From a virus (lineage: Duplodnaviria > Caudoviricetes), in IMG/VR virus record IMGVR_UViG_3300035703_000078, positions 4,288 through 68,287 of that record: a stretch of 64,000 bases of DNA. The stretch is one strand, 5' to 3'. This document shows, one piece after another, positions 1 through 64,000 of this stretch; position 1 is the first letter of the stretch; every line of letters starts with the position of its first letter. The position numbers and the translations under genes were made by a program. The notes under the pieces are model-generated. The model saw only the letters and a program-made list of their open reading frames with translations. It did no database searches and had not been told where the DNA came from.

Positions 1-18
1 ACTGCTGGGCAGTGTAAG

Positions 19-249
19 TCACCGATTACGAGTGTGCGCATTCAATCTCCTTTTAGCATCTTCTTTCCACTGTACAGCTAGGGGAGGAAGCGGCTCTCCC
101 CCATCATCTTGGGGGATAGGAGCATAGACATCAAACTCTCCCTTTAGGTGTAGTTCCTGCCACTTATTGTAGGTAACTTTTCCTTTGTCTCGCAGCACGA
201 CGGGCTTGTTCTCGTCGTTTCTTTTCTTGCTTGGCTTTGAATTTGTCAT
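19..249 (-). CDS. hypothetical protein (76 aa)
   Basis: ORF with AAAGGA Shine-Dalgarno (SD); same strand as neighbours. Confidence 0.6.
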   Translation of the reverse strand: MTNSKPSKKRNDENKPVVLRDKGKVTYNKWQELHLKGEFDVYAPIPQDDGGEPLPPLAVQWKEDAKRRLNAHTRNR

Positions 250-269
250 AATTAAAATCCTTTGTATCT

Positions 270-566
270 TTACGCCTTATGTTCTTCTGTTCTGCCATAA
301 TTTAAATCCTGAATCTCAACAATCATTCGCTTTGGGATTTTATTAACTTGTGCTGTTTCATCTGGACCTACAGTATTGGTTACTGCAAAATGATCAGCAT
401 CCTCATGTAATATAAAACCTACTGTAACCATGATAGGCAAGGGATCTTTAGCATAATTCAAAGCCTTGTTTCTATCAAGCCAGCCTTCACCACCAATAGT
501 TACTGCATCAATCCAACTAATTAAAACTAACTGAGGGATTGTTGGATATGTAATATTATTAGGCAA
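270..566 (-). CDS. conserved phage hypothetical protein (WxDA...TVGF...IPK type)
   Basis: C-terminal part of ORF 270..704; the likely start is TTG at 566, overlapping the RNAP stop; the pattern LISWIDA..GW..TVGFILHED..IPK resembles a common small phage family. Confidence 0.55.
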   Translation of the reverse strand: MPNNITYPTIPQLVLISWIDAVTIGGEGWLDRNKALNYAKDPLPIMVTVGFILHEDADHFAVTNTVGPDETAQVNKIPKRMIVEIQDLNYGRTEEHKA

Positions 567-2997
567 AGAAATATTTAGATCCGAGTACTTCGGAAACATC
601 GAACTCTCCGTCTGGTTTTGGACAGTCGGGAAGGAAGATTTTGTATTTCTTTTCAATTTCTTCTTTGAGGTTTTCAAGCTGATTCTCCTGATGAATTTTA
701 ACAAACTGTTCTCTTAGTATACTGTGCATCTCATCTACATCTGGTGCATATGTTCCAAAGGAATCATGCACCATTGAGAAAGCACACATACCTTGATTAA
801 GCATTTCTCCAATTGTCATAAACATATGAGCTGCATCTAGCGCATGGATAAAGTTTGGAGAAATCGCCAGATATTGTGCCTTGCCGTCGAGATCTTCCGT
901 AACAGTTGAGAATACCAACTGCTGCCTGTTGAATAGTTCGGCATAGGAAACCCTTTCTAACACTTGATTGTACACATGATGTACTTCAAACCCGCTGGGA
1001 GTTGTCCATACAAATGGTTTATTAATACTATTTAGAATGTCTGCAACAGATCGCAACCATTCCTTACCTTTGTTGGGTGACTCCATAGTTTCTCCCAAGC
1101 CAGCTTGAATAGCTCTGCTTAGTTCTACTACAGCACCACCCCTGGATTCCTTTGGAACCCAATCAACATGGCCTTCTTGCTTTACATACTTCTGCATACC
1201 ATAGAATGTAAGTCCATAAGCATCACACATAGTAGGACGCTTGGCTACAGCCCTTGGTAGTTTATTATCCCAGTTAAGTAAGAATACCTGATACCAATTA
1301 TTTTCTTGGTGTTGCTTCATGTATTCTGTACTGGCATCTGCAACAAACTGATACAAATCTTGAGGAGATTCTGAATCAATTAGGTTTGTAAGTACAGCAA
1401 GTTTCTTATTACGCATAATAGCAGACCAATGTTGACCACCATTATTTGCACCATCCATTTGAATATTGAGCTGTGTCATACCATCAGTACGAGCAAACTC
1501 AAAGATAGCAGCAAGACGTTGGAATGATTTATTCTTTTTCTTTGAGGCATCAATCCATTGCTTGTTTGAATAGGGATCAGATGCTATTGCAATAAGCATT
1601 TCAGCATTATCATCTACCCATTTAACACGATCTTCAAATGGAATCTTATCCTGATCAAATAGGTTTGCTAGGTGTACCTTTAACCAGAACAAGCCACGCG
1701 GTGTCTGCTTGCGTGGTGAAGCAAAGTGAACAAGTCCACGATCAAAGTCTACACCTTGAGGTGATAGCAATTCACATACTGAATAAGCTCTACCTCTAAA
1801 GTCTAGTGTATATGGCATGTAAAAGAAGTTCCAATCTAGCATCTTCTTAGCTAGCTGTAGTCTTACAATCATTCTACTTCTAGCTTGTTCTTCTTTATAC
1901 CATTCACCCCATGCTTCATTAGATTCCTGCATCCACTTAGCTTGCTCTTCCTTTGTCCCTCCCTCCGGGTATGGCCTACTGAATGCATAGTCTTTAAAAG
2001 TAAATGCAGGTAGGTTAGCAAGCTTGTAGTCATTCTCAAACATAGTCTTCATTACATCATAGACTTGTTTGTTTACTGACCACTCAGTATGGCTGAGGGC
2101 ATTTAGACCACGGAGAACTAGTTCACTTGGTCGTGAGTCCCAATCCTTTGGGTTTGCACCAACAGGATGATATCGCTTGATCATCTTCTTACGGATCCAG
2201 GGAGATAAGAAACCACCATCTTCCTTTGCTGTGTGCTGGATAGGTGGACAGATCATTGGTCGATATACCAGACATGCTGCTTCAAGTAACTCATGTCGCT
2301 TGCTTAGTTCCTTGAGAATCCAAGGAGCAAAACAAACAAGCAATGACTTACGATTCTTTCCATTCCAATGTACCCTACTTACTAGGATATCACTGGATAG
2401 AGCAATGCGTAGCATGTTATGTCCTAGGTCTTCCTTTTCCTTAGCCTTTAGCTTTGGAATAGATCCGACCTTCTTAGTAAATGCTTTGCACCGCTTGATT
2501 GTCCAGTTCTTAATGAACTTGGATTGCTTTCTCCAATCTTCTGAGAACTTCTTCTTTGCTTGTTGATAAGATACAATGTTAATAACATCATCTGCAATTA
2601 ACTTAGCTACTTGCTGTGCTACTGGTGCATTACTTGGAATGCCCATTGTATCATCGAAGCTTTGAATTGTATTCCTAGTTAGGAATAAGCGCATTACATT
2701 TCTAATAGTAATGTCTGCCATCTTAGCTGCACCAACACAAAGTAATGGTGCTAACCAATCAGGCGACTTACGGTTATTAGAACATGTGTCAATCCACTTT
2801 TGATAGAAAGGTGTAAGATGAATAACTGCGCTTTCAAGTAGTAATTGCTCAGGCTTTCCTTCATCGACAGCACGGTTATATTCCTTCCAGTATTTTTCAA
2901 TACCATTATCTAGCAGATCTTCTTCAAATAACTTTTGATTAGTTACTCTAAATTCTTTTTGTTCTGGTGTTAGTTGATTCCAGGTAGTTAGTTTCAC
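559..2997 (-). CDS. T7-like single-subunit DNA-directed RNA polymerase (canonical, 812 aa)
   Basis: DFRGRAY, motif A MDGANNGGQH, motif B RAVAKRPTMCDAYG, WTTPSG, PNFIHALDA, motif C VHDSFGT, C-terminal YFFA. Confidence 0.98.
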   Translation of the reverse strand: MKLTTWNQLTPEQKEFRVTNQKLFEEDLLDNGIEKYWKEYNRAVDEGKPEQLLLESAVIHLTPFYQKWIDTCSNNRKSPDWLAPLLCVGAAKMADITIRNVMRLFLTRNTIQSFDDTMGIPSNAPVAQQVAKLIADDVINIVSYQQAKKKFSEDWRKQSKFIKNWTIKRCKAFTKKVGSIPKLKAKEKEDLGHNMLRIALSSDILVSRVHWNGKNRKSLLVCFAPWILKELSKRHELLEAACLVYRPMICPPIQHTAKEDGGFLSPWIRKKMIKRYHPVGANPKDWDSRPSELVLRGLNALSHTEWSVNKQVYDVMKTMFENDYKLANLPAFTFKDYAFSRPYPEGGTKEEQAKWMQESNEAWGEWYKEEQARSRMIVRLQLAKKMLDWNFFYMPYTLDFRGRAYSVCELLSPQGVDFDRGLVHFASPRKQTPRGLFWLKVHLANLFDQDKIPFEDRVKWVDDNAEMLIAIASDPYSNKQWIDASKKKNKSFQRLAAIFEFARTDGMTQLNIQMDGANNGGQHWSAIMRNKKLAVLTNLIDSESPQDLYQFVADASTEYMKQHQENNWYQVFLLNWDNKLPRAVAKRPTMCDAYGLTFYGMQKYVKQEGHVDWVPKESRGGAVVELSRAIQAGLGETMESPNKGKEWLRSVADILNSINKPFVWTTPSGFEVHHVYNQVLERVSYAELFNRQQLVFSTVTEDLDGKAQYLAISPNFIHALDAAHMFMTIGEMLNQGMCAFSMVHDSFGTYAPDVDEMHSILREQFVKIHQENQLENLKEEIEKKYKIFLPDCPKPDGEFDVSEVLGSKYFFA

Positions 2998-3149
2998 TCA
3001 TCATCCTCACAGTTATCATAGTTGCATTCGTCATTGTACAAATCTTTTGCACAATTATAACAATAAGAACCAGGTTTATAAGGTGTACCATCCACAAAAC
3101 CACACAGTGGACAATCCATTCTATAGTTTTCTTTGTTTTCTTTTTCCAT
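2994..3149 (-). CDS. small Cys-rich (CxxC...CxxC) zinc-binding protein, 51 aa
   Basis: Hand-translated MEKENKENYRMDCPLCGFVDGTPYKPGSYCYNCAKDLYNDECNYDNCEDDE; stop overlaps the RNAP GTG start. Confidence 0.55.
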   Translation of the reverse strand: MEKENKENYRMDCPLCGFVDGTPYKPGSYCYNCAKDLYNDECNYDNCEDDE

Positions 3150-3178
3150 GTAGTTTATTTCTCTAGCAATATACTAGG

Positions 3179-3895
3179 TTACTGGGAATCAAGCCAACTT
3201 TTCATAGTCAAAGCACACCATGAGTGCTTCATTAAACTTGGAATAAGAGCATCAATAACTTCAGCATAGACTCTAATTTCTTTTTGAGCATGCTTGCTAA
3301 CACGCTGTGAATAGAAACGAGCTAGTGCCGACAGTGATCCAGTCCAATACCATTCAGTATAAGTAGACTGTGGTAGCACAAACCGTGCCTGTTCAGGAGC
3401 AATACCAAGTTTAATCAAACTATTATAGGCATTGTTAGCTACAGTAATTGCATCTTGATATACAGCCCAAGCTGTATTGTAATCTTCAGTAGTAACATAG
3501 CTACCACTACCCTGCTTTACAGAACCTTCTGGTCGATAAGACCATTCGGGAATAAGGAATTCAGGTTGATCATCTACATATCTACGAGATACTTCATTCT
3601 CAACAAAACCAACCTTATGCTTGAAGAACTGAGTCCTGATTGGCATAGGTGCTTTGATGTGGAATGTAAGAGAAGTATGAGCAAATGGTGTCCAATGGTT
3701 ATGCTTGGCTAGATAATTAATCAACCTAACATCCTTGTCACATAGATGCATACTACCCATATCACCATATTCCCAAGAGCTTTCCTTGTTAAAGGAAACT
3801 CTAGCTGCATTGACTACGGATAGATCACTACCCATAAAGTCAACAAGCCGTACAAATCCAGCATTACCAACAGGAATCTTTTTATCTGATTGCAT
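3179..3895 (-). CDS. thyX: flavin-dependent thymidylate synthase
   Basis: VVNAARVSF, HNHWTPFAH, KHKVG..NEVSRRY (RHR-x7-S variant), PEQARFVLP, HAQKEIR. Confidence 0.96.
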   Translation of the reverse strand: MQSDKKIPVGNAGFVRLVDFMGSDLSVVNAARVSFNKESSWEYGDMGSMHLCDKDVRLINYLAKHNHWTPFAHTSLTFHIKAPMPIRTQFFKHKVGFVENEVSRRYVDDQPEFLIPEWSYRPEGSVKQGSGSYVTTEDYNTAWAVYQDAITVANNAYNSLIKLGIAPEQARFVLPQSTYTEWYWTGSLSALARFYSQRVSKHAQKEIRVYAEVIDALIPSLMKHSWCALTMKSWLDSQ

Positions 3896-4346
3896 CTTCC
3901 ATCCTTATGTTATACTTCCGCATCATGTCTTCTGCATTGGTAGTAATAACAGGCATATTAAATAGTTTGTTTAGTACAAGAGAACACTTGTGAACACAAT
4001 CATCCCGCTTAGGTGGAAAGATAAACCTAGTAACAGAACTAGGCCATCTTAGAAACTTCTTAAACGGAGTCATTGGTGGCAGCGTATTTACATACATAAC
4101 AATATTACATAGCTTCTCATCTGTTTCACCAATATAAAAGATAGTAGCAGCATCTTTATCTTTGAATAACATTGATTCACCTTTGAGAGAAACCCAACGG
4201 GGAATTTCAAAATCATCAAAGCAATGCATTACATTGTTATCAAACTGTAGACTGCAATGATTCCAGCTTGTAAAGAGACTCCAATACCACTGCGAGAATG
4301 GACTCAGAGAGTTGTGTAGATTGTAAATTCTTAGGTAAACTTTCAA
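3882..4346 (-). CDS. putative permuted papain-fold (PPPDE/YiiX-like) cysteine peptidase
   Basis: TTG start with AGAAAGG SD; VYLRIYNL, then HCSL (His), later DDCVH (Cys), i.e. His before Cys. Confidence 0.5.
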   Translation of the reverse strand: MKVYLRIYNLHNSLSPFSQWYWSLFTSWNHCSLQFDNNVMHCFDDFEIPRWVSLKGESMLFKDKDAATIFYIGETDEKLCNIVMYVNTLPPMTPFKKFLRWPSSVTRFIFPPKRDDCVHKCSLVLNKLFNMPVITTNAEDMMRKYNIRMEDAIR

Positions 4347-4446
4347 TTGGTATGGCCTTTCTTATTTCTTTGAATGGTAACTGAGGAGCACCATTGATGT
4401 AATCTATTTCTCTAATTGTAATGTCAAGTACGGATATAGTAGGCAT

Positions 4447-4482
4447 AAATAAAAGGGCTACCCCTAGTTAAAGGAGTAGCCC
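4447..4482 (-). terminator. intrinsic terminator after DUF932 gene
   Basis: GGGCTAC...GTAGCCC stem followed by TTTTATTT on the minus strand. Confidence 0.75.
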
Positions 4483-4487
4483 CTGAA

Positions 4488-5417
4488 TCAAACAAGAGCA
4501 AGAGCTGCGTTCATAACATCAATCTTGTACTTGGCGCGATTGCCAAAGACAACATCGTTGAACTTATTCTCTGTCTTCTTGTTACCACGATAGATTTGGC
4601 CGTGGTCCAGCCAGTTGGTCACGGCATTAGCCGCATTCCACATATTGTAACCAACCTGTCCAGCTTCTTCATCGAAGGTGTTAGACCATCGAATCATAAC
4701 AGAAGCAGCACGATTGTTGGCATCAACTTCCTTTTCATTTGAAGGGTTGTTGTGGATGTCACCAAACATGTTCATGTAAACCTGAGTCCAGAACTTCTGG
4801 ACAAACTCAACAGTAACATTCTTATTGGCAAGATCATTTGCCTTGTTGGCAAAGACTTCAGTAACCTTCTGGAACTGTTGAATACCATCAACCAAGGAGT
4901 CAATTCGTTCCTGAACATTACCCGTGTGCTTGATAGAAATACCCATCTTCCTAGTAGAAAGAGCAAGGTTCAGGGTGTTTTCACAGATAACGCGAACTGA
5001 GGTTGGAAGGATATCCAAAGCATGCAGACCATTATGACCACTAGTAAATAGTGTATAAGGTCTGACTTCATCATCGCGCTTGCCAACATTGAAGCTGTTG
5101 CCACGCATGAGATACCAGACACGCTGACCACCACCGAGACAACCAGCGGTTTCAATCTTAACCTTATCGCTGATTTGTTCAGCCATAAAGCCAAGTTCCT
5201 GGTTCTGAATTACCTGGTAGTCTGGGCCAACAATACCAAGGATAGTATCATTGTCAGTACGCACAGTAGCAAAGAAACGATTGGTAGTAACAGAGATTCC
5301 ATTGTTGTCTGCAACAATAGGACTCTTGTTAACTGTCCAATTAAGGTCTGCCTTTTCATTGGCTTCGACCAACGATAGACCATTTACATCTGTTCCAAAA
5401 GAACTAAAGATTGACAT
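4488..5417 (-). CDS. DUF932 / LGT_TIGR03299-like protein
   Basis: LNWTV, LGIVGPDYQVIQN, ETAGCLGGGQRVW, SGHNG, VRVICENTL, IKHTG, WNAANAVT. Confidence 0.9.
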   Translation of the reverse strand: MSIFSSFGTDVNGLSLVEANEKADLNWTVNKSPIVADNNGISVTTNRFFATVRTDNDTILGIVGPDYQVIQNQELGFMAEQISDKVKIETAGCLGGGQRVWYLMRGNSFNVGKRDDEVRPYTLFTSGHNGLHALDILPTSVRVICENTLNLALSTRKMGISIKHTGNVQERIDSLVDGIQQFQKVTEVFANKANDLANKNVTVEFVQKFWTQVYMNMFGDIHNNPSNEKEVDANNRAASVMIRWSNTFDEEAGQVGYNMWNAANAVTNWLDHGQIYRGNKKTENKFNDVVFGNRAKYKIDVMNAALALV

Positions 5418-5592
5418 TTATGTTATACCTTTCAATAAAAACTTTTAGTGGCAACCACTCGTTAGTGTTTGCCTGAAGAACCCAACCATCATCGGTGTAA
5501 TCTACAATCCAAGTATTCTTTAAAAGATACTCAGCCACCGAAGATTCGTGGGTCTGATTCGACTTCGTTTGGTTCGTCATAGTCTGGGACAT
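5404..5592 (-). CDS. hypothetical protein
   Basis: ORF with GGGAG SD in a tight operon. Confidence 0.55.
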   Translation of the reverse strand: MSQTMTNQTKSNQTHESSVAEYLLKNTWIVDYTDDGWVLQANTNEWLPLKVFIERYNINVNL

Positions 5593-5621
5593 TTAGAAAC
5601 TCCCACCAAACCATTTGTTCA

Positions 5622-5822
5622 TCAGTCAGCTGGAGATCGTCCGGCTGCTGGGGGATTTCGGGATTCAAGTTCTGCATTGATTACATCAATTTCAGTAAGA
5701 TACTGGGATGCTTCGGATTCTTTGTGAAACTTATGAAACATTTCACGAACCAAGACCAGCTCATCTACCGTAAAGGTAGACAAGTCTGGCCTAGAGTTCG
5801 TGGGTATCTTAGAAGATATCAT
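5622..5822 (-). CDS. hypothetical protein
   Basis: ORF overlapping the upstream stop. Confidence 0.55.
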   Translation of the reverse strand: MISSKIPTNSRPDLSTFTVDELVLVREMFHKFHKESEASQYLTEIDVINAELESRNPPAAGRSPAD

Positions 5823-6072
5823 CGGTGTCTACACGACCACGATTCATGTTAAGCTCTGAAATGTGTCGCAGAGCATGCCGAAGGTTATCAAACTCAAGTT
5901 CGCTCAAACGGATAGAGATGTTAGTTTCCTCATCTCCATTGGTTTCCTTTACCTTAAGTTCAAAGACAAAGGGAGAGTTGTACTTACTGTTGCTGTCAAC
6001 AAACGAGTGCCAGTTAACAGTGAGCTTAGAGTTGATTTCAGTAGTCTGAGAGAGATTAGTACGAGTAGTCAT
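5809..6072 (-). CDS. hypothetical protein
   Basis: ORF abutting the upstream stop. Confidence 0.65.
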   Translation of the reverse strand: MTTRTNLSQTTEINSKLTVNWHSFVDSNSKYNSPFVFELKVKETNGDEETNISIRLSELEFDNLRHALRHISELNMNRGRVDTDDIF

Positions 6073-6432
6073 TTACTTTACATTCTTAAGGTCGATGCAT
6101 TCCTGCATGTCGGGACCGCCCCAACATTCAGTAATTTCTTCGTTAACAATTTCATTAATAACATGGGCATAGTTTTTGTCTTCCCGAAGGTTAACAAATT
6201 GAATGCCAATGTCTTCCAGTGCGGCTGCCCACACTGGCCAGTTAGAATCAGTGACTTCCTTCAAAGTGAAACCAGCTTCTTCCAACATCTTTCGATTGGT
6301 CGTGATAGGGCTTGCTTGATCTACTGCAATACAAGCCTCAATGCAACCAAATTCAAGATCATGTTCTTCGCAATACTTGCGAATTTTATTCAGTCGTTCT
6401 TCACGCTTTTGTTCAATAAAGTTATAGTTCAT
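6073..6432 (-). CDS. hypothetical acidic protein
   Basis: ORF 6073..6486; the likely start is ATG 6432 (MNYNF), right after the upstream stop. Confidence 0.65.
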   Translation of the reverse strand: MNYNFIEQKREERLNKIRKYCEEHDLEFGCIEACIAVDQASPITTNRKMLEEAGFTLKEVTDSNWPVWAAALEDIGIQFVNLREDKNYAHVINEIVNEEITECWGGPDMQECIDLKNVK

Positions 6433-6434
6433 AT

Positions 6435-6803
6435 TTACCACCATCCGCAAACAACACCGTTGTTCTTGGCAACAATTCCAAACCATTCTGCTAGTTCTTT
6501 AGCAGTTTGTTTATCTATACCATAGATATTACGAGATTCAAACCCAGGTTCAATGACAAACATACGCTCACTAGCAATAGCAAGTTTATCTGCCATTGCC
6601 TTAACATCATCTTCGTCAATGGTTTCTTGATACAATGAAAACCCAGTAACATATTCAATGTAATCATTGTATACTTTACCACGAAATGAGTTACCCATAG
6701 TAGACATGATACCCCCAACCAAATAGTTAGGAACAAACAGGTCTTCATCCATGAGTTTAAACTTATCACCATTCCTGATACATGCGTAAGTGTCAAGACC
6801 CAA
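6435..6803 (-). CDS. phage hypothetical protein (MGLD...WW type)
   Basis: TTG start with GGAGG SD; MGLD N-terminus and C-terminal WW are typical of a common phage family. Confidence 0.75.
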   Translation of the reverse strand: MGLDTYACIRNGDKFKLMDEDLFVPNYLVGGIMSTMGNSFRGKVYNDYIEYVTGFSLYQETIDEDDVKAMADKLAIASERMFVIEPGFESRNIYGIDKQTAKELAEWFGIVAKNNGVVCGWW

Positions 6804-6933
6804 GGGAATCTACCTCCATAATTTCATCTTCAATTGCTTGAAGCTTGGTAATAATATCCTTAATTGGATATTCTTCTTGGTATTCTTCCATAGTTACCAT
6901 GAGATCATTGAACTTCTTAAAGATTTCTTCCAT
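6793..6933 (-). CDS. small acidic protein, 46 aa
   Basis: Hand-translated MEEIFKKFNDLMVTMEEYQEEYPIKDIITKLQAIEDEIMEVDSLGS; AAAGGA SD; fills the gap between genes. Confidence 0.55.
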   Translation of the reverse strand: MEEIFKKFNDLMVTMEEYQEEYPIKDIITKLQAIEDEIMEVDSLGS

Positions 6934-7327
6934 TGTTATCCTTTACTAGGGCTTCAAGAATTACTTCCATGATTTTATACTCTGACTCAGCAAAGTCCAT
7001 ACTTGCGTTCCTAAGAATCTCGGAACTTGTTCTGAAATCCAAAGCTCCAATCTCATATCTATAGCCATCAACAAATGGCTTAAAGATATTATCGGTATTT
7101 TCCCCTCTTTCCTGGACGTTCCAGAATTTTTCTGAGTAAGAATGGAATGTATCACACAAGGCACAAGTGCCTTGGTATACCCAAAGCAAACCATACTTAT
7201 CTTCCTTCTTCAGAAGATAGCAATGGGTAGTTTGGTACTCTCCTTCATAGGTATGGGCAATAACCTTGATACCCAGTTCTTTACAAACTTCATTAATTAC
7301 TTGGGTGTATGAATTATACATTGCCAT
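6917..7327 (-). CDS. hypothetical protein (G-x-C-x-x-C-D motif)
   Basis: AGGAG SD; YQGTCALCD. Confidence 0.7.
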   Translation of the reverse strand: MAMYNSYTQVINEVCKELGIKVIAHTYEGEYQTTHCYLLKKEDKYGLLWVYQGTCALCDTFHSYSEKFWNVQERGENTDNIFKPFVDGYRYEIGALDFRTSSEILRNASMDFAESEYKIMEVILEALVKDNNGRNL

Positions 7328-7330
7328 ATA

Positions 7331-7408
7331 CTCCTAGGTATACCTAGGTAATATTAATACTATAGTAATAATAATACCTAGGTTTAACCCCTAGCTATAT
7401 ACTAGGTT
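7331..7408. promoter_or_regulatory. AT-rich palindrome cluster (possible promoter or origin)
   Basis: CCTAGGTATACCTAGG perfect palindrome, TATTAATA, TACTATAGTA and further CCTAGG/CTAG sites, between a terminator and the middle operon. Confidence 0.4.
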
Positions 7409-7443
7409 AAAAGGGGTAGCCTAGGGATTAACCTAGGCTACCC
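7409..7443 (-). terminator. intrinsic terminator (CCTAGG family)
   Basis: GGGTAGCCTAGG-6 nt-CCTAGGCTACCC 12-bp stem, then CTTTT on the minus strand. Confidence 0.8.
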
Positions 7444-7450
7444 AGTTCAT

Positions 7451-7717
7451 TCAGAACGGAAGAGGAACATTTTCCACAATGTTCACAGTCACACCCTCAA
7501 CGAGGGGCGGGCGATCCAGCTTGGGGCTGGGGCGGCTGATCTTGCCCTTCAGGGCAGGAGCCTTGGGATGGGCAGCATTTTCGTTTGCCCAAACAGAAAC
7601 GGGAACCTTAACGGTTTCCTGACCAATCGTGATGGTCACATAACCGTTAAACTTGGGGGCCTGGGGGTTGGTGGTATTCACCACCCACAGGTCAACTCGA
7701 CACTGATTCACTGTCAT
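7451..7717 (-). CDS. putative ssDNA-binding protein (DUF736-like)
   Basis: Likely start ATG 7717 (GAGG SD); duplicated NPQAPKFNG / HPKAPALKG motif, VSVW, C-terminal PF. Confidence 0.5.
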   Translation of the reverse strand: MTVNQCRVDLWVVNTTNPQAPKFNGYVTITIGQETVKVPVSVWANENAAHPKAPALKGKISRPSPKLDRPPLVEGVTVNIVENVPLPF

Positions 7718-7808
7718 TGTCACTATCCTCAAAAGTTTCTTCGGGAGCCATACCATATTCAGACATCAGCTGCTCCCATTCGCTGACATCATTCCAATTA
7801 TCAGGCAT
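7692..7808 (-). CDS. very acidic 38-aa peptide
   Basis: AGGAGG SD; MPDNWNDVSEWEQLMSEYGMAPEETFEDSDNDSESVSS. Confidence 0.55.
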   Translation of the reverse strand: MPDNWNDVSEWEQLMSEYGMAPEETFEDSDNDSESVSS

Positions 7809-7821
7809 TTGTGCCTCCTGA

Positions 7822-8390
7822 GAAAGACAGTCTACAGGTTTCCCCATAGACTGCCTAGTAACCCTATTAGCTTGCTCTAGGCCAGGGTGGGTTAGGTCCT
7901 TAGCCTAGGTTATTACTACCCCTTATTTACTTTATATCGGGGTCAGCCTACTATAGTAGGGTAACAGTTTGAACAAGCGGTCAGGACTGTTCACTTTACC
8001 TGACGTAGCCTACCCAGCTTTGTGGGACTGTTAGTAAACCAAGACGCTACAGTTTGTTGCGCAACAAAACCGTAGCCGCACTATGCCTAATTTCTATTTA
8101 TACTCGCATAGTCGAGTAATCTAATATATGCCTTAGTATAAACCTTAGATTAGCGGGTTTATACTTATGATCCTGTCTAGTTGGATCCCAGGCGTATTAC
8201 CACAGGGTAGACAACTCCCAGGGCGTTTACTGGATAGGTTGCGGCCTACCCAGTATCCTATTGCGGTCTACCGTCTACCGTCTGCAACGGCTCCGCCAAT
8301 GAGTTTGTGAGTAGTTTCTAGTCATGCTCAGGACTACGAGTCGGGCAACCCGCATGCTGTCCTCTAGGACTATCCGGTTGCTTGCCCCGT
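7822..8390 (-). ncRNA. putative structured ncRNA or array of pseudoknots
   Basis: About 570 nt without an ORF of 60 aa or more; at least four complementary loop-tail pairs forming H-type pseudoknots plus hairpins; ends in a terminator-like hairpin. Confidence 0.55.
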
Positions 8391-8394
8391 TGTG

Positions 8395-8727
8395 TCATCG
8401 GTGTTGGCCGTAGTAGGCCTGTTCCTCCTGGCGGTAACACCTACACAGCTGATCAAGTTCTTCTACCCGCTTTTCGAGCTTCCTGATCTTTTCTGTAATC
8501 CCCACTGAACTGATGGGGAACTGCTTGACCTTTAGATACTGCTTGGAGGATCTAAAGGTCATCCCAAGGTCGTTGTTGTGGTCAATGACCACCTGCTCTC
8601 CGGGCTCAAAATACCGGTCGAACACAAACAACTTAAGTAGTTCCTCTCCCGAGAGTCCCTTTTCAACTACCAAGTACGGTCTAAGGGGAGCATCAGAATA
8701 CTCCCCAATTTCGATTAGAACTAACAT
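8395..8727 (-). CDS. hypothetical protein with C-terminal coiled coil
   Basis: AAGGGG SD; 110-aa ORF. Confidence 0.7.
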   Translation of the reverse strand: MLVLIEIGEYSDAPLRPYLVVEKGLSGEELLKLFVFDRYFEPGEQVVIDHNNDLGMTFRSSKQYLKVKQFPISSVGITEKIRKLEKRVEELDQLCRCYRQEEQAYYGQHR

Positions 8728-8742
8728 TTTATTCCCCTTTGA

Positions 8743-8922
8743 TCAGTGCGGATACCCAAACTTGCGAAGACAAGTGAGAACCAACGCCATGATTACTGGC
8801 ATTGCCACCAAGCAAGTGGGAATGACAAGAAACGGTTCGTTTGTCACAGCAAGGGTGACAAGAAGGAACCCCGTCAAGAATGCCGATAAGTACGCTATCG
8901 GCCAGCACACCTGGTACTTCAT
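8743..8922 (-). CDS. small two-TM membrane protein, 59 aa
   Basis: GAGG SD; MKYQVCWPIAYLSAFLTGFLLVTLAVTNEPFLVIPTCLVAMPVIMALVLTCLRKFGYPH. Confidence 0.6.
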   Translation of the reverse strand: MKYQVCWPIAYLSAFLTGFLLVTLAVTNEPFLVIPTCLVAMPVIMALVLTCLRKFGYPH

Positions 8923-8944
8923 TTTTGACCTCTCTTTGGAAAGA

Positions 8945-9190
8945 AATGAGGTTTTAACTAGGTTATCCTCTACCTAGGCCAATAATCCAAACCGTAAGTA
9001 CTTGCCTGTGACATAGGCTTTCCGTAGCTGTATTCCCTGCAAGGCAATACAGCGGTTATTATGTGTGTCCCCCTATTTATATACCGCCTAGGGGAGGTTG
9101 CTTGCGGTTCTATGGTGGTTGCAGCCACCGTTATACCCCGTTTGGGGTATTAGAAATCGCCACCCGTAGGTTTCCCCAGGGGTGGGAGGA
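8945..9190 (-). ncRNA. second structured non-coding block (hairpins plus two pseudoknots)
   Basis: Stem/loop-tail complementarity at 8948-8977 and 9068-9108; hairpins at 9027-9053, 9113-9129 and 9133-9150. Confidence 0.4.
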
Positions 9191-9197
9191 TCTGGAT

Positions 9198-9464
9198 TTA
9201 CTGTCCCAGTTCAGCCAGTTGGTTCTGGATTACCGTCGCCTTGGCCACAGCTGCGGAGATTGTGGCCTCCGTAGCCTTGGGATTCAAGATGACTCCTCCA
9301 ACCAAGCCGTTGAGCTTGAGCTTGAGCCTGTCCTGTTCCGACAGGGCCTCGCGCCGGGCTTGGCGAGCTTCCGCCTTGGCGAAGTGCTCGCTCACGTTGG
9401 TGGTGATTCCGAGGGAAGCCAGAGCTTCCTGTCGGCTCTTCAACTCTGCATCAGACAAAGGCAT
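9198..9464 (-). CDS. hypothetical helical protein, 88 aa
   Basis: AAGGAGG SD before ATG 9464 (MPLSDAELK); first gene after the N4-like hairpin. Confidence 0.75.
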   Translation of the reverse strand: MPLSDAELKSRQEALASLGITTNVSEHFAKAEARQARREALSEQDRLKLKLNGLVGGVILNPKATEATISAAVAKATVIQNQLAELGQ

Positions 9465-9549
9465 GAATGCCTCCTTGTATTGGGGATGGTTAGGGGTATG
9501 CAACAAGCACAACCAAAGCCAACCCCGACAATGAAAACTTCCGTTTTCA

Positions 9550-9569
9550 CCCACGACACACGAAGTGTG
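9550..9569 (-). promoter_or_regulatory. N4 vRNAP-type hairpin promoter candidate
   Basis: Template (+) strand reads CC-ACGA-CACAC-GAA-GTGTG: CC, 4-nt spacer, 5-bp stem, C(GAA)G triloop. Confidence 0.5.
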
Positions 9570-9594
9570 GCGCGAGCTTTAGGGTATTCGTGGG

Positions 9595-9860
9595 AAAAAA
9601 GCAGGTACACCCAGGTTCATGGGTAAATTTCGGTAAATCCCATTAGAAGCCAGGTAGATTTGGGGCTACCGCAGGGCCTTTTAGGTATTCCGTGGCTTCC
9701 TAGGGCATCCTAGGCCCCTTAGCGTAGGCCCAGGTACTCAGGCTACCCACCATCTAGGTACAAACCGTAGGCCCCCTACTGTAGAACTAGTTAACATCTA
9801 GGTACTACTTGGGGTACTGGTAGGTACGGATGGGTAGGTACAGGTTACCAGGGGGTAATA
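9595..9860. repeat. non-coding tract of short AGGTAC/TAGG repeats
   Basis: Multiple (C/T)AGGTA(C) and TAGGCCC units, strand-skewed, no ORF. Confidence 0.5.
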
Positions 9861-9866
9861 ATAACC

Positions 9867-9900
9867 AAATAGAAAACCCCCCAGGTATTACCTAGGGGGT
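9867..9900 (-). terminator. intrinsic terminator (CCTAGG family)
   Basis: CCCCCCAGGT-ATT-ACCTAGGGGG stem; TTTTCTATTT follows on the minus strand. Confidence 0.75.
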
Positions 9901-9915
9901 AGGGAGAACGGAACA

Positions 9916-10440
9916 TCAGACCAGAACAGTGAATTCTGGCATGCGATGACCGTTCTTGGAGGGAACGATGCGGTGAGCCGGGTACTCCAGTTCCACGGCA
10001 CGCTTGTTCCATGCCGCTGACCAGTAGGCTTCTGCTTCTGCGGGAGTCTGACCCCATTCTCGCAGGCAGGCAGTCAGGTTCCGTTCCCGGCACGGAGCCA
10101 GAAAGAACCTCGACCGAAGCACCAACCTGCCTTCGGCCATCCAGGGAGGAGTGGACCCGCTAGGGTCACGGCTGATGGTAACCCCATTGCTGAGGTACAC
10201 CCAACCGTCCAGATCCGCTCCGTAGCGGGTCTGCATCTCCTGGTGGATCTTGACACCGAACCCCATCTGGATAATGTCCAGGTGGGTGAACTTCGTGCGG
10301 TGTCCACGCACGTCCACGCGCCAGCTGGTGGAGTTGGTCCACACCCGATAGGCGTGTTCCCCCGTGCTGAAGAACATGGGGGCGGAACCCTTGGTAGGGA
10401 CGAACTCGACTGAGCCAAGCACAAACTGTGAAGTTGTCAT
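9916..10440 (-). CDS. hypothetical early protein, 174 aa
   Basis: GGAG SD before ATG 10440 (MTTSQF); GC-rich codon usage. Confidence 0.75.
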   Translation of the reverse strand: MTTSQFVLGSVEFVPTKGSAPMFFSTGEHAYRVWTNSTSWRVDVRGHRTKFTHLDIIQMGFGVKIHQEMQTRYGADLDGWVYLSNGVTISRDPSGSTPPWMAEGRLVLRSRFFLAPCRERNLTACLREWGQTPAEAEAYWSAAWNKRAVELEYPAHRIVPSKNGHRMPEFTVLV

Positions 10441-10497
10441 ATGACATCTCCATATACTAGGTTTAAGGTTATTGGGATACAAACCTAGATAAACTTT

Positions 10498-10536
10498 CCC
10501 ATAAGAAATCCCCCCTAGGGATTACCTAGGGGGGAA
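10498..10536 (-). terminator. intrinsic terminator (CCTAGG family) after the mini-RNAP gene
   Basis: TCCCCCCTAGG-GATTA-CCTAGGGGGGA stem, then TTTCTTATGGG. Confidence 0.8.
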
Positions 10537-10549
10537 GTTGCGGGTAGTA

Positions 10550-12427
10550 TCAGCGGAAGATGTTCTTGGCAGCAGAAACAAACTGCTCTTCCGTCACGTC
10601 CTCAGTGATGTTGGGGAACAACTTTCCCAACTCTTCCTGAAGGACCTGACGGTAGTTGCCAACACACTCGCGGTACATATGACGAGTGTACACTTCCTGC
10701 ACCGTCCTCAAGGCTGGACCAATGCGAACAGTGATCGCATCGTGCCGCGTGGTCGCCACCTGTCCATCCATCTCGTTGATGGTGTTAGTCAGGACATTGC
10801 CATCCTGACAAGTGGTAACTGCAACCAAGGACCCGTTCGGGGTATCAACCCGATTGGGTTCTCCGCTGTCTGACCACGGCACAACAGGCCCGTTGTCATC
10901 AGTGAAGCCCTTGGTGAACGGAGCCATACGCGGCTGGAAGCGCGTAGGCCATCCGTTCTTCTTGCACAGATCCAGCACCGAATGAGGCAGGGACACGGAG
11001 ATCTGAGGCAGATCCCGCATCTTGGTAGCCTCATCAACCGGGAACCATGAGAGCGCGGGTGCGATCTTGAAGTGAGGGAACGTAATCCCACCGTAGGTGT
11101 ATGAGAACACCTCCTCCTTCGCCTTCTGGTGAGCCAACCACAGGTCACCAAACTTGAACAGCTTGCTGTCGTAGCGAAGGGCCGCGTTCACCGACATGGC
11201 AGAAACAGATGCTGCCAGTTCCTTGATCTTGGACTGGGGCCAGTCCTTGATCAGCTCCAGACCAGAGCGGAGCTTGTCAACCTTGATCACAGCATTTGCA
11301 AGGTTGAACGGAGCGAGGACAGAACCATCCTCGTCCTCCAGCTCTCCGCCCATCCCGTAGAGGAACACCTGGCCCAACACACGCCCGGTGTAGTTCGTCA
11401 CGGTAAGGACATTCTTAGCCCACTCGCGTGAACGAACAAACGACTCAACCTCTGACGGCACGATGCCAAGGCACTCCGTAATGCCTTCGTAGACCTTCCG
11501 ACCCATCATAACATCCCGACAGGTGCGGCTCCCACCGATGGCCAAGGAGGTAGCCACCGGACCCTGTGCATGGGCATCATATCCAATATGCCCATGAGAC
11601 ACGCCGGAAGCAACAGCGTCACTGATGTGGTAGCAGTTTTGGATGAACCGCAGCACGTTACGCTTCTTGCTTCCAACTGACTTCAGCTTGCCGATTGGGT
11701 TGGAAAACAAACCCAGAGCAAACTCGCGGTCAGTTGCCACGCGGAACATCTCTTCCCGCGTGACACCGTACTCCTTCTCGACCAGGGTAGACCACAGCTC
11801 AATGTCTTCCTTGGTGACAGGGTTGCCTTCTGCTAGCTGATAGAGAGCGCACACATCTCCATCGTACATCGTGGGCAGAACCAGACCGTCGCGGTTGTAC
11901 GCATAGAAGCGACCGCCACGACGATCTGACGAGTGCCAGAACTTGATCTCGCTTCCCGAAGGAAGCTTGGCCAGGTTCTCGATCTGCCACTTGGCAAGGT
12001 ACTCCATCAGGAACACAGGTTCAATCACGGTGTTTGAACGACCGTTGTGAACCACCTCATAGGGCTTCTTGCCCAGCAGACAGGCAGCATCAATGGCCAG
12101 GTTGAACATGCGCTCATCGCGCACCCAGGTAACCTTGTCCATTGCGGCCATGCCACTTGCGTGGCTAGACCAGCTGCGACACTCAGGCATGAGCTTCAGG
12201 ATGTCCTCAGCCTGCCGCCGAAGCGTCCAAGCCTTGAACACCTGAGATCCACCGCGAACAACCTCGCAGTGCATCTTGTAAGCTCCCGTTGACAGCATCT
12301 TACCAATGATGCCGCCAACAACTGAGAACGATGCCGGGTCGATCCCCGCAAGGACCGCATCCGGCTGAATGAGTGTCACCAGGTCGTGAACAGTGTACTC
12401 ACCCTTACCCAAGAATGGAATGTTCAT
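10550..12427 (-). CDS. divergent, N-terminally truncated T7-family RNA polymerase (625 aa)
   Basis: D168-RRGGRFY, motif A GYD284AHAQG, motif B R334EWAK338NVLTVTNY346, TTCQDGNVL, motif C RH562D563AIT, all in T7 order; GAGG SD. Confidence 0.85.
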   Translation of the reverse strand: MNIPFLGKGEYTVHDLVTLIQPDAVLAGIDPASFSVVGGIIGKMLSTGAYKMHCEVVRGGSQVFKAWTLRRQAEDILKLMPECRSWSSHASGMAAMDKVTWVRDERMFNLAIDAACLLGKKPYEVVHNGRSNTVIEPVFLMEYLAKWQIENLAKLPSGSEIKFWHSSDRRGGRFYAYNRDGLVLPTMYDGDVCALYQLAEGNPVTKEDIELWSTLVEKEYGVTREEMFRVATDREFALGLFSNPIGKLKSVGSKKRNVLRFIQNCYHISDAVASGVSHGHIGYDAHAQGPVATSLAIGGSRTCRDVMMGRKVYEGITECLGIVPSEVESFVRSREWAKNVLTVTNYTGRVLGQVFLYGMGGELEDEDGSVLAPFNLANAVIKVDKLRSGLELIKDWPQSKIKELAASVSAMSVNAALRYDSKLFKFGDLWLAHQKAKEEVFSYTYGGITFPHFKIAPALSWFPVDEATKMRDLPQISVSLPHSVLDLCKKNGWPTRFQPRMAPFTKGFTDDNGPVVPWSDSGEPNRVDTPNGSLVAVTTCQDGNVLTNTINEMDGQVATTRHDAITVRIGPALRTVQEVYTRHMYRECVGNYRQVLQEELGKLFPNITEDVTEEQFVSAAKNIFR

Positions 12428-12481
12428 TGGGTGGTTTCCTCTCTATAAGAAGGAGTTAGGGCTTGACTTATATAGCTCTAG

Positions 12482-12515
12482 CCATGAGCTTGCCCAACAG
12501 TTGGGCTTGGGTTAC
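12482..12515 (-). promoter_or_regulatory. hairpin promoter-like element upstream of the mini-RNAP gene
   Basis: CCATGAGCTT-GCCCAA-CAG-TTGGGC-TTGGGTTA aligns without gaps to 13020-13052. Confidence 0.45.
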
Positions 12516-12520
12516 ATTTA

Positions 12521-12560
12521 ACCCATAAAGAAATCCCCCTAGGTTTTATCCTAGGGGGAA
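12521..12560 (-). terminator. 40-bp terminator repeat, copy 1
   Basis: ACCCATAAAGAAATCCCCCTAGGTTTTATCCTAGGGGGAA, identical to 13269-13308. Confidence 0.85.
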
Positions 12561-12579
12561 AGAGGAGGATTCAATCGCC

Positions 12580-12993
12580 TTAAATCTCGTTAAAGATTCG
12601 GCGATAATTGCCAGTACCTCCGCCGGTGTCGTAGAGCGTAACGCTCCAAACCTCTTCGTAGGTTGGGGCACGCTGACCCAGGTAGTCGCAAATCAAGGAA
12701 TTTCCGTTAACCGACCTAAACTCAAATCGCGACATTGTGCCACGCTTGTAGTAAAGGACATTGTGAAGCCAGTCAACAGAGTTCTCTTGATTGTAGGACT
12801 CAAGAAGAGCGGGAACTTCTTCCGTCAAGGGACCTTCCACGCCAGGACGCGGGAAAACTTCGCGTCCGCCAAATGAGGAAAAGGAGACAGGACACAAACA
12901 TTCTGTTCCCTTAGTGTCCCAAATCTGGTCGGTAAATGCATGCCCAATAGCACACACCGCCTCCCAGCGAACAAGCTTGGTGCTGATCTTCAT
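12580..12993 (-). CDS. hypothetical early protein
   Basis: AGAAAGGT SD lies within the upstream 50-bp repeat. Confidence 0.75.
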   Translation of the reverse strand: MKISTKLVRWEAVCAIGHAFTDQIWDTKGTECLCPVSFSSFGGREVFPRPGVEGPLTEEVPALLESYNQENSVDWLHNVLYYKRGTMSRFEFRSVNGNSLICDYLGQRAPTYEEVWSVTLYDTGGGTGNYRRIFNEI

Positions 12994-12999
12994 ACCACT

Positions 13000-13057
13000 A
13001 ACCTTTCTGGTCCATAGGACCTAGAGTTCACTGAGCCCCAGTGATAGGGTTAGGTAG
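13000..13057 (-). repeat. 50-bp promoter/RBS repeat, copy 2
   Basis: 13000-13049 identical to 13568-13617; contains hairpins GGTCC-ATA-GGACC and TCACTG-AGCCC-CAGTGA plus the SD. Confidence 0.9.
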
Positions 13058-13065
13058 TAAGTCTA

Positions 13066-13101
13066 CCCATAAAAAAATCCCCCAGGGATTAACCTGGGGG
13101 A
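13066..13101 (-). terminator. intrinsic terminator (CCTAGG-family variant)
   Basis: TCCCCCAGG-GATTAA-CCTGGGGGA stem, then a T7 run and ATGGG on the minus strand. Confidence 0.8.
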
Positions 13102-13106
13102 CTTGG

Positions 13107-13244
13107 TCACCACGGGTTGCCAATGATGGCCAGGGGCTGATGCTCTTTAATGAGCTTAGCCTTTGCTGCATCTTGGCTATTCGCCGTGATGGTCACAGTA
13201 ACTTCGTTACCGTGACGATCCACAATCCTGAAGTTATACTTCAT
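13107..13244 (-). CDS. small early protein, 45 aa
   Basis: AAAGGAG SD; MKYNFRIVDRHGNEVTVTITANSQDAAKAKLIKEHQPLAIIGNPW. Confidence 0.7.
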   Translation of the reverse strand: MKYNFRIVDRHGNEVTVTITANSQDAAKAKLIKEHQPLAIIGNPW

Positions 13245-13268
13245 GTGGAATCTCCTTTCTGGGTATAT

Positions 13269-13308
13269 ACCCATAAAGAAATCCCCCTAGGTTTTATCCT
13301 AGGGGGAA
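13269..13308 (-). terminator. 40-bp terminator repeat, copy 2
   Basis: Identical to 12521-12560. Confidence 0.85.
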
Positions 13309-13321
13309 TGTGGTTCAGTAC

Positions 13322-13561
13322 TCAGCTGTTGTTCTTAACAACTGTCAGAGTGACTGAAAGGTCATCCTCGCTACGCCACGCATAAGCAACAAGGACGCCG
13401 TCACCAAGCTCATTGCACTCCCACAGCTCCCAGTTGCGATCCGAACAGGTGTATGCTGCGTTAAACAGCCACTGAAGAGCTTCGTACCAGTTCTTTGTCT
13501 TGAGCGGGCGGTATTCCCACTCCTGTCCGTGGATGTAAGTGAATCGAGTTTGATTTGCCAC
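13322..13561 (-). CDS. hypothetical early protein (probable first gene)
   Basis: GTG start with AGAAAGGT SD in repeat copy 1. Confidence 0.7.
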   Translation of the reverse strand: MANQTRFTYIHGQEWEYRPLKTKNWYEALQWLFNAAYTCSDRNWELWECNELGDGVLVAYAWRSEDDLSVTLTVVKNNS

Positions 13562-13567
13562 AGTACA

Positions 13568-13625
13568 AACCTTTCTGGTCCATAGGACCTAGAGTTCACT
13601 GAGCCCCAGTGATAGGGATAGGTAG
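13568..13625 (-). repeat. 50-bp promoter/RBS repeat, copy 1
   Basis: Identical to 13000-13049, plus shared TAGGTAG. Confidence 0.9.
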
Positions 13626-13639
13626 GGAATCTACCTGGG

Positions 13640-13675
13640 AAAAAAACAACCAGAGAATTATTAGTTCTCTGGTTG
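13640..13675 (-). terminator. intrinsic terminator between late and early regions
   Basis: CAACCAGAGAA...TTCTCTGGTTG stem followed by a T run on the minus strand. Confidence 0.8.
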
Positions 13676-13764
13676 CTTTGTTTGATTGGGGGGGGGATAG
13701 AGGGGGATATCCACCCTCTAATTCCTTACATAACCCCTCAGAAATTTCTGACCCCTAAGTCGAT

Positions 13765-16700
13765 TTACTTCAGTGAGTCTGGAGCTTTAATTGGTGTTGT
13801 TGCTTCTTTTTGTAGAGATGAACTTGTGCTTGGCTTAGGTCCAACCATGACTTCGCTGGTAGAGGTTGTTTCTACTGGCTTCTCTGGTACTGGAGTTTCT
13901 GGAGCTGTTAGACCTAGGTTTGGCATTTGTTTCTTTTTAAACTGATGCATGTATTGCTGAAGTTTATTATTCATTTCAGTTTGATACAATGACTTAAGTA
14001 TAGCCTGTGCTATATTGTTTGGCGTAGGTAGTTGCATGTTTTCGTATTCAGCATAAGCTGTAGCAAATGCTGTATTCATTGGTCTACCTTCGCTATTGCG
14101 TCTTCCAGAATCAAAGGAACCCATTGTTTGTTTCTTTGCTTCTGTAGCTAGGCCCTGATTAATTAAAGTTTTAAACCAAGCTTGATTTAGAATTGGTAGT
14201 AAATATAATCCACCATTGTAAGCTGACTTAATTCTTTCTTCATCTGACTGTGCATTGATAAAGGTATTGGTATTGGTTGCTAGGTTCTTTAGTAATCGTA
14301 CCATAGCAGTAACACCTAGCGGTGCAATCTCTGGTTCTAATCCCTTGTTACCAGCAACTGTATCTGCCAAGAACAAGGAAGTATCCAACAAGAAGTTGCC
14401 CTGTAAAGTAAACATGGGGTTTCTTACTGCTGCTTTAGCAATAAGTTTAATTGTCTTTTCAGATGGTTCACCCCTTAGTAATCTTTCAATTTCGTCCCCA
14501 GCAAGGAACCCGCTGGCTGCTGCAAGCATAGTTTGATACATGATATCGGTAATGGTGTATACCAACATGAGTCCAGCCATCTTTGATGTAGACATTCTGG
14601 CACTGTTTCGTAGTAACATCTGACCAGCAAATAGAATTGAATATGATCTATACAAGCTTAAGAACTTGCTTAATGGGGAGTCATCTGTTACACCATCAAA
14701 AGCTGAAGAAGATATTAATGACTGTTTAACTGCCAAGTCTTGGAACTTTTCAATAGCTCCTACAGCTTGTATTAGCATTTGTTTATTTACGGTAACACCA
14801 TCTACATTAACGCTAAAGTCTTTATCAAGATCTAGGATTTTGTCCATATACTGAGAAATACTAATTGGTCCTGATTGCTTTAAGAACTTAAGGCTTTCGA
14901 TAACCCCAACCTCAAACATACCAGCAGCTTTCATTCGTAGGATTGTTTCAGGTGAAGATAGCTTTCTAAAACCGTTGTTCTTTAGCTTCTTCATCAGAGT
15001 TACATATCCTCTATAGTTACCAGATTCCAATTCACCATCAATAAGCATACGTCTTACTTCTTCTAGGTTGTTAGTATTTAGTTGTCTATTGAGTTGTACT
15101 AATGCAGTTTTAGCCAAAGCTGTTCTTGCAGAGATAGATGTTGACATATTTAGTGCTTGGTTAAAGCTTAAGAATCTACTAGCCAGTCTTCCGGTTTTTC
15201 TAGTAAAGTCTACTTCACCATATAACTTTTCCCATGACTCAACAAAGTTACTGTTAGTATCCCAGAGTATTTCTGCAAAGTCGGCAAAGTCACCACGAAC
15301 CTGGGTTTGTTTCCATCCATCACTAAATGCACCAAAGCTTAATCTAAGTACATCTCCAATGTATCTGCCATAGAAACCAAGTACACCACCAGCACCGCCC
15401 AGCATCATAGCACCAACAGCTGCTGCTGAAGAGTCTACAAGAATACCAGCGGCAATCTGGTTACCACCCCAGATTAGGTGGGCAGCTTGTGTTGTAAACT
15501 TAATTGCATTCTTACCAATGGCATCACCAGATACGGCAGAACGCATGTTCCACATATACTGATACTTGTGCTCCAATACTGTTAAGGCATCACTAAGTAA
15601 CTTGACTTCTGCTTGTGATAGGGGTTTAGCTCTTACGCCTTGTTCGGTTCTTTCAAACTGACCCTGTGATATATGAGATCCAGTTGGTCTATTGGCTCCA
15701 TCAACATATGCCTTTAGAATCCTAATTAGTTTAAGAACATCATACCCCTGTACCCCAGTCATCTTGTAAATCAATGAACTTGATACAGCTTGCTGACCTA
15801 GGCCAGATCCAATTGATTTAATAATAGATCTTATGTCTCTGGAGAAGCCACTACGGATAGATCTCATTTCTTCTACGCCTAGTACTTCAGTAAAGTTATC
15901 ACCAAAGATATCATCTACTGTTAGGTTAATGTCATCCTTATAAGTAATAGCAGCAGAAGAACCAATAGTATTTAAGAAGTCTATTGCTAGTAGTTCTGGA
16001 ATTGTATTTGTAGATGCACTAAAGATATTTCTTTCTTCTTTGATCTTAATTGGGAATCTCTCAGAACGCATAGCTTGAAGCTTTGCTTTCATATTAGGTG
16101 GATTGCCAATATCAGAAGTAATGGTATTCTTTATTGCATTCTGGATTATCTTTACCTGTTCTGGGGTAATACCGGAAGAATGGGCTGTAAGCAATCCAGT
16201 TACAGTAGCTGTTCTACTGGTGCTTGCTTCTAGTAAAGCCTTGTAGCCTTTCTTTAAATCTTTCAATGCAACCGAGTTTCCAACAGTTGCACCCGATCTA
16301 ATCAGATCCTTTTTAGTTGCTAGATCAACAGATCCTTCTTTAACTTGAGCAGCATAAGAAAGAATAGAGTTAAATATAATAGCCTCTACTGAATTTGGAT
16401 TAGTAGATCCACTTGCGTTTCTTTCAATAAAACTAATAAACTCTTGTTCTGAAGACATGTCTGATGAGTTAGATGTCTTAAGTGTTGGTAACCCGGAAGT
16501 CAACATAAATGTAACCGGATGTACTCTATCAAGATCTTGTAACTGTGAAAGTTGTTTTGCTCTGATTAAAGAAGATACAGATTGAATAAACTGCGTTCTT
16601 CTTGTTTGATAACCAGCTTTATTCTTTTCTTCTCTAAACTGATCAATATCTAACTTAAATGCAAGGTAGCTATCATGGAATGGTCTTGATCTATCTTTTA

Positions 16701-19700
16701 GATTAGCATCTGTAATTATTCCATGTAATAGTTCTGAAGACTTACGATATGTATCTCCAAGTCTACGGATAGCAGCTTGTTCCTTTTCATTGAATGAAGG
16801 ATCAATCTTACCGCTGGCTAGGTAACTAAATGACTCTAGGATAATATCTCCAGATCTATTAGTTGCGCCTGGTACTGGGATTGCTGAAGAAAACTCTGAA
16901 ACAATTTGGTTATAAACAGAAGATACTTGATTAACCAATAGATTTACTTGGTATTGGTTTTGTTTAATACCATCCAATCCACCGTTACCTTCAAAGTATG
17001 AATCTACTGTTTGTGCTTCGGCATCAATTAAGTGCGCTAATGATACAATAATACCAAAGGCAGAGTTATAGGTTTGGCCAGATTGATTACCAGTTACAAG
17101 ATAAACAGAAGTAGAAATCTTCTGTAGTGTTTGGATTAATCTATTTCTTGCATGTCCATCGTCTTGCATAGACACAGTGCCTGAGAATAGATTCATCATT
17201 TGTCTAGCTAGATAAGCAGCTGTACCTGGGCTATCGACACGCTTGCCACGAATTTCTGACAGCCTTCTAATAATATGATCTGCCAGTACAATCTCTTCTT
17301 CTGTTGTTTCTGCATAATCAAACTCACGACCTACAACATCATTTCTGTTGCGTAGCCTAGTTAATGTATCATAGTATAGTTCATCAGAGATACCTAAGTG
17401 GTCTACATTGTTCTGCCACTTATCTCTAATAGAGTCTAGTTCTCGTTTAACTCTAGCATATTCTGCCGAGTTTGGATCCAGTGTACTAAGCTCTTGAGTT
17501 AATCTTCTGTACTGATTCTGATTTCTTTCTTGCTCTTCAAGATAAGTAGTACGCTCAGCCAATGTTGAACCGGGATTATAATATACATCCGCATTTGAGA
17601 TAATAAAACTTTCTTCAAGTACATCATCATATACAGCTTTGTCTTCCATTCTAAGATCTGAAGTAGCATCAAAGAATCCGTTAAAGACTCTGTTTACTTT
17701 GTCGGATACACCAACAAATCTACTACCAGTCATTTCATCTAAGAATGTAACTAGATTATTTACAAAGTATTCAATGGATTTAAAGGTTCTCTTCCACCAA
17801 GAATTAACCTTACTAGCTATATTGTTTTCTTCCTCTATAGTCTTTAGCTCAACACGATCTTTACCCATTGCTCTTGTAATAAGCATTTGGCTTCCCCACA
17901 TAACCAAAGCTTCTTCCAAGTTTTGTTGATAGTAAGAAACTAGTTTAGTGATTTCATTTCTAGTTAGCACCCCACCAGCAAAAGCATTAGTAACCATTTT
18001 TTCTATTGCTTCTTGCCCGGTGTCTGTCATTAAGCTTTCAATTGCTTCTTCATAACCAATCCTATCTCTAATCTTAGAATAGTTTAAAGCAATATGAGAT
18101 AGCTCATGTGCTATTACTTCAATAGCTTGTTCAGTTGTTTTGCCAGCAACTGCTGCTTTAATTGTATCTGGAGACTTGGCAAAGACAATATTAAATACAT
18201 CGTTAACCTTACGGATTTTAGCTAATCTATTTCCTTCAACACTATCTATGCTAATAGTCAAGTGACCTTCAAGTTCTGGATGCTTATGTAAAATAAATCC
18301 AACCATAGCTCTATACATCTGTTCTGTCAATGCATCCAACCCTAAAGACTTAATTTGATTATTTAATTGTTCACCTGAATTTACAAATGTAGACAAGAAT
18401 ATTGTTTCATTGCCAAACTTATTGGCTGATTCTTTTGGTCCAGTTCCATAGAATGAAAGACTTAATTGAGAATCTTCTTTTAAGTTTTTAATAGAGTGAG
18501 AAACAGCTAGTCTAACTTTATTCTGTTGTTCTGCATTTAGTTTTTTACCTTTTTCTTCCTGATTAGCAATAAACCGAACAGTAGCATCTAGTTCATTTAG
18601 TTGATCAGTTGGAATATCTAACTGCTGTAAGAAAGCTCTAACTGGTGTATAAAACTCATTAGACTGTGGATCTGTAATGCTTCTAACTACATTTAGAATA
18701 ATTTGGATATCACTAGTTAAAGCATCAACCTTAGCTTTTGAAATACCCTCTCTACTAAACGTGTAATCAACAAGAGCTCTAATAGCATTGAGTTCCATTG
18801 TTGGCTTTGATATAGCCAATGAAATAATTGGAAGTAGTTGTCTAATCTCTTGAGCATTATTATTTAAAGTACTGTTAATAGTATTTAAAGCAGACTTAAG
18901 ATTGTTATTTTCAGCAATTGCTATAGCTCTTTGAAGTGGCATAAGCAAAGCTAGTTCATATGCTTTTACAGTAAATGGTGTAGATCGACTATCTAAATAC
19001 TTAGTAGAAATTAGATTAAAGTTTTCTTTAGCTAAGTATCTAATAGAGTCTAAGATTTCATACTGAACATTATATCGAGCATCATACATACCACCATCTA
19101 AAGTATACAGTGGAGATAGTCCAGCATGAAGAGCCGAGAAAACTGTAGCTTCATCGGCTTTTAATTCTCTAGCCCCATTGTAATATTCTAATGTTCTTTG
19201 CAGATTGCCACGCTCTAGGTTTGATTTCTTTTGACCAATTGATTTATTAGTAGCATAAGCAAGTTCAGCCTGGTTTAGTATAACAGAGTTTCGTAGCGCA
19301 AGTAACAATGAGTTTAACATTTCTGGTGTGAACGCATACTTTGTTTTACTATCATTAACATTTACTTGTGGAACTGGACCAATGGCTGTTTGAATATCCA
19401 TTGTATTAGGTGTTGGTGTATCTACAACAAGTTCAGCTGTATTTTGATACTCATTATAAAGTACATATAGTCCTACGGATCTTATGTCAGCTTCTGTAAA
19501 CTCTGGTCTACTTAGAATTTCTGGTAGCAATGTAACTGCTGCGTTTGCTGGAATTGATTCCGGTATTACCTGACCAGCAGGATCAAACTCGACACCAGCA
19601 ATATTTCTAGCCTTGACAAGTTCAGTGGCTACTTGTTTTACTTTTGTTAGGTTGTAAAGAATAAATACAAGGTTAACAGCATCCATAGCTTGTACGGTTA

Positions 19701-22700
19701 CTGGTAGTGTTCTTGTGTTTTCGTCAATAGGTTGCGAGTCGGGTCCTGCTACTCTAGTTCTTGATGAAACAGTAAGACCATACTTAAGACTTCCTAATTG
19801 TTCTGATGCATCAGACAACATTGTAAGAAGGTTGTAATATGTGGGACTTCCACGCATGCCCTTAAACATCTTTGGATTAAACCCACCAAAGTAATTAAAG
19901 TCTAGCTGTGTTACATCCTTATCCATTGTATTGTGTTGATACTCAATGATATCAAACATGGATGTTAAGAACTTTGATACACCTAAGTTATATTCAGATA
20001 CTAAAGTATTTTCATCTGCATTATAAACCTTACCAAGTTTTCTTAGTAGTGGGTAACCACCTCGGACATGAGCCATTCTAATGAAATGAACAGCAGCCCA
20101 GTTTTCTCTACCTCGCGGTAAGAGATGCATTAATCCATTTTGCTTTGCAAACCTATAAAGTCTGCTTTGAATTCTAGCTTGCTCAACGGCAAGTTTAGTT
20201 GATACATCTGTTAGATTAGTAAGTAAACCCAGTGACATAAGTTCTCTTGGAACATATGGTAAAGATTCTGGGTTTACTGTATGAGTGTAACCTATAGCTT
20301 GTTCTGGAATAATATCTGTTACAGAACTTGGTGCTTTATTCTTCTTACTTGCCCTTACCCAGTTTTCATTTTCTTTATCAATACGGCGTTCAATAGCCAA
20401 TTCTGCTAAAGCGTAAATAGGTAGATCTGTAATATCAATATCGGCAGTCTTGGGTCTAAATGCAAATATACCCATCTTTTGATTAGACTCTTCAAATGCT
20501 TTACTGGTATCCCCAATAACTCGGGATGGAGAAGCAAGGTATCTTAATCCCTGCTCTAGTAGCAAGCCGCGCTTACGGGCTTCTTTAATCCAGTTCTTGG
20601 CGTTAGGTCTTGCACCACCGGGTGTAACAACGGATTCAATCTGAGCCTCTGCCTGGGCTGTTCTTAGGGTTTCTATACTACGCCGTCTGGCATAGAATTC
20701 TCTTTCCTTTTTACTAATGCGCGACCAATCTTCTAGGAATCTTTCAGGTGTCTCTAAAGTTTTATCATTATAGTCATTAGCCATATACTCAGTAGCCAAC
20801 CGTAATTCATATTGCTGTAGGACTAATTGAGTAATGTATCTACGGGCTTCTTCTGGATTTTCTCTTGCTAGTCTAGCAAAAGAAAACTCGTCAATTTCCC
20901 ATAAAGCTGTAGTGTTTACATCGGCTGGATCAAAAGGAGCTGGGGTAGCAACTTGAGAATAAGAAGGACCCTGGTATGAAATACCAGATGGTGTTGTGTA
21001 CATACGACCACCAGCCAAGTCTCTGGCTAAACTCTGGAAGAAAAGATAGTTCCCAGAATTACCAAGATAGTCATTTACATTAACACCAAACTCTTCTGTA
21101 GCTTCTCTAATAGCTTCTTCTCTAATCCTAAGTGGTGTTCTATTAGCAGTGTTTATAGCAGCCAATAGCGGTAAGTCTTTCCAAGCCTGGGGATCTCTAC
21201 CCATAATCTCAGCTAGCTTAATATATTCTCCACGGGTTGTAAGAGTACCACCCTTAGTTCTTACATACTCTCGACCCGCGTTAATTCGGTCAGCCCACAA
21301 TTTAGCAAGACGTTGTTTCTTATTATTAATAGCTGACTCTAAAGATCCAAACTGCATAATATCACTAGGTTTTACCAACATTCTTGCAGCTGCATCAATA
21401 CGAAGATTGATAAGATTAGTTAGTGTTGTATCATCAATGATACCGCGACCAAACTCTGTAGATCTTCCCATTTCTTCAAGAACTGCATGATGTCTTTGTA
21501 TACCATCTTTGTAGAAAAGTTTTTTGTTCCACTCATCTAGTTGTTGTTTTAGTTTAGTTCTACCTTCGACCGAAATATTTATTGTTTCGTCTATTAACTT
21601 AATTAATCCAATAACGCCGCTAAACTCAGCATCCTTTAACAAAAAATTAATATCAGCATTGTTAATAACAATAGATGGGAATGTTTCTTTAAACTCTGGA
21701 TCTTGAGTTTTTTCAAATAGAGCTTGTGAAATACTAGGAATACCGCCCTGATACAAACGAGGTAATACAGCAGCTTTAAAGAAATCTCTAAAGGTTCTCT
21801 TAGATCCTGTTTCATCCATGCTGTTTAAAATAGCATTCCACTTTTCTAATGAATCAAACTTAGCTTGTTCATCTTTAGTTAGCGGTGCTGTTTGTTTTCT
21901 TTCAGATAGTTTAACATACTGCTCTGCAATATTCTTTTGGACTTGAAGAGATACTTGAGTATAAAAGTCATCCTTGTTAGCATCTACAGTTGACCACCAT
22001 TCAGAAAGATTTAGATTTTTTATAAGGTTTGCTACACCTCTAGTACCTACGTCGTTTGGAATATTGTAAGCCAACATTAACATTAACATGTGGTGAATAC
22101 CGTTAAAGTCAAAGTCAAAGTAATCTATATTCTTTAATTGCAGTTTACCAGCTTGAATACCCTTAGCTGTTTCTTCAAGTGATGTTTGAATAGCACCATC
22201 AGTAATACCATATGTTTGATACCAACCCAACTGAGCTACAAGTTGACCGTTGATAATTGATCGTGCAGACCAAGCACCAGGTGATGCTTCTAGTCTGGAG
22301 AATTTTAAACTCTTACCATCATTATCTACAACTACTTTTGTTCTTAAGAATACAGAGTCATGCACTACAGCAACACCAATTGCTGGTAAGTCTAGTAAGG
22401 TTTCTAGAGTTCTATCTAGTGTATCTTCAATTGTTGGAAGCTCATTAAATAACTGTCTGTTATTTACCGTAGGGGTAATATCGGGAATTATTGTTGTTGA
22501 CTTAGCTAATACAGAAACTCTACGCATATACTCAGCCCCACGAATGTCGGCTAGTTTCTTTCGTAGTTCTTCTTCTGACAATCCTTTGTATCTATCACCG
22601 TTTAGAATATGGTTTATTCTTTGCCGTAAAGCCCAGTCATTGTATACTTCTTCATATTGCTTAAGAGATATTGGAGCAAACATAGATACATTTTTTCTAT

Positions 22701-25700
22701 GTGGTTGTCTAACTTTTATAGACTCAGATAGATTCTTTGCATTGTTTTCCAGGTCATTCATTGTAGATAGTGGAGTAACAAATGCTTGCTCTTCAATAAA
22801 TCTAGAATCCATAATACCATCTCGCCTACCCATTGCAATCTGAGCTATAGCATATCCTACATTCCAAGCAGGAGCATAATCAGTATTACCATTACCAAAG
22901 TCTGTTATAGCTTTTGCTTTAACTGATGGCAAGATTACTTCGTTAATAAAAGCTTTAATGTAGTCTGCTTGGGTTTCTGATCCAGTCTTTTCTCTAAATC
23001 CATACTCAACAATCTTTTCATTCATTCGAGAAACTATCTGATCGGCTGGTACTTTATCCCCTGCCATATCTAAGTAGAACTGATTAAATGCTTCAATTAC
23101 TGCTGCTTCATACTGAGACTCAGCTGTTGTACTGGTAGTTGCTTCAATATATTTTGGTTCGCCTTCAATGATTGAAAGAATAAACTTTGGTTCTCCATCA
23201 GAACCAAGTAAAGCTTTCTTTGCTTCAATACCAGCTTGTCTATGTGTTCTCATTAACTTCATCTGAGTAACAAGAACTTCTTGTTCTTTTTTAGTAAGTC
23301 TTTCGGCTTCTTTAATTAAAGTTTCTCCAACTACAGCTGTATCTGGATCTGCTCTTAAAGATAAAGACATATGCAATAGCAACTGATCTCTAACTGCCTC
23401 TGTATTAAATAGCAGTCTAGATGTTCTTTCAGCATTATTAGATTCACCAACAAAGTTATTTATTGCTGGTTGTACTCCAGGTGCATTGTACTCTGAAAAA
23501 AATCCATTAAAGTTACTATTTGTGTTACTGTGGAAAATAGCAAGTTGCCACGTTTGAAGTGGATTACTTAAACTTAAATTTACAGTACTCTTATCTACAT
23601 TGTTTACATTAACAGTAAGATTTCGTGATGGGTTTGATTTTAGGTTTTCAATAATCTCAAATACCAAATCAGAGTCGTTTCTAGAATACTCTAGTGCCTT
23701 TAAAGTTTCTTCTTCTGTTTTTGCTGCAAGTAAAAGATCTACTACACTTGTGCCAGTTACGCCTTTAATCTTTCCTCGACCAAGTGTTGCTGTTGCAAGG
23801 TTGTCTAAATTAACAGTAGCTCCATATTGCATCTTAATCCAAGCGTACATATCGTATGATCTTAAAGCAACCCGAGCGGCTAGATTTGATGATTCTTCTG
23901 TACCGATAGATTTAGCAATACGAGCTAAATCAAATCCAACATTATTAAATCCAGCAACCTTCCATCCCATATTTTGCATTAATTCTAAAGAGCGTAAGAA
24001 TCGCAGTAGATCTTCTTTTGAATAAGCAGTAAAGTTACCAATAGAACCCTTAGCTGGATTTGAAACAAGCTGTTCAATAGAAGGATCAAGTCTTTCTTCT
24101 GTTGCTGAGTGTCTAATAGAAATCATAAAGATCTCATCACCCCTTGTTTCAATATCAAATGAAATAACTCTATCCCAGTTTCTTGCGTACTCATCTGGGT
24201 TTGCTACTTCAGGTAAACCCTTAATTGCCCTTGGATCCATACCTAAATTAGCAAAAGCTTTTTCTAATGCTGGCGGTACAGGTAAGCTAGATAAAGCCGG
24301 AGCTGTTAGTCGTGCTACAGATGTTGCAGTTACAACAGCACTACTAAAATAGATGTCTGGATTTAGTAGGTGTAACTGTGGTCCTAGGGCTGCTAAAACC
24401 ATATCTCTTGACATGTGCTCTGAGAACTGTGGTAGTTTTCTCAGTGTTTCTACACGCTCTAAGGCTTGCTTTAACATTACATAAAGCTTCTTAAAATCAG
24501 TGCCTTCTTTAAACTCTTTAATCTTTTGTTCTCTAGTACTAAGAGTTTCTTCCTTAGCTTTGCTGGCTGTTCTAGCCTTTGGCATAACAGTATCGTTATT
24601 TACCTGGTCTTCGTTTTCAATATCCATGTTATTGCTAGCTGCTTTTAGATTATCTGCTAACATTTGATCTTCTGGTGAAAACTCAAAACCTAAAGCAATG
24701 CCATTTGAAAAAGCCTGATCTATTGCTAGATTAGCTAATGTATTAAAGATAGAAGATAGTGTATTGTTATCTAGTTCAGTGCTTCCCTTTAAGGACTTTG
24801 CTTTTTCTTTTGGATTAACTTTATTGTGGGTATCAATAATTAATTGATCAATAGAAACACCCAAGTCTCCAATTACTGCTTTTAGTTCTGCTACAGTAAC
24901 TTTGCCGCCCTTTTCTTTTCTAATAGCATCCAACAAAGCCTTACTTGTATTAAGCACCTGAATACCCTGTTTGGCTAATTCAAACAATTGCTTATCATGT
25001 TCTAGGGTATTACGAGAATCAATTAGTTCATTTAGAGCAAGGCGGTATGTAGATGAGTTTTTATCAATCTCAGAACTAAGTTCTTTAACTGCTTCATATA
25101 GAGATATTTGACCAGCTGAGTCTGCTTTCTGTTGCTTTCTAAATGCCTTACTTAATAAGATTTCATTTGTTTTTGTGGTAGTTTCTTTGACATTCTCATC
25201 AATCTTTTTTTGAATTTCTTTTTTCTTTTCTGGGTCTGTTTCTCTTTGAAGCTCACCAACTAAAGCAAATCTAGTATTGTTTAGTTGTTTAATTGTCTCA
25301 TTGTTTGAAGCCTCAAATTCATAAGACGCATTAACAGCATTAAGTAAAGCTTTAGTTTTTTCTAGTCTACCTTCAAACTCTATGTTCCTAATAAATCTAC
25401 CAGCATTTCTATTCTGATTTTCGGTTGCTTCTATTTTTCTAATTAATCTATTAAGTGTTCTTGCTTCTTTAATTTTACCTTCACTAAGGAACTTACTCTC
25501 TAGCTTTCTTAGTTTTTTCTTTAGTTCTAGAGTTTCCTTTGTTTTGAATCCCTCGGCAATAAGTACTTTACCTTCCATATAAGCTTGCCACTTAGACCAT
25601 AAAAAAGTAAATTCAGACAGATCATCATTAGTAACTTTAGTTATATCACCCCTAGCTCTTCTAAACTTTGAAATTAGTTTATTAAGCTTATCAATATCTG

Positions 25701-25872
25701 AAGTTGTAAATAAAGAATTAGTAAGGGTTTTTGATACCAAGTCGGCAGATGCATCGGTTTCAACAGACTTTTCAAATAAAGAAACAACAGTATCAATTGT
25801 TTCAGGTTCTGCACCACTTGACTTTAATTCTTCTCGTATCTTGTTTAAAACCTCTTCGCTGCATTTGCCCAT
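13765..25872 (-). CDS. giant internal virion (gp16-position) polyvalent protein: DEDDy exonuclease, T7/N4-family RNAP-like module, HExxH zincin motif
   Basis: 4035 aa; last of the internal virion genes; FD573IE, GFNNVGFD, YSRND; T1135VNNR, D1253FDFNGIHH, R1362DFFK1366AAVLPRLY1374; H2589ELSH; hydrophobic C-terminal region. Confidence 0.75.
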   Translation of the reverse strand: MGKCSEEVLNKIREELKSSGAEPETIDTVVSLFEKSVETDASADLVSKTLTNSLFTTSDIDKLNKLISKFRRARGDITKVTNDDLSEFTFLWSKWQAYMEGKVLIAEGFKTKETLELKKKLRKLESKFLSEGKIKEARTLNRLIRKIEATENQNRNAGRFIRNIEFEGRLEKTKALLNAVNASYEFEASNNETIKQLNNTRFALVGELQRETDPEKKKEIQKKIDENVKETTTKTNEILLSKAFRKQQKADSAGQISLYEAVKELSSEIDKNSSTYRLALNELIDSRNTLEHDKQLFELAKQGIQVLNTSKALLDAIRKEKGGKVTVAELKAVIGDLGVSIDQLIIDTHNKVNPKEKAKSLKGSTELDNNTLSSIFNTLANLAIDQAFSNGIALGFEFSPEDQMLADNLKAASNNMDIENEDQVNNDTVMPKARTASKAKEETLSTREQKIKEFKEGTDFKKLYVMLKQALERVETLRKLPQFSEHMSRDMVLAALGPQLHLLNPDIYFSSAVVTATSVARLTAPALSSLPVPPALEKAFANLGMDPRAIKGLPEVANPDEYARNWDRVISFDIETRGDEIFMISIRHSATEERLDPSIEQLVSNPAKGSIGNFTAYSKEDLLRFLRSLELMQNMGWKVAGFNNVGFDLARIAKSIGTEESSNLAARVALRSYDMYAWIKMQYGATVNLDNLATATLGRGKIKGVTGTSVVDLLLAAKTEEETLKALEYSRNDSDLVFEIIENLKSNPSRNLTVNVNNVDKSTVNLSLSNPLQTWQLAIFHSNTNSNFNGFFSEYNAPGVQPAINNFVGESNNAERTSRLLFNTEAVRDQLLLHMSLSLRADPDTAVVGETLIKEAERLTKKEQEVLVTQMKLMRTHRQAGIEAKKALLGSDGEPKFILSIIEGEPKYIEATTSTTAESQYEAAVIEAFNQFYLDMAGDKVPADQIVSRMNEKIVEYGFREKTGSETQADYIKAFINEVILPSVKAKAITDFGNGNTDYAPAWNVGYAIAQIAMGRRDGIMDSRFIEEQAFVTPLSTMNDLENNAKNLSESIKVRQPHRKNVSMFAPISLKQYEEVYNDWALRQRINHILNGDRYKGLSEEELRKKLADIRGAEYMRRVSVLAKSTTIIPDITPTVNNRQLFNELPTIEDTLDRTLETLLDLPAIGVAVVHDSVFLRTKVVVDNDGKSLKFSRLEASPGAWSARSIINGQLVAQLGWYQTYGITDGAIQTSLEETAKGIQAGKLQLKNIDYFDFDFNGIHHMLMLMLAYNIPNDVGTRGVANLIKNLNLSEWWSTVDANKDDFYTQVSLQVQKNIAEQYVKLSERKQTAPLTKDEQAKFDSLEKWNAILNSMDETGSKRTFRDFFKAAVLPRLYQGGIPSISQALFEKTQDPEFKETFPSIVINNADINFLLKDAEFSGVIGLIKLIDETINISVEGRTKLKQQLDEWNKKLFYKDGIQRHHAVLEEMGRSTEFGRGIIDDTTLTNLINLRIDAAARMLVKPSDIMQFGSLESAINNKKQRLAKLWADRINAGREYVRTKGGTLTTRGEYIKLAEIMGRDPQAWKDLPLLAAINTANRTPLRIREEAIREATEEFGVNVNDYLGNSGNYLFFQSLARDLAGGRMYTTPSGISYQGPSYSQVATPAPFDPADVNTTALWEIDEFSFARLARENPEEARRYITQLVLQQYELRLATEYMANDYNDKTLETPERFLEDWSRISKKEREFYARRRSIETLRTAQAEAQIESVVTPGGARPNAKNWIKEARKRGLLLEQGLRYLASPSRVIGDTSKAFEESNQKMGIFAFRPKTADIDITDLPIYALAELAIERRIDKENENWVRASKKNKAPSSVTDIIPEQAIGYTHTVNPESLPYVPRELMSLGLLTNLTDVSTKLAVEQARIQSRLYRFAKQNGLMHLLPRGRENWAAVHFIRMAHVRGGYPLLRKLGKVYNADENTLVSEYNLGVSKFLTSMFDIIEYQHNTMDKDVTQLDFNYFGGFNPKMFKGMRGSPTYYNLLTMLSDASEQLGSLKYGLTVSSRTRVAGPDSQPIDENTRTLPVTVQAMDAVNLVFILYNLTKVKQVATELVKARNIAGVEFDPAGQVIPESIPANAAVTLLPEILSRPEFTEADIRSVGLYVLYNEYQNTAELVVDTPTPNTMDIQTAIGPVPQVNVNDSKTKYAFTPEMLNSLLLALRNSVILNQAELAYATNKSIGQKKSNLERGNLQRTLEYYNGARELKADEATVFSALHAGLSPLYTLDGGMYDARYNVQYEILDSIRYLAKENFNLISTKYLDSRSTPFTVKAYELALLMPLQRAIAIAENNNLKSALNTINSTLNNNAQEIRQLLPIISLAISKPTMELNAIRALVDYTFSREGISKAKVDALTSDIQIILNVVRSITDPQSNEFYTPVRAFLQQLDIPTDQLNELDATVRFIANQEEKGKKLNAEQQNKVRLAVSHSIKNLKEDSQLSLSFYGTGPKESANKFGNETIFLSTFVNSGEQLNNQIKSLGLDALTEQMYRAMVGFILHKHPELEGHLTISIDSVEGNRLAKIRKVNDVFNIVFAKSPDTIKAAVAGKTTEQAIEVIAHELSHIALNYSKIRDRIGYEEAIESLMTDTGQEAIEKMVTNAFAGGVLTRNEITKLVSYYQQNLEEALVMWGSQMLITRAMGKDRVELKTIEEENNIASKVNSWWKRTFKSIEYFVNNLVTFLDEMTGSRFVGVSDKVNRVFNGFFDATSDLRMEDKAVYDDVLEESFIISNADVYYNPGSTLAERTTYLEEQERNQNQYRRLTQELSTLDPNSAEYARVKRELDSIRDKWQNNVDHLGISDELYYDTLTRLRNRNDVVGREFDYAETTEEEIVLADHIIRRLSEIRGKRVDSPGTAAYLARQMMNLFSGTVSMQDDGHARNRLIQTLQKISTSVYLVTGNQSGQTYNSAFGIIVSLAHLIDAEAQTVDSYFEGNGGLDGIKQNQYQVNLLVNQVSSVYNQIVSEFSSAIPVPGATNRSGDIILESFSYLASGKIDPSFNEKEQAAIRRLGDTYRKSSELLHGIITDANLKDRSRPFHDSYLAFKLDIDQFREEKNKAGYQTRRTQFIQSVSSLIRAKQLSQLQDLDRVHPVTFMLTSGLPTLKTSNSSDMSSEQEFISFIERNASGSTNPNSVEAIIFNSILSYAAQVKEGSVDLATKKDLIRSGATVGNSVALKDLKKGYKALLEASTSRTATVTGLLTAHSSGITPEQVKIIQNAIKNTITSDIGNPPNMKAKLQAMRSERFPIKIKEERNIFSASTNTIPELLAIDFLNTIGSSAAITYKDDINLTVDDIFGDNFTEVLGVEEMRSIRSGFSRDIRSIIKSIGSGLGQQAVSSSLIYKMTGVQGYDVLKLIRILKAYVDGANRPTGSHISQGQFERTEQGVRAKPLSQAEVKLLSDALTVLEHKYQYMWNMRSAVSGDAIGKNAIKFTTQAAHLIWGGNQIAAGILVDSSAAAVGAMMLGGAGGVLGFYGRYIGDVLRLSFGAFSDGWKQTQVRGDFADFAEILWDTNSNFVESWEKLYGEVDFTRKTGRLASRFLSFNQALNMSTSISARTALAKTALVQLNRQLNTNNLEEVRRMLIDGELESGNYRGYVTLMKKLKNNGFRKLSSPETILRMKAAGMFEVGVIESLKFLKQSGPISISQYMDKILDLDKDFSVNVDGVTVNKQMLIQAVGAIEKFQDLAVKQSLISSSAFDGVTDDSPLSKFLSLYRSYSILFAGQMLLRNSARMSTSKMAGLMLVYTITDIMYQTMLAAASGFLAGDEIERLLRGEPSEKTIKLIAKAAVRNPMFTLQGNFLLDTSLFLADTVAGNKGLEPEIAPLGVTAMVRLLKNLATNTNTFINAQSDEERIKSAYNGGLYLLPILNQAWFKTLINQGLATEAKKQTMGSFDSGRRNSEGRPMNTAFATAYAEYENMQLPTPNNIAQAILKSLYQTEMNNKLQQYMHQFKKKQMPNLGLTAPETPVPEKPVETTSTSEVMVGPKPSTSSSLQKEATTPIKAPDSLK

Positions 25873-25883
25873 TTGTATTCTCC

Positions 25884-28640
25884 TTATTTACATGCGTCTT
25901 TGTATTTTTGTAATATATTATTGAATAGATATACTCTATCAATAGTCTTTAGTCTACCAATAATTTCAGTAAGCACGGCTTCTGGGGTAGATTCTATAAC
26001 CTCGGTTGAAGGTGCTACAGCAGGTTCAGCTGCTACAGTTTCAATAGCTTCTTCTGTTATTGGAGCAGCCTCTGTTACAGGGGCAGCTTCAACTGCTGGA
26101 ACTACTTCAGCTACGGGAGCGGCTTCCATTGCTGGTGCTGCTGGTTGGCTGACAGAAGCCGCAGCAACGCTTAAAGCCCCAGCTGTAGCCACACCAAGAT
26201 CACGGGGAAGGCCGGACTCTACCTCAGATTCTGCCATTGCTTGTATTACTTCTGGAGCTGAAGCACCTAAGTCAGTAGCAACTTGTTGCATTTCTTCGGG
26301 AGATAGTAGTTCAGTTGTTGCAGCTACGGTTGCTGATGGATTGATTAAACCCAATAAAGTTTTAACTCTTTCTCTCTTACCTTTACGCCATTCGTAAAGC
26401 TTTGTAGCTAACTCTTCTGCTGACATGTTTTCTACCGTCTTAGCTGAACTTTGTAATGTTTCTAGTTCCGAGGTTTTAATAGCAATCTTAGAAGTCCTAT
26501 CATCTATTTCTACTTGAAGAATATCTTTTTCTACTTGAGAAATCTTTTTTGATCTTTTGGCTAGTTGTTCTACAAGATCTAGTTTTTGATCTTCTAAGTC
26601 TGATATTTCTTTTTGTTTGGTTTCAATTTCTGGAGTACTTCTAAACTCACGATTAAATTGTTCACGCTCAATGCTGTTCCAGAGATTAAAGATTCTTTCC
26701 TGTGTATCTGGATTAACTCTAGAATCGCTAAGCATAGCAGATAATAGCATATTAGATACATACATATCTTGATCTTCGTCTGTTAATACTTCAGTAGATC
26801 CACTATCTTGCAGTTCTTTTTTCTTTCTAGCAAACTCTTCTTTAGCTGTTTTCAAGGTGGTGTTGGCTTTTTCTGCACTTAGTCTACTAGTAGCTACACC
26901 CCAAGCAGCTGCTGTTCTAAAGTTTAGGGTTGGATTTTTTGGGTCAATAACACCAGCAGTACGCATAGCATACATCATAACAACTGAATCAGTATATAAC
27001 TGTAATTCATAGTTATTCATATCGCCCATGTTACCAACTCTAGCTAAAGATGCAGAAGCTTTTAGTACTTCTTTTAGTTCTGTTGGAAGCTTTTCAAATT
27101 GCTTCTTGGCTGCTTTACCAACATAAGATCCAGTGCCTTTGTCTATTAAACCACCTAGCTTAAAGACACCAGCCTGTGCCATAGTGGCTGCACCACCCAA
27201 TCCAAGTTCACCAACTATTTCTAATGCAATATCGTGAGCTAGGTTTTCTGTACTCCAGCGATATGTATCATCATTATCCATATTATTTAACTGGTTATTT
27301 ATATTATACCAAGCACCAGTAATAATACCATTACCAACACTGGTTCCGACATAGCTAGCGGTTTTACCGGTTATTGATGTAGCGTTTTTAGCAAACCTAC
27401 CCGCTATATTATGAGGTAACCAAGAAGTAACAACCTCAGCACCCTTCCTAAATCGCTGGACTGCATTCAATGTTTTTAAACTTGTTGATCCAATTTTACC
27501 AGCCATTAGTGCCGTTCTTGCCCCAACTAAAGCAGCCGTACTAGTACCAGCAGTTAGAGTACCAAGGCCAACAGTCACTGCAATATCTAGAGGAGCATCT
27601 ACTGAAGCAAACGAATCTCTAACTAATGGTAATACTGTTGTCTTCCAAGCATATCCAGCAGAACTCATTTGTTCTATATCTGATGACATAATGCGTTGGA
27701 AAGCATTTGTATCAATAAATTCATTTAGTTCATAAAAGAAATCTAATTCATGCCTAGTATCCTTTAATCTAGATTGAACATTAAATCCATTTGTTTCAAA
27801 CCAGGCTGCTGCGCCTGGGTTTGTTTTAGTAAAAGCTTCCCATGCTTTGTTATAGTTCCAGTTAGGATTAGCTGGCAGGTTAGCGGCTAAATCAAATGGA
27901 TCAGACGAATAATAGTTTCTTCCAAATGTATTAAATCCTTTATACCCAAATACATTTAATACTTCTTCCGCTGCATTAAACCGATCCTCTGGATCTACGC
28001 CAGGAAGAAACTGAACCCAGTTAGCAAGAGCACCATACTCAGCCCACCCTGCCATTCCCTTTAATCTTTCTAATGTTTGCTTTCTTTTTTCTGGATCTAA
28101 TGACATGTTAAGCTTGTTTAATTCTTCATAGAAAGAATCTGTATTAAACTCAGAACCCATCATTCGTAAAGCAACTTGACCAAGGGCTGTATTCTCAAAC
28201 CCAAAGATACCTTCTACATTATCCCTACCCTGTGATACCGTCCACTGTAGTTCATCTCTTGCTGGCTGACCGAATAATAATTTACCAGTAACATTGTTTC
28301 TAAATACCATTGGACCTATGTTATTTAATTCTCTGCTTCTAACTGTAGCTTCATCTGCCAGTTGATCTGTAGAACTAGGATCTCTACCTAAAGAAGATTG
28401 CCACTCTTTAGCTGCTTGCTTTTTCTTTTCTTCTTCTGCACTTTCATCTACTGGTTTAATGTAAGACTCTTTTATATAAGAGTTAATATAATCGTACAAC
28501 TGAATATCATTAGAGTATTCGTTGTATGCTTTTATATCTGCTCTTACTAATTCATTGTCTTCATCCTTAACTACTGGTATAAGTAAAGAAGAAAAATCTT
28601 TAGGATTAAAGGACTCACCTAATAAGTTGTACTGGTTCAT
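25884..28640 (-). CDS. internal virion protein
   Basis: 918 aa; Gly/Ala-rich hydrophobic segments, coiled coil, Ala/Pro/Glu linker; position in the ejection-protein cluster. Confidence 0.65.
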   Translation of the reverse strand: MNQYNLLGESFNPKDFSSLLIPVVKDEDNELVRADIKAYNEYSNDIQLYDYINSYIKESYIKPVDESAEEEKKKQAAKEWQSSLGRDPSSTDQLADEATVRSRELNNIGPMVFRNNVTGKLLFGQPARDELQWTVSQGRDNVEGIFGFENTALGQVALRMMGSEFNTDSFYEELNKLNMSLDPEKRKQTLERLKGMAGWAEYGALANWVQFLPGVDPEDRFNAAEEVLNVFGYKGFNTFGRNYYSSDPFDLAANLPANPNWNYNKAWEAFTKTNPGAAAWFETNGFNVQSRLKDTRHELDFFYELNEFIDTNAFQRIMSSDIEQMSSAGYAWKTTVLPLVRDSFASVDAPLDIAVTVGLGTLTAGTSTAALVGARTALMAGKIGSTSLKTLNAVQRFRKGAEVVTSWLPHNIAGRFAKNATSITGKTASYVGTSVGNGIITGAWYNINNQLNNMDNDDTYRWSTENLAHDIALEIVGELGLGGAATMAQAGVFKLGGLIDKGTGSYVGKAAKKQFEKLPTELKEVLKASASLARVGNMGDMNNYELQLYTDSVVMMYAMRTAGVIDPKNPTLNFRTAAAWGVATSRLSAEKANTTLKTAKEEFARKKKELQDSGSTEVLTDEDQDMYVSNMLLSAMLSDSRVNPDTQERIFNLWNSIEREQFNREFRSTPEIETKQKEISDLEDQKLDLVEQLAKRSKKISQVEKDILQVEIDDRTSKIAIKTSELETLQSSAKTVENMSAEELATKLYEWRKGKRERVKTLLGLINPSATVAATTELLSPEEMQQVATDLGASAPEVIQAMAESEVESGLPRDLGVATAGALSVAAASVSQPAAPAMEAAPVAEVVPAVEAAPVTEAAPITEEAIETVAAEPAVAPSTEVIESTPEAVLTEIIGRLKTIDRVYLFNNILQKYKDACK

Positions 28641-31600
28641 TTATTACTGTCTCCCTTAAAGTGAATCCAAGGATGGCCATAATTAGGATGGCCACGTTCG
28701 TGGATAAAGTTTTCTCTAATGAAATCAAGTTGTCTTTGCATATTCTTTAATTGAATTTGGCTAGCAAAAGAACCAGTTAGTTCTACAGGAAACATACTAG
28801 GATCAAAAGCAATTCTATAACTTACCGGAAATGGTGTTCCATCCTCTGTTGAAACTAGTTGTGTAACTTTAGCATCTTTACCAAAGTTAATTTTAAATGT
28901 TGATGTATCTCTGTTTGATGCAACATCACTAAATATGCCATTACCTACAGCAAATAAATCATCTGGTAGTATTTTAAACCCACTACCTAAAATATCATTA
29001 GCAGTCATTAAAACCATAGCATTTGTTTTTGATCTTGCATCTGAACCACCAGCAAGTCTACTAGCGGAATCATTAATTTTAGCTATAGTTGACGGATCAA
29101 GTTTCTGGCCATTTAAAGCTGAAGTAATAATTTTTGTTAGATCTTCTTTAAAAGCGTCTTCACTTAATCTATTTTTAGAGCGTTCTCCAAATAACCAGAT
29201 AGTAGCATAAGTAGATTCCTTACCGCGCATGCCCGGAATATAACGTTCATCATCAAAAAGAGGATTATCTTTTCTGTCTTCTTCAATAGTATTAGATTCA
29301 GTAAAAGAACCAGGAACGGCTTGAATTGAATCTGGAACAGCCAGCATAGGCATTCTATATTTTTCGTGCTCTGCTGGAATAATTATATTACCTGCTTCCG
29401 CTACCATTGCCGGGTCTGTTCCCCAGTTTAAAGTCTTCCAAGAACCAACCTCATAACTTCTATAGTTTGGAATTACGATATTTCCCCTACTACTACCAAA
29501 GAAAGAATCATAGTCTTGCCAAGTTGATAGGACTTCTACTAGGTTTGTGCTGTTTGGTTCAACGGTACGATGAGCTTCTAAGAAACTAGTAAAGTCCCTA
29601 TTAGTAGAAAGAGATCCTGTTAAGGTTTCTACAATAAATCCAAAGTTATCATTTGTTAGTTCTACTAAACTTAGATTTCTACTATCATCATAAGTTGTCA
29701 TATACAACGATACAATACCATCTTTATTAACATCAACAGGCATACCAGAAGCATTAGCTAATGCTACTACAATAGCTGTTTGTTTTTCTGTTTCTGAATT
29801 ACCTGGAATTTTCCATCCAGATTGTTCCCAATATCCCAAAACAGCATTGCCATCATCTCGTATACTAATAGATGCTTCATCGTTTATAAGTGTTCTAACA
29901 TTAAATGGAGCTAACAAACCAGCAGTAGTAATAAAATCTTGCGTACCCGACCCTCCCCATGAAGTTGATTGTGGTAGCTTGGTAAGATCCATTCCCTTAC
30001 CTCTTATGTTATCTTCCGTATGAAGCATTAAAGATTTAAATAAATATTTAGCTACTTTATCAAGCCTGCTTTGTTCTGCTGTCATTTTATCTGTTAAAGT
30101 TTTTTTAGCTGTACCAGTTAATCTAGCAAATGTATCGTTTGGATTACTAGGAATAAATCTAATACCATTTGTTTTACCAAACTCTGGATTGTCAGCTAAC
30201 TTAAGTTCTACTAGTTTTCTAAGAGTTGGTCTATATGAACTTAAATCAGATCCTACTAAAAGTTGATTAATTCTAGTTTGTACTCTTTGTAACATAACAT
30301 AAGGATCACCTTTAGACTCAATAGTAGCTTTTGCTGCAATGCCATCTGCAACCGCAAATAAATACATCATCTCTTGTTTTGCTGTTTCCATTGTTAATTG
30401 AGCGTTACCATTATTAGAACCCAAGGCTGTAAATGCTTTTCGTAATGTTGGTAAAAACTGTGAATTGCTATCAGATGTTCCACTAGTTACTCTATACACA
30501 AGTCTTGCATAATTTTCTGTATTTGTATTACCTGCTCCATCAACTAATTGAATTGTTGCAACATCGTTATCACCCATGATAGGCGATAAAAAGGGTTCTT
30601 TTGGACTTATGTTACTTGATCTAAATAAAGCAGCATACTCATCTTGAGTTCTTAATATAGTCTCTACCACTTGCCTTAATGCAGCTTGCTGTGATGCTAA
30701 CTCTTCTGGTTTGTTTCCTACTATAGACGGATTGTTAGAAGCCTCCATTAATACCATTTCTTGAACAGCCAAAGTATTGAGTTCAGCCCTAATATCATTT
30801 AGTTTAGCTCTGTATGCAATTGGAGATTCTTTTAATAAGGCATCTAATTCTTTTTGCCTCATATCCGCTATTTCTTTTAGTCTTTCAGTTAGTTGTTTTG
30901 GTAAAGGAATTCCACCAACTCCTTGAGGTATTTCAAAACTATACTGATTATTACCTATTGTTTTACCATAAGTAAATCTACTAGCAGCTTCTACGGTTCT
31001 TTGTGCAATTGAAGCTAAAGCAGGATTATCATGTACAAGCTTAAATACAACTCCCGATCTTTCAGGAAAATTATTGGCTGCTGTAGTTAAATCTCTAAAA
31101 TGATTTTTTTCAAACACACCAGAAAAAGTAGGTCCTCCCGTTTTTGCTACAGCCCTTACAACACTATCTATTGTTTCATTTATTTTTTTATTTAAACTCT
31201 GAGTTAGCTTATCACCTTTAGATACAGAGTCTGATATAGCTTTCATTTCTTCTGTTAAAGAAGGAAGTTTTCCGTACTTAGCAATGACAGCATTCATTTC
31301 TGGTGTTCTAGCAACACCATCGGTATTAGCTGCAATAAATAGTTCATAGTCTTCTGGAGGTAATCCTAAACCAAGTGTCCAGATTTGCAATCCATTTTCA
31401 CCCCGTAGTCTATTGCTTGTATTACTAGATCGCAAAGCTTCTAGTCTTAAGAATGCTGGAGAATTGCCACTCATACCAAGTTGTTTAACCGTAGCATCTA
31501 AAGCAACAGCTAAACCATAGGCTGATTGAGGACCTTCAATTTGCAATGTTTCAAATGGAGCAGTAGCAGCAGTTAGTTGTTCGGAAACACCCTTTGCAAA

Positions 31601-32995
31601 TCTATCATTAGAAGATAAAACACCAGTAACAGCTAGTTCAATCTTATCTCTATTGGTTGATGCAAAGCTAGGTTGATCGTATATCTTTTTTAAATCTTCA
31701 GGAGAAATTGCTGGTGGTGTGGGAACAAAACCCATCTGGCTTAATATTCTTCTTTGAGCTGGTGTAGCCGTTTCCCAAACCTTAATAACTAGATCGGTAC
31801 TAAATGTTGTTGCTTGGTTATAATTAAATCTATTTGCTTCCGCGGTTGTTACTAATGAACTTATTAATGCAGCTGTTGCTTCGTTGCGATCTTTGCCATC
31901 TAATGGATTTATGGTTGCAAGCAAAGCTGTTACTTCGGCTCCATTTTTACTAGGATCTACATTTAATGGAGTCTGGCTAAATGACATTCTAGTATAAGCT
32001 TTATTTGTTTCTTCTTGAACCGCAGTAGCTTTAGCCATTTTTAAACCATACTCTCTTGACAATTGAGTTGATTTAGCTGTAATCAAGTTAGACATTGTTT
32101 GATCAAATGGAGAAAAGATTTCAGAGCTTGAGTTGATATTAAGATTACTTAATAAAACACTTTGAATAACATCTGCTGATGCTCTATTTTCTCTGATTAA
32201 CTGAGCTTGACCGAGGGTTTGTTCAAACTGTGGTAATGACCCCTCAGCTTCAGCTTGCCTTCTAAGTTCTTGCATTGGTATGTTATCACCAAGTTCTTCT
32301 GAAAGCATAGCATCTAAAACATCATTTATATATCCGCTATTTCTTTCTAAAGCTAGTTTACCCTGTGTAATAGCATTTTCATTATTGAAATTTATTACAT
32401 CTCTTTCATAGCCCAGTCTGGTAGAAACAGCTTGTTCATTTCCATAGGATAATTCGTATTTAAAAGTATCTTCAAATTGTCTAAGTCTATCTTCTGGTGA
32501 TAGTGTTAGTGTTTCTTGTTGAAAAGTAGTATAGGCTGATTGAAAAATTCCTGTTGAATCTGGATCTTGGTCTAACCAATCACCATAAAGTTGTGCTTTT
32601 CTTGTTTTATTTGCACCATTGCTGGGAGCTTCATCTAATATTTTAATTAGTTGATTCCTTTTTTCTTCTGCGCTTAAGTCAGAATTATCAAGTATTGCTC
32701 TTCTTTTACTTTTATCCCCTTCCCATGCATCAGCATACCACTCTTGCCAGCTAACATTATTATTAAACTCTACAAGCTGTGCCATGTTTTGTGCTGTATT
32801 TACAACACCACCAGCAATAATAGAAAGATTAGCATATAAAGCTTCATCTCCGCTAGGACCAACGGCTGTTTGTGGAGCACCAACTTGGTATCTACCTCCA
32901 ACCGTTCTACCGGGTTCTGCAACAGAGCCTGGAGTTACATTTAAATCCAAACCACGATTACCACCAATTTTTAAAATGTTAGGATCTATAGCCAT
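28637..32995 (-). CDS. internal virion protein (gp15 position)
   Basis: 1452 aa, helical; follows the gp14-like gene. Confidence 0.65.
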   Translation of the reverse strand: MAIDPNILKIGGNRGLDLNVTPGSVAEPGRTVGGRYQVGAPQTAVGPSGDEALYANLSIIAGGVVNTAQNMAQLVEFNNNVSWQEWYADAWEGDKSKRRAILDNSDLSAEEKRNQLIKILDEAPSNGANKTRKAQLYGDWLDQDPDSTGIFQSAYTTFQQETLTLSPEDRLRQFEDTFKYELSYGNEQAVSTRLGYERDVINFNNENAITQGKLALERNSGYINDVLDAMLSEELGDNIPMQELRRQAEAEGSLPQFEQTLGQAQLIRENRASADVIQSVLLSNLNINSSSEIFSPFDQTMSNLITAKSTQLSREYGLKMAKATAVQEETNKAYTRMSFSQTPLNVDPSKNGAEVTALLATINPLDGKDRNEATAALISSLVTTAEANRFNYNQATTFSTDLVIKVWETATPAQRRILSQMGFVPTPPAISPEDLKKIYDQPSFASTNRDKIELAVTGVLSSNDRFAKGVSEQLTAATAPFETLQIEGPQSAYGLAVALDATVKQLGMSGNSPAFLRLEALRSSNTSNRLRGENGLQIWTLGLGLPPEDYELFIAANTDGVARTPEMNAVIAKYGKLPSLTEEMKAISDSVSKGDKLTQSLNKKINETIDSVVRAVAKTGGPTFSGVFEKNHFRDLTTAANNFPERSGVVFKLVHDNPALASIAQRTVEAASRFTYGKTIGNNQYSFEIPQGVGGIPLPKQLTERLKEIADMRQKELDALLKESPIAYRAKLNDIRAELNTLAVQEMVLMEASNNPSIVGNKPEELASQQAALRQVVETILRTQDEYAALFRSSNISPKEPFLSPIMGDNDVATIQLVDGAGNTNTENYARLVYRVTSGTSDSNSQFLPTLRKAFTALGSNNGNAQLTMETAKQEMMYLFAVADGIAAKATIESKGDPYVMLQRVQTRINQLLVGSDLSSYRPTLRKLVELKLADNPEFGKTNGIRFIPSNPNDTFARLTGTAKKTLTDKMTAEQSRLDKVAKYLFKSLMLHTEDNIRGKGMDLTKLPQSTSWGGSGTQDFITTAGLLAPFNVRTLINDEASISIRDDGNAVLGYWEQSGWKIPGNSETEKQTAIVVALANASGMPVDVNKDGIVSLYMTTYDDSRNLSLVELTNDNFGFIVETLTGSLSTNRDFTSFLEAHRTVEPNSTNLVEVLSTWQDYDSFFGSSRGNIVIPNYRSYEVGSWKTLNWGTDPAMVAEAGNIIIPAEHEKYRMPMLAVPDSIQAVPGSFTESNTIEEDRKDNPLFDDERYIPGMRGKESTYATIWLFGERSKNRLSEDAFKEDLTKIITSALNGQKLDPSTIAKINDSASRLAGGSDARSKTNAMVLMTANDILGSGFKILPDDLFAVGNGIFSDVASNRDTSTFKINFGKDAKVTQLVSTEDGTPFPVSYRIAFDPSMFPVELTGSFASQIQLKNMQRQLDFIRENFIHERGHPNYGHPWIHFKGDSNK

Positions 32996-33013
32996 TATTA
33001 ACCTCCAGGTTTA

Positions 33014-33790
33014 TTATCCTAAAATACCACCACTCATACCAAACAATCCACCTATACCACCACTACCCATAGCATTAGAAAGCTGTGCGCCACCTAGCAT
33101 ACCGCCAAATGCTCCAGAAACACCGGACATAATGCCTTCAAGCAATGGAGAACCAGTATCCTGTAGCTGTGGAGCCGCATCATAACCCTGGAAATCAGCA
33201 ATAAATACATTCTCTGTTCTATTGTTTAGCATATTCTTTGTTTGGGTATTGATATTCTTAACTTGCTGGGCAAATTCCATTTCTTGTCTACCATTTTCTT
33301 CCATCAAAGACTTGGCTTGAGCCATTAACATAGCTGTAGTAGATCCTGATTTAGCAGCTAAACCTCTAGCACCAACTGACGCAGTTAAAGATGCTCTTTG
33401 TGCTGCTGCAAGATTATATGTCTGCTCTTGTTTCATTGTATTAGCAACCTTAGCAGCACCCATTGCATCATAGTTATAAGCAAAAGCTGTTTCGGATATT
33501 TGTCTATTCTTTTTAAGTTGGTTTTCAAACTGCTGTACGGCTTCTAGCTGAGCTTTAGAATTATTCCAAGCTTTCTGTACAGTTGCTGCACCCCATTTAG
33601 CTAGGGCTTCTTCGTTTTCTCTTTCCGCCTTTGCTTGCTTTGCCATTCCGCCCATAACACCCTGAGCTAATGACATAGCTCCAAGGGCAATAGGCAAGAA
33701 GCAAAGATTTTCCGAAGGGAATAAATAATTAACAAGTGAAACAATAGAAATAAACAATACTGAAGCAATAAATTCTTTTACCATCCCCAT
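33014..33790 (-). CDS. internal virion protein (gp14-like)
   Basis: CFLPIALGAMSLAQG start of the hydrophobic segment, Gln/Ala-rich helix, ARGLAAKSGS, Gly-rich C-terminus. Confidence 0.65.
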   Translation of the reverse strand: MGMVKEFIASVLFISIVSLVNYLFPSENLCFLPIALGAMSLAQGVMGGMAKQAKAERENEEALAKWGAATVQKAWNNSKAQLEAVQQFENQLKKNRQISETAFAYNYDAMGAAKVANTMKQEQTYNLAAAQRASLTASVGARGLAAKSGSTTAMLMAQAKSLMEENGRQEMEFAQQVKNINTQTKNMLNNRTENVFIADFQGYDAAPQLQDTGSPLLEGIMSGVSGAFGGMLGGAQLSNAMGSGGIGGLFGMSGGILG

Positions 33791-35442
33791 TGACTTTTAC
33801 CTTTCTTTTTAGGTTTATGATTGGTTGCAATTAACTTGGTAGCTCCGCTATTGGGATAATAGTCACCAGCTCTAAAGTTTTCAGACCAATTCTTTACTCT
33901 CTTTTGCCAAGCTTTCTTTTCTAAATCCTTGGCTGTTTTCTCTGTATCCATTGACATATGGCTTTTATAAAAATCTACAGCAGCAGATAAAGCATCAACA
34001 CGGTCATCGTGACGCAAAGCACCGCGACCACGGTGTAGTCTTGTAATCTGCATTTGATTTTGCTCATCTTTAATAGCCTTTCGGGCTATAACTAATCTAT
34101 GCATAGCCATAACAGGTTCTAAGGTTTCTATAATTCTCAGTTCCTTTTGGCCAGTCACTTTGAATTCTTCTACTCCAACTTTACCACAATGCTCTATTAA
34201 GAATGGAATTAATACCTTAGTAAACAAGCCATCACCAAAGTTAGACTCAACACGAACTAATGGTATTTTATATTCCTTTACTAACTTTGCAATCTTTAAC
34301 AGAGTAGCATCGCTGTACCCACCCTCTATTCCAAGAAGTTCATGTACAAATATCATACCACTTAGAACAGAGGCTATACAAACTCCGGTTTGGTCTGTGC
34401 CTCTGCCGGAAGGATCTATAGTTAAATGCATATGTTGCCACGGCATATAAGAACTAGACACATGCATTGGCTCGGGAATTAAGTCGCCAGAAATACCAAA
34501 CATGGGCATACCCTGTAATCCATTCTGCCCTTGCCATACTAACCTATCCGGCCCTACTTCCGGGTCTATGTCTATAACTAATAGGTCCCGTAACTTAAGT
34601 GGGTATCTATCAGCATCAGCTAGGCTAGTTATCAGACGATACTGTAGGGCATAGGCACTAGGCCCCATTTTAGCCTGTCTGGCGGCTAGCTCGTTTCGGT
34701 CGAACCGCTCTGGCTGTGTAGCGTCCCCTGGCTCTATATCCAAATCTAGGACCCAGGGAGCCACGTCCTCGACCTCATGGGGTATGGTTATATTTGGCAT
34801 CTCTGCTGGGTACTTAATCATGGGATAAGAACCCTTAAGGACATTGTAAATAGAGTCCTGATAATGGGGTGTACCTAGGAAGATAACCCTTGATGGTTTG
34901 TTACGAATAGATTCAAGTTCGTTTAACTTCTTCAGTAGGTTCTCTTTACCTATTGGAGTCTCGTTCTTACCAGCAATCTCGATGTCATCTAAGATAATAC
35001 GATCAGCGTGAAGACCTGTAATCTGCCCTGTAATACCTCTGGCAGCGCAGCTTAAGTCCTGTGTAAACTTGGTTCTAATGGCTACATTAAAACCAAGGGC
35101 ATTGTCCTTATCCGTATCTCCGGGGATTAGATGTACACAATAAGGAACAACAGATAGAATTTTTCTAGCCTGAGAAACAAAGTCAATGGCTTTGCCCTGA
35201 GTATTAGACAGTACAAGGAAAGTACAGTTGGGGTTTTTTAACCACTCCCAACTAGCCAAGCAAGCGGTAATGGTAGACTTACCAGTACCACGGCCTGCCG
35301 CAATGATCTGATCATCGGGGCCTTCTTGTATCTGTCTGGCTAACTCATATTGGATTCGTGTTGGTTCTCCCAGTCCAAGATGTTTAAAACAAAAGTATAG
35401 GTGATTTCTAAAATCGTCAGTTACTTCCTGGGGAACACGCAT
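33778..35442 (-). CDS. terminase large subunit (T7 gp19-like)
   Basis: Walker A AGRGTGKS, GQITGLHAD-IILDDIE, LGTPH, IDPSGRGTD, VESNFGDG, HDDRVDAL. Confidence 0.96.
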   Translation of the reverse strand: MRVPQEVTDDFRNHLYFCFKHLGLGEPTRIQYELARQIQEGPDDQIIAAGRGTGKSTITACLASWEWLKNPNCTFLVLSNTQGKAIDFVSQARKILSVVPYCVHLIPGDTDKDNALGFNVAIRTKFTQDLSCAARGITGQITGLHADRIILDDIEIAGKNETPIGKENLLKKLNELESIRNKPSRVIFLGTPHYQDSIYNVLKGSYPMIKYPAEMPNITIPHEVEDVAPWVLDLDIEPGDATQPERFDRNELAARQAKMGPSAYALQYRLITSLADADRYPLKLRDLLVIDIDPEVGPDRLVWQGQNGLQGMPMFGISGDLIPEPMHVSSSYMPWQHMHLTIDPSGRGTDQTGVCIASVLSGMIFVHELLGIEGGYSDATLLKIAKLVKEYKIPLVRVESNFGDGLFTKVLIPFLIEHCGKVGVEEFKVTGQKELRIIETLEPVMAMHRLVIARKAIKDEQNQMQITRLHRGRGALRHDDRVDALSAAVDFYKSHMSMDTEKTAKDLEKKAWQKRVKNWSENFRAGDYYPNSGATKLIATNHKPKKKGKSQWGW

Positions 35443-35454
35443 CCTTATCTCCTA

Positions 35455-35676
35455 TTAATAAGCAGCCTTATTCATCTTAAACGGGGCTGCATTCTTCATG
35501 GCTAGTTCTACGGCTTCAATAGATTCACTAGGAATCTTATTGACCTGATCCTTATGATCACTAAGGATACCGCGAACTACAGTATAGAAACCAGGAGTAC
35601 ACTTGGATTCATCGCCAAAGTCGGCAATCAATCTGTCAATTAATAACTCCTGTAGCTTACTTAGTTGTTCTTTCAT
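35455..35676 (-). CDS. terminase small subunit (gp18-like)
   Basis: Likely start MKEQLSKLQELL; size and position directly before TerL; C-terminal PF. Confidence 0.65.
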   Translation of the reverse strand: MKEQLSKLQELLIDRLIADFGDESKCTPGFYTVVRGILSDHKDQVNKIPSESIEAVELAMKNAAPFKMNKAAY

Positions 35677-35677
35677 A

Positions 35678-35779
35678 TTACTTGCTACCAAACTTGCTGA
35701 TTGGGAAAATGTGACCGAGAACATAACCAACAACAAAAGCCATACCAGCAAACCAAAGACTACCTAAAAATGATTCCAT
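35678..35779 (-). CDS. 33-aa single-TM peptide in the lysis cassette
   Basis: AAGGAG SD; MESFLGSLWFAGMAFVVGYVLGHIFPISKFGSK. Confidence 0.55.
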   Translation of the reverse strand: MESFLGSLWFAGMAFVVGYVLGHIFPISKFGSK

Positions 35780-35780
35780 G

Positions 35781-36326
35781 TTATTTCTCCTTACTTAATT
35801 TAGTGTAAGCTGCATCAAAAGCTTTATCAGATGCCCGTAATGCAGCAACCATTTCCCTAGGGGTAACTGGATCAGACTCATCTAGCGTTTTCTTAGCTAG
35901 CTCAGCCTGCTCTAGTTTAGCTTTAGGAATAAATAAACCTAAAGAATAGAATATACTCTTAAGTAATGATCCTAACCCAGTATACCATAGTATAAAACAT
36001 ATAGCTATAATACTAAGTGCTACCATTATATAAGATAATAAACTAGCCCACCAAGGAACCTCGTCTTCTACTTTAGTTAACGAAACTAATGTAGACTTTG
36101 TTAAACCAACTATAGTATCTTGTTCATCCATACCAGCCGAGCATTCAGACTGGATCGATGCAACATCTATAACCTTGGTTTTTGTGGCTTCATCAATCCT
36201 AGTAAATCTTTCTTTAGATGATTGAGCTAAAGTTGATACTTCATTAGCATCCTTAGCAATCTGCGCAGTAGGTGATTTACAACCTACAGTAAATAATAAA
36301 CAAAAAAGTAGTATTAGTCTATTCAT
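35781..36326 (-). CDS. lipoprotein with a downstream TM helix (u-spanin-like)
   Basis: Lipobox LFTVG-C, helical linker, TM WWASLLSYIMVALSIIAICFILW. Confidence 0.55.
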   Translation of the reverse strand: MNRLILLFCLLFTVGCKSPTAQIAKDANEVSTLAQSSKERFTRIDEATKTKVIDVASIQSECSAGMDEQDTIVGLTKSTLVSLTKVEDEVPWWASLLSYIMVALSIIAICFILWYTGLGSLLKSIFYSLGLFIPKAKLEQAELAKKTLDESDPVTPREMVAALRASDKAFDAAYTKLSKEK

Positions 36327-36613
36327 TATCGCCTTCTTTCTAGTTCTACAACCCGTGATTTAAGATCTTCTAACATGGCTTTATGTGTGGCATCATTAGA
36401 TGAAATCTGAATCTGAGCTTTAACTAGATCTTGGACAATAACCTTTAGTTCTAATAAATCCTGGTTTTGTTTGTCGAGTTGTTGTGTTCGTTTGCCAATA
36501 TCAACAAAGAATCCACCAACACCAACACTAAGAACTACCAATTGAATCCACTGAATTACTGATGAAACATTTGGCTTTTCGTTTTCCATGTTATTACTCC
36601 TCTGTAAAATCAC
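36326..36613 (-). CDS. holin-like membrane protein
   Basis: One TM helix plus coiled coil; follows the tail fibre (the start may be ATG 36589). Confidence 0.5.
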   Translation of the reverse strand: MILQRSNNMENEKPNVSSVIQWIQLVVLSVGVGGFFVDIGKRTQQLDKQNQDLLELKVIVQDLVKAQIQISSNDATHKAMLEDLKSRVVELERRR

Positions 36614-39600
36614 TAAAGTTAAGATTATCTGGGTCTAAGCTAACAAGTAAACGCTCACATGGATCTGATGTAAGTACAGACAATCTAATCCATAGATTAC
36701 CAGGAATACCAGCTCTTGTAAACTTAACTGCACATTCATTTCTACCAGAAATCATAGGAGCAATTGAAGAAATTCTAGTAGTTCCTAAATCACCCTCAAC
36801 TGAATCCATTGTACCATCACCAAAAGATACAATATCAGCATCAAAAATAGTAGGAGGAATAGGACCAGGTGGTTCGGTATATAACTCAGTTCCAGTAGTT
36901 GTAGATGTATTCCTAAAGTCTATTAAACTAAAGTTCCAAGGACCACCATCTTTTTCAGAATCAGTTCCATTATCATTCCAATTTGGGTAATCTAAATTTA
37001 AATTCTGTGATGTAAATCTTCTAAATACTTTTGAATAACCAATTGATTTAATTCTTGGTGTTTGAATAGCAAGGGTTATAACATATCTAAAAGTACCGTT
37101 ATGATTTTCTATTTGTTCATTTTTAATATATACCTTTAACTTAGAATAATCATATCTTGAAGATGCTCTAAGAGCTTCTATGTCACTTGTGTCTGCAAAT
37201 ATATCTGCAACACTTGAAATAACCTTTGTTGTTCCAGATCCTGGTTGGTTGTTAAGACCCCACTCTAGAATAACAGAGCTGTTTAATACTTCTTTATTAG
37301 GATCTCTAACTAGAGAAGCCACCTCTCCCTTAGAAATAATTCTAAAAACATATTCATCTACGGGATCTGGAATAAAATTAGAAGCCTGTGAGAACAAACA
37401 ATTAGCATCAATATTTAAAAGATGTGTTCCTTGATATCCATGAGTGTCATTAATATGGAATGCTTGCGGCCCACTGGCTGTAGAGGGGTGATCAACATGT
37501 AATTCATTTGATCTATATAACCAAGGTACAAAATATTTACCCTTTATTTGCGATAACTGATTAGCCGCAGCAGATATATTAGATAATGGTGGCATTTTAT
37601 TCCAAGTATTATAATAAGAATTAGTACTTGGTGGGTTAACAGTAATTTGATTATTAAATGAACTTAGATTTGTTTTTTGTATAAACCAATCAATGCAAGC
37701 TTCATTAAAAAATGAATGTTCTAGTGTTCTTGGATTTTGAAAATCTGAATCTCCATCAATAAGTTCAGACCAATTTCTAGACCATGCTTCCCAAAAGGTA
37801 TCAGCTTTAAAGTATAATCCCCCCTGATCACCACCAAATGCTTTAGGTGATACAGTGTCGGCTAATACATTAAATCTTGTACCTCTAACATTGTCTAGAT
37901 AAGAATCACTAACACCAGCAGGTTCATCAATGTTATAAATAAAATGCCGTGAAAGACCCTGGAATCTAACATCTTTTTTTGCATCATCTAATGTGGAACT
38001 TCCTATTGGATCAATTCCAAGAGCTAAAGCAATTTCATTATAATAAATTATTTGTTCAGGTATTCTAAAAGTAATTGGCTTTATAGTTTCATTTGGTATT
38101 TCTAATCGTCTAAATCCGGTGGGATATGAAGGATCGCTACTTATAAAAGTATTCCACCCAGAATAATCTGCTTTTATAGCTCCGGCTTTATAGTACCTAC
38201 TTAAAGTATCTCTATATTGTTTTGTATTTAAACTAACATCATTCTTGAATTGGAACAACTGTCGAGCACCAGCAAAAGCCATATCGCGTAAACCAAGCAA
38301 ATAAAAATCACAGTATGTTCTAGGTGTTCCTATTGCAGTAATAGTTTGCGGATCATTAGGTTCCCAAGAAGAACCTAGTTTATTAATCTCATCAATTACG
38401 GTTTGTTTATTAACTCCAGTAATATCCTGAAAATAAAAATATTCAGTTGTCGATCCTGGTAAAAATACTGGTAATTTTAGAGTTGATGTATTACACTGTG
38501 GGATGCTTAAATAAAATGACTTAATACCATAACCATGAACTTTAGATTTATGGTATATAATACTGTTATCTATATCTTCTAAATCAAAGTCAGTTGGCTC
38601 TGGAAAAGAAGTAGCACCGCTTTCAGTTCTACCTACACCATATACCCAAGGATTGTCAAATCTATGCTTTGTAGAAGTAAAAATAGACCCAAACATATCT
38701 TGAATTTGATCATCCAATCTCTCTTGAATAATAGCGCACCAAAGTGATTGTTGGCTAGAAAATCTACTAAAGTCGTTATAATCGGCAAAAAATGGAACAT
38801 GAATATACCCATACGGAGAATAAAACTCACAGGGATGATCCCAAAACTGTGTATTCTGGCAATTTAGTGGATGGTTTCTGGCTAATTTACATAAGTTGCT
38901 ACCAGATGAAGCACTAGCTTCTCTTTGGTATGCTTGTCTATCTAAGCCAAGATTCCAATAGAATTTCATCTTGGTAGGATTGCCAGTATCGATTATAATA
39001 TCTTCTAAAGTTTCTTGAACCCAGTTAAACCACACTTCTGGATCATCGTGAACTTGGCCAGCTGGTATTAATGTCTTGACTAAATGATATCCAGTAGGGG
39101 CATCTAAAAGAACCCACTGTAATCCTGGTGAAGCAGACTTAAATCTTGTTAAGAAAGACTTACTACTAACATCAATACTTGTAGAATCAGAAGTATATGA
39201 TAAGTCATTACCAATAGTTCTATTCTTGTAAAATACCCTATCTTTAAAGATAAGATTATCTACTGTAATATCTACCGTAGGAACAACATTACGCCATTGG
39301 AGGGGAATTCCACTTACAACCAAGATGCTACCAGGTTCAATTGGGGTTGTAAGAACTGGAAGGAATGTACTGCTTCCACCACCGCCACCACTTGAACCAG
39401 GAACAAACTTATCACCCTGCCATATTAAAGTATCACCAATAGCAATACTATCTAAATCGAAAACTAAAGGACTAACGCCACCTTCTACAGTAAGACCACC
39501 AGTTGAAAAGTATGAAATCTTATCACTTGCGAATTCTTTTTCCTGTATGGCAAACAAAAGTTGGTGGAAAGAAGTATTAAGCTGTTCTGCTGTAAGCTTA

Positions 39601-39917
39601 GCACCATCTACAAACCTAAATAACATTCTATCAGATGGTGTACTTCTTCTAATAACAACCTGACCCGATGTTGGAGCAGTATTGAAAACAATATTGTTAT
39701 TGTCTACATCAAAAACATAGTCTGTATTTTCAATTAACTGAGTCTCTTCAGCTCCAGCAGAAGCTCTAGTATAAACCTTTAGTTGGGAAGTAACAGGAAA
39801 CTCACAAATCCAGTTGATGTCTGAAAAGGAGTAAGTTGCTCCACTAGCTGAATAAACTTTTTCTATGTTGTCGGCATAAAATACGGGATTACCGTCACTG
39901 TAACTATAGCAGGGCAT
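36594..39917 (-). CDS. tail fibre protein with T7 gp17-type N-terminal adaptor
   Basis: IVFNTAPTSGQVVIRRSTP...FVDGAKLTAEQLN..QLLFAIQE; position after tail tube B. Confidence 0.85.
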   Translation of the reverse strand: MPCYSYSDGNPVFYADNIEKVYSASGATYSFSDINWICEFPVTSQLKVYTRASAGAEETQLIENTDYVFDVDNNNIVFNTAPTSGQVVIRRSTPSDRMLFRFVDGAKLTAEQLNTSFHQLLFAIQEKEFASDKISYFSTGGLTVEGGVSPLVFDLDSIAIGDTLIWQGDKFVPGSSGGGGGSSTFLPVLTTPIEPGSILVVSGIPLQWRNVVPTVDITVDNLIFKDRVFYKNRTIGNDLSYTSDSTSIDVSSKSFLTRFKSASPGLQWVLLDAPTGYHLVKTLIPAGQVHDDPEVWFNWVQETLEDIIIDTGNPTKMKFYWNLGLDRQAYQREASASSGSNLCKLARNHPLNCQNTQFWDHPCEFYSPYGYIHVPFFADYNDFSRFSSQQSLWCAIIQERLDDQIQDMFGSIFTSTKHRFDNPWVYGVGRTESGATSFPEPTDFDLEDIDNSIIYHKSKVHGYGIKSFYLSIPQCNTSTLKLPVFLPGSTTEYFYFQDITGVNKQTVIDEINKLGSSWEPNDPQTITAIGTPRTYCDFYLLGLRDMAFAGARQLFQFKNDVSLNTKQYRDTLSRYYKAGAIKADYSGWNTFISSDPSYPTGFRRLEIPNETIKPITFRIPEQIIYYNEIALALGIDPIGSSTLDDAKKDVRFQGLSRHFIYNIDEPAGVSDSYLDNVRGTRFNVLADTVSPKAFGGDQGGLYFKADTFWEAWSRNWSELIDGDSDFQNPRTLEHSFFNEACIDWFIQKTNLSSFNNQITVNPPSTNSYYNTWNKMPPLSNISAAANQLSQIKGKYFVPWLYRSNELHVDHPSTASGPQAFHINDTHGYQGTHLLNIDANCLFSQASNFIPDPVDEYVFRIISKGEVASLVRDPNKEVLNSSVILEWGLNNQPGSGTTKVISSVADIFADTSDIEALRASSRYDYSKLKVYIKNEQIENHNGTFRYVITLAIQTPRIKSIGYSKVFRRFTSQNLNLDYPNWNDNGTDSEKDGGPWNFSLIDFRNTSTTTGTELYTEPPGPIPPTIFDADIVSFGDGTMDSVEGDLGTTRISSIAPMISGRNECAVKFTRAGIPGNLWIRLSVLTSDPCERLLVSLDPDNLNFSDFTEE

Positions 39918-39926
39918 TTTTTCTCC

Positions 39927-42815
39927 TTATTCAATACTGGTATTTCTTGGTCTAAATGTACCAAGTACTTCGATATTTGTTATATTACATGGTGTTGGGT
40001 AGGGTGATTGTATAAAAATACTGAGGTTTTCTGAGAACGCAAGAACCTTAGTAAAGTGCTCCCCAACTTCTGATATCTTTAGATTACCTATTGGTGTTAA
40101 AGGATTATTAAGATCCAATGGATTGAAAGTTGTAACAGACTGAGCTCTATTCTTCCTTGCAATTATAACATCATAGTTACCTGTATTAAAGTGCCTAGTT
40201 GTCAGTCTCTTAATATTTAACACACCTTCGCTAACAGATGAAGAATCATCTGATGATCTAGCAATCAGTGGAGATAGCTCAACATTCATCAAATAAGATC
40301 TACCTATCCAAACAGCGTTTTCTGATATATCACCAGTAACCTTGATTTTGGTTTGACCAGTAATAGGATCAGCAAAGTTTTCTGTAACCTCATAGGCATT
40401 ATAGGCATCATTACCCCAATCTTCGTGAAGGACTACATAATCAATTAGTGGGTCATATACGGGTAAGGTAATTGTAGATTCTTCAGAAATTGAATCATAG
40501 AAAATACTTGGTGATTCAATCTTCTGTAACCAATCTATCATGGGTGTGGTTACTGGAACAGACTCTAAGGATACATAGTAAACAGCCAATCCTTCAGCTG
40601 GACTTAGGCTTGAAGTCTGTCTCTTAGAGATAATGTACATATCTTTTTCATAAGTATTCATAGCAACAACCTTATCATTTTCAGATAGAATCCACCTATG
40701 GAATGCATTCTGAGCTATTGCATTATTATTAACTCTAAAGGTATGAACATATATTTCATTCTTATTTGCACTGTCTACGGCAAATATAGAATTTGTAGCT
40801 GAGCTTGCAGTAATTGCTGAGATAGCATCTGGCAAGTATCCCCTACAATGGAAGCTTACATCTTGACTGGTTGAATACTCATCTCCCATTGATCCACCAG
40901 AAACATAAAGATAGCTTTTCCCATTATCCATAAAGAAAATACTTGTTGCCATCTTTTGGGGAGCAACCAGCTTGGAAGTACTGAAGTAAGATGTGGGTCT
41001 AAACTCTACATTAAATGCAGATATGTTGGTATCTAAAGATCCACCACGAACTTCAAACTGAGTAGATCCAGAGCTAAGAGCAAGCATGATATTCTGATAT
41101 GGTACAATATGACTTAGCTTGTTGTAGGATCCAACGCTTGCTTGAATATCAATAGGATCTGTTTCTGTTATGTTATTAACATCATCAATCCAAAAGTTAA
41201 AGAAAGAATTGGTTTTACTGGCTAATAGATTATTATTAGTAGCAAACCATAATCTATTTTTCCAAATAGCCATAGATTGAATCTTTTCTTTTTTATTAAC
41301 ACAGGATGGACCTGGGTTATTTAAGGATGTTCCAGATCGTCGCGGGAATAAAGGTAAGTGCTTGACGCGCCACTGTCCATCTGTAGCTGTATCCTTATAA
41401 ATAATTAAGGGGAATCTTCTGTGATCAAATACTGTATTTGGGCCTTCAGATCTTACCCGCTCAAAGTAAGGATTCTTCTTATATCTGGTTGCTCTATAGA
41501 AACCAGCGGGGAATGTAAGGTATGGGCTTCTAGCATTGAACACCTTACCAAATCCCCAGTAACTTGTTTCTCCATCACGATCTTCTTGTGGTAATGGTGA
41601 GGTTCTATGATAATGATCTTTAGTCCAGTCAATTACTTCAATACCATCAACCAATGGAATAGGAATATTCCGTGGATTATCTAAATAATGATGGAACATT
41701 CTTACAGCCTGCCAACCATTAGGATCTCTTACAGCATCTGATACACTTGTTTCTGAAGAACCAAGAGAAACTATTTGAGGAATATTACCAAAGTTTTCTC
41801 TACTTTGTCCTTTTTCCACTTCTTCATATAACTCGTTTGATGAATCTACTTCAAATATAATATCATCTCTAACATTATCCCAATAGAAAGGATTTTCCTC
41901 AAACTCCCCACTGGTATTAAATGAACCTAAGATATCTTCTTGGATAGCTGGGGCTGTAACATTTTCACCATTGTAAGCGGGTGGTCTAGCAGAAATCTTA
42001 TAATTAATTACATCTCCAGAGTGAATATATTCATTGTTAGGAATGTTTGAATAAAAAGTAGGGCTTTTAAAACCACCACCACTAGATTCTAAGCTTGCAT
42101 TGTTAGGCATAAAATCCAATGGAACTAGTTTATTCCATAGAATAATACCAACATCATAATCAATAGCACCAAATGTATCTTTCATTGGAGTAGAGCTTGA
42201 TATTTGAATTTCTTGGTTTGCCATTTTATAAGAAGCAAGACCAGTTTTATTACCAAATGTCAAGTACTCAAATACACTTCGGTTAAATCCACTTGTATTA
42301 TTTACTCCTGCACTATTGTCTACTGTTTCTTTAATCCACTCGGTTGGTTCAATTCTATAAACAGAAATAAAATCATCTAGTTTTATATCTATCATTACTC
42401 CAAACCCAGCTGGTTCATAATGAAAACTATTTACAGCAACTGGATCAAACTTATAAGCAGCTCTATTAATAATAATACAATAACGATTAAATCCATCTAT
42501 ATCCAAGAAATGGAAAAACAAATTATCAGTATTAAAGTTTGTTAAAGGACCATCTTGATTTGGGTCAAGAGGATCCAAGAAGTTAGTAAGCGGTGTAGAA
42601 TTCTTAACACTAAGTGGAGAATTCTCTGTTTGACCAAGATATGGTGAACCAGCTTCACAACTAACTTTAGTAAGTGGTGGCCGCTTTTCAACAGACTTCT
42701 CTAATGTAACCAGACAATTATCAATGTTTTGCGCTTCTGACATTAAGCGTTTTGTTGGTGCTTGTCTGCCAACACCACCGCTAAGTGAATTAATAGGAAG
42801 TCTGATAAACGGCAT
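39927..42815 (-). CDS. tail tubular protein B (gp12-like nozzle)
   Basis: LSGGVGRQAP, KRPP, KNRLWF, FFNFW, TDPIDI, QNAFHRW. Confidence 0.9.
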   Translation of the reverse strand: MPFIRLPINSLSGGVGRQAPTKRLMSEAQNIDNCLVTLEKSVEKRPPLTKVSCEAGSPYLGQTENSPLSVKNSTPLTNFLDPLDPNQDGPLTNFNTDNLFFHFLDIDGFNRYCIIINRAAYKFDPVAVNSFHYEPAGFGVMIDIKLDDFISVYRIEPTEWIKETVDNSAGVNNTSGFNRSVFEYLTFGNKTGLASYKMANQEIQISSSTPMKDTFGAIDYDVGIILWNKLVPLDFMPNNASLESSGGGFKSPTFYSNIPNNEYIHSGDVINYKISARPPAYNGENVTAPAIQEDILGSFNTSGEFEENPFYWDNVRDDIIFEVDSSNELYEEVEKGQSRENFGNIPQIVSLGSSETSVSDAVRDPNGWQAVRMFHHYLDNPRNIPIPLVDGIEVIDWTKDHYHRTSPLPQEDRDGETSYWGFGKVFNARSPYLTFPAGFYRATRYKKNPYFERVRSEGPNTVFDHRRFPLIIYKDTATDGQWRVKHLPLFPRRSGTSLNNPGPSCVNKKEKIQSMAIWKNRLWFATNNNLLASKTNSFFNFWIDDVNNITETDPIDIQASVGSYNKLSHIVPYQNIMLALSSGSTQFEVRGGSLDTNISAFNVEFRPTSYFSTSKLVAPQKMATSIFFMDNGKSYLYVSGGSMGDEYSTSQDVSFHCRGYLPDAISAITASSATNSIFAVDSANKNEIYVHTFRVNNNAIAQNAFHRWILSENDKVVAMNTYEKDMYIISKRQTSSLSPAEGLAVYYVSLESVPVTTPMIDWLQKIESPSIFYDSISEESTITLPVYDPLIDYVVLHEDWGNDAYNAYEVTENFADPITGQTKIKVTGDISENAVWIGRSYLMNVELSPLIARSSDDSSSVSEGVLNIKRLTTRHFNTGNYDVIIARKNRAQSVTTFNPLDLNNPLTPIGNLKISEVGEHFTKVLAFSENLSIFIQSPYPTPCNITNIEVLGTFRPRNTSIE

Positions 42816-42818
42816 AAA

Positions 42819-43487
42819 TTAAAACCTCGTTCTTGTAAAGTAAGGATCGTTACTTAGTATACCACGGCGATCTACAGCTGCTTTAGTACCTGGATCACCA
42901 CCAAATATACTACGACGCTTCTTTGAGATATCAGAAGCTCTACCTCTAGCTACATGGAATTGCTCTCTGCTAGCTAAGTACTGATCTACACCAGGATCAC
43001 CCTGCGTTACTGCTTGATATTCTCTTGCTGCGGTTTCCATTATACCGCGCTGCAATGGAGAATCAATATCATTCCATCCATAAGGATTGGATATGCTAGA
43101 AGGATCACCTAGTAGAACAATTACTTCGACCTTTAAAGCCTTGTCAAATACATCTGTCTGCTTGGTAATGTTGAAAAGCCGAGGTGGATTGGACTTAATA
43201 GTAGTATGGATCACCTCCCCCGTCGTAGAATCAAACAACGGCTCGACAACCTGTGCATAGCAAGCATTAGCTGGCAAAAGAATTTTACCATCGACTTCAG
43301 GCTCATATGTATCTACAAACCTATTATTTGCTATACCCCTCATTGTTGCAGACTTGATGGCTTGGTTAAGTATAAACTGAGCTACACTTGTATCTACGCC
43401 TGACTCAGTTTCAATATCACTAACCAGATGCTCACCGGAAGCAAGTAACATGTGGTTTATAGCATCCGTGTACGAATACAAACCCAT
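42819..43487 (-). CDS. tail tubular protein A (gp11-like)
   Basis: DAINHMLLASGE..V; position after the major capsid gene. Confidence 0.85.
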   Translation of the reverse strand: MGLYSYTDAINHMLLASGEHLVSDIETESGVDTSVAQFILNQAIKSATMRGIANNRFVDTYEPEVDGKILLPANACYAQVVEPLFDSTTGEVIHTTIKSNPPRLFNITKQTDVFDKALKVEVIVLLGDPSSISNPYGWNDIDSPLQRGIMETAAREYQAVTQGDPGVDQYLASREQFHVARGRASDISKKRRSIFGGDPGTKAAVDRRGILSNDPYFTRTRF

Positions 43488-43648
43488 TACTTTGATCCTT
43501 TCTTATAGGGTACTAACTTATTCAGCATTTCTTGTCTCTTCTCGCAACCACAACCAGGCTTCTTATCTACACCTAGTTTTTTTAAAACCTTAGCTACGGA
43601 ATCGCCAAGTCCTCTAGACGATTGTTGAATTGGATTATATGGTTTCAT
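43487..43648 (-). CDS. small GLGD...CGC..RQE protein, 53 aa
   Basis: AAAGGAGG SD; MKPYNPIQQSSRGLGDSVAKVLKKLGVDKKPGCGCEKRQEMLNKLVPYKKGSK; TAATG overlap with the next gene. Confidence 0.75.
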   Translation of the reverse strand: MKPYNPIQQSSRGLGDSVAKVLKKLGVDKKPGCGCEKRQEMLNKLVPYKKGSK

Positions 43649-43660
43649 AAATCCTCCTTT

Positions 43661-43696
43661 AGAAAAATACCTAGGGAATCTTTCGACTCCCTAGGC
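43661..43696 (-). terminator. T-phi-like terminator after the major capsid gene
   Basis: GCCTAGGGAGTC-GAAA-GATTCCCTAGGT followed by ATTTTTCT. Confidence 0.85.
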
Positions 43697-43720
43697 ATGA
43701 GTTGTTAGCTAAACGCTAGA

Positions 43721-45067
43721 TTAATCAACAGTGTAAGTACCCTGGATTGCGCCGCAGAGTTCTGGGCGTAGGATACCTGCGCCACCCATGATGCTGCTGA
43801 CGGTGAAGAATGTACCTCTACGGACATCCTTAACAGTCTCAACCTTCATGCCTTGTAGACGCATTGAGCATACAGCATTTCGCTGCCAAATTAGAGCCTT
43901 GACAGGCTTTAATGTGTCGCCAGATGCTAGTACGCCGTCAGAAGCTAGAACGCCTGAGCTAGACTGAGCAAAGTTAAAGTTATACTTAGCATCGCCAAGA
44001 TCGGTAACAATACCAATTTCGTCACCGTCTGCACCAATACCAGTTACTGGAATATCCTTAACATTGGCAGTACCAGCGGTGTTTACCCAAGTATGATCAA
44101 GCTGGCCAAGGTGGTTGCTCTTAACAATCTTAACACCCATGTATTCAAGAGTATCACTTAGACCAAACATACCGGCATTTAGTGGTGAACCAAGACCACC
44201 AGCTTCGGCAACGCCACCGAAGAATGGACGGCCAGCGCCACCAGCTAGATCACCAGCAACTCTAGCAATACCTAGAGCGCGGATGTCGTGGAAAGCCTGT
44301 GGTGTTACGGCGCAGTATACTTCACCGCCCATAACATCAATTTCCTGTAAGTGAACCATGTAACGCTCAAGATAATCTAGAAGTAATAGAGCAGCATTGG
44401 TTCTATTTGTTCTAGCTACAGTTGCGTCTGGATCATTCTTGGTGTTACCGAGAGCATTGAATGTTGCATCGGGTGGTAGAATAAGGTTGCTGCTGTTGTT
44501 CATACCAGCATAACCAGTACCGAAAGGATTGCGGTTATCGGCAAATGCGCCTTGAGCAATCATGCAAGCAATCTGCTTGTCACGGACATTAGCTAGAGCA
44601 AGGCCAGCCTGACGGGCTAGTTCTGCTCTATAGTCCCACTGAGTAAGCATGAGGTGGATATCATCAAGCTCAAAGAAAGCGCACATAGGACGCTGATCGA
44701 GTGAGATATCGAACCAACCTGGGGTTGAAATACCAGTATCACCTAGTAGTTCTTCGCCTGCTTCCCATACACCCTTGTGACCAACGGTTCCGGTAATTGG
44801 GAAACGCTTGGTAGTACCTGATTCAATGGTTTCAGTTACAACCATTGGCTCAAAGATGTTGTACTGATCATAAGCGTGAATAACTTCACCGCTCCAAATA
44901 GGAAGCCAGTAATCGGGATTTGCAGTACCTGAAACTGCTGGAATAGAAGTACCTGAAGCTGCTTGACCGCCCTGTGGCCATAGATTATTAGCGATTGAAA
45001 ATGAACCGCCATCTGGACCTGAATCAAGCGGGAAAATTGATGTAATATTGTCACCTGGAATTGGCAT
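43721..45067 (-). CDS. major capsid protein (T7 gp10-like)
   Basis: WSGEV, TIESGTTKRFPITG, WDYRAELARQAGLALA, YMGVKIVKSNHL, GAGILRPE. Confidence 0.93.
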   Translation of the reverse strand: MPIPGDNITSIFPLDSGPDGGSFSIANNLWPQGGQAASGTSIPAVSGTANPDYWLPIWSGEVIHAYDQYNIFEPMVVTETIESGTTKRFPITGTVGHKGVWEAGEELLGDTGISTPGWFDISLDQRPMCAFFELDDIHLMLTQWDYRAELARQAGLALANVRDKQIACMIAQGAFADNRNPFGTGYAGMNNSSNLILPPDATFNALGNTKNDPDATVARTNRTNAALLLLDYLERYMVHLQEIDVMGGEVYCAVTPQAFHDIRALGIARVAGDLAGGAGRPFFGGVAEAGGLGSPLNAGMFGLSDTLEYMGVKIVKSNHLGQLDHTWVNTAGTANVKDIPVTGIGADGDEIGIVTDLGDAKYNFNFAQSSSGVLASDGVLASGDTLKPVKALIWQRNAVCSMRLQGMKVETVKDVRRGTFFTVSSIMGGAGILRPELCGAIQGTYTVD

Positions 45068-45156
45068 TTTTGTTTCTCCTTAATTAAAGTTTCTCTCATA
45101 ATAAATATACATTGGAGAAACCATTAGTTATTCCGTGTCCATTGGATTATACGGAG

Positions 45157-46092
45157 TTAACGATTTCTAAACCCATACCGTGAAGTATTAATAAGCATTT
45201 GCTCAACAGCCCGTCTGAAATTAGCATCAGTACGATAACGGGGGTCAGCTACAGCAGCTTTTTGTTCTGCCATATTCTTAAATACTTGCACTTGTTGTGG
45301 AACCTGGGAGGGATTAACCCTGTTCTGCAAAGCCTGTGGTTCCTTACTTACTGGCTTTGCTGGTGTAGTTTCAGATTCAAATCTAGCCTTTAAGCCTAGC
45401 AAAACATTTCTGTATGCATTGGTCTGCAAGGCACGGTTTGTGGCATCAACCTCTTCCTTAGAAAGATTGGTTTGCGCCCACTTGAACAATCGCTTTAGGT
45501 TGTCTCCTCCTCCTACAACCGAAGCTGCATCGTCCCATGATTGTTTGGCTAATGCCTTACGACCACGGATCATTTGTTCAATAATCACATCATCAGCACC
45601 CATCTTATCCTTAATTTCCTTACGGGTAGTAGCACTTACGGAACCAGTAGAGTCAATTTCTTTACCCCACTTAGCCCAATCTTCTGTACTAATCCGAGAA
45701 TTTACAGGAGGCTTGGAAGCATCTTGCATTGTGATTTTGAGATCTTCTGGAATACCAGAAAGGTCTTCTGACTTAGGTTCTTCTTGAACCTGATCGACTA
45801 CACCGGATGGCTGGTAAGCAGGGTTGCTAACGCCATTCTCATTGTACTGCTTCTTCAGGGCAGCTACTTCCTGCCTTGCCTGTGTAAAGCCTTTACGGGC
45901 TTCTAACAGGCTGTTAAACCACGCATCCGCATCCTTGAAGTTAGATGGGATCTTCTGACCCTGATCCTTAACGTACTTGTTAAACATAGCACGTTCATGT
46001 GTTGTAACAGGATCTTCAGCTGGGGTTGTATTAACTAATTCCGGCTGAGTCTCGACAGGCTGAGATTGTTCAGCATTATTTTGTTCTAACAT
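45157..46092 (-). CDS. capsid scaffolding protein (gp9-like)
   Basis: VGGGDNLKRLFKWA, DPRYRTDANFR; position before the major capsid gene. Confidence 0.88.
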   Translation of the reverse strand: MLEQNNAEQSQPVETQPELVNTTPAEDPVTTHERAMFNKYVKDQGQKIPSNFKDADAWFNSLLEARKGFTQARQEVAALKKQYNENGVSNPAYQPSGVVDQVQEEPKSEDLSGIPEDLKITMQDASKPPVNSRISTEDWAKWGKEIDSTGSVSATTRKEIKDKMGADDVIIEQMIRGRKALAKQSWDDAASVVGGGDNLKRLFKWAQTNLSKEEVDATNRALQTNAYRNVLLGLKARFESETTPAKPVSKEPQALQNRVNPSQVPQQVQVFKNMAEQKAAVADPRYRTDANFRRAVEQMLINTSRYGFRNR

Positions 46093-46118
46093 TTATCTCT
46101 CCTTACTAAGATTATTGA

Positions 46119-46223
46119 TCACTTACGACCAGTCTTAGGTTTGATTTTTGGTTGAGGTTTCTTAGTATCTGGTTTAGGACCAGTCCTTGTTTTGATATAA
46201 TCTACATTAACTTTAGGTTTCAT
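46119..46223 (-). CDS. Lys/Pro-rich 34-aa peptide
   Basis: MKPKVNVDYIKTRTGPKPDTKKPQPKIKPKTGRK; ATGA overlap with the upstream gene. Confidence 0.5.
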   Translation of the reverse strand: MKPKVNVDYIKTRTGPKPDTKKPQPKIKPKTGRK

Positions 46224-46456
46224 TTTGTTGTTATTTTACCCCCAAAGCCAAGTTTATCGTTTGGACCAAGCTGCATTTTTTTTCTAAGCTTTCTAGAAAT
46301 CTTCTGTGGACTATTGCTATTACCACCTAAAGCAAATTTACCAGTAGATTCACTAGTTCCTGGGCCTTGGTTGCTTTGCATATTGGGACGAGTTTTACCA
46401 CTACCCATACCTGGTTTCTTTTCGGTATTACCTTGTCTTGCAGAATTGTTCATCAT
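46220..46456 (-). CDS. basic disordered protein
   Basis: ORF coupled to its neighbours. Confidence 0.6.
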   Translation of the reverse strand: MMNNSARQGNTEKKPGMGSGKTRPNMQSNQGPGTSESTGKFALGGNSNSPQKISRKLRKKMQLGPNDKLGFGGKITTK

Positions 46457-46680
46457 TGGGGCTTTACTCCAGTAGATCTTTCTGCCATCTTTTTCTTTCT
46501 AAGACTCTTTGATTCTGCTCTACTAGCATTCATTTCTGCTTTTCTAGTAGCCATGGATTTCTTAGGAACTTCGGTTCTTTCTACTTTAATCTTTTTTAAT
46601 GATTCCATTAGAGATGGTTTACCGACTCCTTGAGGACCAGGACCAGCAGCAGCTGCTTTCTTTTTCTTTCTTGCTCCCAT
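46453..46680 (-). CDS. Lys-rich basic protein
   Basis: AAGGAG SD; ARKKKK. Confidence 0.65.
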   Translation of the reverse strand: MGARKKKKAAAAGPGPQGVGKPSLMESLKKIKVERTEVPKKSMATRKAEMNASRAESKSLRKKKMAERSTGVKPQ

Positions 46681-46689
46681 ATATACTCC

Positions 46690-48051
46690 TTACTTCTTAA
46701 GTTTATTCTGTAAAATCATACCAGCTTTTTGGTATCCAATTTCCCAAGCATCTAATAGTGAATCTTTATTTATAGAACCGCCGTATACAGAAGCTAAAGA
46801 TTCTACAGTAGTTCCAGTAATATCAAGAATATTTGTTTTTGTAAAAGCAGAAGAAACACCAGTAATACTAGAAATTGTAGTTTTATCTAGCTTATAACAG
46901 AATATTGATAGATCTAAGCTACCTAAAGTATTTTCTGCTGGTAATCCAGTTACCTCACCGCTGCCTGTATTTGGAACATACTCTAAATAAGAAGCATCAT
47001 TTTCATCAGAGCTTCCTGGTATTTCAAATAAATTCAAATGTTGTCCAAATGATGTAGTTCCCATAAGTACAAGATCGAGAGTAATGGTTCTAGGAACTGA
47101 TGTATCCTCAATAATTGGTGCTGGATCATTTCCACCATCAAATAAACTTGAAGAAGCTACATCTAAGTAGAACTCAAAGTTAACTACACCGCTTACTGGG
47201 TCAATAGACGTCTGCTGTAATACTATCTTGCCATTGTTAATTAATGGATTGACAATACCGACTGTGCCAGTATTAACTATTGTTACTGAGTCACCATCAA
47301 TAAACAAATCATTAAGTAAATTTGTAAATGAGCACGTTGGATGCTCATTTAATGTAGCACTTGGTCCCCAAATTCCCCTACAAAGAGTTGTTTTTAATTC
47401 TGTATTGGTATCTAATGCAGCTAATACTGAATCAAAACCTGGTCTTTTATTAAGAGCAAACTTATGACCACGCCATTGGCTTTTAAAAAATGGCATTTTA
47501 AAACCAGGAGTAATAGGAACAGCTGTAATTCTTACAGTAATTGCTGATTTTCCTGTTCCACCAAAGCTTACATCTGCATCTCTAAAATATACAGTAGAAC
47601 TTATATCTTGTATTTTTAATTTAATTTCTGGATTTATTTCTTCAATTATTGTATTTGCTCTATAAATGTCATTAGAAACTGAATCATCTTCTACTACAGT
47701 ATTACCTACCTGAGGAAGTGTTTCTACTGAAAGTACATCTCTAGCAAATATAAATCTTGATCCAAGCGTATGACCTACTGAATTTAGCGTAGCTACGTCA
47801 GTAATTGTTTTATCGCCTTCACTTAAGTTTACAGTGGTTGTTGGATCAACTAAAGTAAAAATTGAAACAAGACTTTCAGTAGCACCTTCACTATCAATTG
47901 GAACTGTAATTGATTCATTTAATGGTAGCGGGGCATTTAAAACTACGCTGGAGTTTGCTTCTACTGGATTAAATGGAATTAACTGGTTGGTTTCAACGCT
48001 ATAAAATAAACCTCTAGCTAGTGCAAGTTGTTGCTGTGTTGTAATTGACAT
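46690..48051 (-). CDS. putative virion structural protein
   Basis: Beta-rich, acidic; termini resemble those of 48059..51082. Confidence 0.6.
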   Translation of the reverse strand: MSITTQQQLALARGLFYSVETNQLIPFNPVEANSSVVLNAPLPLNESITVPIDSEGATESLVSIFTLVDPTTTVNLSEGDKTITDVATLNSVGHTLGSRFIFARDVLSVETLPQVGNTVVEDDSVSNDIYRANTIIEEINPEIKLKIQDISSTVYFRDADVSFGGTGKSAITVRITAVPITPGFKMPFFKSQWRGHKFALNKRPGFDSVLAALDTNTELKTTLCRGIWGPSATLNEHPTCSFTNLLNDLFIDGDSVTIVNTGTVGIVNPLINNGKIVLQQTSIDPVSGVVNFEFYLDVASSSLFDGGNDPAPIIEDTSVPRTITLDLVLMGTTSFGQHLNLFEIPGSSDENDASYLEYVPNTGSGEVTGLPAENTLGSLDLSIFCYKLDKTTISSITGVSSAFTKTNILDITGTTVESLASVYGGSINKDSLLDAWEIGYQKAGMILQNKLKK

Positions 48052-48058
48052 AAATACC

Positions 48059-51000
48059 TCACTTTAATTTTTTAAGAATTTTCATTCCGGTATAGTGCAA
48101 CTGTTTTTCAACTTCAGTTAATTCACCATCCAGATTAAAATCGCCACCGGAAATACCAGTAGATGTTTGGTTAATTTCAAACTGCTGCAAACCGCTTGGT
48201 GTTTGATCAAAACTTAAACCAGGAATAACTATAAAACCACTAGCTGTACCTGTTTGTAAATCTACAAAGACAGGCTCTGATGGATCAGCTCCTGGTGGAA
48301 GAAAGCCTGGTTTATAAAACTTTAGTGGTGTTGCATTTGATGTAACACTATTAAAAATTCTACTCTTTTTTGTTAGACTTTCTAAGTTTCCATTTGTTTT
48401 AACAAATCCAAGAACTGCTTGATCAGATGTTATTGTAGTAGTATTTCTAGCAAAGGATGGATTTACAAAAAAATCACCTTTACTTCCACCAATAACAGTA
48501 AAGTTACCATTATTACCTAAAATAACTAAAGATTGATTAGTACCAAATCCAGCAGCAGTTAAGCTATCAAACATAGCTCGGCATGTAGTCACAGAAACAG
48601 GAGGAACATAAACATAAGTACTATCACCACCACCCTTACCCTCATTAACATAAGCAAAGATGTTGTTATATAGATCCCTATTAAAAAGGCTATTAGTACC
48701 ATATGTATAAGTACCAGTACCTAGTGGATCTGGGCCAGTCAAAGATCTTTGTTGGATTTTTTTTAACATGTTTTCTAGTATTGTATTGCTTCCCAAAACT
48801 GAATCGGCAAAGCTTACAATCTCTACTTCTTGATATGGAGCAAGATCTGTAGTTTCTCCATTATATCGTGGATTTACAGCAACGCATCCACCAACAGTTT
48901 GATAACCACCAAACATAGAAATAACTTTAAATCTCTGGCCAGAGGATGATTTTGGAATCTTATTTAATAGTGTCTTAATAAAGTTTCTACCGCCACCAGA
49001 TGTTGGTGTTTGCCAAGTATTTGGTAAATGAGTTCTGTATACTTGAGCTAAACCAGAAGCATTTTTACCAAAGTTAGCATCAAGTGGTGCTTTAGTATTT
49101 ATTGTCAGTGGATTAAGATCACCAACAACACTGGATACTAACTCGATACCATACAGTTCTCCTGTTTCATGTAAACACCAAACAACAGTTGGAGTTCCAC
49201 CATAACCACCAGTTGCACATATATCTACATAGTTTTCATTTGGAATTGTAACAGGCAAGCCCTCATCATCTGTTAGATAGCCAGCTTCTAAATCTTCTTT
49301 AGTAAAGTAAACCCACTTTTTTAACCCAACATCGCTATTGTTAGCAACATTACCATTCATAAAAAGAATACGAACAGATCCATTAGAATCTAAAGTAGCA
49401 AGTACTACATCGCCACTTAAATCAACTGATTCAAAGTCAACAGCAACACTGTCAGCTACTCCATCATCATCTAAATCATTTGTAAAAAGCTCACGCATTT
49501 GTACGGAGTTAGTAACGGAATCTATTAAGTTAGGATTTGTAGCAAGAATGGTTGAATTGTTATACTGTTTTCTTACCAACTTAGTAACATTTATCATTGT
49601 ATTTGGGTTGTTAGCATTTGAGTAGACTGTCTGGGGAGCATCAATCTTACCAGAAACATCAACCTGCAATGCTGTAAAGAATCCAGCTGCAATTCTTTTT
49701 TTATTACATCCCTTTACTACACCATCAATAAAATCAAAGTAAGCACATTTATAAGTTTCTATTGGCTTGACTTGACCGAATGTGCCTGCTGGAGATTGAG
49801 CTGATCTACGTTGTGTATCAACTAAATCATACATTGAACCAGGAGAGTTTGAAAATATAGTAGAATACTGGTTAGCAACTGTTACATTTTTAGCACTAAG
49901 CTGAGACTGGAATGTAGAATTGTCATTTCTTCCATCAATAAATATACCAGCCTGACCGGATACAGCTACTGAGTTAGCCAAACCCTGTTCCCAGTATTGG
50001 GTTGTAGCGTTTTTAAGAATAGTAAGAGTTCCATCTAATCCGCCAAAGTCATTAAATTTATTTTCAATGCTTCCAGTAGCTTTTGAGTATGGGTAGAAAG
50101 GATAAATATTATCTATGCTATTAGCATCACTGCAACGTAAAAATATGTTTGTATAGATATCAACATCAAATGTTCTAAATAGTGGCAACGAAATAGGACC
50201 ACTTGTATACTCATAGTTAGTATCTGAAAGCGTTGTAATACCAGAAGTAACTACATTTTCATCATCAATCCATAAACCAAGTGGAAACATATCAACAATT
50301 CTTAAATCATAATTAACTGGTTTAAGATCTTCGTAGTCAGTACCGATGTTATTAAGTCTTCCGCTTGGATATACTGGTCCATTAAATGGATCAAATATAA
50401 AACTATCACATTCCGCAAATCTAGTACCAAGAATATCAATAGCACCATTTGCTTTTTCTATTAGTAAATTATCTCCACTGGCAAAAGCGTATGCTATAAA
50501 CCCATCAGACTCTGTGCTTAAATCTGGATTGCCAAGAGATAGAATAGTAATTGTATTATAGCCATCTCCACTAAGGTGTTCGCCTGTATTTAAATCATAA
50601 ACACTGTTAAAGCAGAAGATATTAACTATATGATCATTATTTATGTAGTTTTTTTCTACTTGCATCCAAGGTTCTGGAGCAAATTCACCATCTTCAGTAT
50701 TAAAAAACTCACCCTGTTGTACAGAAGATCTGTTAAAAAAGCCTGGATCTCCAAAGTAATCATAGTAACTAAACTTGAATGCATTATTAATGGTACTGTC
50801 GTTGCATTTTTTAATATTGTAAATTGAAGGATATTCTCCACCAACTTTTACAGGATTACCAAATCCATATCGCAATTTACCATAACCAATACTGGCAGCT
50901 GATTCCCAAAGTTGAATTTGAAGACCGGCCTTACCGGCTAAAACAATTCCAGTTTCAGATGTTAGTGCATTAAACTCAATTGGTTCAAATGTTATTGGGG

Positions 51001-51082
51001 TAGAAATACCATCAGTAGTAAAGTAGTAGTTTAAACCTTTACTTAAAGCTAATGCTTGTTGAAAAGAAATTGGATTAGCCAT
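48059..51082 (-). CDS. putative virion fibre or adhesin (RCC1-like repeats, DxDxDG motifs)
   Basis: IAAGFFTALQVDVSGKI-type repeats; DLDDDGVAD and GDFNLDGEL Ca-binding-like motifs. Confidence 0.55.
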   Translation of the reverse strand: MANPISFQQALALSKGLNYYFTTDGISTPITFEPIEFNALTSETGIVLAGKAGLQIQLWESAASIGYGKLRYGFGNPVKVGGEYPSIYNIKKCNDSTINNAFKFSYYDYFGDPGFFNRSSVQQGEFFNTEDGEFAPEPWMQVEKNYINNDHIVNIFCFNSVYDLNTGEHLSGDGYNTITILSLGNPDLSTESDGFIAYAFASGDNLLIEKANGAIDILGTRFAECDSFIFDPFNGPVYPSGRLNNIGTDYEDLKPVNYDLRIVDMFPLGLWIDDENVVTSGITTLSDTNYEYTSGPISLPLFRTFDVDIYTNIFLRCSDANSIDNIYPFYPYSKATGSIENKFNDFGGLDGTLTILKNATTQYWEQGLANSVAVSGQAGIFIDGRNDNSTFQSQLSAKNVTVANQYSTIFSNSPGSMYDLVDTQRRSAQSPAGTFGQVKPIETYKCAYFDFIDGVVKGCNKKRIAAGFFTALQVDVSGKIDAPQTVYSNANNPNTMINVTKLVRKQYNNSTILATNPNLIDSVTNSVQMRELFTNDLDDDGVADSVAVDFESVDLSGDVVLATLDSNGSVRILFMNGNVANNSDVGLKKWVYFTKEDLEAGYLTDDEGLPVTIPNENYVDICATGGYGGTPTVVWCLHETGELYGIELVSSVVGDLNPLTINTKAPLDANFGKNASGLAQVYRTHLPNTWQTPTSGGGRNFIKTLLNKIPKSSSGQRFKVISMFGGYQTVGGCVAVNPRYNGETTDLAPYQEVEIVSFADSVLGSNTILENMLKKIQQRSLTGPDPLGTGTYTYGTNSLFNRDLYNNIFAYVNEGKGGGDSTYVYVPPVSVTTCRAMFDSLTAAGFGTNQSLVILGNNGNFTVIGGSKGDFFVNPSFARNTTTITSDQAVLGFVKTNGNLESLTKKSRIFNSVTSNATPLKFYKPGFLPPGADPSEPVFVDLQTGTASGFIVIPGLSFDQTPSGLQQFEINQTSTGISGGDFNLDGELTEVEKQLHYTGMKILKKLK

Positions 51083-51092
51083 TAGTTCTCCT

Positions 51093-51392
51093 TTATATCA
51101 TTATCTGTGCGAATGTTACGGCTTCAGCATCCAAGTCAGAACCCTGTATGGCTGTAGTGCCAGCAACTAAATTACTAAGAGCAATAAATACATTTGTTGG
51201 TAAAGCAATATCGGCTAAAACTGGATCTTCATCTCCTATTTCTTCATAGATGTCAAGATGAGCATGACCTAAATCAGCCTGTGATGAGTGATTTGCTGTT
51301 AACATAATATGGGTAGTTCCTAAAGGAACTAAGGTTTTTACAGCAAGGGTTCCATTACTAATTATTTTAAAGCTTCCATTTGGAGGAATCAT
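51093..51392 (-). CDS. hypothetical beta-rich structural protein
   Basis: GGAGG SD; coupled ORF. Confidence 0.65.
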   Translation of the reverse strand: MIPPNGSFKIISNGTLAVKTLVPLGTTHIMLTANHSSQADLGHAHLDIYEEIGDEDPVLADIALPTNVFIALSNLVAGTTAIQGSDLDAEAVTFAQIMI

Positions 51393-51460
51393 TTCTTACC
51401 TCCACAACCACAGGACATCTTCTTTGATTTACCAGATTTCTTTGATTTCTTCTTAGCCAT
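51389..51460 (-). CDS. 23-aa basic peptide with CGC
   Basis: MAKKKSKKSGKSKKMSCGCGGKK; TAATG and ATGA overlaps on both sides. Confidence 0.55.
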   Translation of the reverse strand: MAKKKSKKSGKSKKMSCGCGGKK

Positions 51461-51696
51461 TACTTCTTTCCTTTCTTGGAAGACCCCCACCGTACTGGCT
51501 TAGAGCTTTTCTTAGCCTTGACACCCTTGGAGGTACATTGTGCTTTGGTTGGTCGGCAAGCGGGATAAGAGCCGCCAGAGCTGGCAGATTTCCGACCACA
51601 GGGGCCACCAGTCTTGCAATTAATCCAGCCCTTACCATTGTTCCGCTTGAACCAACCATGTAATCCGTACTTCTTTTCCTGAGAAAAGTCAGCCAT
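51460..51696 (-). CDS. basic Cys-containing phage protein
   Basis: GLHGWF..W...TGGPCGR..YPACRP. Confidence 0.75.
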   Translation of the reverse strand: MADFSQEKKYGLHGWFKRNNGKGWINCKTGGPCGRKSASSGGSYPACRPTKAQCTSKGVKAKKSSKPVRWGSSKKGKK

Positions 51697-51803
51697 TACT
51701 TCATACCCTTTGTCATCTTCTTCCCGGTCTTCTTAGCAACGGTCTTGGCCATAGCCTTGCCCTTAGCTGTGTATGGGAATGTCTTCTTACCTACCTTTGG
51801 CAT
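51696..51803 (-). CDS. 35-aa basic peptide
   Basis: MPKVGKKTFPYTAKGKAMAKTVAKKTGKKMTKGMK; AGGAGG SD. Confidence 0.7.
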   Translation of the reverse strand: MPKVGKKTFPYTAKGKAMAKTVAKKTGKKMTKGMK

Positions 51804-51804
51804 A

Positions 51805-51945
51805 TTACTTTCCTCCTTTCTTGGTCTTATTGCCCCAGTTTTTGGCCCCTACCTTACGGCATTTGACCATTGCGCCTGAAGCATATGCGCTGTGTTTTCC
51901 TTTATATCTACTCATTACTTTATTGTAACATGCATCTTTTGGCAT
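51805..51945 (-). CDS. 46-aa basic peptide
   Basis: MPKDACYNKVMSRYKGKHSAYASGAMVKCRKVGAKNWGNKTKKGGK; AGGAG SD. Confidence 0.7.
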   Translation of the reverse strand: MPKDACYNKVMSRYKGKHSAYASGAMVKCRKVGAKNWGNKTKKGGK

Positions 51946-51976
51946 ATAATCTCCTGAATAGATTCTAACTGCTAGG

Positions 51977-52144
51977 TTATTTGAAAGACTTAAGAGTTTT
52001 AGCCAAGCTGCATTGACGCTTTGTTCTTGTGTCTAGCTTGCCACTCTTGCAGTATTGAGTAATAGATTTACCAGCAGCCTTGGCTTTCTTAGTAAGTGCT
52101 CCTGGTCTTTTAATTGCGCTCTTAATCCAATTTTTCTTAGCCAT
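51977..52144 (-). CDS. basic peptide (KNWIKSAIKRPGAL type)
   Basis: Likely start ATG 52144 with AAGGAG SD. Confidence 0.7.
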   Translation of the reverse strand: MAKKNWIKSAIKRPGALTKKAKAAGKSITQYCKSGKLDTRTKRQCSLAKTLKSFK

Positions 52145-52152
52145 AACTCTCC

Positions 52153-53805
52153 TTAACTCCAAGGACCAACAGCAGTCATTGTGTCGGAACCATAGGGTAT
52201 AAATGAAATAAAAGATCCCATATTAATAGAATTAGTTCCACCTGGGTTTGCACTAAATGCTATTTGAGGGGTAATTGTAACCGAGTCTACAGTCTTAATC
52301 ATACCTGTAATAACGGCGGTATAAGTATTGTTTGATATAGTAGAACCTGTCATATTACCGCCAGCGGTTGTAGTAAATGACGCACTGTCTTGAGTTCTTG
52401 TAGCCCCACCATTTGTGCTTGGTGTACCTAACACATTAAAACATATTGTTGGTGGGTTAGAAGAAACACTTTCACTAAACCTAAGTGCAATATTTCTAGC
52501 AGCTGTAGTACCCATTGTTAAATGAAGATAACCACGAATAAGATATGTGGTGTTTGCTGCCAGTGTAATAACATCTTGTGGTGTACCGAATATATTCTGG
52601 TTGCCCGTAGAAGCACTGATGGTTCTAGAAGATGTTAATAAACTTGTTTGTTCTGTTACCATTACACCACGACCAGAAGCCGTGTTTGCATAGGTAACTT
52701 GACCATCATATTCTAAAGCACCACCAACTGACGAACTAAGAGTTATTGTAGTCAAGGTAAACTTAGGTGCTTGGAATTCAACTAGGGATTCTAAAACGCC
52801 AGAACTAAGGGTTGTACCTTGGATGGTTGTTAGTCTTGTTCCTGTACCTTTACTTGTCATATCAACTGATAAACCAAAACTACTTGTAGTAGGCGATGGA
52901 GCTAAGTCTACTCTACCATTTACAGTATTCCTAATGCTTTCATTATTCTGTAAAGTAATATTACCAGTAGTATTTAATGTACCAGTTACCAAGTCACCAG
53001 TCTGCCATTCAAAAGCAGAACCATCAATAGTTCCATTAGTTGCATCAATATAAAAATCTAAAGTACCATTGCCTAAAGTAACATCAGCAGAGCTAATAAC
53101 AACACTACCAACTCCGTTGTCAATAGATAAAATGCCGGATCCCGGACCATCAATAGAACCAGTAACATCTAAACCAGCATCAAAGCTTTGTTTAAATGTA
53201 AATGTATTTACTTGATCAACCAATACCGGAGAATACCATACAAGCTGTGCTACTCTACTTACTACAGATTGAATCATTAAAGCATTTTTAGCTATTCCCA
53301 TTGTAGTAGGCCAAATATATTCATGGTCATTAGCTAAACTAGAAGGACAAGAGTGAGCTACGTTTACAGAGTTTGTAAGATTAAAAAGCTTAAGCTTACC
53401 TAAACTTTTTACAGAAATTTCATCAGCTTCCAAGGTTTCTACTATAACATCATCTGGCAACCCAATCTGGTAGTTATTAACGGATAGCACATCTACAGTA
53501 ACTTCATTGGTTGTCCCACTTATAGACACCGGAGAGAAGGTTGCTTCTAGATTTTGTAATCTAAACTCCCAGCTATTAGGATCGCTTGTATCAAACTGAG
53601 CATTAAGCGTATTTGTTACCTTGGATAAACCAAGATTAATAACTTTTAGCTGCGAATTAATAGAAGATACATTAGTATTTGTTAAAGTTTTAAAGGATTG
53701 AAGATCATTATTTAAACTACTAATTACTAAGCTTACTGTATCACTAACATTTACAGCAAGTCTTCTAGCTACCGCAGATTGTTTTCTTTTTTCTAGGTCA
53801 CTCAT
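52153..53805 (-). CDS. putative fibre protein
   Basis: N-terminal coiled coil, Thr/Ser/Gly-rich beta shaft, C-terminal head (LAANTTY). Confidence 0.65.
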   Translation of the reverse strand: MSDLEKRKQSAVARRLAVNVSDTVSLVISSLNNDLQSFKTLTNTNVSSINSQLKVINLGLSKVTNTLNAQFDTSDPNSWEFRLQNLEATFSPVSISGTTNEVTVDVLSVNNYQIGLPDDVIVETLEADEISVKSLGKLKLFNLTNSVNVAHSCPSSLANDHEYIWPTTMGIAKNALMIQSVVSRVAQLVWYSPVLVDQVNTFTFKQSFDAGLDVTGSIDGPGSGILSIDNGVGSVVISSADVTLGNGTLDFYIDATNGTIDGSAFEWQTGDLVTGTLNTTGNITLQNNESIRNTVNGRVDLAPSPTTSSFGLSVDMTSKGTGTRLTTIQGTTLSSGVLESLVEFQAPKFTLTTITLSSSVGGALEYDGQVTYANTASGRGVMVTEQTSLLTSSRTISASTGNQNIFGTPQDVITLAANTTYLIRGYLHLTMGTTAARNIALRFSESVSSNPPTICFNVLGTPSTNGGATRTQDSASFTTTAGGNMTGSTISNNTYTAVITGMIKTVDSVTITPQIAFSANPGGTNSINMGSFISFIPYGSDTMTAVGPWS

Positions 53806-54101
53806 CCCTTACACTTTCTACCTTTAGGGCAGCTTTGCTTAGATCCACCGGGGCCAGCCCATAGGTTCTTACAAGCCCAGTATTTGGCAGAAAGTTTATT
53901 GGTTGCACCAGCGCAGTTGTGCCTAGCTTTAAAACTCTTTCTGGCTTCTGGTGAATAGTTATGACCATATCCCTTAGCACCAAAGTGAATAATCTTTTCT
54001 TGTCCACCAGAACAAGCTTTAACCATTCTCTTTTTACCGGGGGATGTAGAGGATCTAGGTTTATTACAAGGCATTGATTTTTTATCTACTCTCTTAGCCA
54101 T
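53802..54101 (-). CDS. basic viral protein (IHFGAKGY...FKARH...SAKYWA)
   Basis: Motif pattern recurrent in phage and giant-virus small proteins; follows the portal gene. Confidence 0.75.
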   Translation of the reverse strand: MAKRVDKKSMPCNKPRSSTSPGKKRMVKACSGGQEKIIHFGAKGYGHNYSPEARKSFKARHNCAGATNKLSAKYWACKNLWAGPGGSKQSCPKGRKCKG

Positions 54102-54102
54102 A

Positions 54103-55707
54103 TTATACTCCTAAGCTTGGACCTAGAATTTTAAGAGCTTGCTCACCAAACTGTGGTGGAATATTCTTACCACCATTTTGTACAAGATCTTGTTGAGCAG
54201 CACCGCTAACTGTATTAAGAGCAGACTGAGCATACATCTTTTGCATTTCCATTTGCTGCTGCCTGTCTGCTGCTTCCATTTCTTCTTTACGCAATTCTTC
54301 TTCACTCTTTACCCAGTTACTAGGATCAAACCCAAGCGAAGTAATTAATGCTCTAGCATATGATTCCCACTTGAAAGAACTGGCTGCATCTGGTGGTAGA
54401 TTTCTAACCATCTCACCCATCTGCAATAGTTTAGTTAAATCAGATTCTCTTGATAAAGATTGAAGACCTGTTAAAATTTCAATATTAAGAATACCATTGG
54501 TTTCATCAAACTGTTCACGCATTCCTGGATCAATCTCATTGTTTTGCAACATTAAATAGATTGTTCTCTTAACTACAGGAACCATGAAGTCTCTGGCAAT
54601 AGCTGAGAATGTACCGCCTAAGATTGTTTCTAGCTCGTTACCAACAGCACGAACAGCAGTAGCTGTTACTCTGTCACCCGTAGGCATAGATGCGGTCTGT
54701 AGTAGGAAGCCTTGCCCTACTTCTTTACGCATAGATTCTACGGCTGCATTGCCAACTTGTAGTTGTGGATTGATGGTATCACCGGGAGATATAGTAAAGA
54801 CCTCATTCTTACGGGCAGCTACCCATTGACCGTTAACGGCTACGGATAGGTCATCTAGTTCTGTAATACCAGCTGGGTCAACACCCATAAAGAAGGTAGA
54901 ACCTGCACCCATGCCTTGAATTAAAGCTCTTGTGTAAGCCTCTAGTGTTTTAATATCTGAATAGATATCTTCTACATGTGCTCTGCCATAATCTTCACCA
55001 GCCACGCTTGACCAGCGAAGAATAACATATGGCAATACATCGTAGTAACCAACATCAATTATCTCTCCGTCTAGTTCTTTTTCTACTTTCCAGTTGTTAT
55101 CTTCTGTTTGTGAAACACGAATATAAACTGTCTTGTATCCGCTTTGATGTTCCTCACCAGCCATAAAGTCATATGCACTAGCTGGTTCTTCATTGCTTGG
55201 TGAAATAAACTCTAAGTAAATAAACTCTTTTACAGAACCGTTAACATCTCTACGAATAACAAACTGATCTAATCTAACAACTCGATAAGAGAAATCGTTC
55301 TCCATTATAATAAGAACATCACCAACAACAATTAGATGTTGCATAGCAAGGTAAGAAGCTTCTCTTAGGTTGTTTGAAATTAGTTTCCGATAGACCTGAT
55401 AGGATAGCTTGTCTAGATATTCAGCAACCTCTGGGCTAGGTTCTCTACCATTTTTTAACCCAAATGAAAAGAAGGGTGTATCATTTAGTGGTATAAGAAC
55501 ACTAAGGATTTTACTAGCCAAGGAAGTAACTCCACGGGATTGAACAGAGGAATAAGTCTGAAACAGATTATCCTGCTGAGACATTGACTGGTAAGGCAAT
55601 AAAGAGGGAACTGTTATTGCCGAACAAGCCCTAGCTTTGTTTAACTTGGTGTCTCTCTTAGCATGTAAGACAAGCCACCTATCTTTTATGGTCTTTTCGG
55701 ATTTCAT
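54103..55707 (-). CDS. portal (head-to-tail connector, gp8-like)
   Basis: SRGVTSLASK, LRW..VAGEDYGRAHVE, RVTATAV..ELE..LGG. Confidence 0.96.
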   Translation of the reverse strand: MKSEKTIKDRWLVLHAKRDTKLNKARACSAITVPSLLPYQSMSQQDNLFQTYSSVQSRGVTSLASKILSVLIPLNDTPFFSFGLKNGREPSPEVAEYLDKLSYQVYRKLISNNLREASYLAMQHLIVVGDVLIIMENDFSYRVVRLDQFVIRRDVNGSVKEFIYLEFISPSNEEPASAYDFMAGEEHQSGYKTVYIRVSQTEDNNWKVEKELDGEIIDVGYYDVLPYVILRWSSVAGEDYGRAHVEDIYSDIKTLEAYTRALIQGMGAGSTFFMGVDPAGITELDDLSVAVNGQWVAARKNEVFTISPGDTINPQLQVGNAAVESMRKEVGQGFLLQTASMPTGDRVTATAVRAVGNELETILGGTFSAIARDFMVPVVKRTIYLMLQNNEIDPGMREQFDETNGILNIEILTGLQSLSRESDLTKLLQMGEMVRNLPPDAASSFKWESYARALITSLGFDPSNWVKSEEELRKEEMEAADRQQQMEMQKMYAQSALNTVSGAAQQDLVQNGGKNIPPQFGEQALKILGPSLGV

Positions 55708-55716
55708 TTACTCTCC

Positions 55717-56070
55717 TTATTCTGGTCTTGTTTCTTGTTCGTACTCTGGTCTTTCAATTGTTGGAGCATCTAGATTAAAGCCCATGCCTTCATCGTTTGA
55801 TTCTTCTCCAACCTGACCAGTCATTTCAGCAAAGACAGCTGCTTCTTGTTCTTCTTGAGCACGGAGTTCTTCTTCCTTAGCAAGAGCAGCTTCTTGTCTA
55901 CGTTCTGCTTCTTCTTCCTTTTCCTGCTCTCGCTGTACTCTTAGTCGTTCTTCAGCTTCAAGTTGCATTTGCTTTTGTGCTTCTAATGCTTCTCTTTGCA
56001 TGTCTCTTTGAAATTGTGTTTGTTGTTCCCAGCTGGGACCACGACTACCACCTTTACCACCACCACCCAT
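55717..56070 (-). CDS. virion protein (gp6.7/7.3 position)
   Basis: MGGGGKGG start, Glu-rich coil, directly before the portal gene. Confidence 0.6.
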   Translation of the reverse strand: MGGGGKGGSRGPSWEQQTQFQRDMQREALEAQKQMQLEAEERLRVQREQEKEEEAERRQEAALAKEEELRAQEEQEAAVFAEMTGQVGEESNDEGMGFNLDAPTIERPEYEQETRPE

Positions 56071-56072
56071 AG

Positions 56073-56243
56073 TTACTTCCTTTCTTGAGCTTCATAAAGA
56101 ACCTTGATCTTCTGGACTATTTCTAGCTGTCCGTTTTTTACCCCTCTGTCGTAGTCCTTTAGTTTTAGATCGCTCGTCTGTAGAGTTATTATTCTTTCCA
56201 AGTACTGAACTAGTTCCTTGGATATCCTTAGATTTTCTTTCAT
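56073..56243 (-). CDS. T7 gp6.5-like small protein, 56 aa
   Basis: Hand-translated MKENLRISKELVQYLERIITLQTSDLKLKDYDRGVKNGQLEIVQKIKVLYEAQERK. Confidence 0.55.
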   Translation of the reverse strand: MKENLRISKELVQYLERIITLQTSDLKLKDYDRGVKNGQLEIVQKIKVLYEAQERK

Positions 56244-56335
56244 TTGTTACATTCCTATAATCATTAATAACACTCAATGCTAAATAGAGATCGGGATCAC
56301 GAATGATCCCTAATCTCCATTGCGATAAAAGAATC

Positions 56336-56566
56336 TCAAGTCTGTTCATCTGATTCATTTATCATTATGTTTAGCATAAAATTCTTAGGACCTGGTTCTA
56401 TGTGGTTTTCATGTATTGCTTGATGGAAATTATCAAGAAAAATCTTTACCATCTTTTTATTATGAAACCCTACATCAAGAGTTGAGTCAGTTAGCTTGAC
56501 TAGATTAACCGCTTCTTTAACAACCTCATCCATGTCATATTCTGACTCTATAAATCTTGTTGGCAT
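56336..56566 (-). CDS. hypothetical protein
   Basis: AAGGAGG SD. Confidence 0.7.
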   Translation of the reverse strand: MPTRFIESEYDMDEVVKEAVNLVKLTDSTLDVGFHNKKMVKIFLDNFHQAIHENHIEPGPKNFMLNIMINESDEQT

Positions 56567-56575
56567 AAACCCTCC

Positions 56576-58492
56576 TTATGTAAGTTCACAGCCATTAGCA
56601 GTGCATGCCATAGCGTGTGAAGCTTTTGTTGAATCTTCTAATTCATATTTGGATAGTAAGCTCCAGTTTACAGACTTAGGCATAACAGCATCCATCTTCT
56701 CGTACTCAGATAAAGTAATAGATTCAAATGGAGCTTGTTGATAAACATGATCCTCTGATGGTAGGAAAGAAACTCCTGAAACTAGATTCCAGTTTTCCCA
56801 TAGCCAACCACCAACAACAAGGAAATCATCATCTTTGTAGTTAACTGTAACGCTTGGCTTATGATCACAATACCATAACTGATATGCTAACCATAAATTT
56901 AAATGGCCAAGTGCATTGATTTCTTTCTGTGTTACACCAAAATCTGCTTTGATTGGGAATGAAAACACAGCAATATGATCAGGCTTCATTACACAAGGCT
57001 CGTTTGGAATACCAGAATCACGCATGAAATTAGCCATAGGTGAATTGTTTTCCATACGAATTCTTCTTATGTAATAGTGATCATATCTTGGGTGCAGTCC
57101 ACTAGCAGATCCAGCTACACAGGAAGTAGTTCCTTCTGGCTTGATGCATGTAATAGACTTGCTTTCTTCAATCTGAAGTACACTGGCCCATGCTTTGTTA
57201 ATACCGTGTGATACAAATCGTAGGGCTTCAAGTAGTTTCTTTAACTCAGGAGCACCTTGTCCACCATTTGTTAGGGCATTATCAAAGATACCAGTCATAC
57301 TTACACCTAGTAATCTTTCTTCCTTACAGTTATTTTCAAACTCGTAGTTGTTATTACTGCGGAAGTAAGTAAAGTTTGTCATTGCTGATTGAATAGTACC
57401 AAGGATTGTAGCCAACTTAATCTTTTCAATTAGCTGGGGAGCTTGATCATTTGGTTTAACTACTACTGTACTTAGATTACAGAATTGATTTGGTCTTAGA
57501 ATAATTTCAGAACATGGGTTAGTTCCAAACTTATAGTCTGGATTTCTACCAGCCTTAGCTGCAATGTTCTTCATTGATTCTCTATTACAAATACCACGCT
57601 CACCTGAACGTGAATCATAAAGAGAAGACCACTCTTTTAGGAATGTACCCATGTCTGGCTTGGATTCAAATACAGCAGAGTTATTAGCTAAAGATCTTCT
57701 GCCATTCTTTTCCCACCAAGGACCACTCTTAGCATGGGCCATCTCGTAATCACTAAGATCTGAGAGACTGATTAAAGCTGATCGTCTTACGCCACCGCTA
57801 ATAATACTATCAGCAATCTGACAAACAAGATCATGTACTTCAATAGGCTTTAACTTACGACCGCCAGCATTATTAAAGATGTTAGCAGTAAACTTGATGA
57901 GTCTAACAAATGGCTCAGGGCCACTGGCTCTGCCACCAAATGTCTTAAGTCTAGCACCAGCTGGCCGTACTTTACTTACGTCAACAGTAAAATGATTACC
58001 GTTGTATAGTTCTGTAATAAAACATTTGTAAGCTTCAGCCCAGCCTTCTCTGGAATCTTCAACAACAATAGATTCAGATAACTTATTGATTGTTTTTGGA
58101 ACTGGGGGTAGTTTGTTTACTTCTTCAGCTTCTACTGAAAAGCCAACCCCAGTACCACAAGCTAATGTATACAGGATATTAGAGAAAGATTCAACTGAGT
58201 TAACGGCAACATAACAGCAGTTGTATGCGGCAACATCGTCCTTATCTAAGGCCGAACCAGCTGTCATTAAAGCTCGCATTGATCCAAAGATTTCGCGGTT
58301 TATCATCATCTGTTTGGCTTTCTTAAGATCCTCTTTCATTGCAAGTGGGAGGATCTTATTAAGATCAAACCGATGTGTTAAGTAGTCAAAGTATCTATTA
58401 ACAGCTTCTTCCCAAGACTCTCTACGGTTAAGCTCGGGTATCCAACGGCAATACTTGTCTACTGCCACAAAGTCTTCAAATATCTTACTCAT
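56576..58492 (-). CDS. nrdJ: class II (adenosylcobalamin) ribonucleotide reductase, monomeric RTPR type
   Basis: SMRALMTAG, YNCCY, GGVRRSALISLS, TNPCSEI, CIKPEGT, C-terminal ACTANGC; no beta subunit nearby. Confidence 0.92.
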   Translation of the reverse strand: MSKIFEDFVAVDKYCRWIPELNRRESWEEAVNRYFDYLTHRFDLNKILPLAMKEDLKKAKQMMINREIFGSMRALMTAGSALDKDDVAAYNCCYVAVNSVESFSNILYTLACGTGVGFSVEAEEVNKLPPVPKTINKLSESIVVEDSREGWAEAYKCFITELYNGNHFTVDVSKVRPAGARLKTFGGRASGPEPFVRLIKFTANIFNNAGGRKLKPIEVHDLVCQIADSIISGGVRRSALISLSDLSDYEMAHAKSGPWWEKNGRRSLANNSAVFESKPDMGTFLKEWSSLYDSRSGERGICNRESMKNIAAKAGRNPDYKFGTNPCSEIILRPNQFCNLSTVVVKPNDQAPQLIEKIKLATILGTIQSAMTNFTYFRSNNNYEFENNCKEERLLGVSMTGIFDNALTNGGQGAPELKKLLEALRFVSHGINKAWASVLQIEESKSITCIKPEGTTSCVAGSASGLHPRYDHYYIRRIRMENNSPMANFMRDSGIPNEPCVMKPDHIAVFSFPIKADFGVTQKEINALGHLNLWLAYQLWYCDHKPSVTVNYKDDDFLVVGGWLWENWNLVSGVSFLPSEDHVYQQAPFESITLSEYEKMDAVMPKSVNWSLLSKYELEDSTKASHAMACTANGCELT

Positions 58493-59283
58493 TCTTTCTC
58501 CTTCTGTAAGTCTAAAATGTTTCTATCAGTTAGGTTATTAGGACTCCACAAGGTAATTTGCTGTGTTTCCTTATTATAATCGCCACTTCTTAGAATCCTA
58601 ACACACCTTGCTTGAGCCAAAGCAAACTCTTCTCTGGTCATTCCTTCTGGTATTTTATTATCAGGTCTTTTGCCCCAGTCTTCGTTTCTATAAAGATCCA
58701 TAATCACAGAATCCCAAGTTTCCTTGGGGTTGTTTTCTAAAATCTTCTTTGCTTTGGCTGGACCAAACTTCCAAAGACCCCAAATGTTATCAGTAGAATC
58801 TCCAGTAATCCATTGCTGATAGAAATAAGTATCAGCATCTTCCTCTAAAATCAGGACTGATTCTGGTTCTTTGTCAGGATTCCAGTGCCATCCAGGAATC
58901 TGACGTAGATCCTTATCTACCGTAACACCAATACAACGACCCTCTGAAACAAGCATACCTATTAGGTCATCTGCTTCAAGCCTGTCTACACAACGAGTAG
59001 TTAGTTGAGTTTCATAGATACACTCAAGGGCATACTTCATTGAGTCAGGCGGCTTGACATCTTCTCTATGCTTCTTATACTCAGACCAGAAAAGCCTTCG
59101 ATAGTTCTTTTCTCTGGGGCATGACATAGCAATATAAACCTTGTCCATACCAGGGGGAGTCCAGTTACGGATGTCTTGGTCGATTCTTTCTTGCAATGCA
59201 TCAATGCCTTCCTGGTCTGCCCAGAAAGCGGCACGGTAGGCCAGAATATCTCCGTCAAGGATTGCTTCATTTGGCTTATTCAT
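58489..59283 (-). CDS. 5'-3' exonuclease (T7 gp6-like)
   Basis: ILDGDILAY, LEADDLIG, DKDLRQIPG, GDSTDN; likely start ATG 59283. Confidence 0.92.
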   Translation of the reverse strand: MNKPNEAILDGDILAYRAAFWADQEGIDALQERIDQDIRNWTPPGMDKVYIAMSCPREKNYRRLFWSEYKKHREDVKPPDSMKYALECIYETQLTTRCVDRLEADDLIGMLVSEGRCIGVTVDKDLRQIPGWHWNPDKEPESVLILEEDADTYFYQQWITGDSTDNIWGLWKFGPAKAKKILENNPKETWDSVIMDLYRNEDWGKRPDNKIPEGMTREEFALAQARCVRILRSGDYNKETQQITLWSPNNLTDRNILDLQKEKE

Positions 59284-59923
59284 CCTCTTCTGTCCAATCC
59301 ATTTCTTCAATTTCTAATTTACCGAGTTCAATCCAAGCATCAAAGTCAGAGTTAATATCTTCCTTTAGATGCTCAATAGTAGAACCATTGAATAGAATAA
59401 TATCAAACAAGTCTTCATAGTTGCTGTTGATATTACCAAATGATTCTTCAGCTTTGTTAGCAAGCTCTTCGCTTTCGTGGTTTCTCCACTCAGCTTCATG
59501 CTCTGGCAGTAAACGACCACCAGAGTCAATGAAGATTTGAATAGCAGCAAGCTCACGACCTAATGCAATCTCATTCATGTAGCGTACATCATCTTGAATA
59601 ATAACATACTCCCAGAATTCCTTGCCTTCCATTTGATTATCTACTTCCTTTAACATATAGTTTTGAATAGATTCAAATGTTTTATTGATCCAGTAATTAG
59701 GATCTTCCTTACGCTTACCAGCACCAAGTTCTTGACAAAACTTACGATACTCATCTGGATTAGATTCCTTAGAATATCCTAACTCTAGTGCTGCCTTCTT
59801 TAATGAATCAGCAAACGGAAGGATAACAGGAATAAATCCAGCTTCAAATGCTTTCTTCTGTAGCTCTTGAGCTACTGTTGTTTTCCCAACTCTGCCCTTG
59901 CCACTTATCTGAAAAATTCTCAT
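59276..59923 (-). CDS. P-loop dNMP-kinase-like protein
   Basis: ISGKGRVGKTT, FADSLK, DDVRYMNE, HESE. Confidence 0.8.
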   Translation of the reverse strand: MRIFQISGKGRVGKTTVAQELQKKAFEAGFIPVILPFADSLKKAALELGYSKESNPDEYRKFCQELGAGKRKEDPNYWINKTFESIQNYMLKEVDNQMEGKEFWEYVIIQDDVRYMNEIALGRELAAIQIFIDSGGRLLPEHEAEWRNHESEELANKAEESFGNINSNYEDLFDIILFNGSTIEHLKEDINSDFDAWIELGKLEIEEMDWTEEDE

Positions 59924-60059
59924 TCTGTATTTCCTTCCAATTACGAATTATAAAACCAAGTCCAATGTTACCTCTTTGGTATTCAACAACAATTGGATGT
60001 CTTGGATTACTAGCTATAAACTCGTTTACTTGTCTCATAAAGTAAACTGCATCTGTCAT
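59844..60059 (-). CDS. hypothetical protein
   Basis: TAATG coupling to the polymerase gene; overlaps the kinase by 80 nt. Confidence 0.5.
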   Translation of the reverse strand: MTDAVYFMRQVNEFIASNPRHPIVVEYQRGNIGLGFIIRNWKEIQNENFSDKWQGQSWENNSSSRATEESI

Positions 60060-61780
60060 TAGTGTGTCTCCGACCAGTTAGAACCAATCTTATACTCGGC
60101 TTCAATAACACAATTACACTTCATTAGATCTCCAGCTGTAGTTGCTGACTCACAAAGAATGTTGCCAATCTTATGAGCATAGTCTGGATGGCATTCAATC
60201 TGAAGCTCGTCATGCACAGAAGCAACCCAGCCAAACTTATCGGAACCAATCTCAAGCTTTAGTCTATGGTCTGCTACGCATGCCCATGCCTTGGCAATGT
60301 GAGCTCCGCTAGATTGTAATAGTGTATTGAGAGCTGCATGTTCCTTGCGTACTGGAATAGGTCGCCAGTTAAATGGCTTTACAGACCCAGCATTCAAAGT
60401 ATCAAAGCGACAATTATCAATAACTTTCTTAAGTCCGGGGATGTTAGACAGAAGTTTGTTCTTGATTTGCTTGGCTTTGTAGGCAGTACAGCCAACAGTC
60501 TTGCCAAACTTTTCATCACCACCACCATACAAGAAACAATAGATTGCTGTCTTTGCTGTGTTTCTTGAGTCTAGTTCCATAGCGGTTTGGTTGTGAGTAT
60601 GGATATCACCTTCAACTACTACCTTAGAATAAGTGCCGCCATCATACTGATGTAAATAGTGTGCAAGCATTCGTAGTTCTAGACCCTTGAGGTCACAACC
60701 AACAAGCACCCAGCCATCCCGAGGACGGAACAAAGCCCGAGCTCTGGAGTCTGAGTGGACCTGTTGCATGTTGGGTTCTTTGGCAGACATACGACCAGTC
60801 ACAGTACCAAGGGTATTGACATAGCCGTGAATCCTCTTATCTCTGGATTGCTTAGCTCTGGAAACCCAATCAGATACCTGACCCATTAGTTTAATTAGGT
60901 CAAAGTATTTGCACAGTGTCTTAGCTTCAGGATATTCTAGCTGGGATAAGACATCGTGGTCAACCTTTGGATTGCCCTTATCAGTTTCATTGGGTTCCCA
61001 TCCATACTTTTCCTTTAGTCTTTCTGCAATCTGTTGTCTAGAACCAGGATTAAATACTTCAATCTTATCCTTAAGTTTCTTGCCAGTCTTTTCTGAATAG
61101 CGTTCAATTACCTTGTCAGGAAAGATGCGTCGCATTTCATCTTCAATCTGAGACTTTTCAATCAACAGTTCCATCTCAAGGTTTTCAGCTTTGTCAATAT
61201 CAAATGAAAAGCCGTTCTCAACTTGACGCTTAATCATATCAGCTACTACATGTTCCATGCGAATTGCTCTGGAGTATGTAGTAAAGTATGGTTGAGTTGT
61301 AAGATAATTAAACAACTTAGCAGTTACTACTGAGTCTTGAACACAGTAAGTACCCATCTCTTGAGTATAACAATCCCAACCAGATTGATAATTAATCTTG
61401 GGTTCACCAAGATATTCACCCCAAGAAGCAAGTGAATTGCTTTGGTCTGGGGTTGGTGGATTGTCTGGCCACATCATTCTAGCTAGAATAAGTGTATCAA
61501 GAACTTGGGTAAATGGTTCCTTGTTTAGAGAACCATACAACCGCTCAATGAGTGGGATGTCAAACCCATAGATATTGTGACCAACAATACAATCAGCATC
61601 TCGTAGCATTTGAATACCTTCTTCTAGGTTATCCTGCTCAAACAGATACTTTTCTTTTGTTTCAATATCTACAATTGATAGACACCAAACTCGGGTTGCT
61701 TCTTTTAAATATGTTTTCTTCTTACCAGCTACTACTTCATTAAGACCATCTGCTTCAATATCAAATGCTAATGTTGTCAT
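60059..61780 (-). CDS. family A DNA polymerase (T7 gp5-like, with 3'-5' exonuclease)
   Basis: FDIEADG, GHNIYGFD, YCVQD, TGRMS, DLKGLELR, AKTAIYCFLYG, VHDELQ. Confidence 0.97.
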   Translation of the reverse strand: MTTLAFDIEADGLNEVVAGKKKTYLKEATRVWCLSIVDIETKEKYLFEQDNLEEGIQMLRDADCIVGHNIYGFDIPLIERLYGSLNKEPFTQVLDTLILARMMWPDNPPTPDQSNSLASWGEYLGEPKINYQSGWDCYTQEMGTYCVQDSVVTAKLFNYLTTQPYFTTYSRAIRMEHVVADMIKRQVENGFSFDIDKAENLEMELLIEKSQIEDEMRRIFPDKVIERYSEKTGKKLKDKIEVFNPGSRQQIAERLKEKYGWEPNETDKGNPKVDHDVLSQLEYPEAKTLCKYFDLIKLMGQVSDWVSRAKQSRDKRIHGYVNTLGTVTGRMSAKEPNMQQVHSDSRARALFRPRDGWVLVGCDLKGLELRMLAHYLHQYDGGTYSKVVVEGDIHTHNQTAMELDSRNTAKTAIYCFLYGGGDEKFGKTVGCTAYKAKQIKNKLLSNIPGLKKVIDNCRFDTLNAGSVKPFNWRPIPVRKEHAALNTLLQSSGAHIAKAWACVADHRLKLEIGSDKFGWVASVHDELQIECHPDYAHKIGNILCESATTAGDLMKCNCVIEAEYKIGSNWSETH

Positions 61781-63476
61781 GGCGATAAATTATTTCTCCT
61801 TCCGGTGTTACAACGAACGGTACATCAATAAGCTTGGCTGTTTGGTCGTTGTAATACAAAGCAGTAGAGACACCTCTACGGCCACCCTTGCGGTTCTTAA
61901 GTACACGAATGTTGGTAGTATTGCAGATAAGTGGATCGGGATGCTGGGCATTGCGTTCTAGTGCAAACACATTGTCAGAGATCTGAGCAAGTGAGCCAGA
62001 GCCACGAAGGTCATTTAGATTAATGCGATCACCTTCGTCTACATTCTTATCTGTCTTTTTGATATGAGCAATGACATGGATAGTAACTCCAGTACGCTCT
62101 ACCAATTCACGAAGCTTCTTCATTACGGAGTCTAGAACTAGTCGTTCATCGTTACCGTAATCGGTTCCCGCACTAAGTAGCATATTACCCAGAAGGGTAA
62201 TGTGATCAAGAAAGATAATGCGACAGTCAAGACCAACAGCCATATACTCAAGACGATTGATAATGTTACTAATGTTCGCATTACCAATATGATCATAAAG
62301 GAAGAGAGCCTTGCTGCCAATCTCTGATTTTGCAGTTGTGTATTCGTCATCTGTTAGATTATCCTCTACCATATCAACGGTAGGTTTGTTGTTCTTCTTT
62401 CTTAGTTCATTAAGCTGACGCTGTGACATAATCTTACGGACAGGCTTGCCTAGCTTAAGTGAGATAAGGTCATCTACGGTTTGCTCTGGTGATTCTTCTA
62501 GGAATACAGCACCAACATTACGACCATGATTAAGATGATCCATTACCAGTTCACGGATAATGGTTGACTTACCATGACCAGTTGCTGAGGTCCATAGATT
62601 AAGCCGACCAGAATCCTGACCAATCATAAATGTAGTTAGAGAATCCCAAGGATACTCATAGACATCTGAGGATGGCTTGCTTGTATCCGAAACAACCTGG
62701 CTGACATGCAGGATAGAGTCTGGAGAATAAGCCTTGGCATTCCAGTAAGCCTGGAGTAGCTGGGCTGTCTCTGCATTGACCAGCATCTCATTAGGATCCT
62801 TGCGTGGCAGGGACATGATGTATGCCTTGCCGGGTGGTAGGATCTCGGCTACCTCACGCGCTGCCTTCTGGCCAGCCTCATCCATATCAAAGCAAATGAC
62901 AACGGTTTCAAAGGATGAAATAAAACTATAGTTATCCTTTACAGCCTTGACTGCTGAGTTTACACCATTGGGAATTGAAACAACTGGATACTTGTTTTCA
63001 AATACCTGATCCATTGTCAGGCAGTCAATAGCACCTTCAGTAATGCAGATGCGCTTGCCACCACCAGAGAATAGGTGCTGACCATAGAACTGTAGGTTGT
63101 TGGTGTTACCAATCCACGCAAAGTTCTTTCCATTATATCGAATATGCTGGGCTTGTAGTTGGCCCTCAGCATTGTAAAAGTTTTCAATCTCGCTGTTATT
63201 AACACCAGTCATGTAGCCATAGCGTCGTGCAGTCTTCTCTGTAATACGACGATGCTGCAAAGCAACTGGTTGACCAGTTCTAAATGCTGTGTCTACAACT
63301 GGAGTTTCTACTACTGTTTCCATACTAGTCTTTGTTCCTTTAATATAAAACTTACAAGCATAGCAATAGCTATGGCCGTCATCATAGACAGCAAGATTGT
63401 TACCTGATGTATCATTACCCTGTGCAGCACATGCTGGACAACGCTTACGATTAATAACTTTTGATTCTGTTTCCAT
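61761..63476 (-). CDS. primase-helicase (T7 gp4-like)
   Basis: Zn finger CPAC..CYAC, TOPRIM EGAID/FDMD, TGHGKS, FLDHI, LRGSGSLAQISD, KNR. Confidence 0.97.
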   Translation of the reverse strand: METESKVINRKRCPACAAQGNDTSGNNLAVYDDGHSYCYACKFYIKGTKTSMETVVETPVVDTAFRTGQPVALQHRRITEKTARRYGYMTGVNNSEIENFYNAEGQLQAQHIRYNGKNFAWIGNTNNLQFYGQHLFSGGGKRICITEGAIDCLTMDQVFENKYPVVSIPNGVNSAVKAVKDNYSFISSFETVVICFDMDEAGQKAAREVAEILPPGKAYIMSLPRKDPNEMLVNAETAQLLQAYWNAKAYSPDSILHVSQVVSDTSKPSSDVYEYPWDSLTTFMIGQDSGRLNLWTSATGHGKSTIIRELVMDHLNHGRNVGAVFLEESPEQTVDDLISLKLGKPVRKIMSQRQLNELRKKNNKPTVDMVEDNLTDDEYTTAKSEIGSKALFLYDHIGNANISNIINRLEYMAVGLDCRIIFLDHITLLGNMLLSAGTDYGNDERLVLDSVMKKLRELVERTGVTIHVIAHIKKTDKNVDEGDRINLNDLRGSGSLAQISDNVFALERNAQHPDPLICNTTNIRVLKNRKGGRRGVSTALYYNDQTAKLIDVPFVVTPEGEIIYRHDNISI

Positions 63477-63495
63477 AATAACCTTTCTAAATGAA

Positions 63496-63568
63496 TGCCC
63501 CCTGTAGGATTTGAACCTACGACCGATTGATTAAAAGTCAACTGCTCTACCAGCTGAGCTAAGAGGGC
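63496..63568 (-). tRNA. tRNA-Lys(UUU)
   Basis: Full cloverleaf; anticodon loop CTTTTAA; CCA not encoded. Confidence 0.93.
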
Positions 63569-63570
63569 GA

Positions 63571-63652
63571 TGACTCCGGGGGGAATCGAACCCCCACGCC
63601 TTGCGGCGGCAGATTTTAAGTCTACTGCGTATGCCAGTTTCGCCACGGAGCC
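63571..63652 (-). tRNA. tRNA-Leu(UAA)
   Basis: Cloverleaf with long variable arm; anticodon loop CTTAAAA. Confidence 0.93.
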
Positions 63653-63653
63653 G

Positions 63654-63727
63654 CATCCCCAGCTGGACTTGAACCAGCAACCTACAGCTTAGAAGGCTGT
63701 TGCTCTATCCAGTTGAGCTATGGGGAT
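63654..63727 (-). tRNA. tRNA-Arg(UCU)
   Basis: Cloverleaf; anticodon loop CTTCTAA. Confidence 0.93.
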
Positions 63728-63731
63728 ATAT

Positions 63732-63800
63732 TGAGATGGGTAGGGCTTGAACCTACACTGTGTGGTATTGTCTACCTGCCTCTACTTGGGCTACCATCTC
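63732..63800 (-). ncRNA. tRNA-like RNA with aberrant anticodon arm
   Basis: Perfect 7-bp acceptor stem, D arm and T arm (GTAGG-TTCAAGC-CCTAC); anticodon arm is only GGTA-GACAA-TACC. Confidence 0.7.
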
Positions 63801-63806
63801 GTTTGT

Positions 63807-63998
63807 TTATAGTAATCCATTCTCCTGATCAAATTGTGCAAGCCTATCCATTGCTTCCTGTGCATACACTTTCTTGTCAATCATGTCACGGATAGCCTCC
63901 AAGTGACCGTTGCTGTCTGCACCATGTTCAATGCGGCAGTCAATCTCATTGCGAATTTGACCAATCATAAGTAAAAGCCATTCAGCGGATGAATTCAT
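63807..63998 (-). CDS. hypothetical protein
   Basis: ORF at the window edge. Confidence 0.5.
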   Translation of the reverse strand: MNSSAEWLLLMIGQIRNEIDCRIEHGADSNGHLEAIRDMIDKKVYAQEAMDRLAQFDQENGLL

Positions 63999-64000
63999 TT

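What the first reader, a model, noticed from the sequence alone, without database searches (positions are those of the whole stretch)
19600..22480. N4-vRNAP-like polymerase module embedded in the giant ejection protein
Seen in order: T1135VNNR (compare the T/DxxGR motif), motif A D1253FDFNGIHH (compare T7 DGSCSGIQH and this phage's own DGANNGGQH), DDFYTQV (compare DLY/DIY), motif B R1362xxxK1366-x7-Y1374, and Y1625TTPSG (compare WTTPSG in the canonical RNAP). The spacing from TxxxR to motif A is 118 aa, against 116 in T7. PVTVQAMD2064A resembles PNFVHSQDG. I could not confidently place the motif C aspartate (GVEFD shortly after is only a candidate), so activity is unproven. The gene occupies the gp16 slot, so the module should be injected with the DNA (inference).
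Basis: partly seen in the sequence, partly recalled or inferred. Interest (0 to 1): 0.88.

Follow-up and report, generated by a model that had tools for sequence, protein, structure and literature searches.

The report
Shuffled RNA polymerase in giant phage protein
A 4,035-residue, almost cysteine-free protein of an uncultured T7-like phage carries the catalytic motifs of a T7/N4-type RNA polymerase, but in an unusual order, so this phage probably injects a polymerase of its own with its DNA although it also encodes a normal T7-type one.

Summary
The phage is a 68-kb T7-like virus that also has a canonical 812-aa RNA polymerase.

About 29 homologue clusters exist, most about 4,000 aa long. Motif A (D1253, G1258, H1260), D1302, motif B (K1366, Y1374) and R1623 are invariant in them.

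Standard searches (Pfam, PHROGs, PDB by sequence, Foldseek) find nothing. Profile-profile alignments put motif A and DxY in register with T7 RNAP and motif B with N4 vRNAP. In two AlphaFold models, the only confident part (aa ~1300-1423) matches T7 RNAP and human mitochondrial RNAP best of 48,161 PDB chains (Z 8.5/8.4 and 7.2/7.2).

The T/DxxGR-NPQG motif is at aa 1618-1640, after motif B, not at TVNNR. 'YTTPSG' is part of that motif.

A classical motif-C-like strand (VHDS, H1171/D1172 invariant) lies before motif A. D2097 remains a second candidate. The motif order is therefore non-canonical, and the palm could not be modelled.

Extreme cysteine depletion (1 Cys in 4,035 aa), as in T7 gp14-16 and N4 gp50-52, supports ejection. 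Activity is unproven. The scan noted similar proteins in other phage genomes.

The parts
13765..25872 (-). Giant ORF, 4,035 aa (P0001); last and largest gene of a block of four Cys-poor genes that follows the large terminase
   Evidence: 29 homologue clusters, 15 of them 3,798-4,191 aa long. 1 Cys in 4,035 aa.
22324..22473 (-). aa 1134-1183: helix plus hydrophobic strand ending in VHDS (H1171/D1172 invariant).
   Evidence: HD in 23 of 23 covering rows. hhalign against T7 770-830 scores 20.1, reached by 0 of 60 shuffles, and aligns to T7 788-814.
22090..22143 (-). aa 1244-1261: predicted beta-strand followed by motif A (D1253-x4-G1258-x-H1260)
   Evidence: Invariant in 23 of 23 rows. In register with T7 F-D537-GSCSGIQH. 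Strand E295-302 in model 2.
21604..21978 (-). aa 1299-1423: fingers subdomain with DxY (D1302) and the O-helix/motif B region
   Evidence: VIA-align against T7 RNAP 3e2e_A: Z 8.5 (567-689) and Z 7.2 (568-688). Against human mtRNAP 9mn4_E: Z 8.4 and 7.2. These are ranks 1-2 of 48,161 chains in both models.
21742..21789 (-). aa 1362-1377: motif B (R/K-x3-K1366-x7-Y1374-x2-G1377)
   Evidence: K and Y each in 24 of 24 covering rows. Aligned with the N4 motif B block (mini-vRNAP 610-691), P 0.002.
20893..21174 (-). aa 1567-1660: block homologous to T7 314-441 and N4 mini-vRNAP 329-491. It holds the 'AINxxQxT'-like motif and then the T/DxxGR-NPQG-K motif (core aa 1618-1640, R1623), and lies downstream of motif B.
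   Evidence: hhalign 26.8 against N4 and 18.7 against T7, each reached by 0 of 60 shuffles. Alternative alignments. R1623 in 22 of 22 rows.
19543..19716 (-). aa 2053-2110: 'PxxVQxxD' helix (like the pre-motif-C helix of N4 and T7) and a hairpin with conserved D2097. This is the second motif C candidate.
   Evidence: hhalign against the N4 pre-C region 21.85, reached by 0 of 60 shuffles; against T7 11.3, reached by 3 of 60. D2097 at least 90% conserved, but its context is polar and indel-rich.
23638..24168 (-). aa 569-745: DEDDy-type 3'-5' exonuclease-like domain
   Evidence: hhalign against T7 gp5 residues 1-71, P 6.4e-4. ExoI DxE kept in 13 of 16 and lost in P0013, P0015, P0017.
17878..18120 (-). 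aa 2585-2665: HExxH plus downstream Glu (E2590, H2593, E2654 invariant), a zincin-like peptidase motif
   Evidence: Weak profile match to HtpX 3cqb_A, E 0.47.
25861..25863 (-). C4, the only cysteine of the protein. A Cys at residue 3-6 is present in all 16 full-length homologues.
25884..33790 (-). Three upstream genes (258, 1,452 and 918 aa) with 1, 0 and 1 Cys; probable partner ejection proteins
   Evidence: Same order in L003. No Pfam or PHROG hit.

Best explanation
The 4,035-aa protein is the largest ejection (internal virion) protein of a 68-kb T7-like phage. Its central third (aa ~1134-2110) is a very diverged polymerase of the T7/N4 single-subunit RNA polymerase (Pol A) type.

Shown: homologues conserve exactly the residues that bind the metals, the NTP and the primer-template in that superfamily. 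These are motif A Asp, the glycine at the sugar-gate position, motif B Lys/Tyr, the T/DxxGR arginine and an HD strand. The predicted fingers match T7 RNAP.

Inferred: the protein is packed in the capsid, leaves it unfolded through the tail and periplasm (hence no cysteines), and refolds at the inner membrane. There it transcribes the first DNA to enter (the hairpin-rich early region just downstream of its gene) with ribonucleotides, as N4 gp50 does. Middle and late genes are then read by the phage's canonical 812-aa RNAP.

The motif order is rearranged: motif-C-like, A, B, T/DxxGR, then a second pre-C-like element. The active site must therefore be built from non-collinear segments.
For: (1) Conservation. 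At about 20% overall identity, D1253/G1258/H1260 are kept in 23 of 23 rows, K1366 and Y1374 in 24 of 24, R1623 in 22 of 22 and H1171/D1172 in 23 of 23. The neighbouring exonuclease motifs are lost in 3 of 16.

(2) Profile-profile alignments fall in register on the catalytic motifs.
- aa 1252-1317 with T7 536-584.
- aa 1302-1387 with N4 mini-vRNAP 610-691 (P 0.0025).
- aa 1570-1684 with N4 329-491 (P 0.0015).
- aa 1604-1640 with T7 406-441.
- aa 1149-1173 with T7 788-813.
- Column-shuffle controls reached the observed score in 0 of 60 for four of these and 1 of 60 for motif A.

(3) Structure. In two separate AlphaFold models, the confident fingers segment gives T7 RNAP and human mtRNAP as ranks 1 and 2 of 48,161 chains. 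Z is 8.5/8.4 (rmsd 3.2/2.4 over 103/90 residues) and 7.2/7.2. The ranges put D1302 on T7 D569 and K1366 near K631.

(4) ESM Atlas features of aa 1119-1579: the best named clusters carry N4_RNAP_helical, RNA_pol and vRNAP_plug, score 0.87. This is a lead only.

(5) RNAP-like rather than DNAP-like. The sugar-gate position is Gly, as T7 G542 (from established knowledge of Klenow E710 and T7 Y639). There is no profile match to T7 gp5 plus the phage's own DNAP (P 0.52).

(6) Ejection.
- 1 Cys in 4,035 aa against 112 in 12,046 aa (0.93%) in 18 other ORFs of the window; binomial P 1.6e-15.
- The three upstream genes have 2 Cys in 2,628 aa (P 7e-9).
- T7 gp14/15/16 have 1/0/0 Cys and N4 gp50/51/52 have 0/0/0.
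- The genes run small to giant in the late operon, and the order is conserved in a 46%-identical phage.
Against: - No hit in Pfam, PHROGs, PDB by sequence or by profile, phage tblastn, Foldseek/PDB or BFVD.
- PF00940 finds only the 812-aa RNAP in this genome.
- hhalign probabilities are low (0.2-27%) and rest on short segments.
- The palm is below pLDDT 50 in both models, so co-location of the acidic residues was not seen. The tools give no coordinates.
- The motif order is not collinear with any known member and is not a simple circular permutation. That could mean a decayed or repurposed domain.
- Motif C is ambiguous.
- The N- and C-terminal parts show no similarity to T7 gp16 or to the N4 gp50 terminal domains (single-sequence templates, a weak test).
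- The phage already has a canonical RNAP.
- There is no proteomic or transcript evidence.
Confidence: 0.55

Rival explanations
1. Inactive relic: the module descends from a single-subunit RNAP but no longer polymerises. It serves as a DNA- or RNA-binding or structural part of the ejectosome, for example holding the leading DNA end or recruiting the host or phage RNAP.
For: - The motif order is non-canonical.
- Neither motif C candidate could be placed in a palm.
- The phage has its own canonical RNAP.
- T7 gp16 works without polymerase activity (passages of PMC13434306).
Against: All catalytic-type residues are invariant at about 20% identity, whereas the adjacent exonuclease motifs decay in 3 of 16. 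A binding scaffold rarely keeps the metal-binding Asp, the Lys/Tyr of the O-helix and the sugar-gate Gly together.
Confidence: 0.2
2. It is an active polymerase but not an early transcriptase. One version is a DNA or primer synthesising enzyme that works with the fused DEDDy exonuclease on the genome ends (end repair, fill-in, priming). Another is an enzyme that acts late in the cytoplasm and is never packaged.
For: An exonuclease domain upstream of a Pol-A-type module is the layout of family A DNA polymerases (for the exonuclease match). Packaging is only inferred.
Against: - Motif A has Gly at the sugar-gate position, the DxxxxGxxH form of RNAPs, and Tyr at the T7 Y639 position (roles from established knowledge).
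- There is no profile match to DNAPs.
- Cys depletion argues for passage through the envelope.
- The exonuclease is degenerate in 3 of 16 members that keep the polymerase motifs.
Confidence: 0.12
3. Chance resemblance: a helical giant protein whose few conserved residues happen to look like polymerase motifs.
For: All curated-library searches are negative. Z of 7-8.5 is within the range that helical models reach by chance, according to the tool's own note.
Against: - Five separate motif blocks each align to the matching block of T7 or N4; shuffles reached the score in 0-1 of 60.
- The two best structural hits of 48,161 are both ssRNAPs, in both models and in sequence register.
- The invariant columns coincide with the motif residues.
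Confidence: 0.06

Closest known systems
Coliphage N4 gp50 virion RNA polymerase (Schitoviridae vRNAP; mini-vRNAP = residues 998-2103)
   Same: - Giant size: 3,500 aa against 4,035 aa.
- Essentially cysteine-free: 0 and 1 Cys.
- It is the last and largest gene of a small-to-giant ejection operon.
- The polymerase-type module is central: N4 998-2103 (passages of PMC4496689) against aa ~1134-2110 here.
- Motif B, T/DxxGR-NPQ and the pre-C helix align with N4 profiles.
   Different: - No similarity by BLAST, HMMER, Pfam or PHROG.
- The motif order is rearranged.
- A DEDDy exonuclease-like domain and a zincin motif are added.
- No detectable similarity to the N4 NTD or CTD.
- The phage is T7-like, not N4-like, and has a T7-type RNAP instead of RNAPII.
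- vRNAP is described as a hallmark unique to Schitoviridae (passages of PMC13434306).
T7 RNA polymerase / mitochondrial RNA polymerase (Pfam RNA_pol PF00940)
   Same: - Motif A (D-x4-G-x2-H), DxY, motif B (R-x3-K-x7-Y-G), GR...NPQG...K, an 'AINxxQxT' block and an HDS strand are all present and conserved.
- The predicted fingers match T7 567-689 and POLRMT 954-1044.
   Different: - Below every Pfam threshold.
- The order is C-like, A, B, T/DxxGR instead of T/DxxGR, A, B, C.
- The distance from the AIN-like block to T/DxxGR is about 52 aa, against about 105 in T7.
- About 400 aa are inserted before the second pre-C-like helix.
- It is embedded in a 4,035-aa protein.
T7 gp16 (internal virion protein D) and its partners gp14 and gp15
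   Same: - Largest and last of a set of Cys-free proteins (T7 gp14/15/16 have 1/0/0 Cys).
- IVP-D homologues are known to host cytoplasm-destined domains, including the N4 RNAP (abstract and passages of PMC4819975).
   Different: - No sequence similarity found and no transglycosylase domain.
- The block lies after the terminase gene, not between the tail tube and the fibre.
- There are four genes instead of three.
Permuted palm of birnavirus and permutotetravirus RNA-dependent RNA polymerases (motif order C-A-B)
   Same: This is a precedent for a right-hand polymerase in which motif C precedes motif A in sequence while the active site is kept (search listing and abstracts of PMC4666646 and PMC8310298).
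   Different: It is a different polymerase superfamily (RdRp, not Pol A/ssRNAP). Here the T/DxxGR block has moved as well, and the fold has not been seen.

Membership tests
Single-subunit RNA polymerases (T7-like, Pfam PF00940 RNA_pol) | Match to the curated family model above its cut-off | tested here: not met
   hmmscan of P0001 at E up to 1 gave no RNA_pol hit. A six-frame search of the genome with PF00940 at E up to 10 found only the 812-aa RNAP.
Single-subunit RNA polymerases (T7-like, Pfam PF00940 RNA_pol) | Motif A: strand, then Asp-x4-Gly-x2-His | tested here: met
   D1253/G1258/H1260 in 23 of 23 rows. In register with T7 D537. A shuffle reached the score in 1 of 60.
Single-subunit RNA polymerases (T7-like, Pfam PF00940 RNA_pol) | Motif B: R-x3-K-x7-Y-G on the O-helix | tested here: met
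   K1366 and Y1374 in 24 of 24 rows; R or K at 1362. Aligned with N4 motif B, P 0.0025. The structural match covers T7 567-689. A short-segment test against T7 615-650 alone failed: 21 of 60 shuffles reached the score.
Single-subunit RNA polymerases (T7-like, Pfam PF00940 RNA_pol) | T/DxxGR motif followed by NPQG...K | tested here: met
   aa 1618-1640. R1623 in 22 of 22 rows. Scores 26.8 (N4) and 18.7 (T7), reached by 0 of 60 shuffles each.
Single-subunit RNA polymerases (T7-like, Pfam PF00940 RNA_pol) | Motif C: hydrophobic strand ending in (H)D | tested here: inconclusive
   There are two candidates. VHDS 1170-1173: invariant, score 20.1 against T7 770-830, reached by 0 of 60 shuffles. D2097: at least 90% conserved; only its preceding helix aligns to N4. 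Neither was placed in a modelled palm.
Single-subunit RNA polymerases (T7-like, Pfam PF00940 RNA_pol) | Collinear order T/DxxGR - A - B - C | tested here: not met
   The order found is C-like 1171, A 1253, B 1366, T/DxxGR 1623, then pre-C-like 2057 and D2097. The phage's own RNAP has the canonical order.
Single-subunit RNA polymerases (T7-like, Pfam PF00940 RNA_pol) | Right-hand fold with palm, fingers and thumb | tested here: inconclusive
   Only the fingers subdomain is confident and matches (Z 7.2-8.5). The palm is below pLDDT 50. Foldseek gave no hit at E 0.001 or better.
N4-type virion RNA polymerase (Schitoviridae gp50) | Sequence similarity to gp50 or its N4-specific Pfam domains | tested here: inconclusive
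   tblastn of aa 1100-2150 against 50,697 phage records gave no match. The whole-profile hhalign against gp50 gave probability 0.8%. PF21894 gave no hit in the genome, but it rang nowhere in the controls either. Segment-wise hhalign did find the motif blocks.
N4-type virion RNA polymerase (Schitoviridae gp50) | Giant, cysteine-free protein that ends the ejection operon | tested here: met
   4,035 aa with 1 Cys, against 3,500 aa with 0 Cys in N4. Gene order.
N4-type virion RNA polymerase (Schitoviridae gp50) | Packaged in the virion, injected, and transcribes early hairpin promoters | not testable with these tools
   This needs virion proteomics and transcription assays. Only repeated hairpin elements in the adjacent early region were seen.
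T7 gp16-type internal virion protein D | Sequence similarity to the gp16 family or a lytic transglycosylase domain | tested here: inconclusive
   hhalign of aa 1-760 and 2150-4035 against T7 gp16 gave P 0.41-0.42 (single-sequence template). There is no PHROG or Pfam hit.

The most novel reading that the evidence does not exclude
A family of T7-like phages injects a Pol-A-type RNA polymerase whose catalytic segments are non-collinear with every known member: motif C precedes motif A, and the thumb/T/DxxGR block follows the fingers. This would be the first shuffled active site in the ssRNAP/Pol A superfamily. With the canonical RNAP, and perhaps the 625-aa early protein, the phage could run its whole programme without the host RNA polymerase.
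Probability: 0.33. Interest if true: 0.9.

Novelty: new variant of a known kind. Interest (0 to 1): 0.76.

Why it matters
Virion-packaged single-subunit RNA polymerase is treated in print as the hallmark of one family, Schitoviridae (passages of PMC13434306). Here a comparable module sits in the giant ejection protein of T7-like phages that also keep the canonical T7-type enzyme.

The phage's RNAP has many relatives on 60-72-kb contigs, including ocean survey data. If the module is active, three things follow:
- It changes how early transcription and DNA entry are thought to work in a common group of uncultured phages.
- It gives a natural example of a polymerase active site assembled from rearranged segments.
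- It offers a new, very diverged RNAP with possibly new promoter rules.

It also shows that curated libraries miss this family altogether.

Tried and rejected
Searches that found nothing for the giant protein:
- Pfam: only a sub-threshold TAC hit, E 0.097.
- PHROGs.
- phmmer against PDB with aa 525-2291 and aa 525-824; the latter gave only a designed protein, E 0.0034.
- Profile A1 against PDB: coiled-coil noise only.
- megablast and tblastn against the phage collection.
- Foldseek/PDB on both models (the best prob. was 0.25, for N4 RNAPII 6dta_A at E 0.52, not significant).
- BFVD.
- ESM Atlas on aa 959-1244: no usable hit.

Attempts to deepen the family:
- The search for homologous proteins with region 1100-2150 and with alignment A2 each gave only the same 2 proteins.
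- IMG/VR scans with P0007 and P0022 gave none. The scan with the window fragment gave 1 locus.
- As a result the alignments stayed at 18-27 rows, and AlphaFold left the palm below pLDDT 50.

Weak or failed comparisons:
- Small HMMs of T7/N4 motif blocks searched against 18 giants scored about 0 bits. Only the positions of the best hits were suggestive: T7 X-block in 7 of 13 mapped proteins at aa 1566-1640, and T7 A-block in 6 of 8 at 1253-1316. They did not separate the two motif C candidates.
- Whole-profile hhalign against N4 gp50 and against the phage's own RNAP gave probabilities of 0.8% and 1.8%.
- Comparison with T7 gp16 and the N4 NTD/CTD gave nothing.
- Comparison with DNA polymerases gave nothing for the polymerase module.

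Complex prediction: aa 1120-1700 against aa 2040-2130 gave 'no answer', score 0.00, with the controls not run. This is neither for nor against.

Readings rejected:
- TVNNR as T/DxxGR and YTTPSG as WTTPSG.
- A motif C between motif B and the T/DxxGR block. That stretch is confidently helical and has no invariant acidic residue except D1428, which lies inside a helix.
- A second motif A/B set after R1623: none was seen in the consensus.
- A simple circular permutation: the order found is not cyclic with either motif C candidate.

Papers:
- Five full-text searches found no description of a polymerase module in a T7-like ejection protein (one search was for permuted RdRps).
- Supplements were not opened. 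The supplementary homologue lists of PMC4819975 and the N4-like data set of PMC10654107 (seen only in search listings) could hold related proteins.
- Kazmierczak et al. 2002 is not held. Its motif residue numbers D559, K670, Y678 and D951 are recalled; in the fetched N4 sequence the numbering was counted out only for D951 and the TRVGR motif.

Full report
Setting. The window is bases 4288-68287 of a 68,287-bp IMG/VR virus record with direct terminal repeats, rated complete. All large genes lie on the minus strand and make a T7-like set:
- primase/helicase 61761-63476
- DNA polymerase 60059-61780
- exonuclease, then ribonucleotide reductase
- portal 54103-55707
- scaffold, then major capsid protein 43721-45067
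- tail tube B 39927-42815
- fibre 36594-39917
- large terminase 33778-35442
- four genes without any Pfam or PHROG hit, of 258, 1,452, 918 and 4,035 aa
- a GC-richer early-looking region (8,000-13,700)
- a canonical 812-aa T7-type RNA polymerase at 559-2997 (phrog_414 E 8e-159; PF00940 277 bits)

The finding lies in the 4,035-aa ORF 13765-25872 (P0001).

Observation. The comparison strings are in the phage's own RNAP.

Family. An exhaustive phmmer search of 1.84 billion cluster representatives with aa 1100-2150 found 29 proteins at E 0.001 or better (22 at 1e-10, 15 at 1e-30). Fifteen of them are 3,798-4,191 aa long and match at the same relative position. I aligned 16 full-length proteins, leaving out P0002, which is 99% identical to P0001. 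A second, 27-row set added fragments.

Mean identity to P0001 is about 20% outside its own clade. Even so, the invariant columns include D1253, G1258, H1260, D1302, K1366, Y1374 and R1623, as well as H1171 and D1172. Counting only the rows that cover each column:
- motif A residues: 23 of 23
- K1366: 24 of 24
- Y1374: 24 of 24
- R1623: 22 of 22
- H1171/D1172: 23 of 23

Is it a polymerase of the T7/N4 type? Curated libraries and direct searches say nothing:
- Pfam and PHROGs
- PDB by sequence and by profile
- phage tblastn
- PF00940 over the whole genome
- whole-length hhalign against N4 gp50 and against the phage's own RNAP, with probabilities of 0.8% and 1.8%

I then built comparison alignments of 12 Schitoviridae vRNAP polymerase regions and 29 T7-type RNAPs, and ran hhalign segment by segment. 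The local alignments fall on the catalytic blocks and in register:

| Giant protein (aa) | Matches | Content | P |
|---|---|---|---|
| 1252-1317 | T7 536-584 | motif A (the Asp on D537), then D1302-x-Y on D569-I-Y | 0.031 |
| 1302-1387 | N4 mini-vRNAP 610-691 | DxY and motif B: R, K, Y, G | 0.0025 |
| 1567-1589 | T7 314-336 | the conserved AINxxQxT block | 0.11 |
| 1570-1684 | N4 329-491 | block around TxxGR | 0.0015 |
| 1604-1640 | T7 406-441 | GR, Y, NPQG, K | 0.11 |
| 1149-1173 | T7 788-813 | helix plus IHDS | 0.29 |

With 60 column shuffles of the query as control:

| Segment tested | Score | Shuffles reaching it |
|---|---|---|
| T/DxxGR block vs N4 | 26.8 | 0 of 60 |
| T/DxxGR block vs T7 | 18.7 | 0 of 60 |
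| VHDS block vs T7 770-830 | 20.1 | 0 of 60 |
| PxxVQxxD helix vs N4 | 21.85 | 0 of 60 |
| motif A block vs T7 | 25.4 | 1 of 60 |
| VHDS block vs N4 | 12.9 | 4 of 60 |
| PxxVQxxD helix vs T7 | 11.3 | 3 of 60 |
| 41-residue motif B segment vs T7 alone | 7.5 | 21 of 60 (fails) |

Structure. AlphaFold2 on aa 1100-2150 with 18 rows gave mean pLDDT 50.6. On aa 950-1700 with 27 rows it gave 59.9. In both, only the helical stretch aa ~1300-1560 is confident (up to pLDDT 90), and the palm segments are below 50. Foldseek found nothing at E 0.001 or better.

VIA-align against 48,161 representative chains put T7 RNAP and human mitochondrial RNAP first and second for both models:

| Model | Chain | Z | rmsd | Aligned | Giant protein (aa) | Chain range |
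|---|---|---|---|---|---|---|
| 1 | 3e2e_A (T7 RNAP) | 8.5 | 3.2 | 103 | 1299-1423 | 567-689 |
| 1 | 9mn4_E (human mtRNAP) | 8.4 | 2.4 | 90 | 1302-1423 | 954-1044 |
| 2 | 9mn4_E (human mtRNAP) | 7.2 | 2.8 | 90 | 1302-1424 | 954-1044 |
| 2 | 3e2e_A (T7 RNAP) | 7.2 | 3.4 | 103 | 1301-1423 | 568-688 |

N4 mini-vRNAP was rank 47 for model 1 (Z 5.0).

The tool warns that Z 7-8 is common for helical models, so the absolute values are weak. What counts is that both top hits are ssRNAPs in both models, and that the ranges agree with the sequence register (D1302 on D569, K1366 near K631).

ESM Atlas features of aa 1119-1579 point to clusters carrying N4_RNAP_helical, RNA_pol and vRNAP_plug at 0.87. This is a lead only.

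A profile of T7 gp5 plus the phage's own DNA polymerase does not match the module (P 0.52).

I take the homology to single-subunit RNAPs as likely (about 0.85).

TVNNR does not behave as T/DxxGR: 55 of 60 and 10 of 60 shuffles reach its score. The real motif is '...GR1623..Y..xQG....K' at aa 1618-1640. In several homologues it reads TxxGR followed by NPQG and K, as in T7. 'YTTPSG' is the clade-specific filling of that motif (3 of 16).

The order along the chain is therefore:
1. a motif-C-like strand, VHDS 1170-1173
2. motif A, 1253
3. motif B, 1366
4. the AIN-like block plus T/DxxGR, 1567-1640
5. about 400 residues
6. a helix like the pre-motif-C helix, 2057-2075
7. a hairpin with D2097

The phage's own RNAP has the canonical order T/DxxGR 402, A 515, B 582-595, PNF 714, HDS 744.

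The stretch between motif B and the T/DxxGR block is confidently helical and has no candidate motif C. No second A/B set follows R1623. With either motif C candidate, the order is not a circular permutation of the canonical one.

I favour VHDS as motif C, at about 55:30. Its context is a hydrophobic strand ending in invariant HD-S/C, as in T7-type enzymes. D2097 is preceded by polar, indel-rich residues. The tools give no coordinates, however, and the palm was not modelled.

Is it an ejection protein? There is no sequence similarity to T7 gp16 or to the N4 gp50 terminal domains. Three things support the inference.

- Position. It is the last and largest gene of a 258, 1,452, 918, 4,035-aa series in the late operon. 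The same series (over 1,345 aa, 881 aa, 4,055 aa) stands in a phage contig whose giant protein is only 46% identical.

- Cysteine count.
  - P0001 has one Cys in 4,035 residues, at position 4. The 18 other large ORFs of the window have 112 in 12,046 (0.93%); binomial P is 1.6e-15.
  - Eleven of the 16 homologues have only that one Cys, and all 16 have a Cys at residue 3-6.
  - The three upstream proteins have 1, 0 and 1 Cys (P 7e-9).
  - Known ejection proteins look the same: T7 gp14/15/16 have 1/0/0 and N4 gp50/51/52 have 0/0/0. T7 RNAP and DNAP have 12 and 10.
  - Absence of cysteine in N4 vRNAP has been linked to passage through the tail and periplasm (passage of PMC3821669 citing Kazmierczak 2002).

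- Precedent. IVP-D homologues host cytoplasm-destined domains, the N4 RNAP among them (abstract and passages of PMC4819975).

Other parts of the protein:
- aa 569-745 carries DEDDy exonuclease motifs. It aligns with the exonuclease of T7 gp5 (P 6.4e-4). The catalytic residues are lost in 3 of 16 homologues that keep all polymerase motifs.
- aa 991-1019 holds an invariant DFGNGxxDYxPA block of unknown role.
- aa 2585-2665 has HExxH plus a conserved Glu.
- One hydrophobic segment lies at aa 3473-3491.

Mechanism. My preferred reading has confidence 0.55. The protein is packed, ejected unfolded, and refolds at the inner membrane. Its polymerase module then transcribes the first DNA to enter, and the canonical RNAP takes over later.

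The region just downstream of the gene holds five copies of a GC hairpin with a T-run and two 92-nt leaders with short hairpins. These are possible signals, but I did not test them.

The rivals are an inactive relic (0.2), an active enzyme with another role or place (0.12), and chance resemblance (0.06).

Comparison and novelty. It works like N4 gp50, but it is not a member by any sequence criterion and fails the collinearity criterion of the ssRNAP family. I file it as a new variant of a known kind.

In five searches I found no paper describing a polymerase module in the ejection protein of a T7-like phage. A recent paper calls vRNAP unique to Schitoviridae. Permuted palms (C-A-B) are known only in RdRps.

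This scan has noted similar things before on other DNA. Those notes describe giant cysteine-free proteins of 4,661 and 4,719 aa in marine T7-like phages, one with motif C read ahead of A and B, and a three-polymerase reading. They are unchecked AI notes and are not used as evidence. I reached the VHDS reading, before seeing them.

Limits:
- The alignments are shallow (at most 27 rows).
- The hhalign runs lacked secondary-structure scoring and used small comparison sets.
- The palm is not modelled.
- No coordinates, no expression data and no particle data were available.

Noticed in passing
window 25861-25863 (aa 4 of P0001): The only cysteine of the 4,035-aa protein sits at residue 4. All 16 full-length homologues have a Cys at residue 3-6, and 11 of them have no other. 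There is no signal-peptide-like stretch before it. Its role is unknown; it might be an acylation site, a covalent link or a processing site.
   Followed up: partly
window 23638-24168 (aa 569-745): DEDDy exonuclease-like domain that aligns with T7 DNA polymerase residues 1-71 (P 6.4e-4). The ExoI/II/III residues are lost in 3 of 16 homologues (P0013, P0015, P0017) that keep the polymerase motifs.
   Followed up: partly
window 17878-18120 (aa 2585-2665): HExxH with a conserved downstream Glu (E2590, H2593, E2654 invariant), a zincin-like peptidase motif inside the giant protein. It could serve self-processing or wall or envelope work.
   Followed up: no
window 22816-22902 (aa 991-1019): Invariant block DFGNGxxDYxPAxxVGxxxAQI (G993, D998, A1002, G1006, Q1011, G1019) upstream of the polymerase motifs. 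It has no match to anything. hhalign weakly aligned it with the post-motif-B fingers of T7-type RNAPs (P 0.02).
   Followed up: partly
window 10550-12427 (-), and L003 20879-22753: A 625-aa protein in the early region is conserved downstream of the giant gene in L003 (198 of 625 identical). It has no Pfam or PHROG hit. It shows only weak but collinear hhalign matches to ssRNAP motif A, B and C regions (P 0.15-0.32).
   Followed up: partly
window 9863-13656: Five copies of a 45-nt element with a GC-rich hairpin and a T-run on the coding strand (9863, 10497, 12521, 13065, 13269), and two 92-nt leaders (12997, 13565; 86% alike) that hold short hairpins. All lie in the region just downstream of the giant gene.
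   Followed up: partly
window 8001-13000: G+C is 49-56% here against 34-45% in the rest of the window. The early region has a composition of its own.
   Followed up: no
window 25884-33790: The ejection-type genes (258, 1,452 and 918 aa; 1, 0 and 1 Cys) follow the large terminase gene instead of lying between tail tube and fibre as in T7. There are four such genes rather than three.
   Followed up: partly
window 559-2997: The canonical RNAP has 638 relatives at E 1e-10 or better. The 120 listed are 50-93% identical, many sit on 60-72-kb contigs, and some come from ocean survey data. This phage group therefore seems common, while its giant protein family has only 29 clusters at 50% identity.
   Followed up: no
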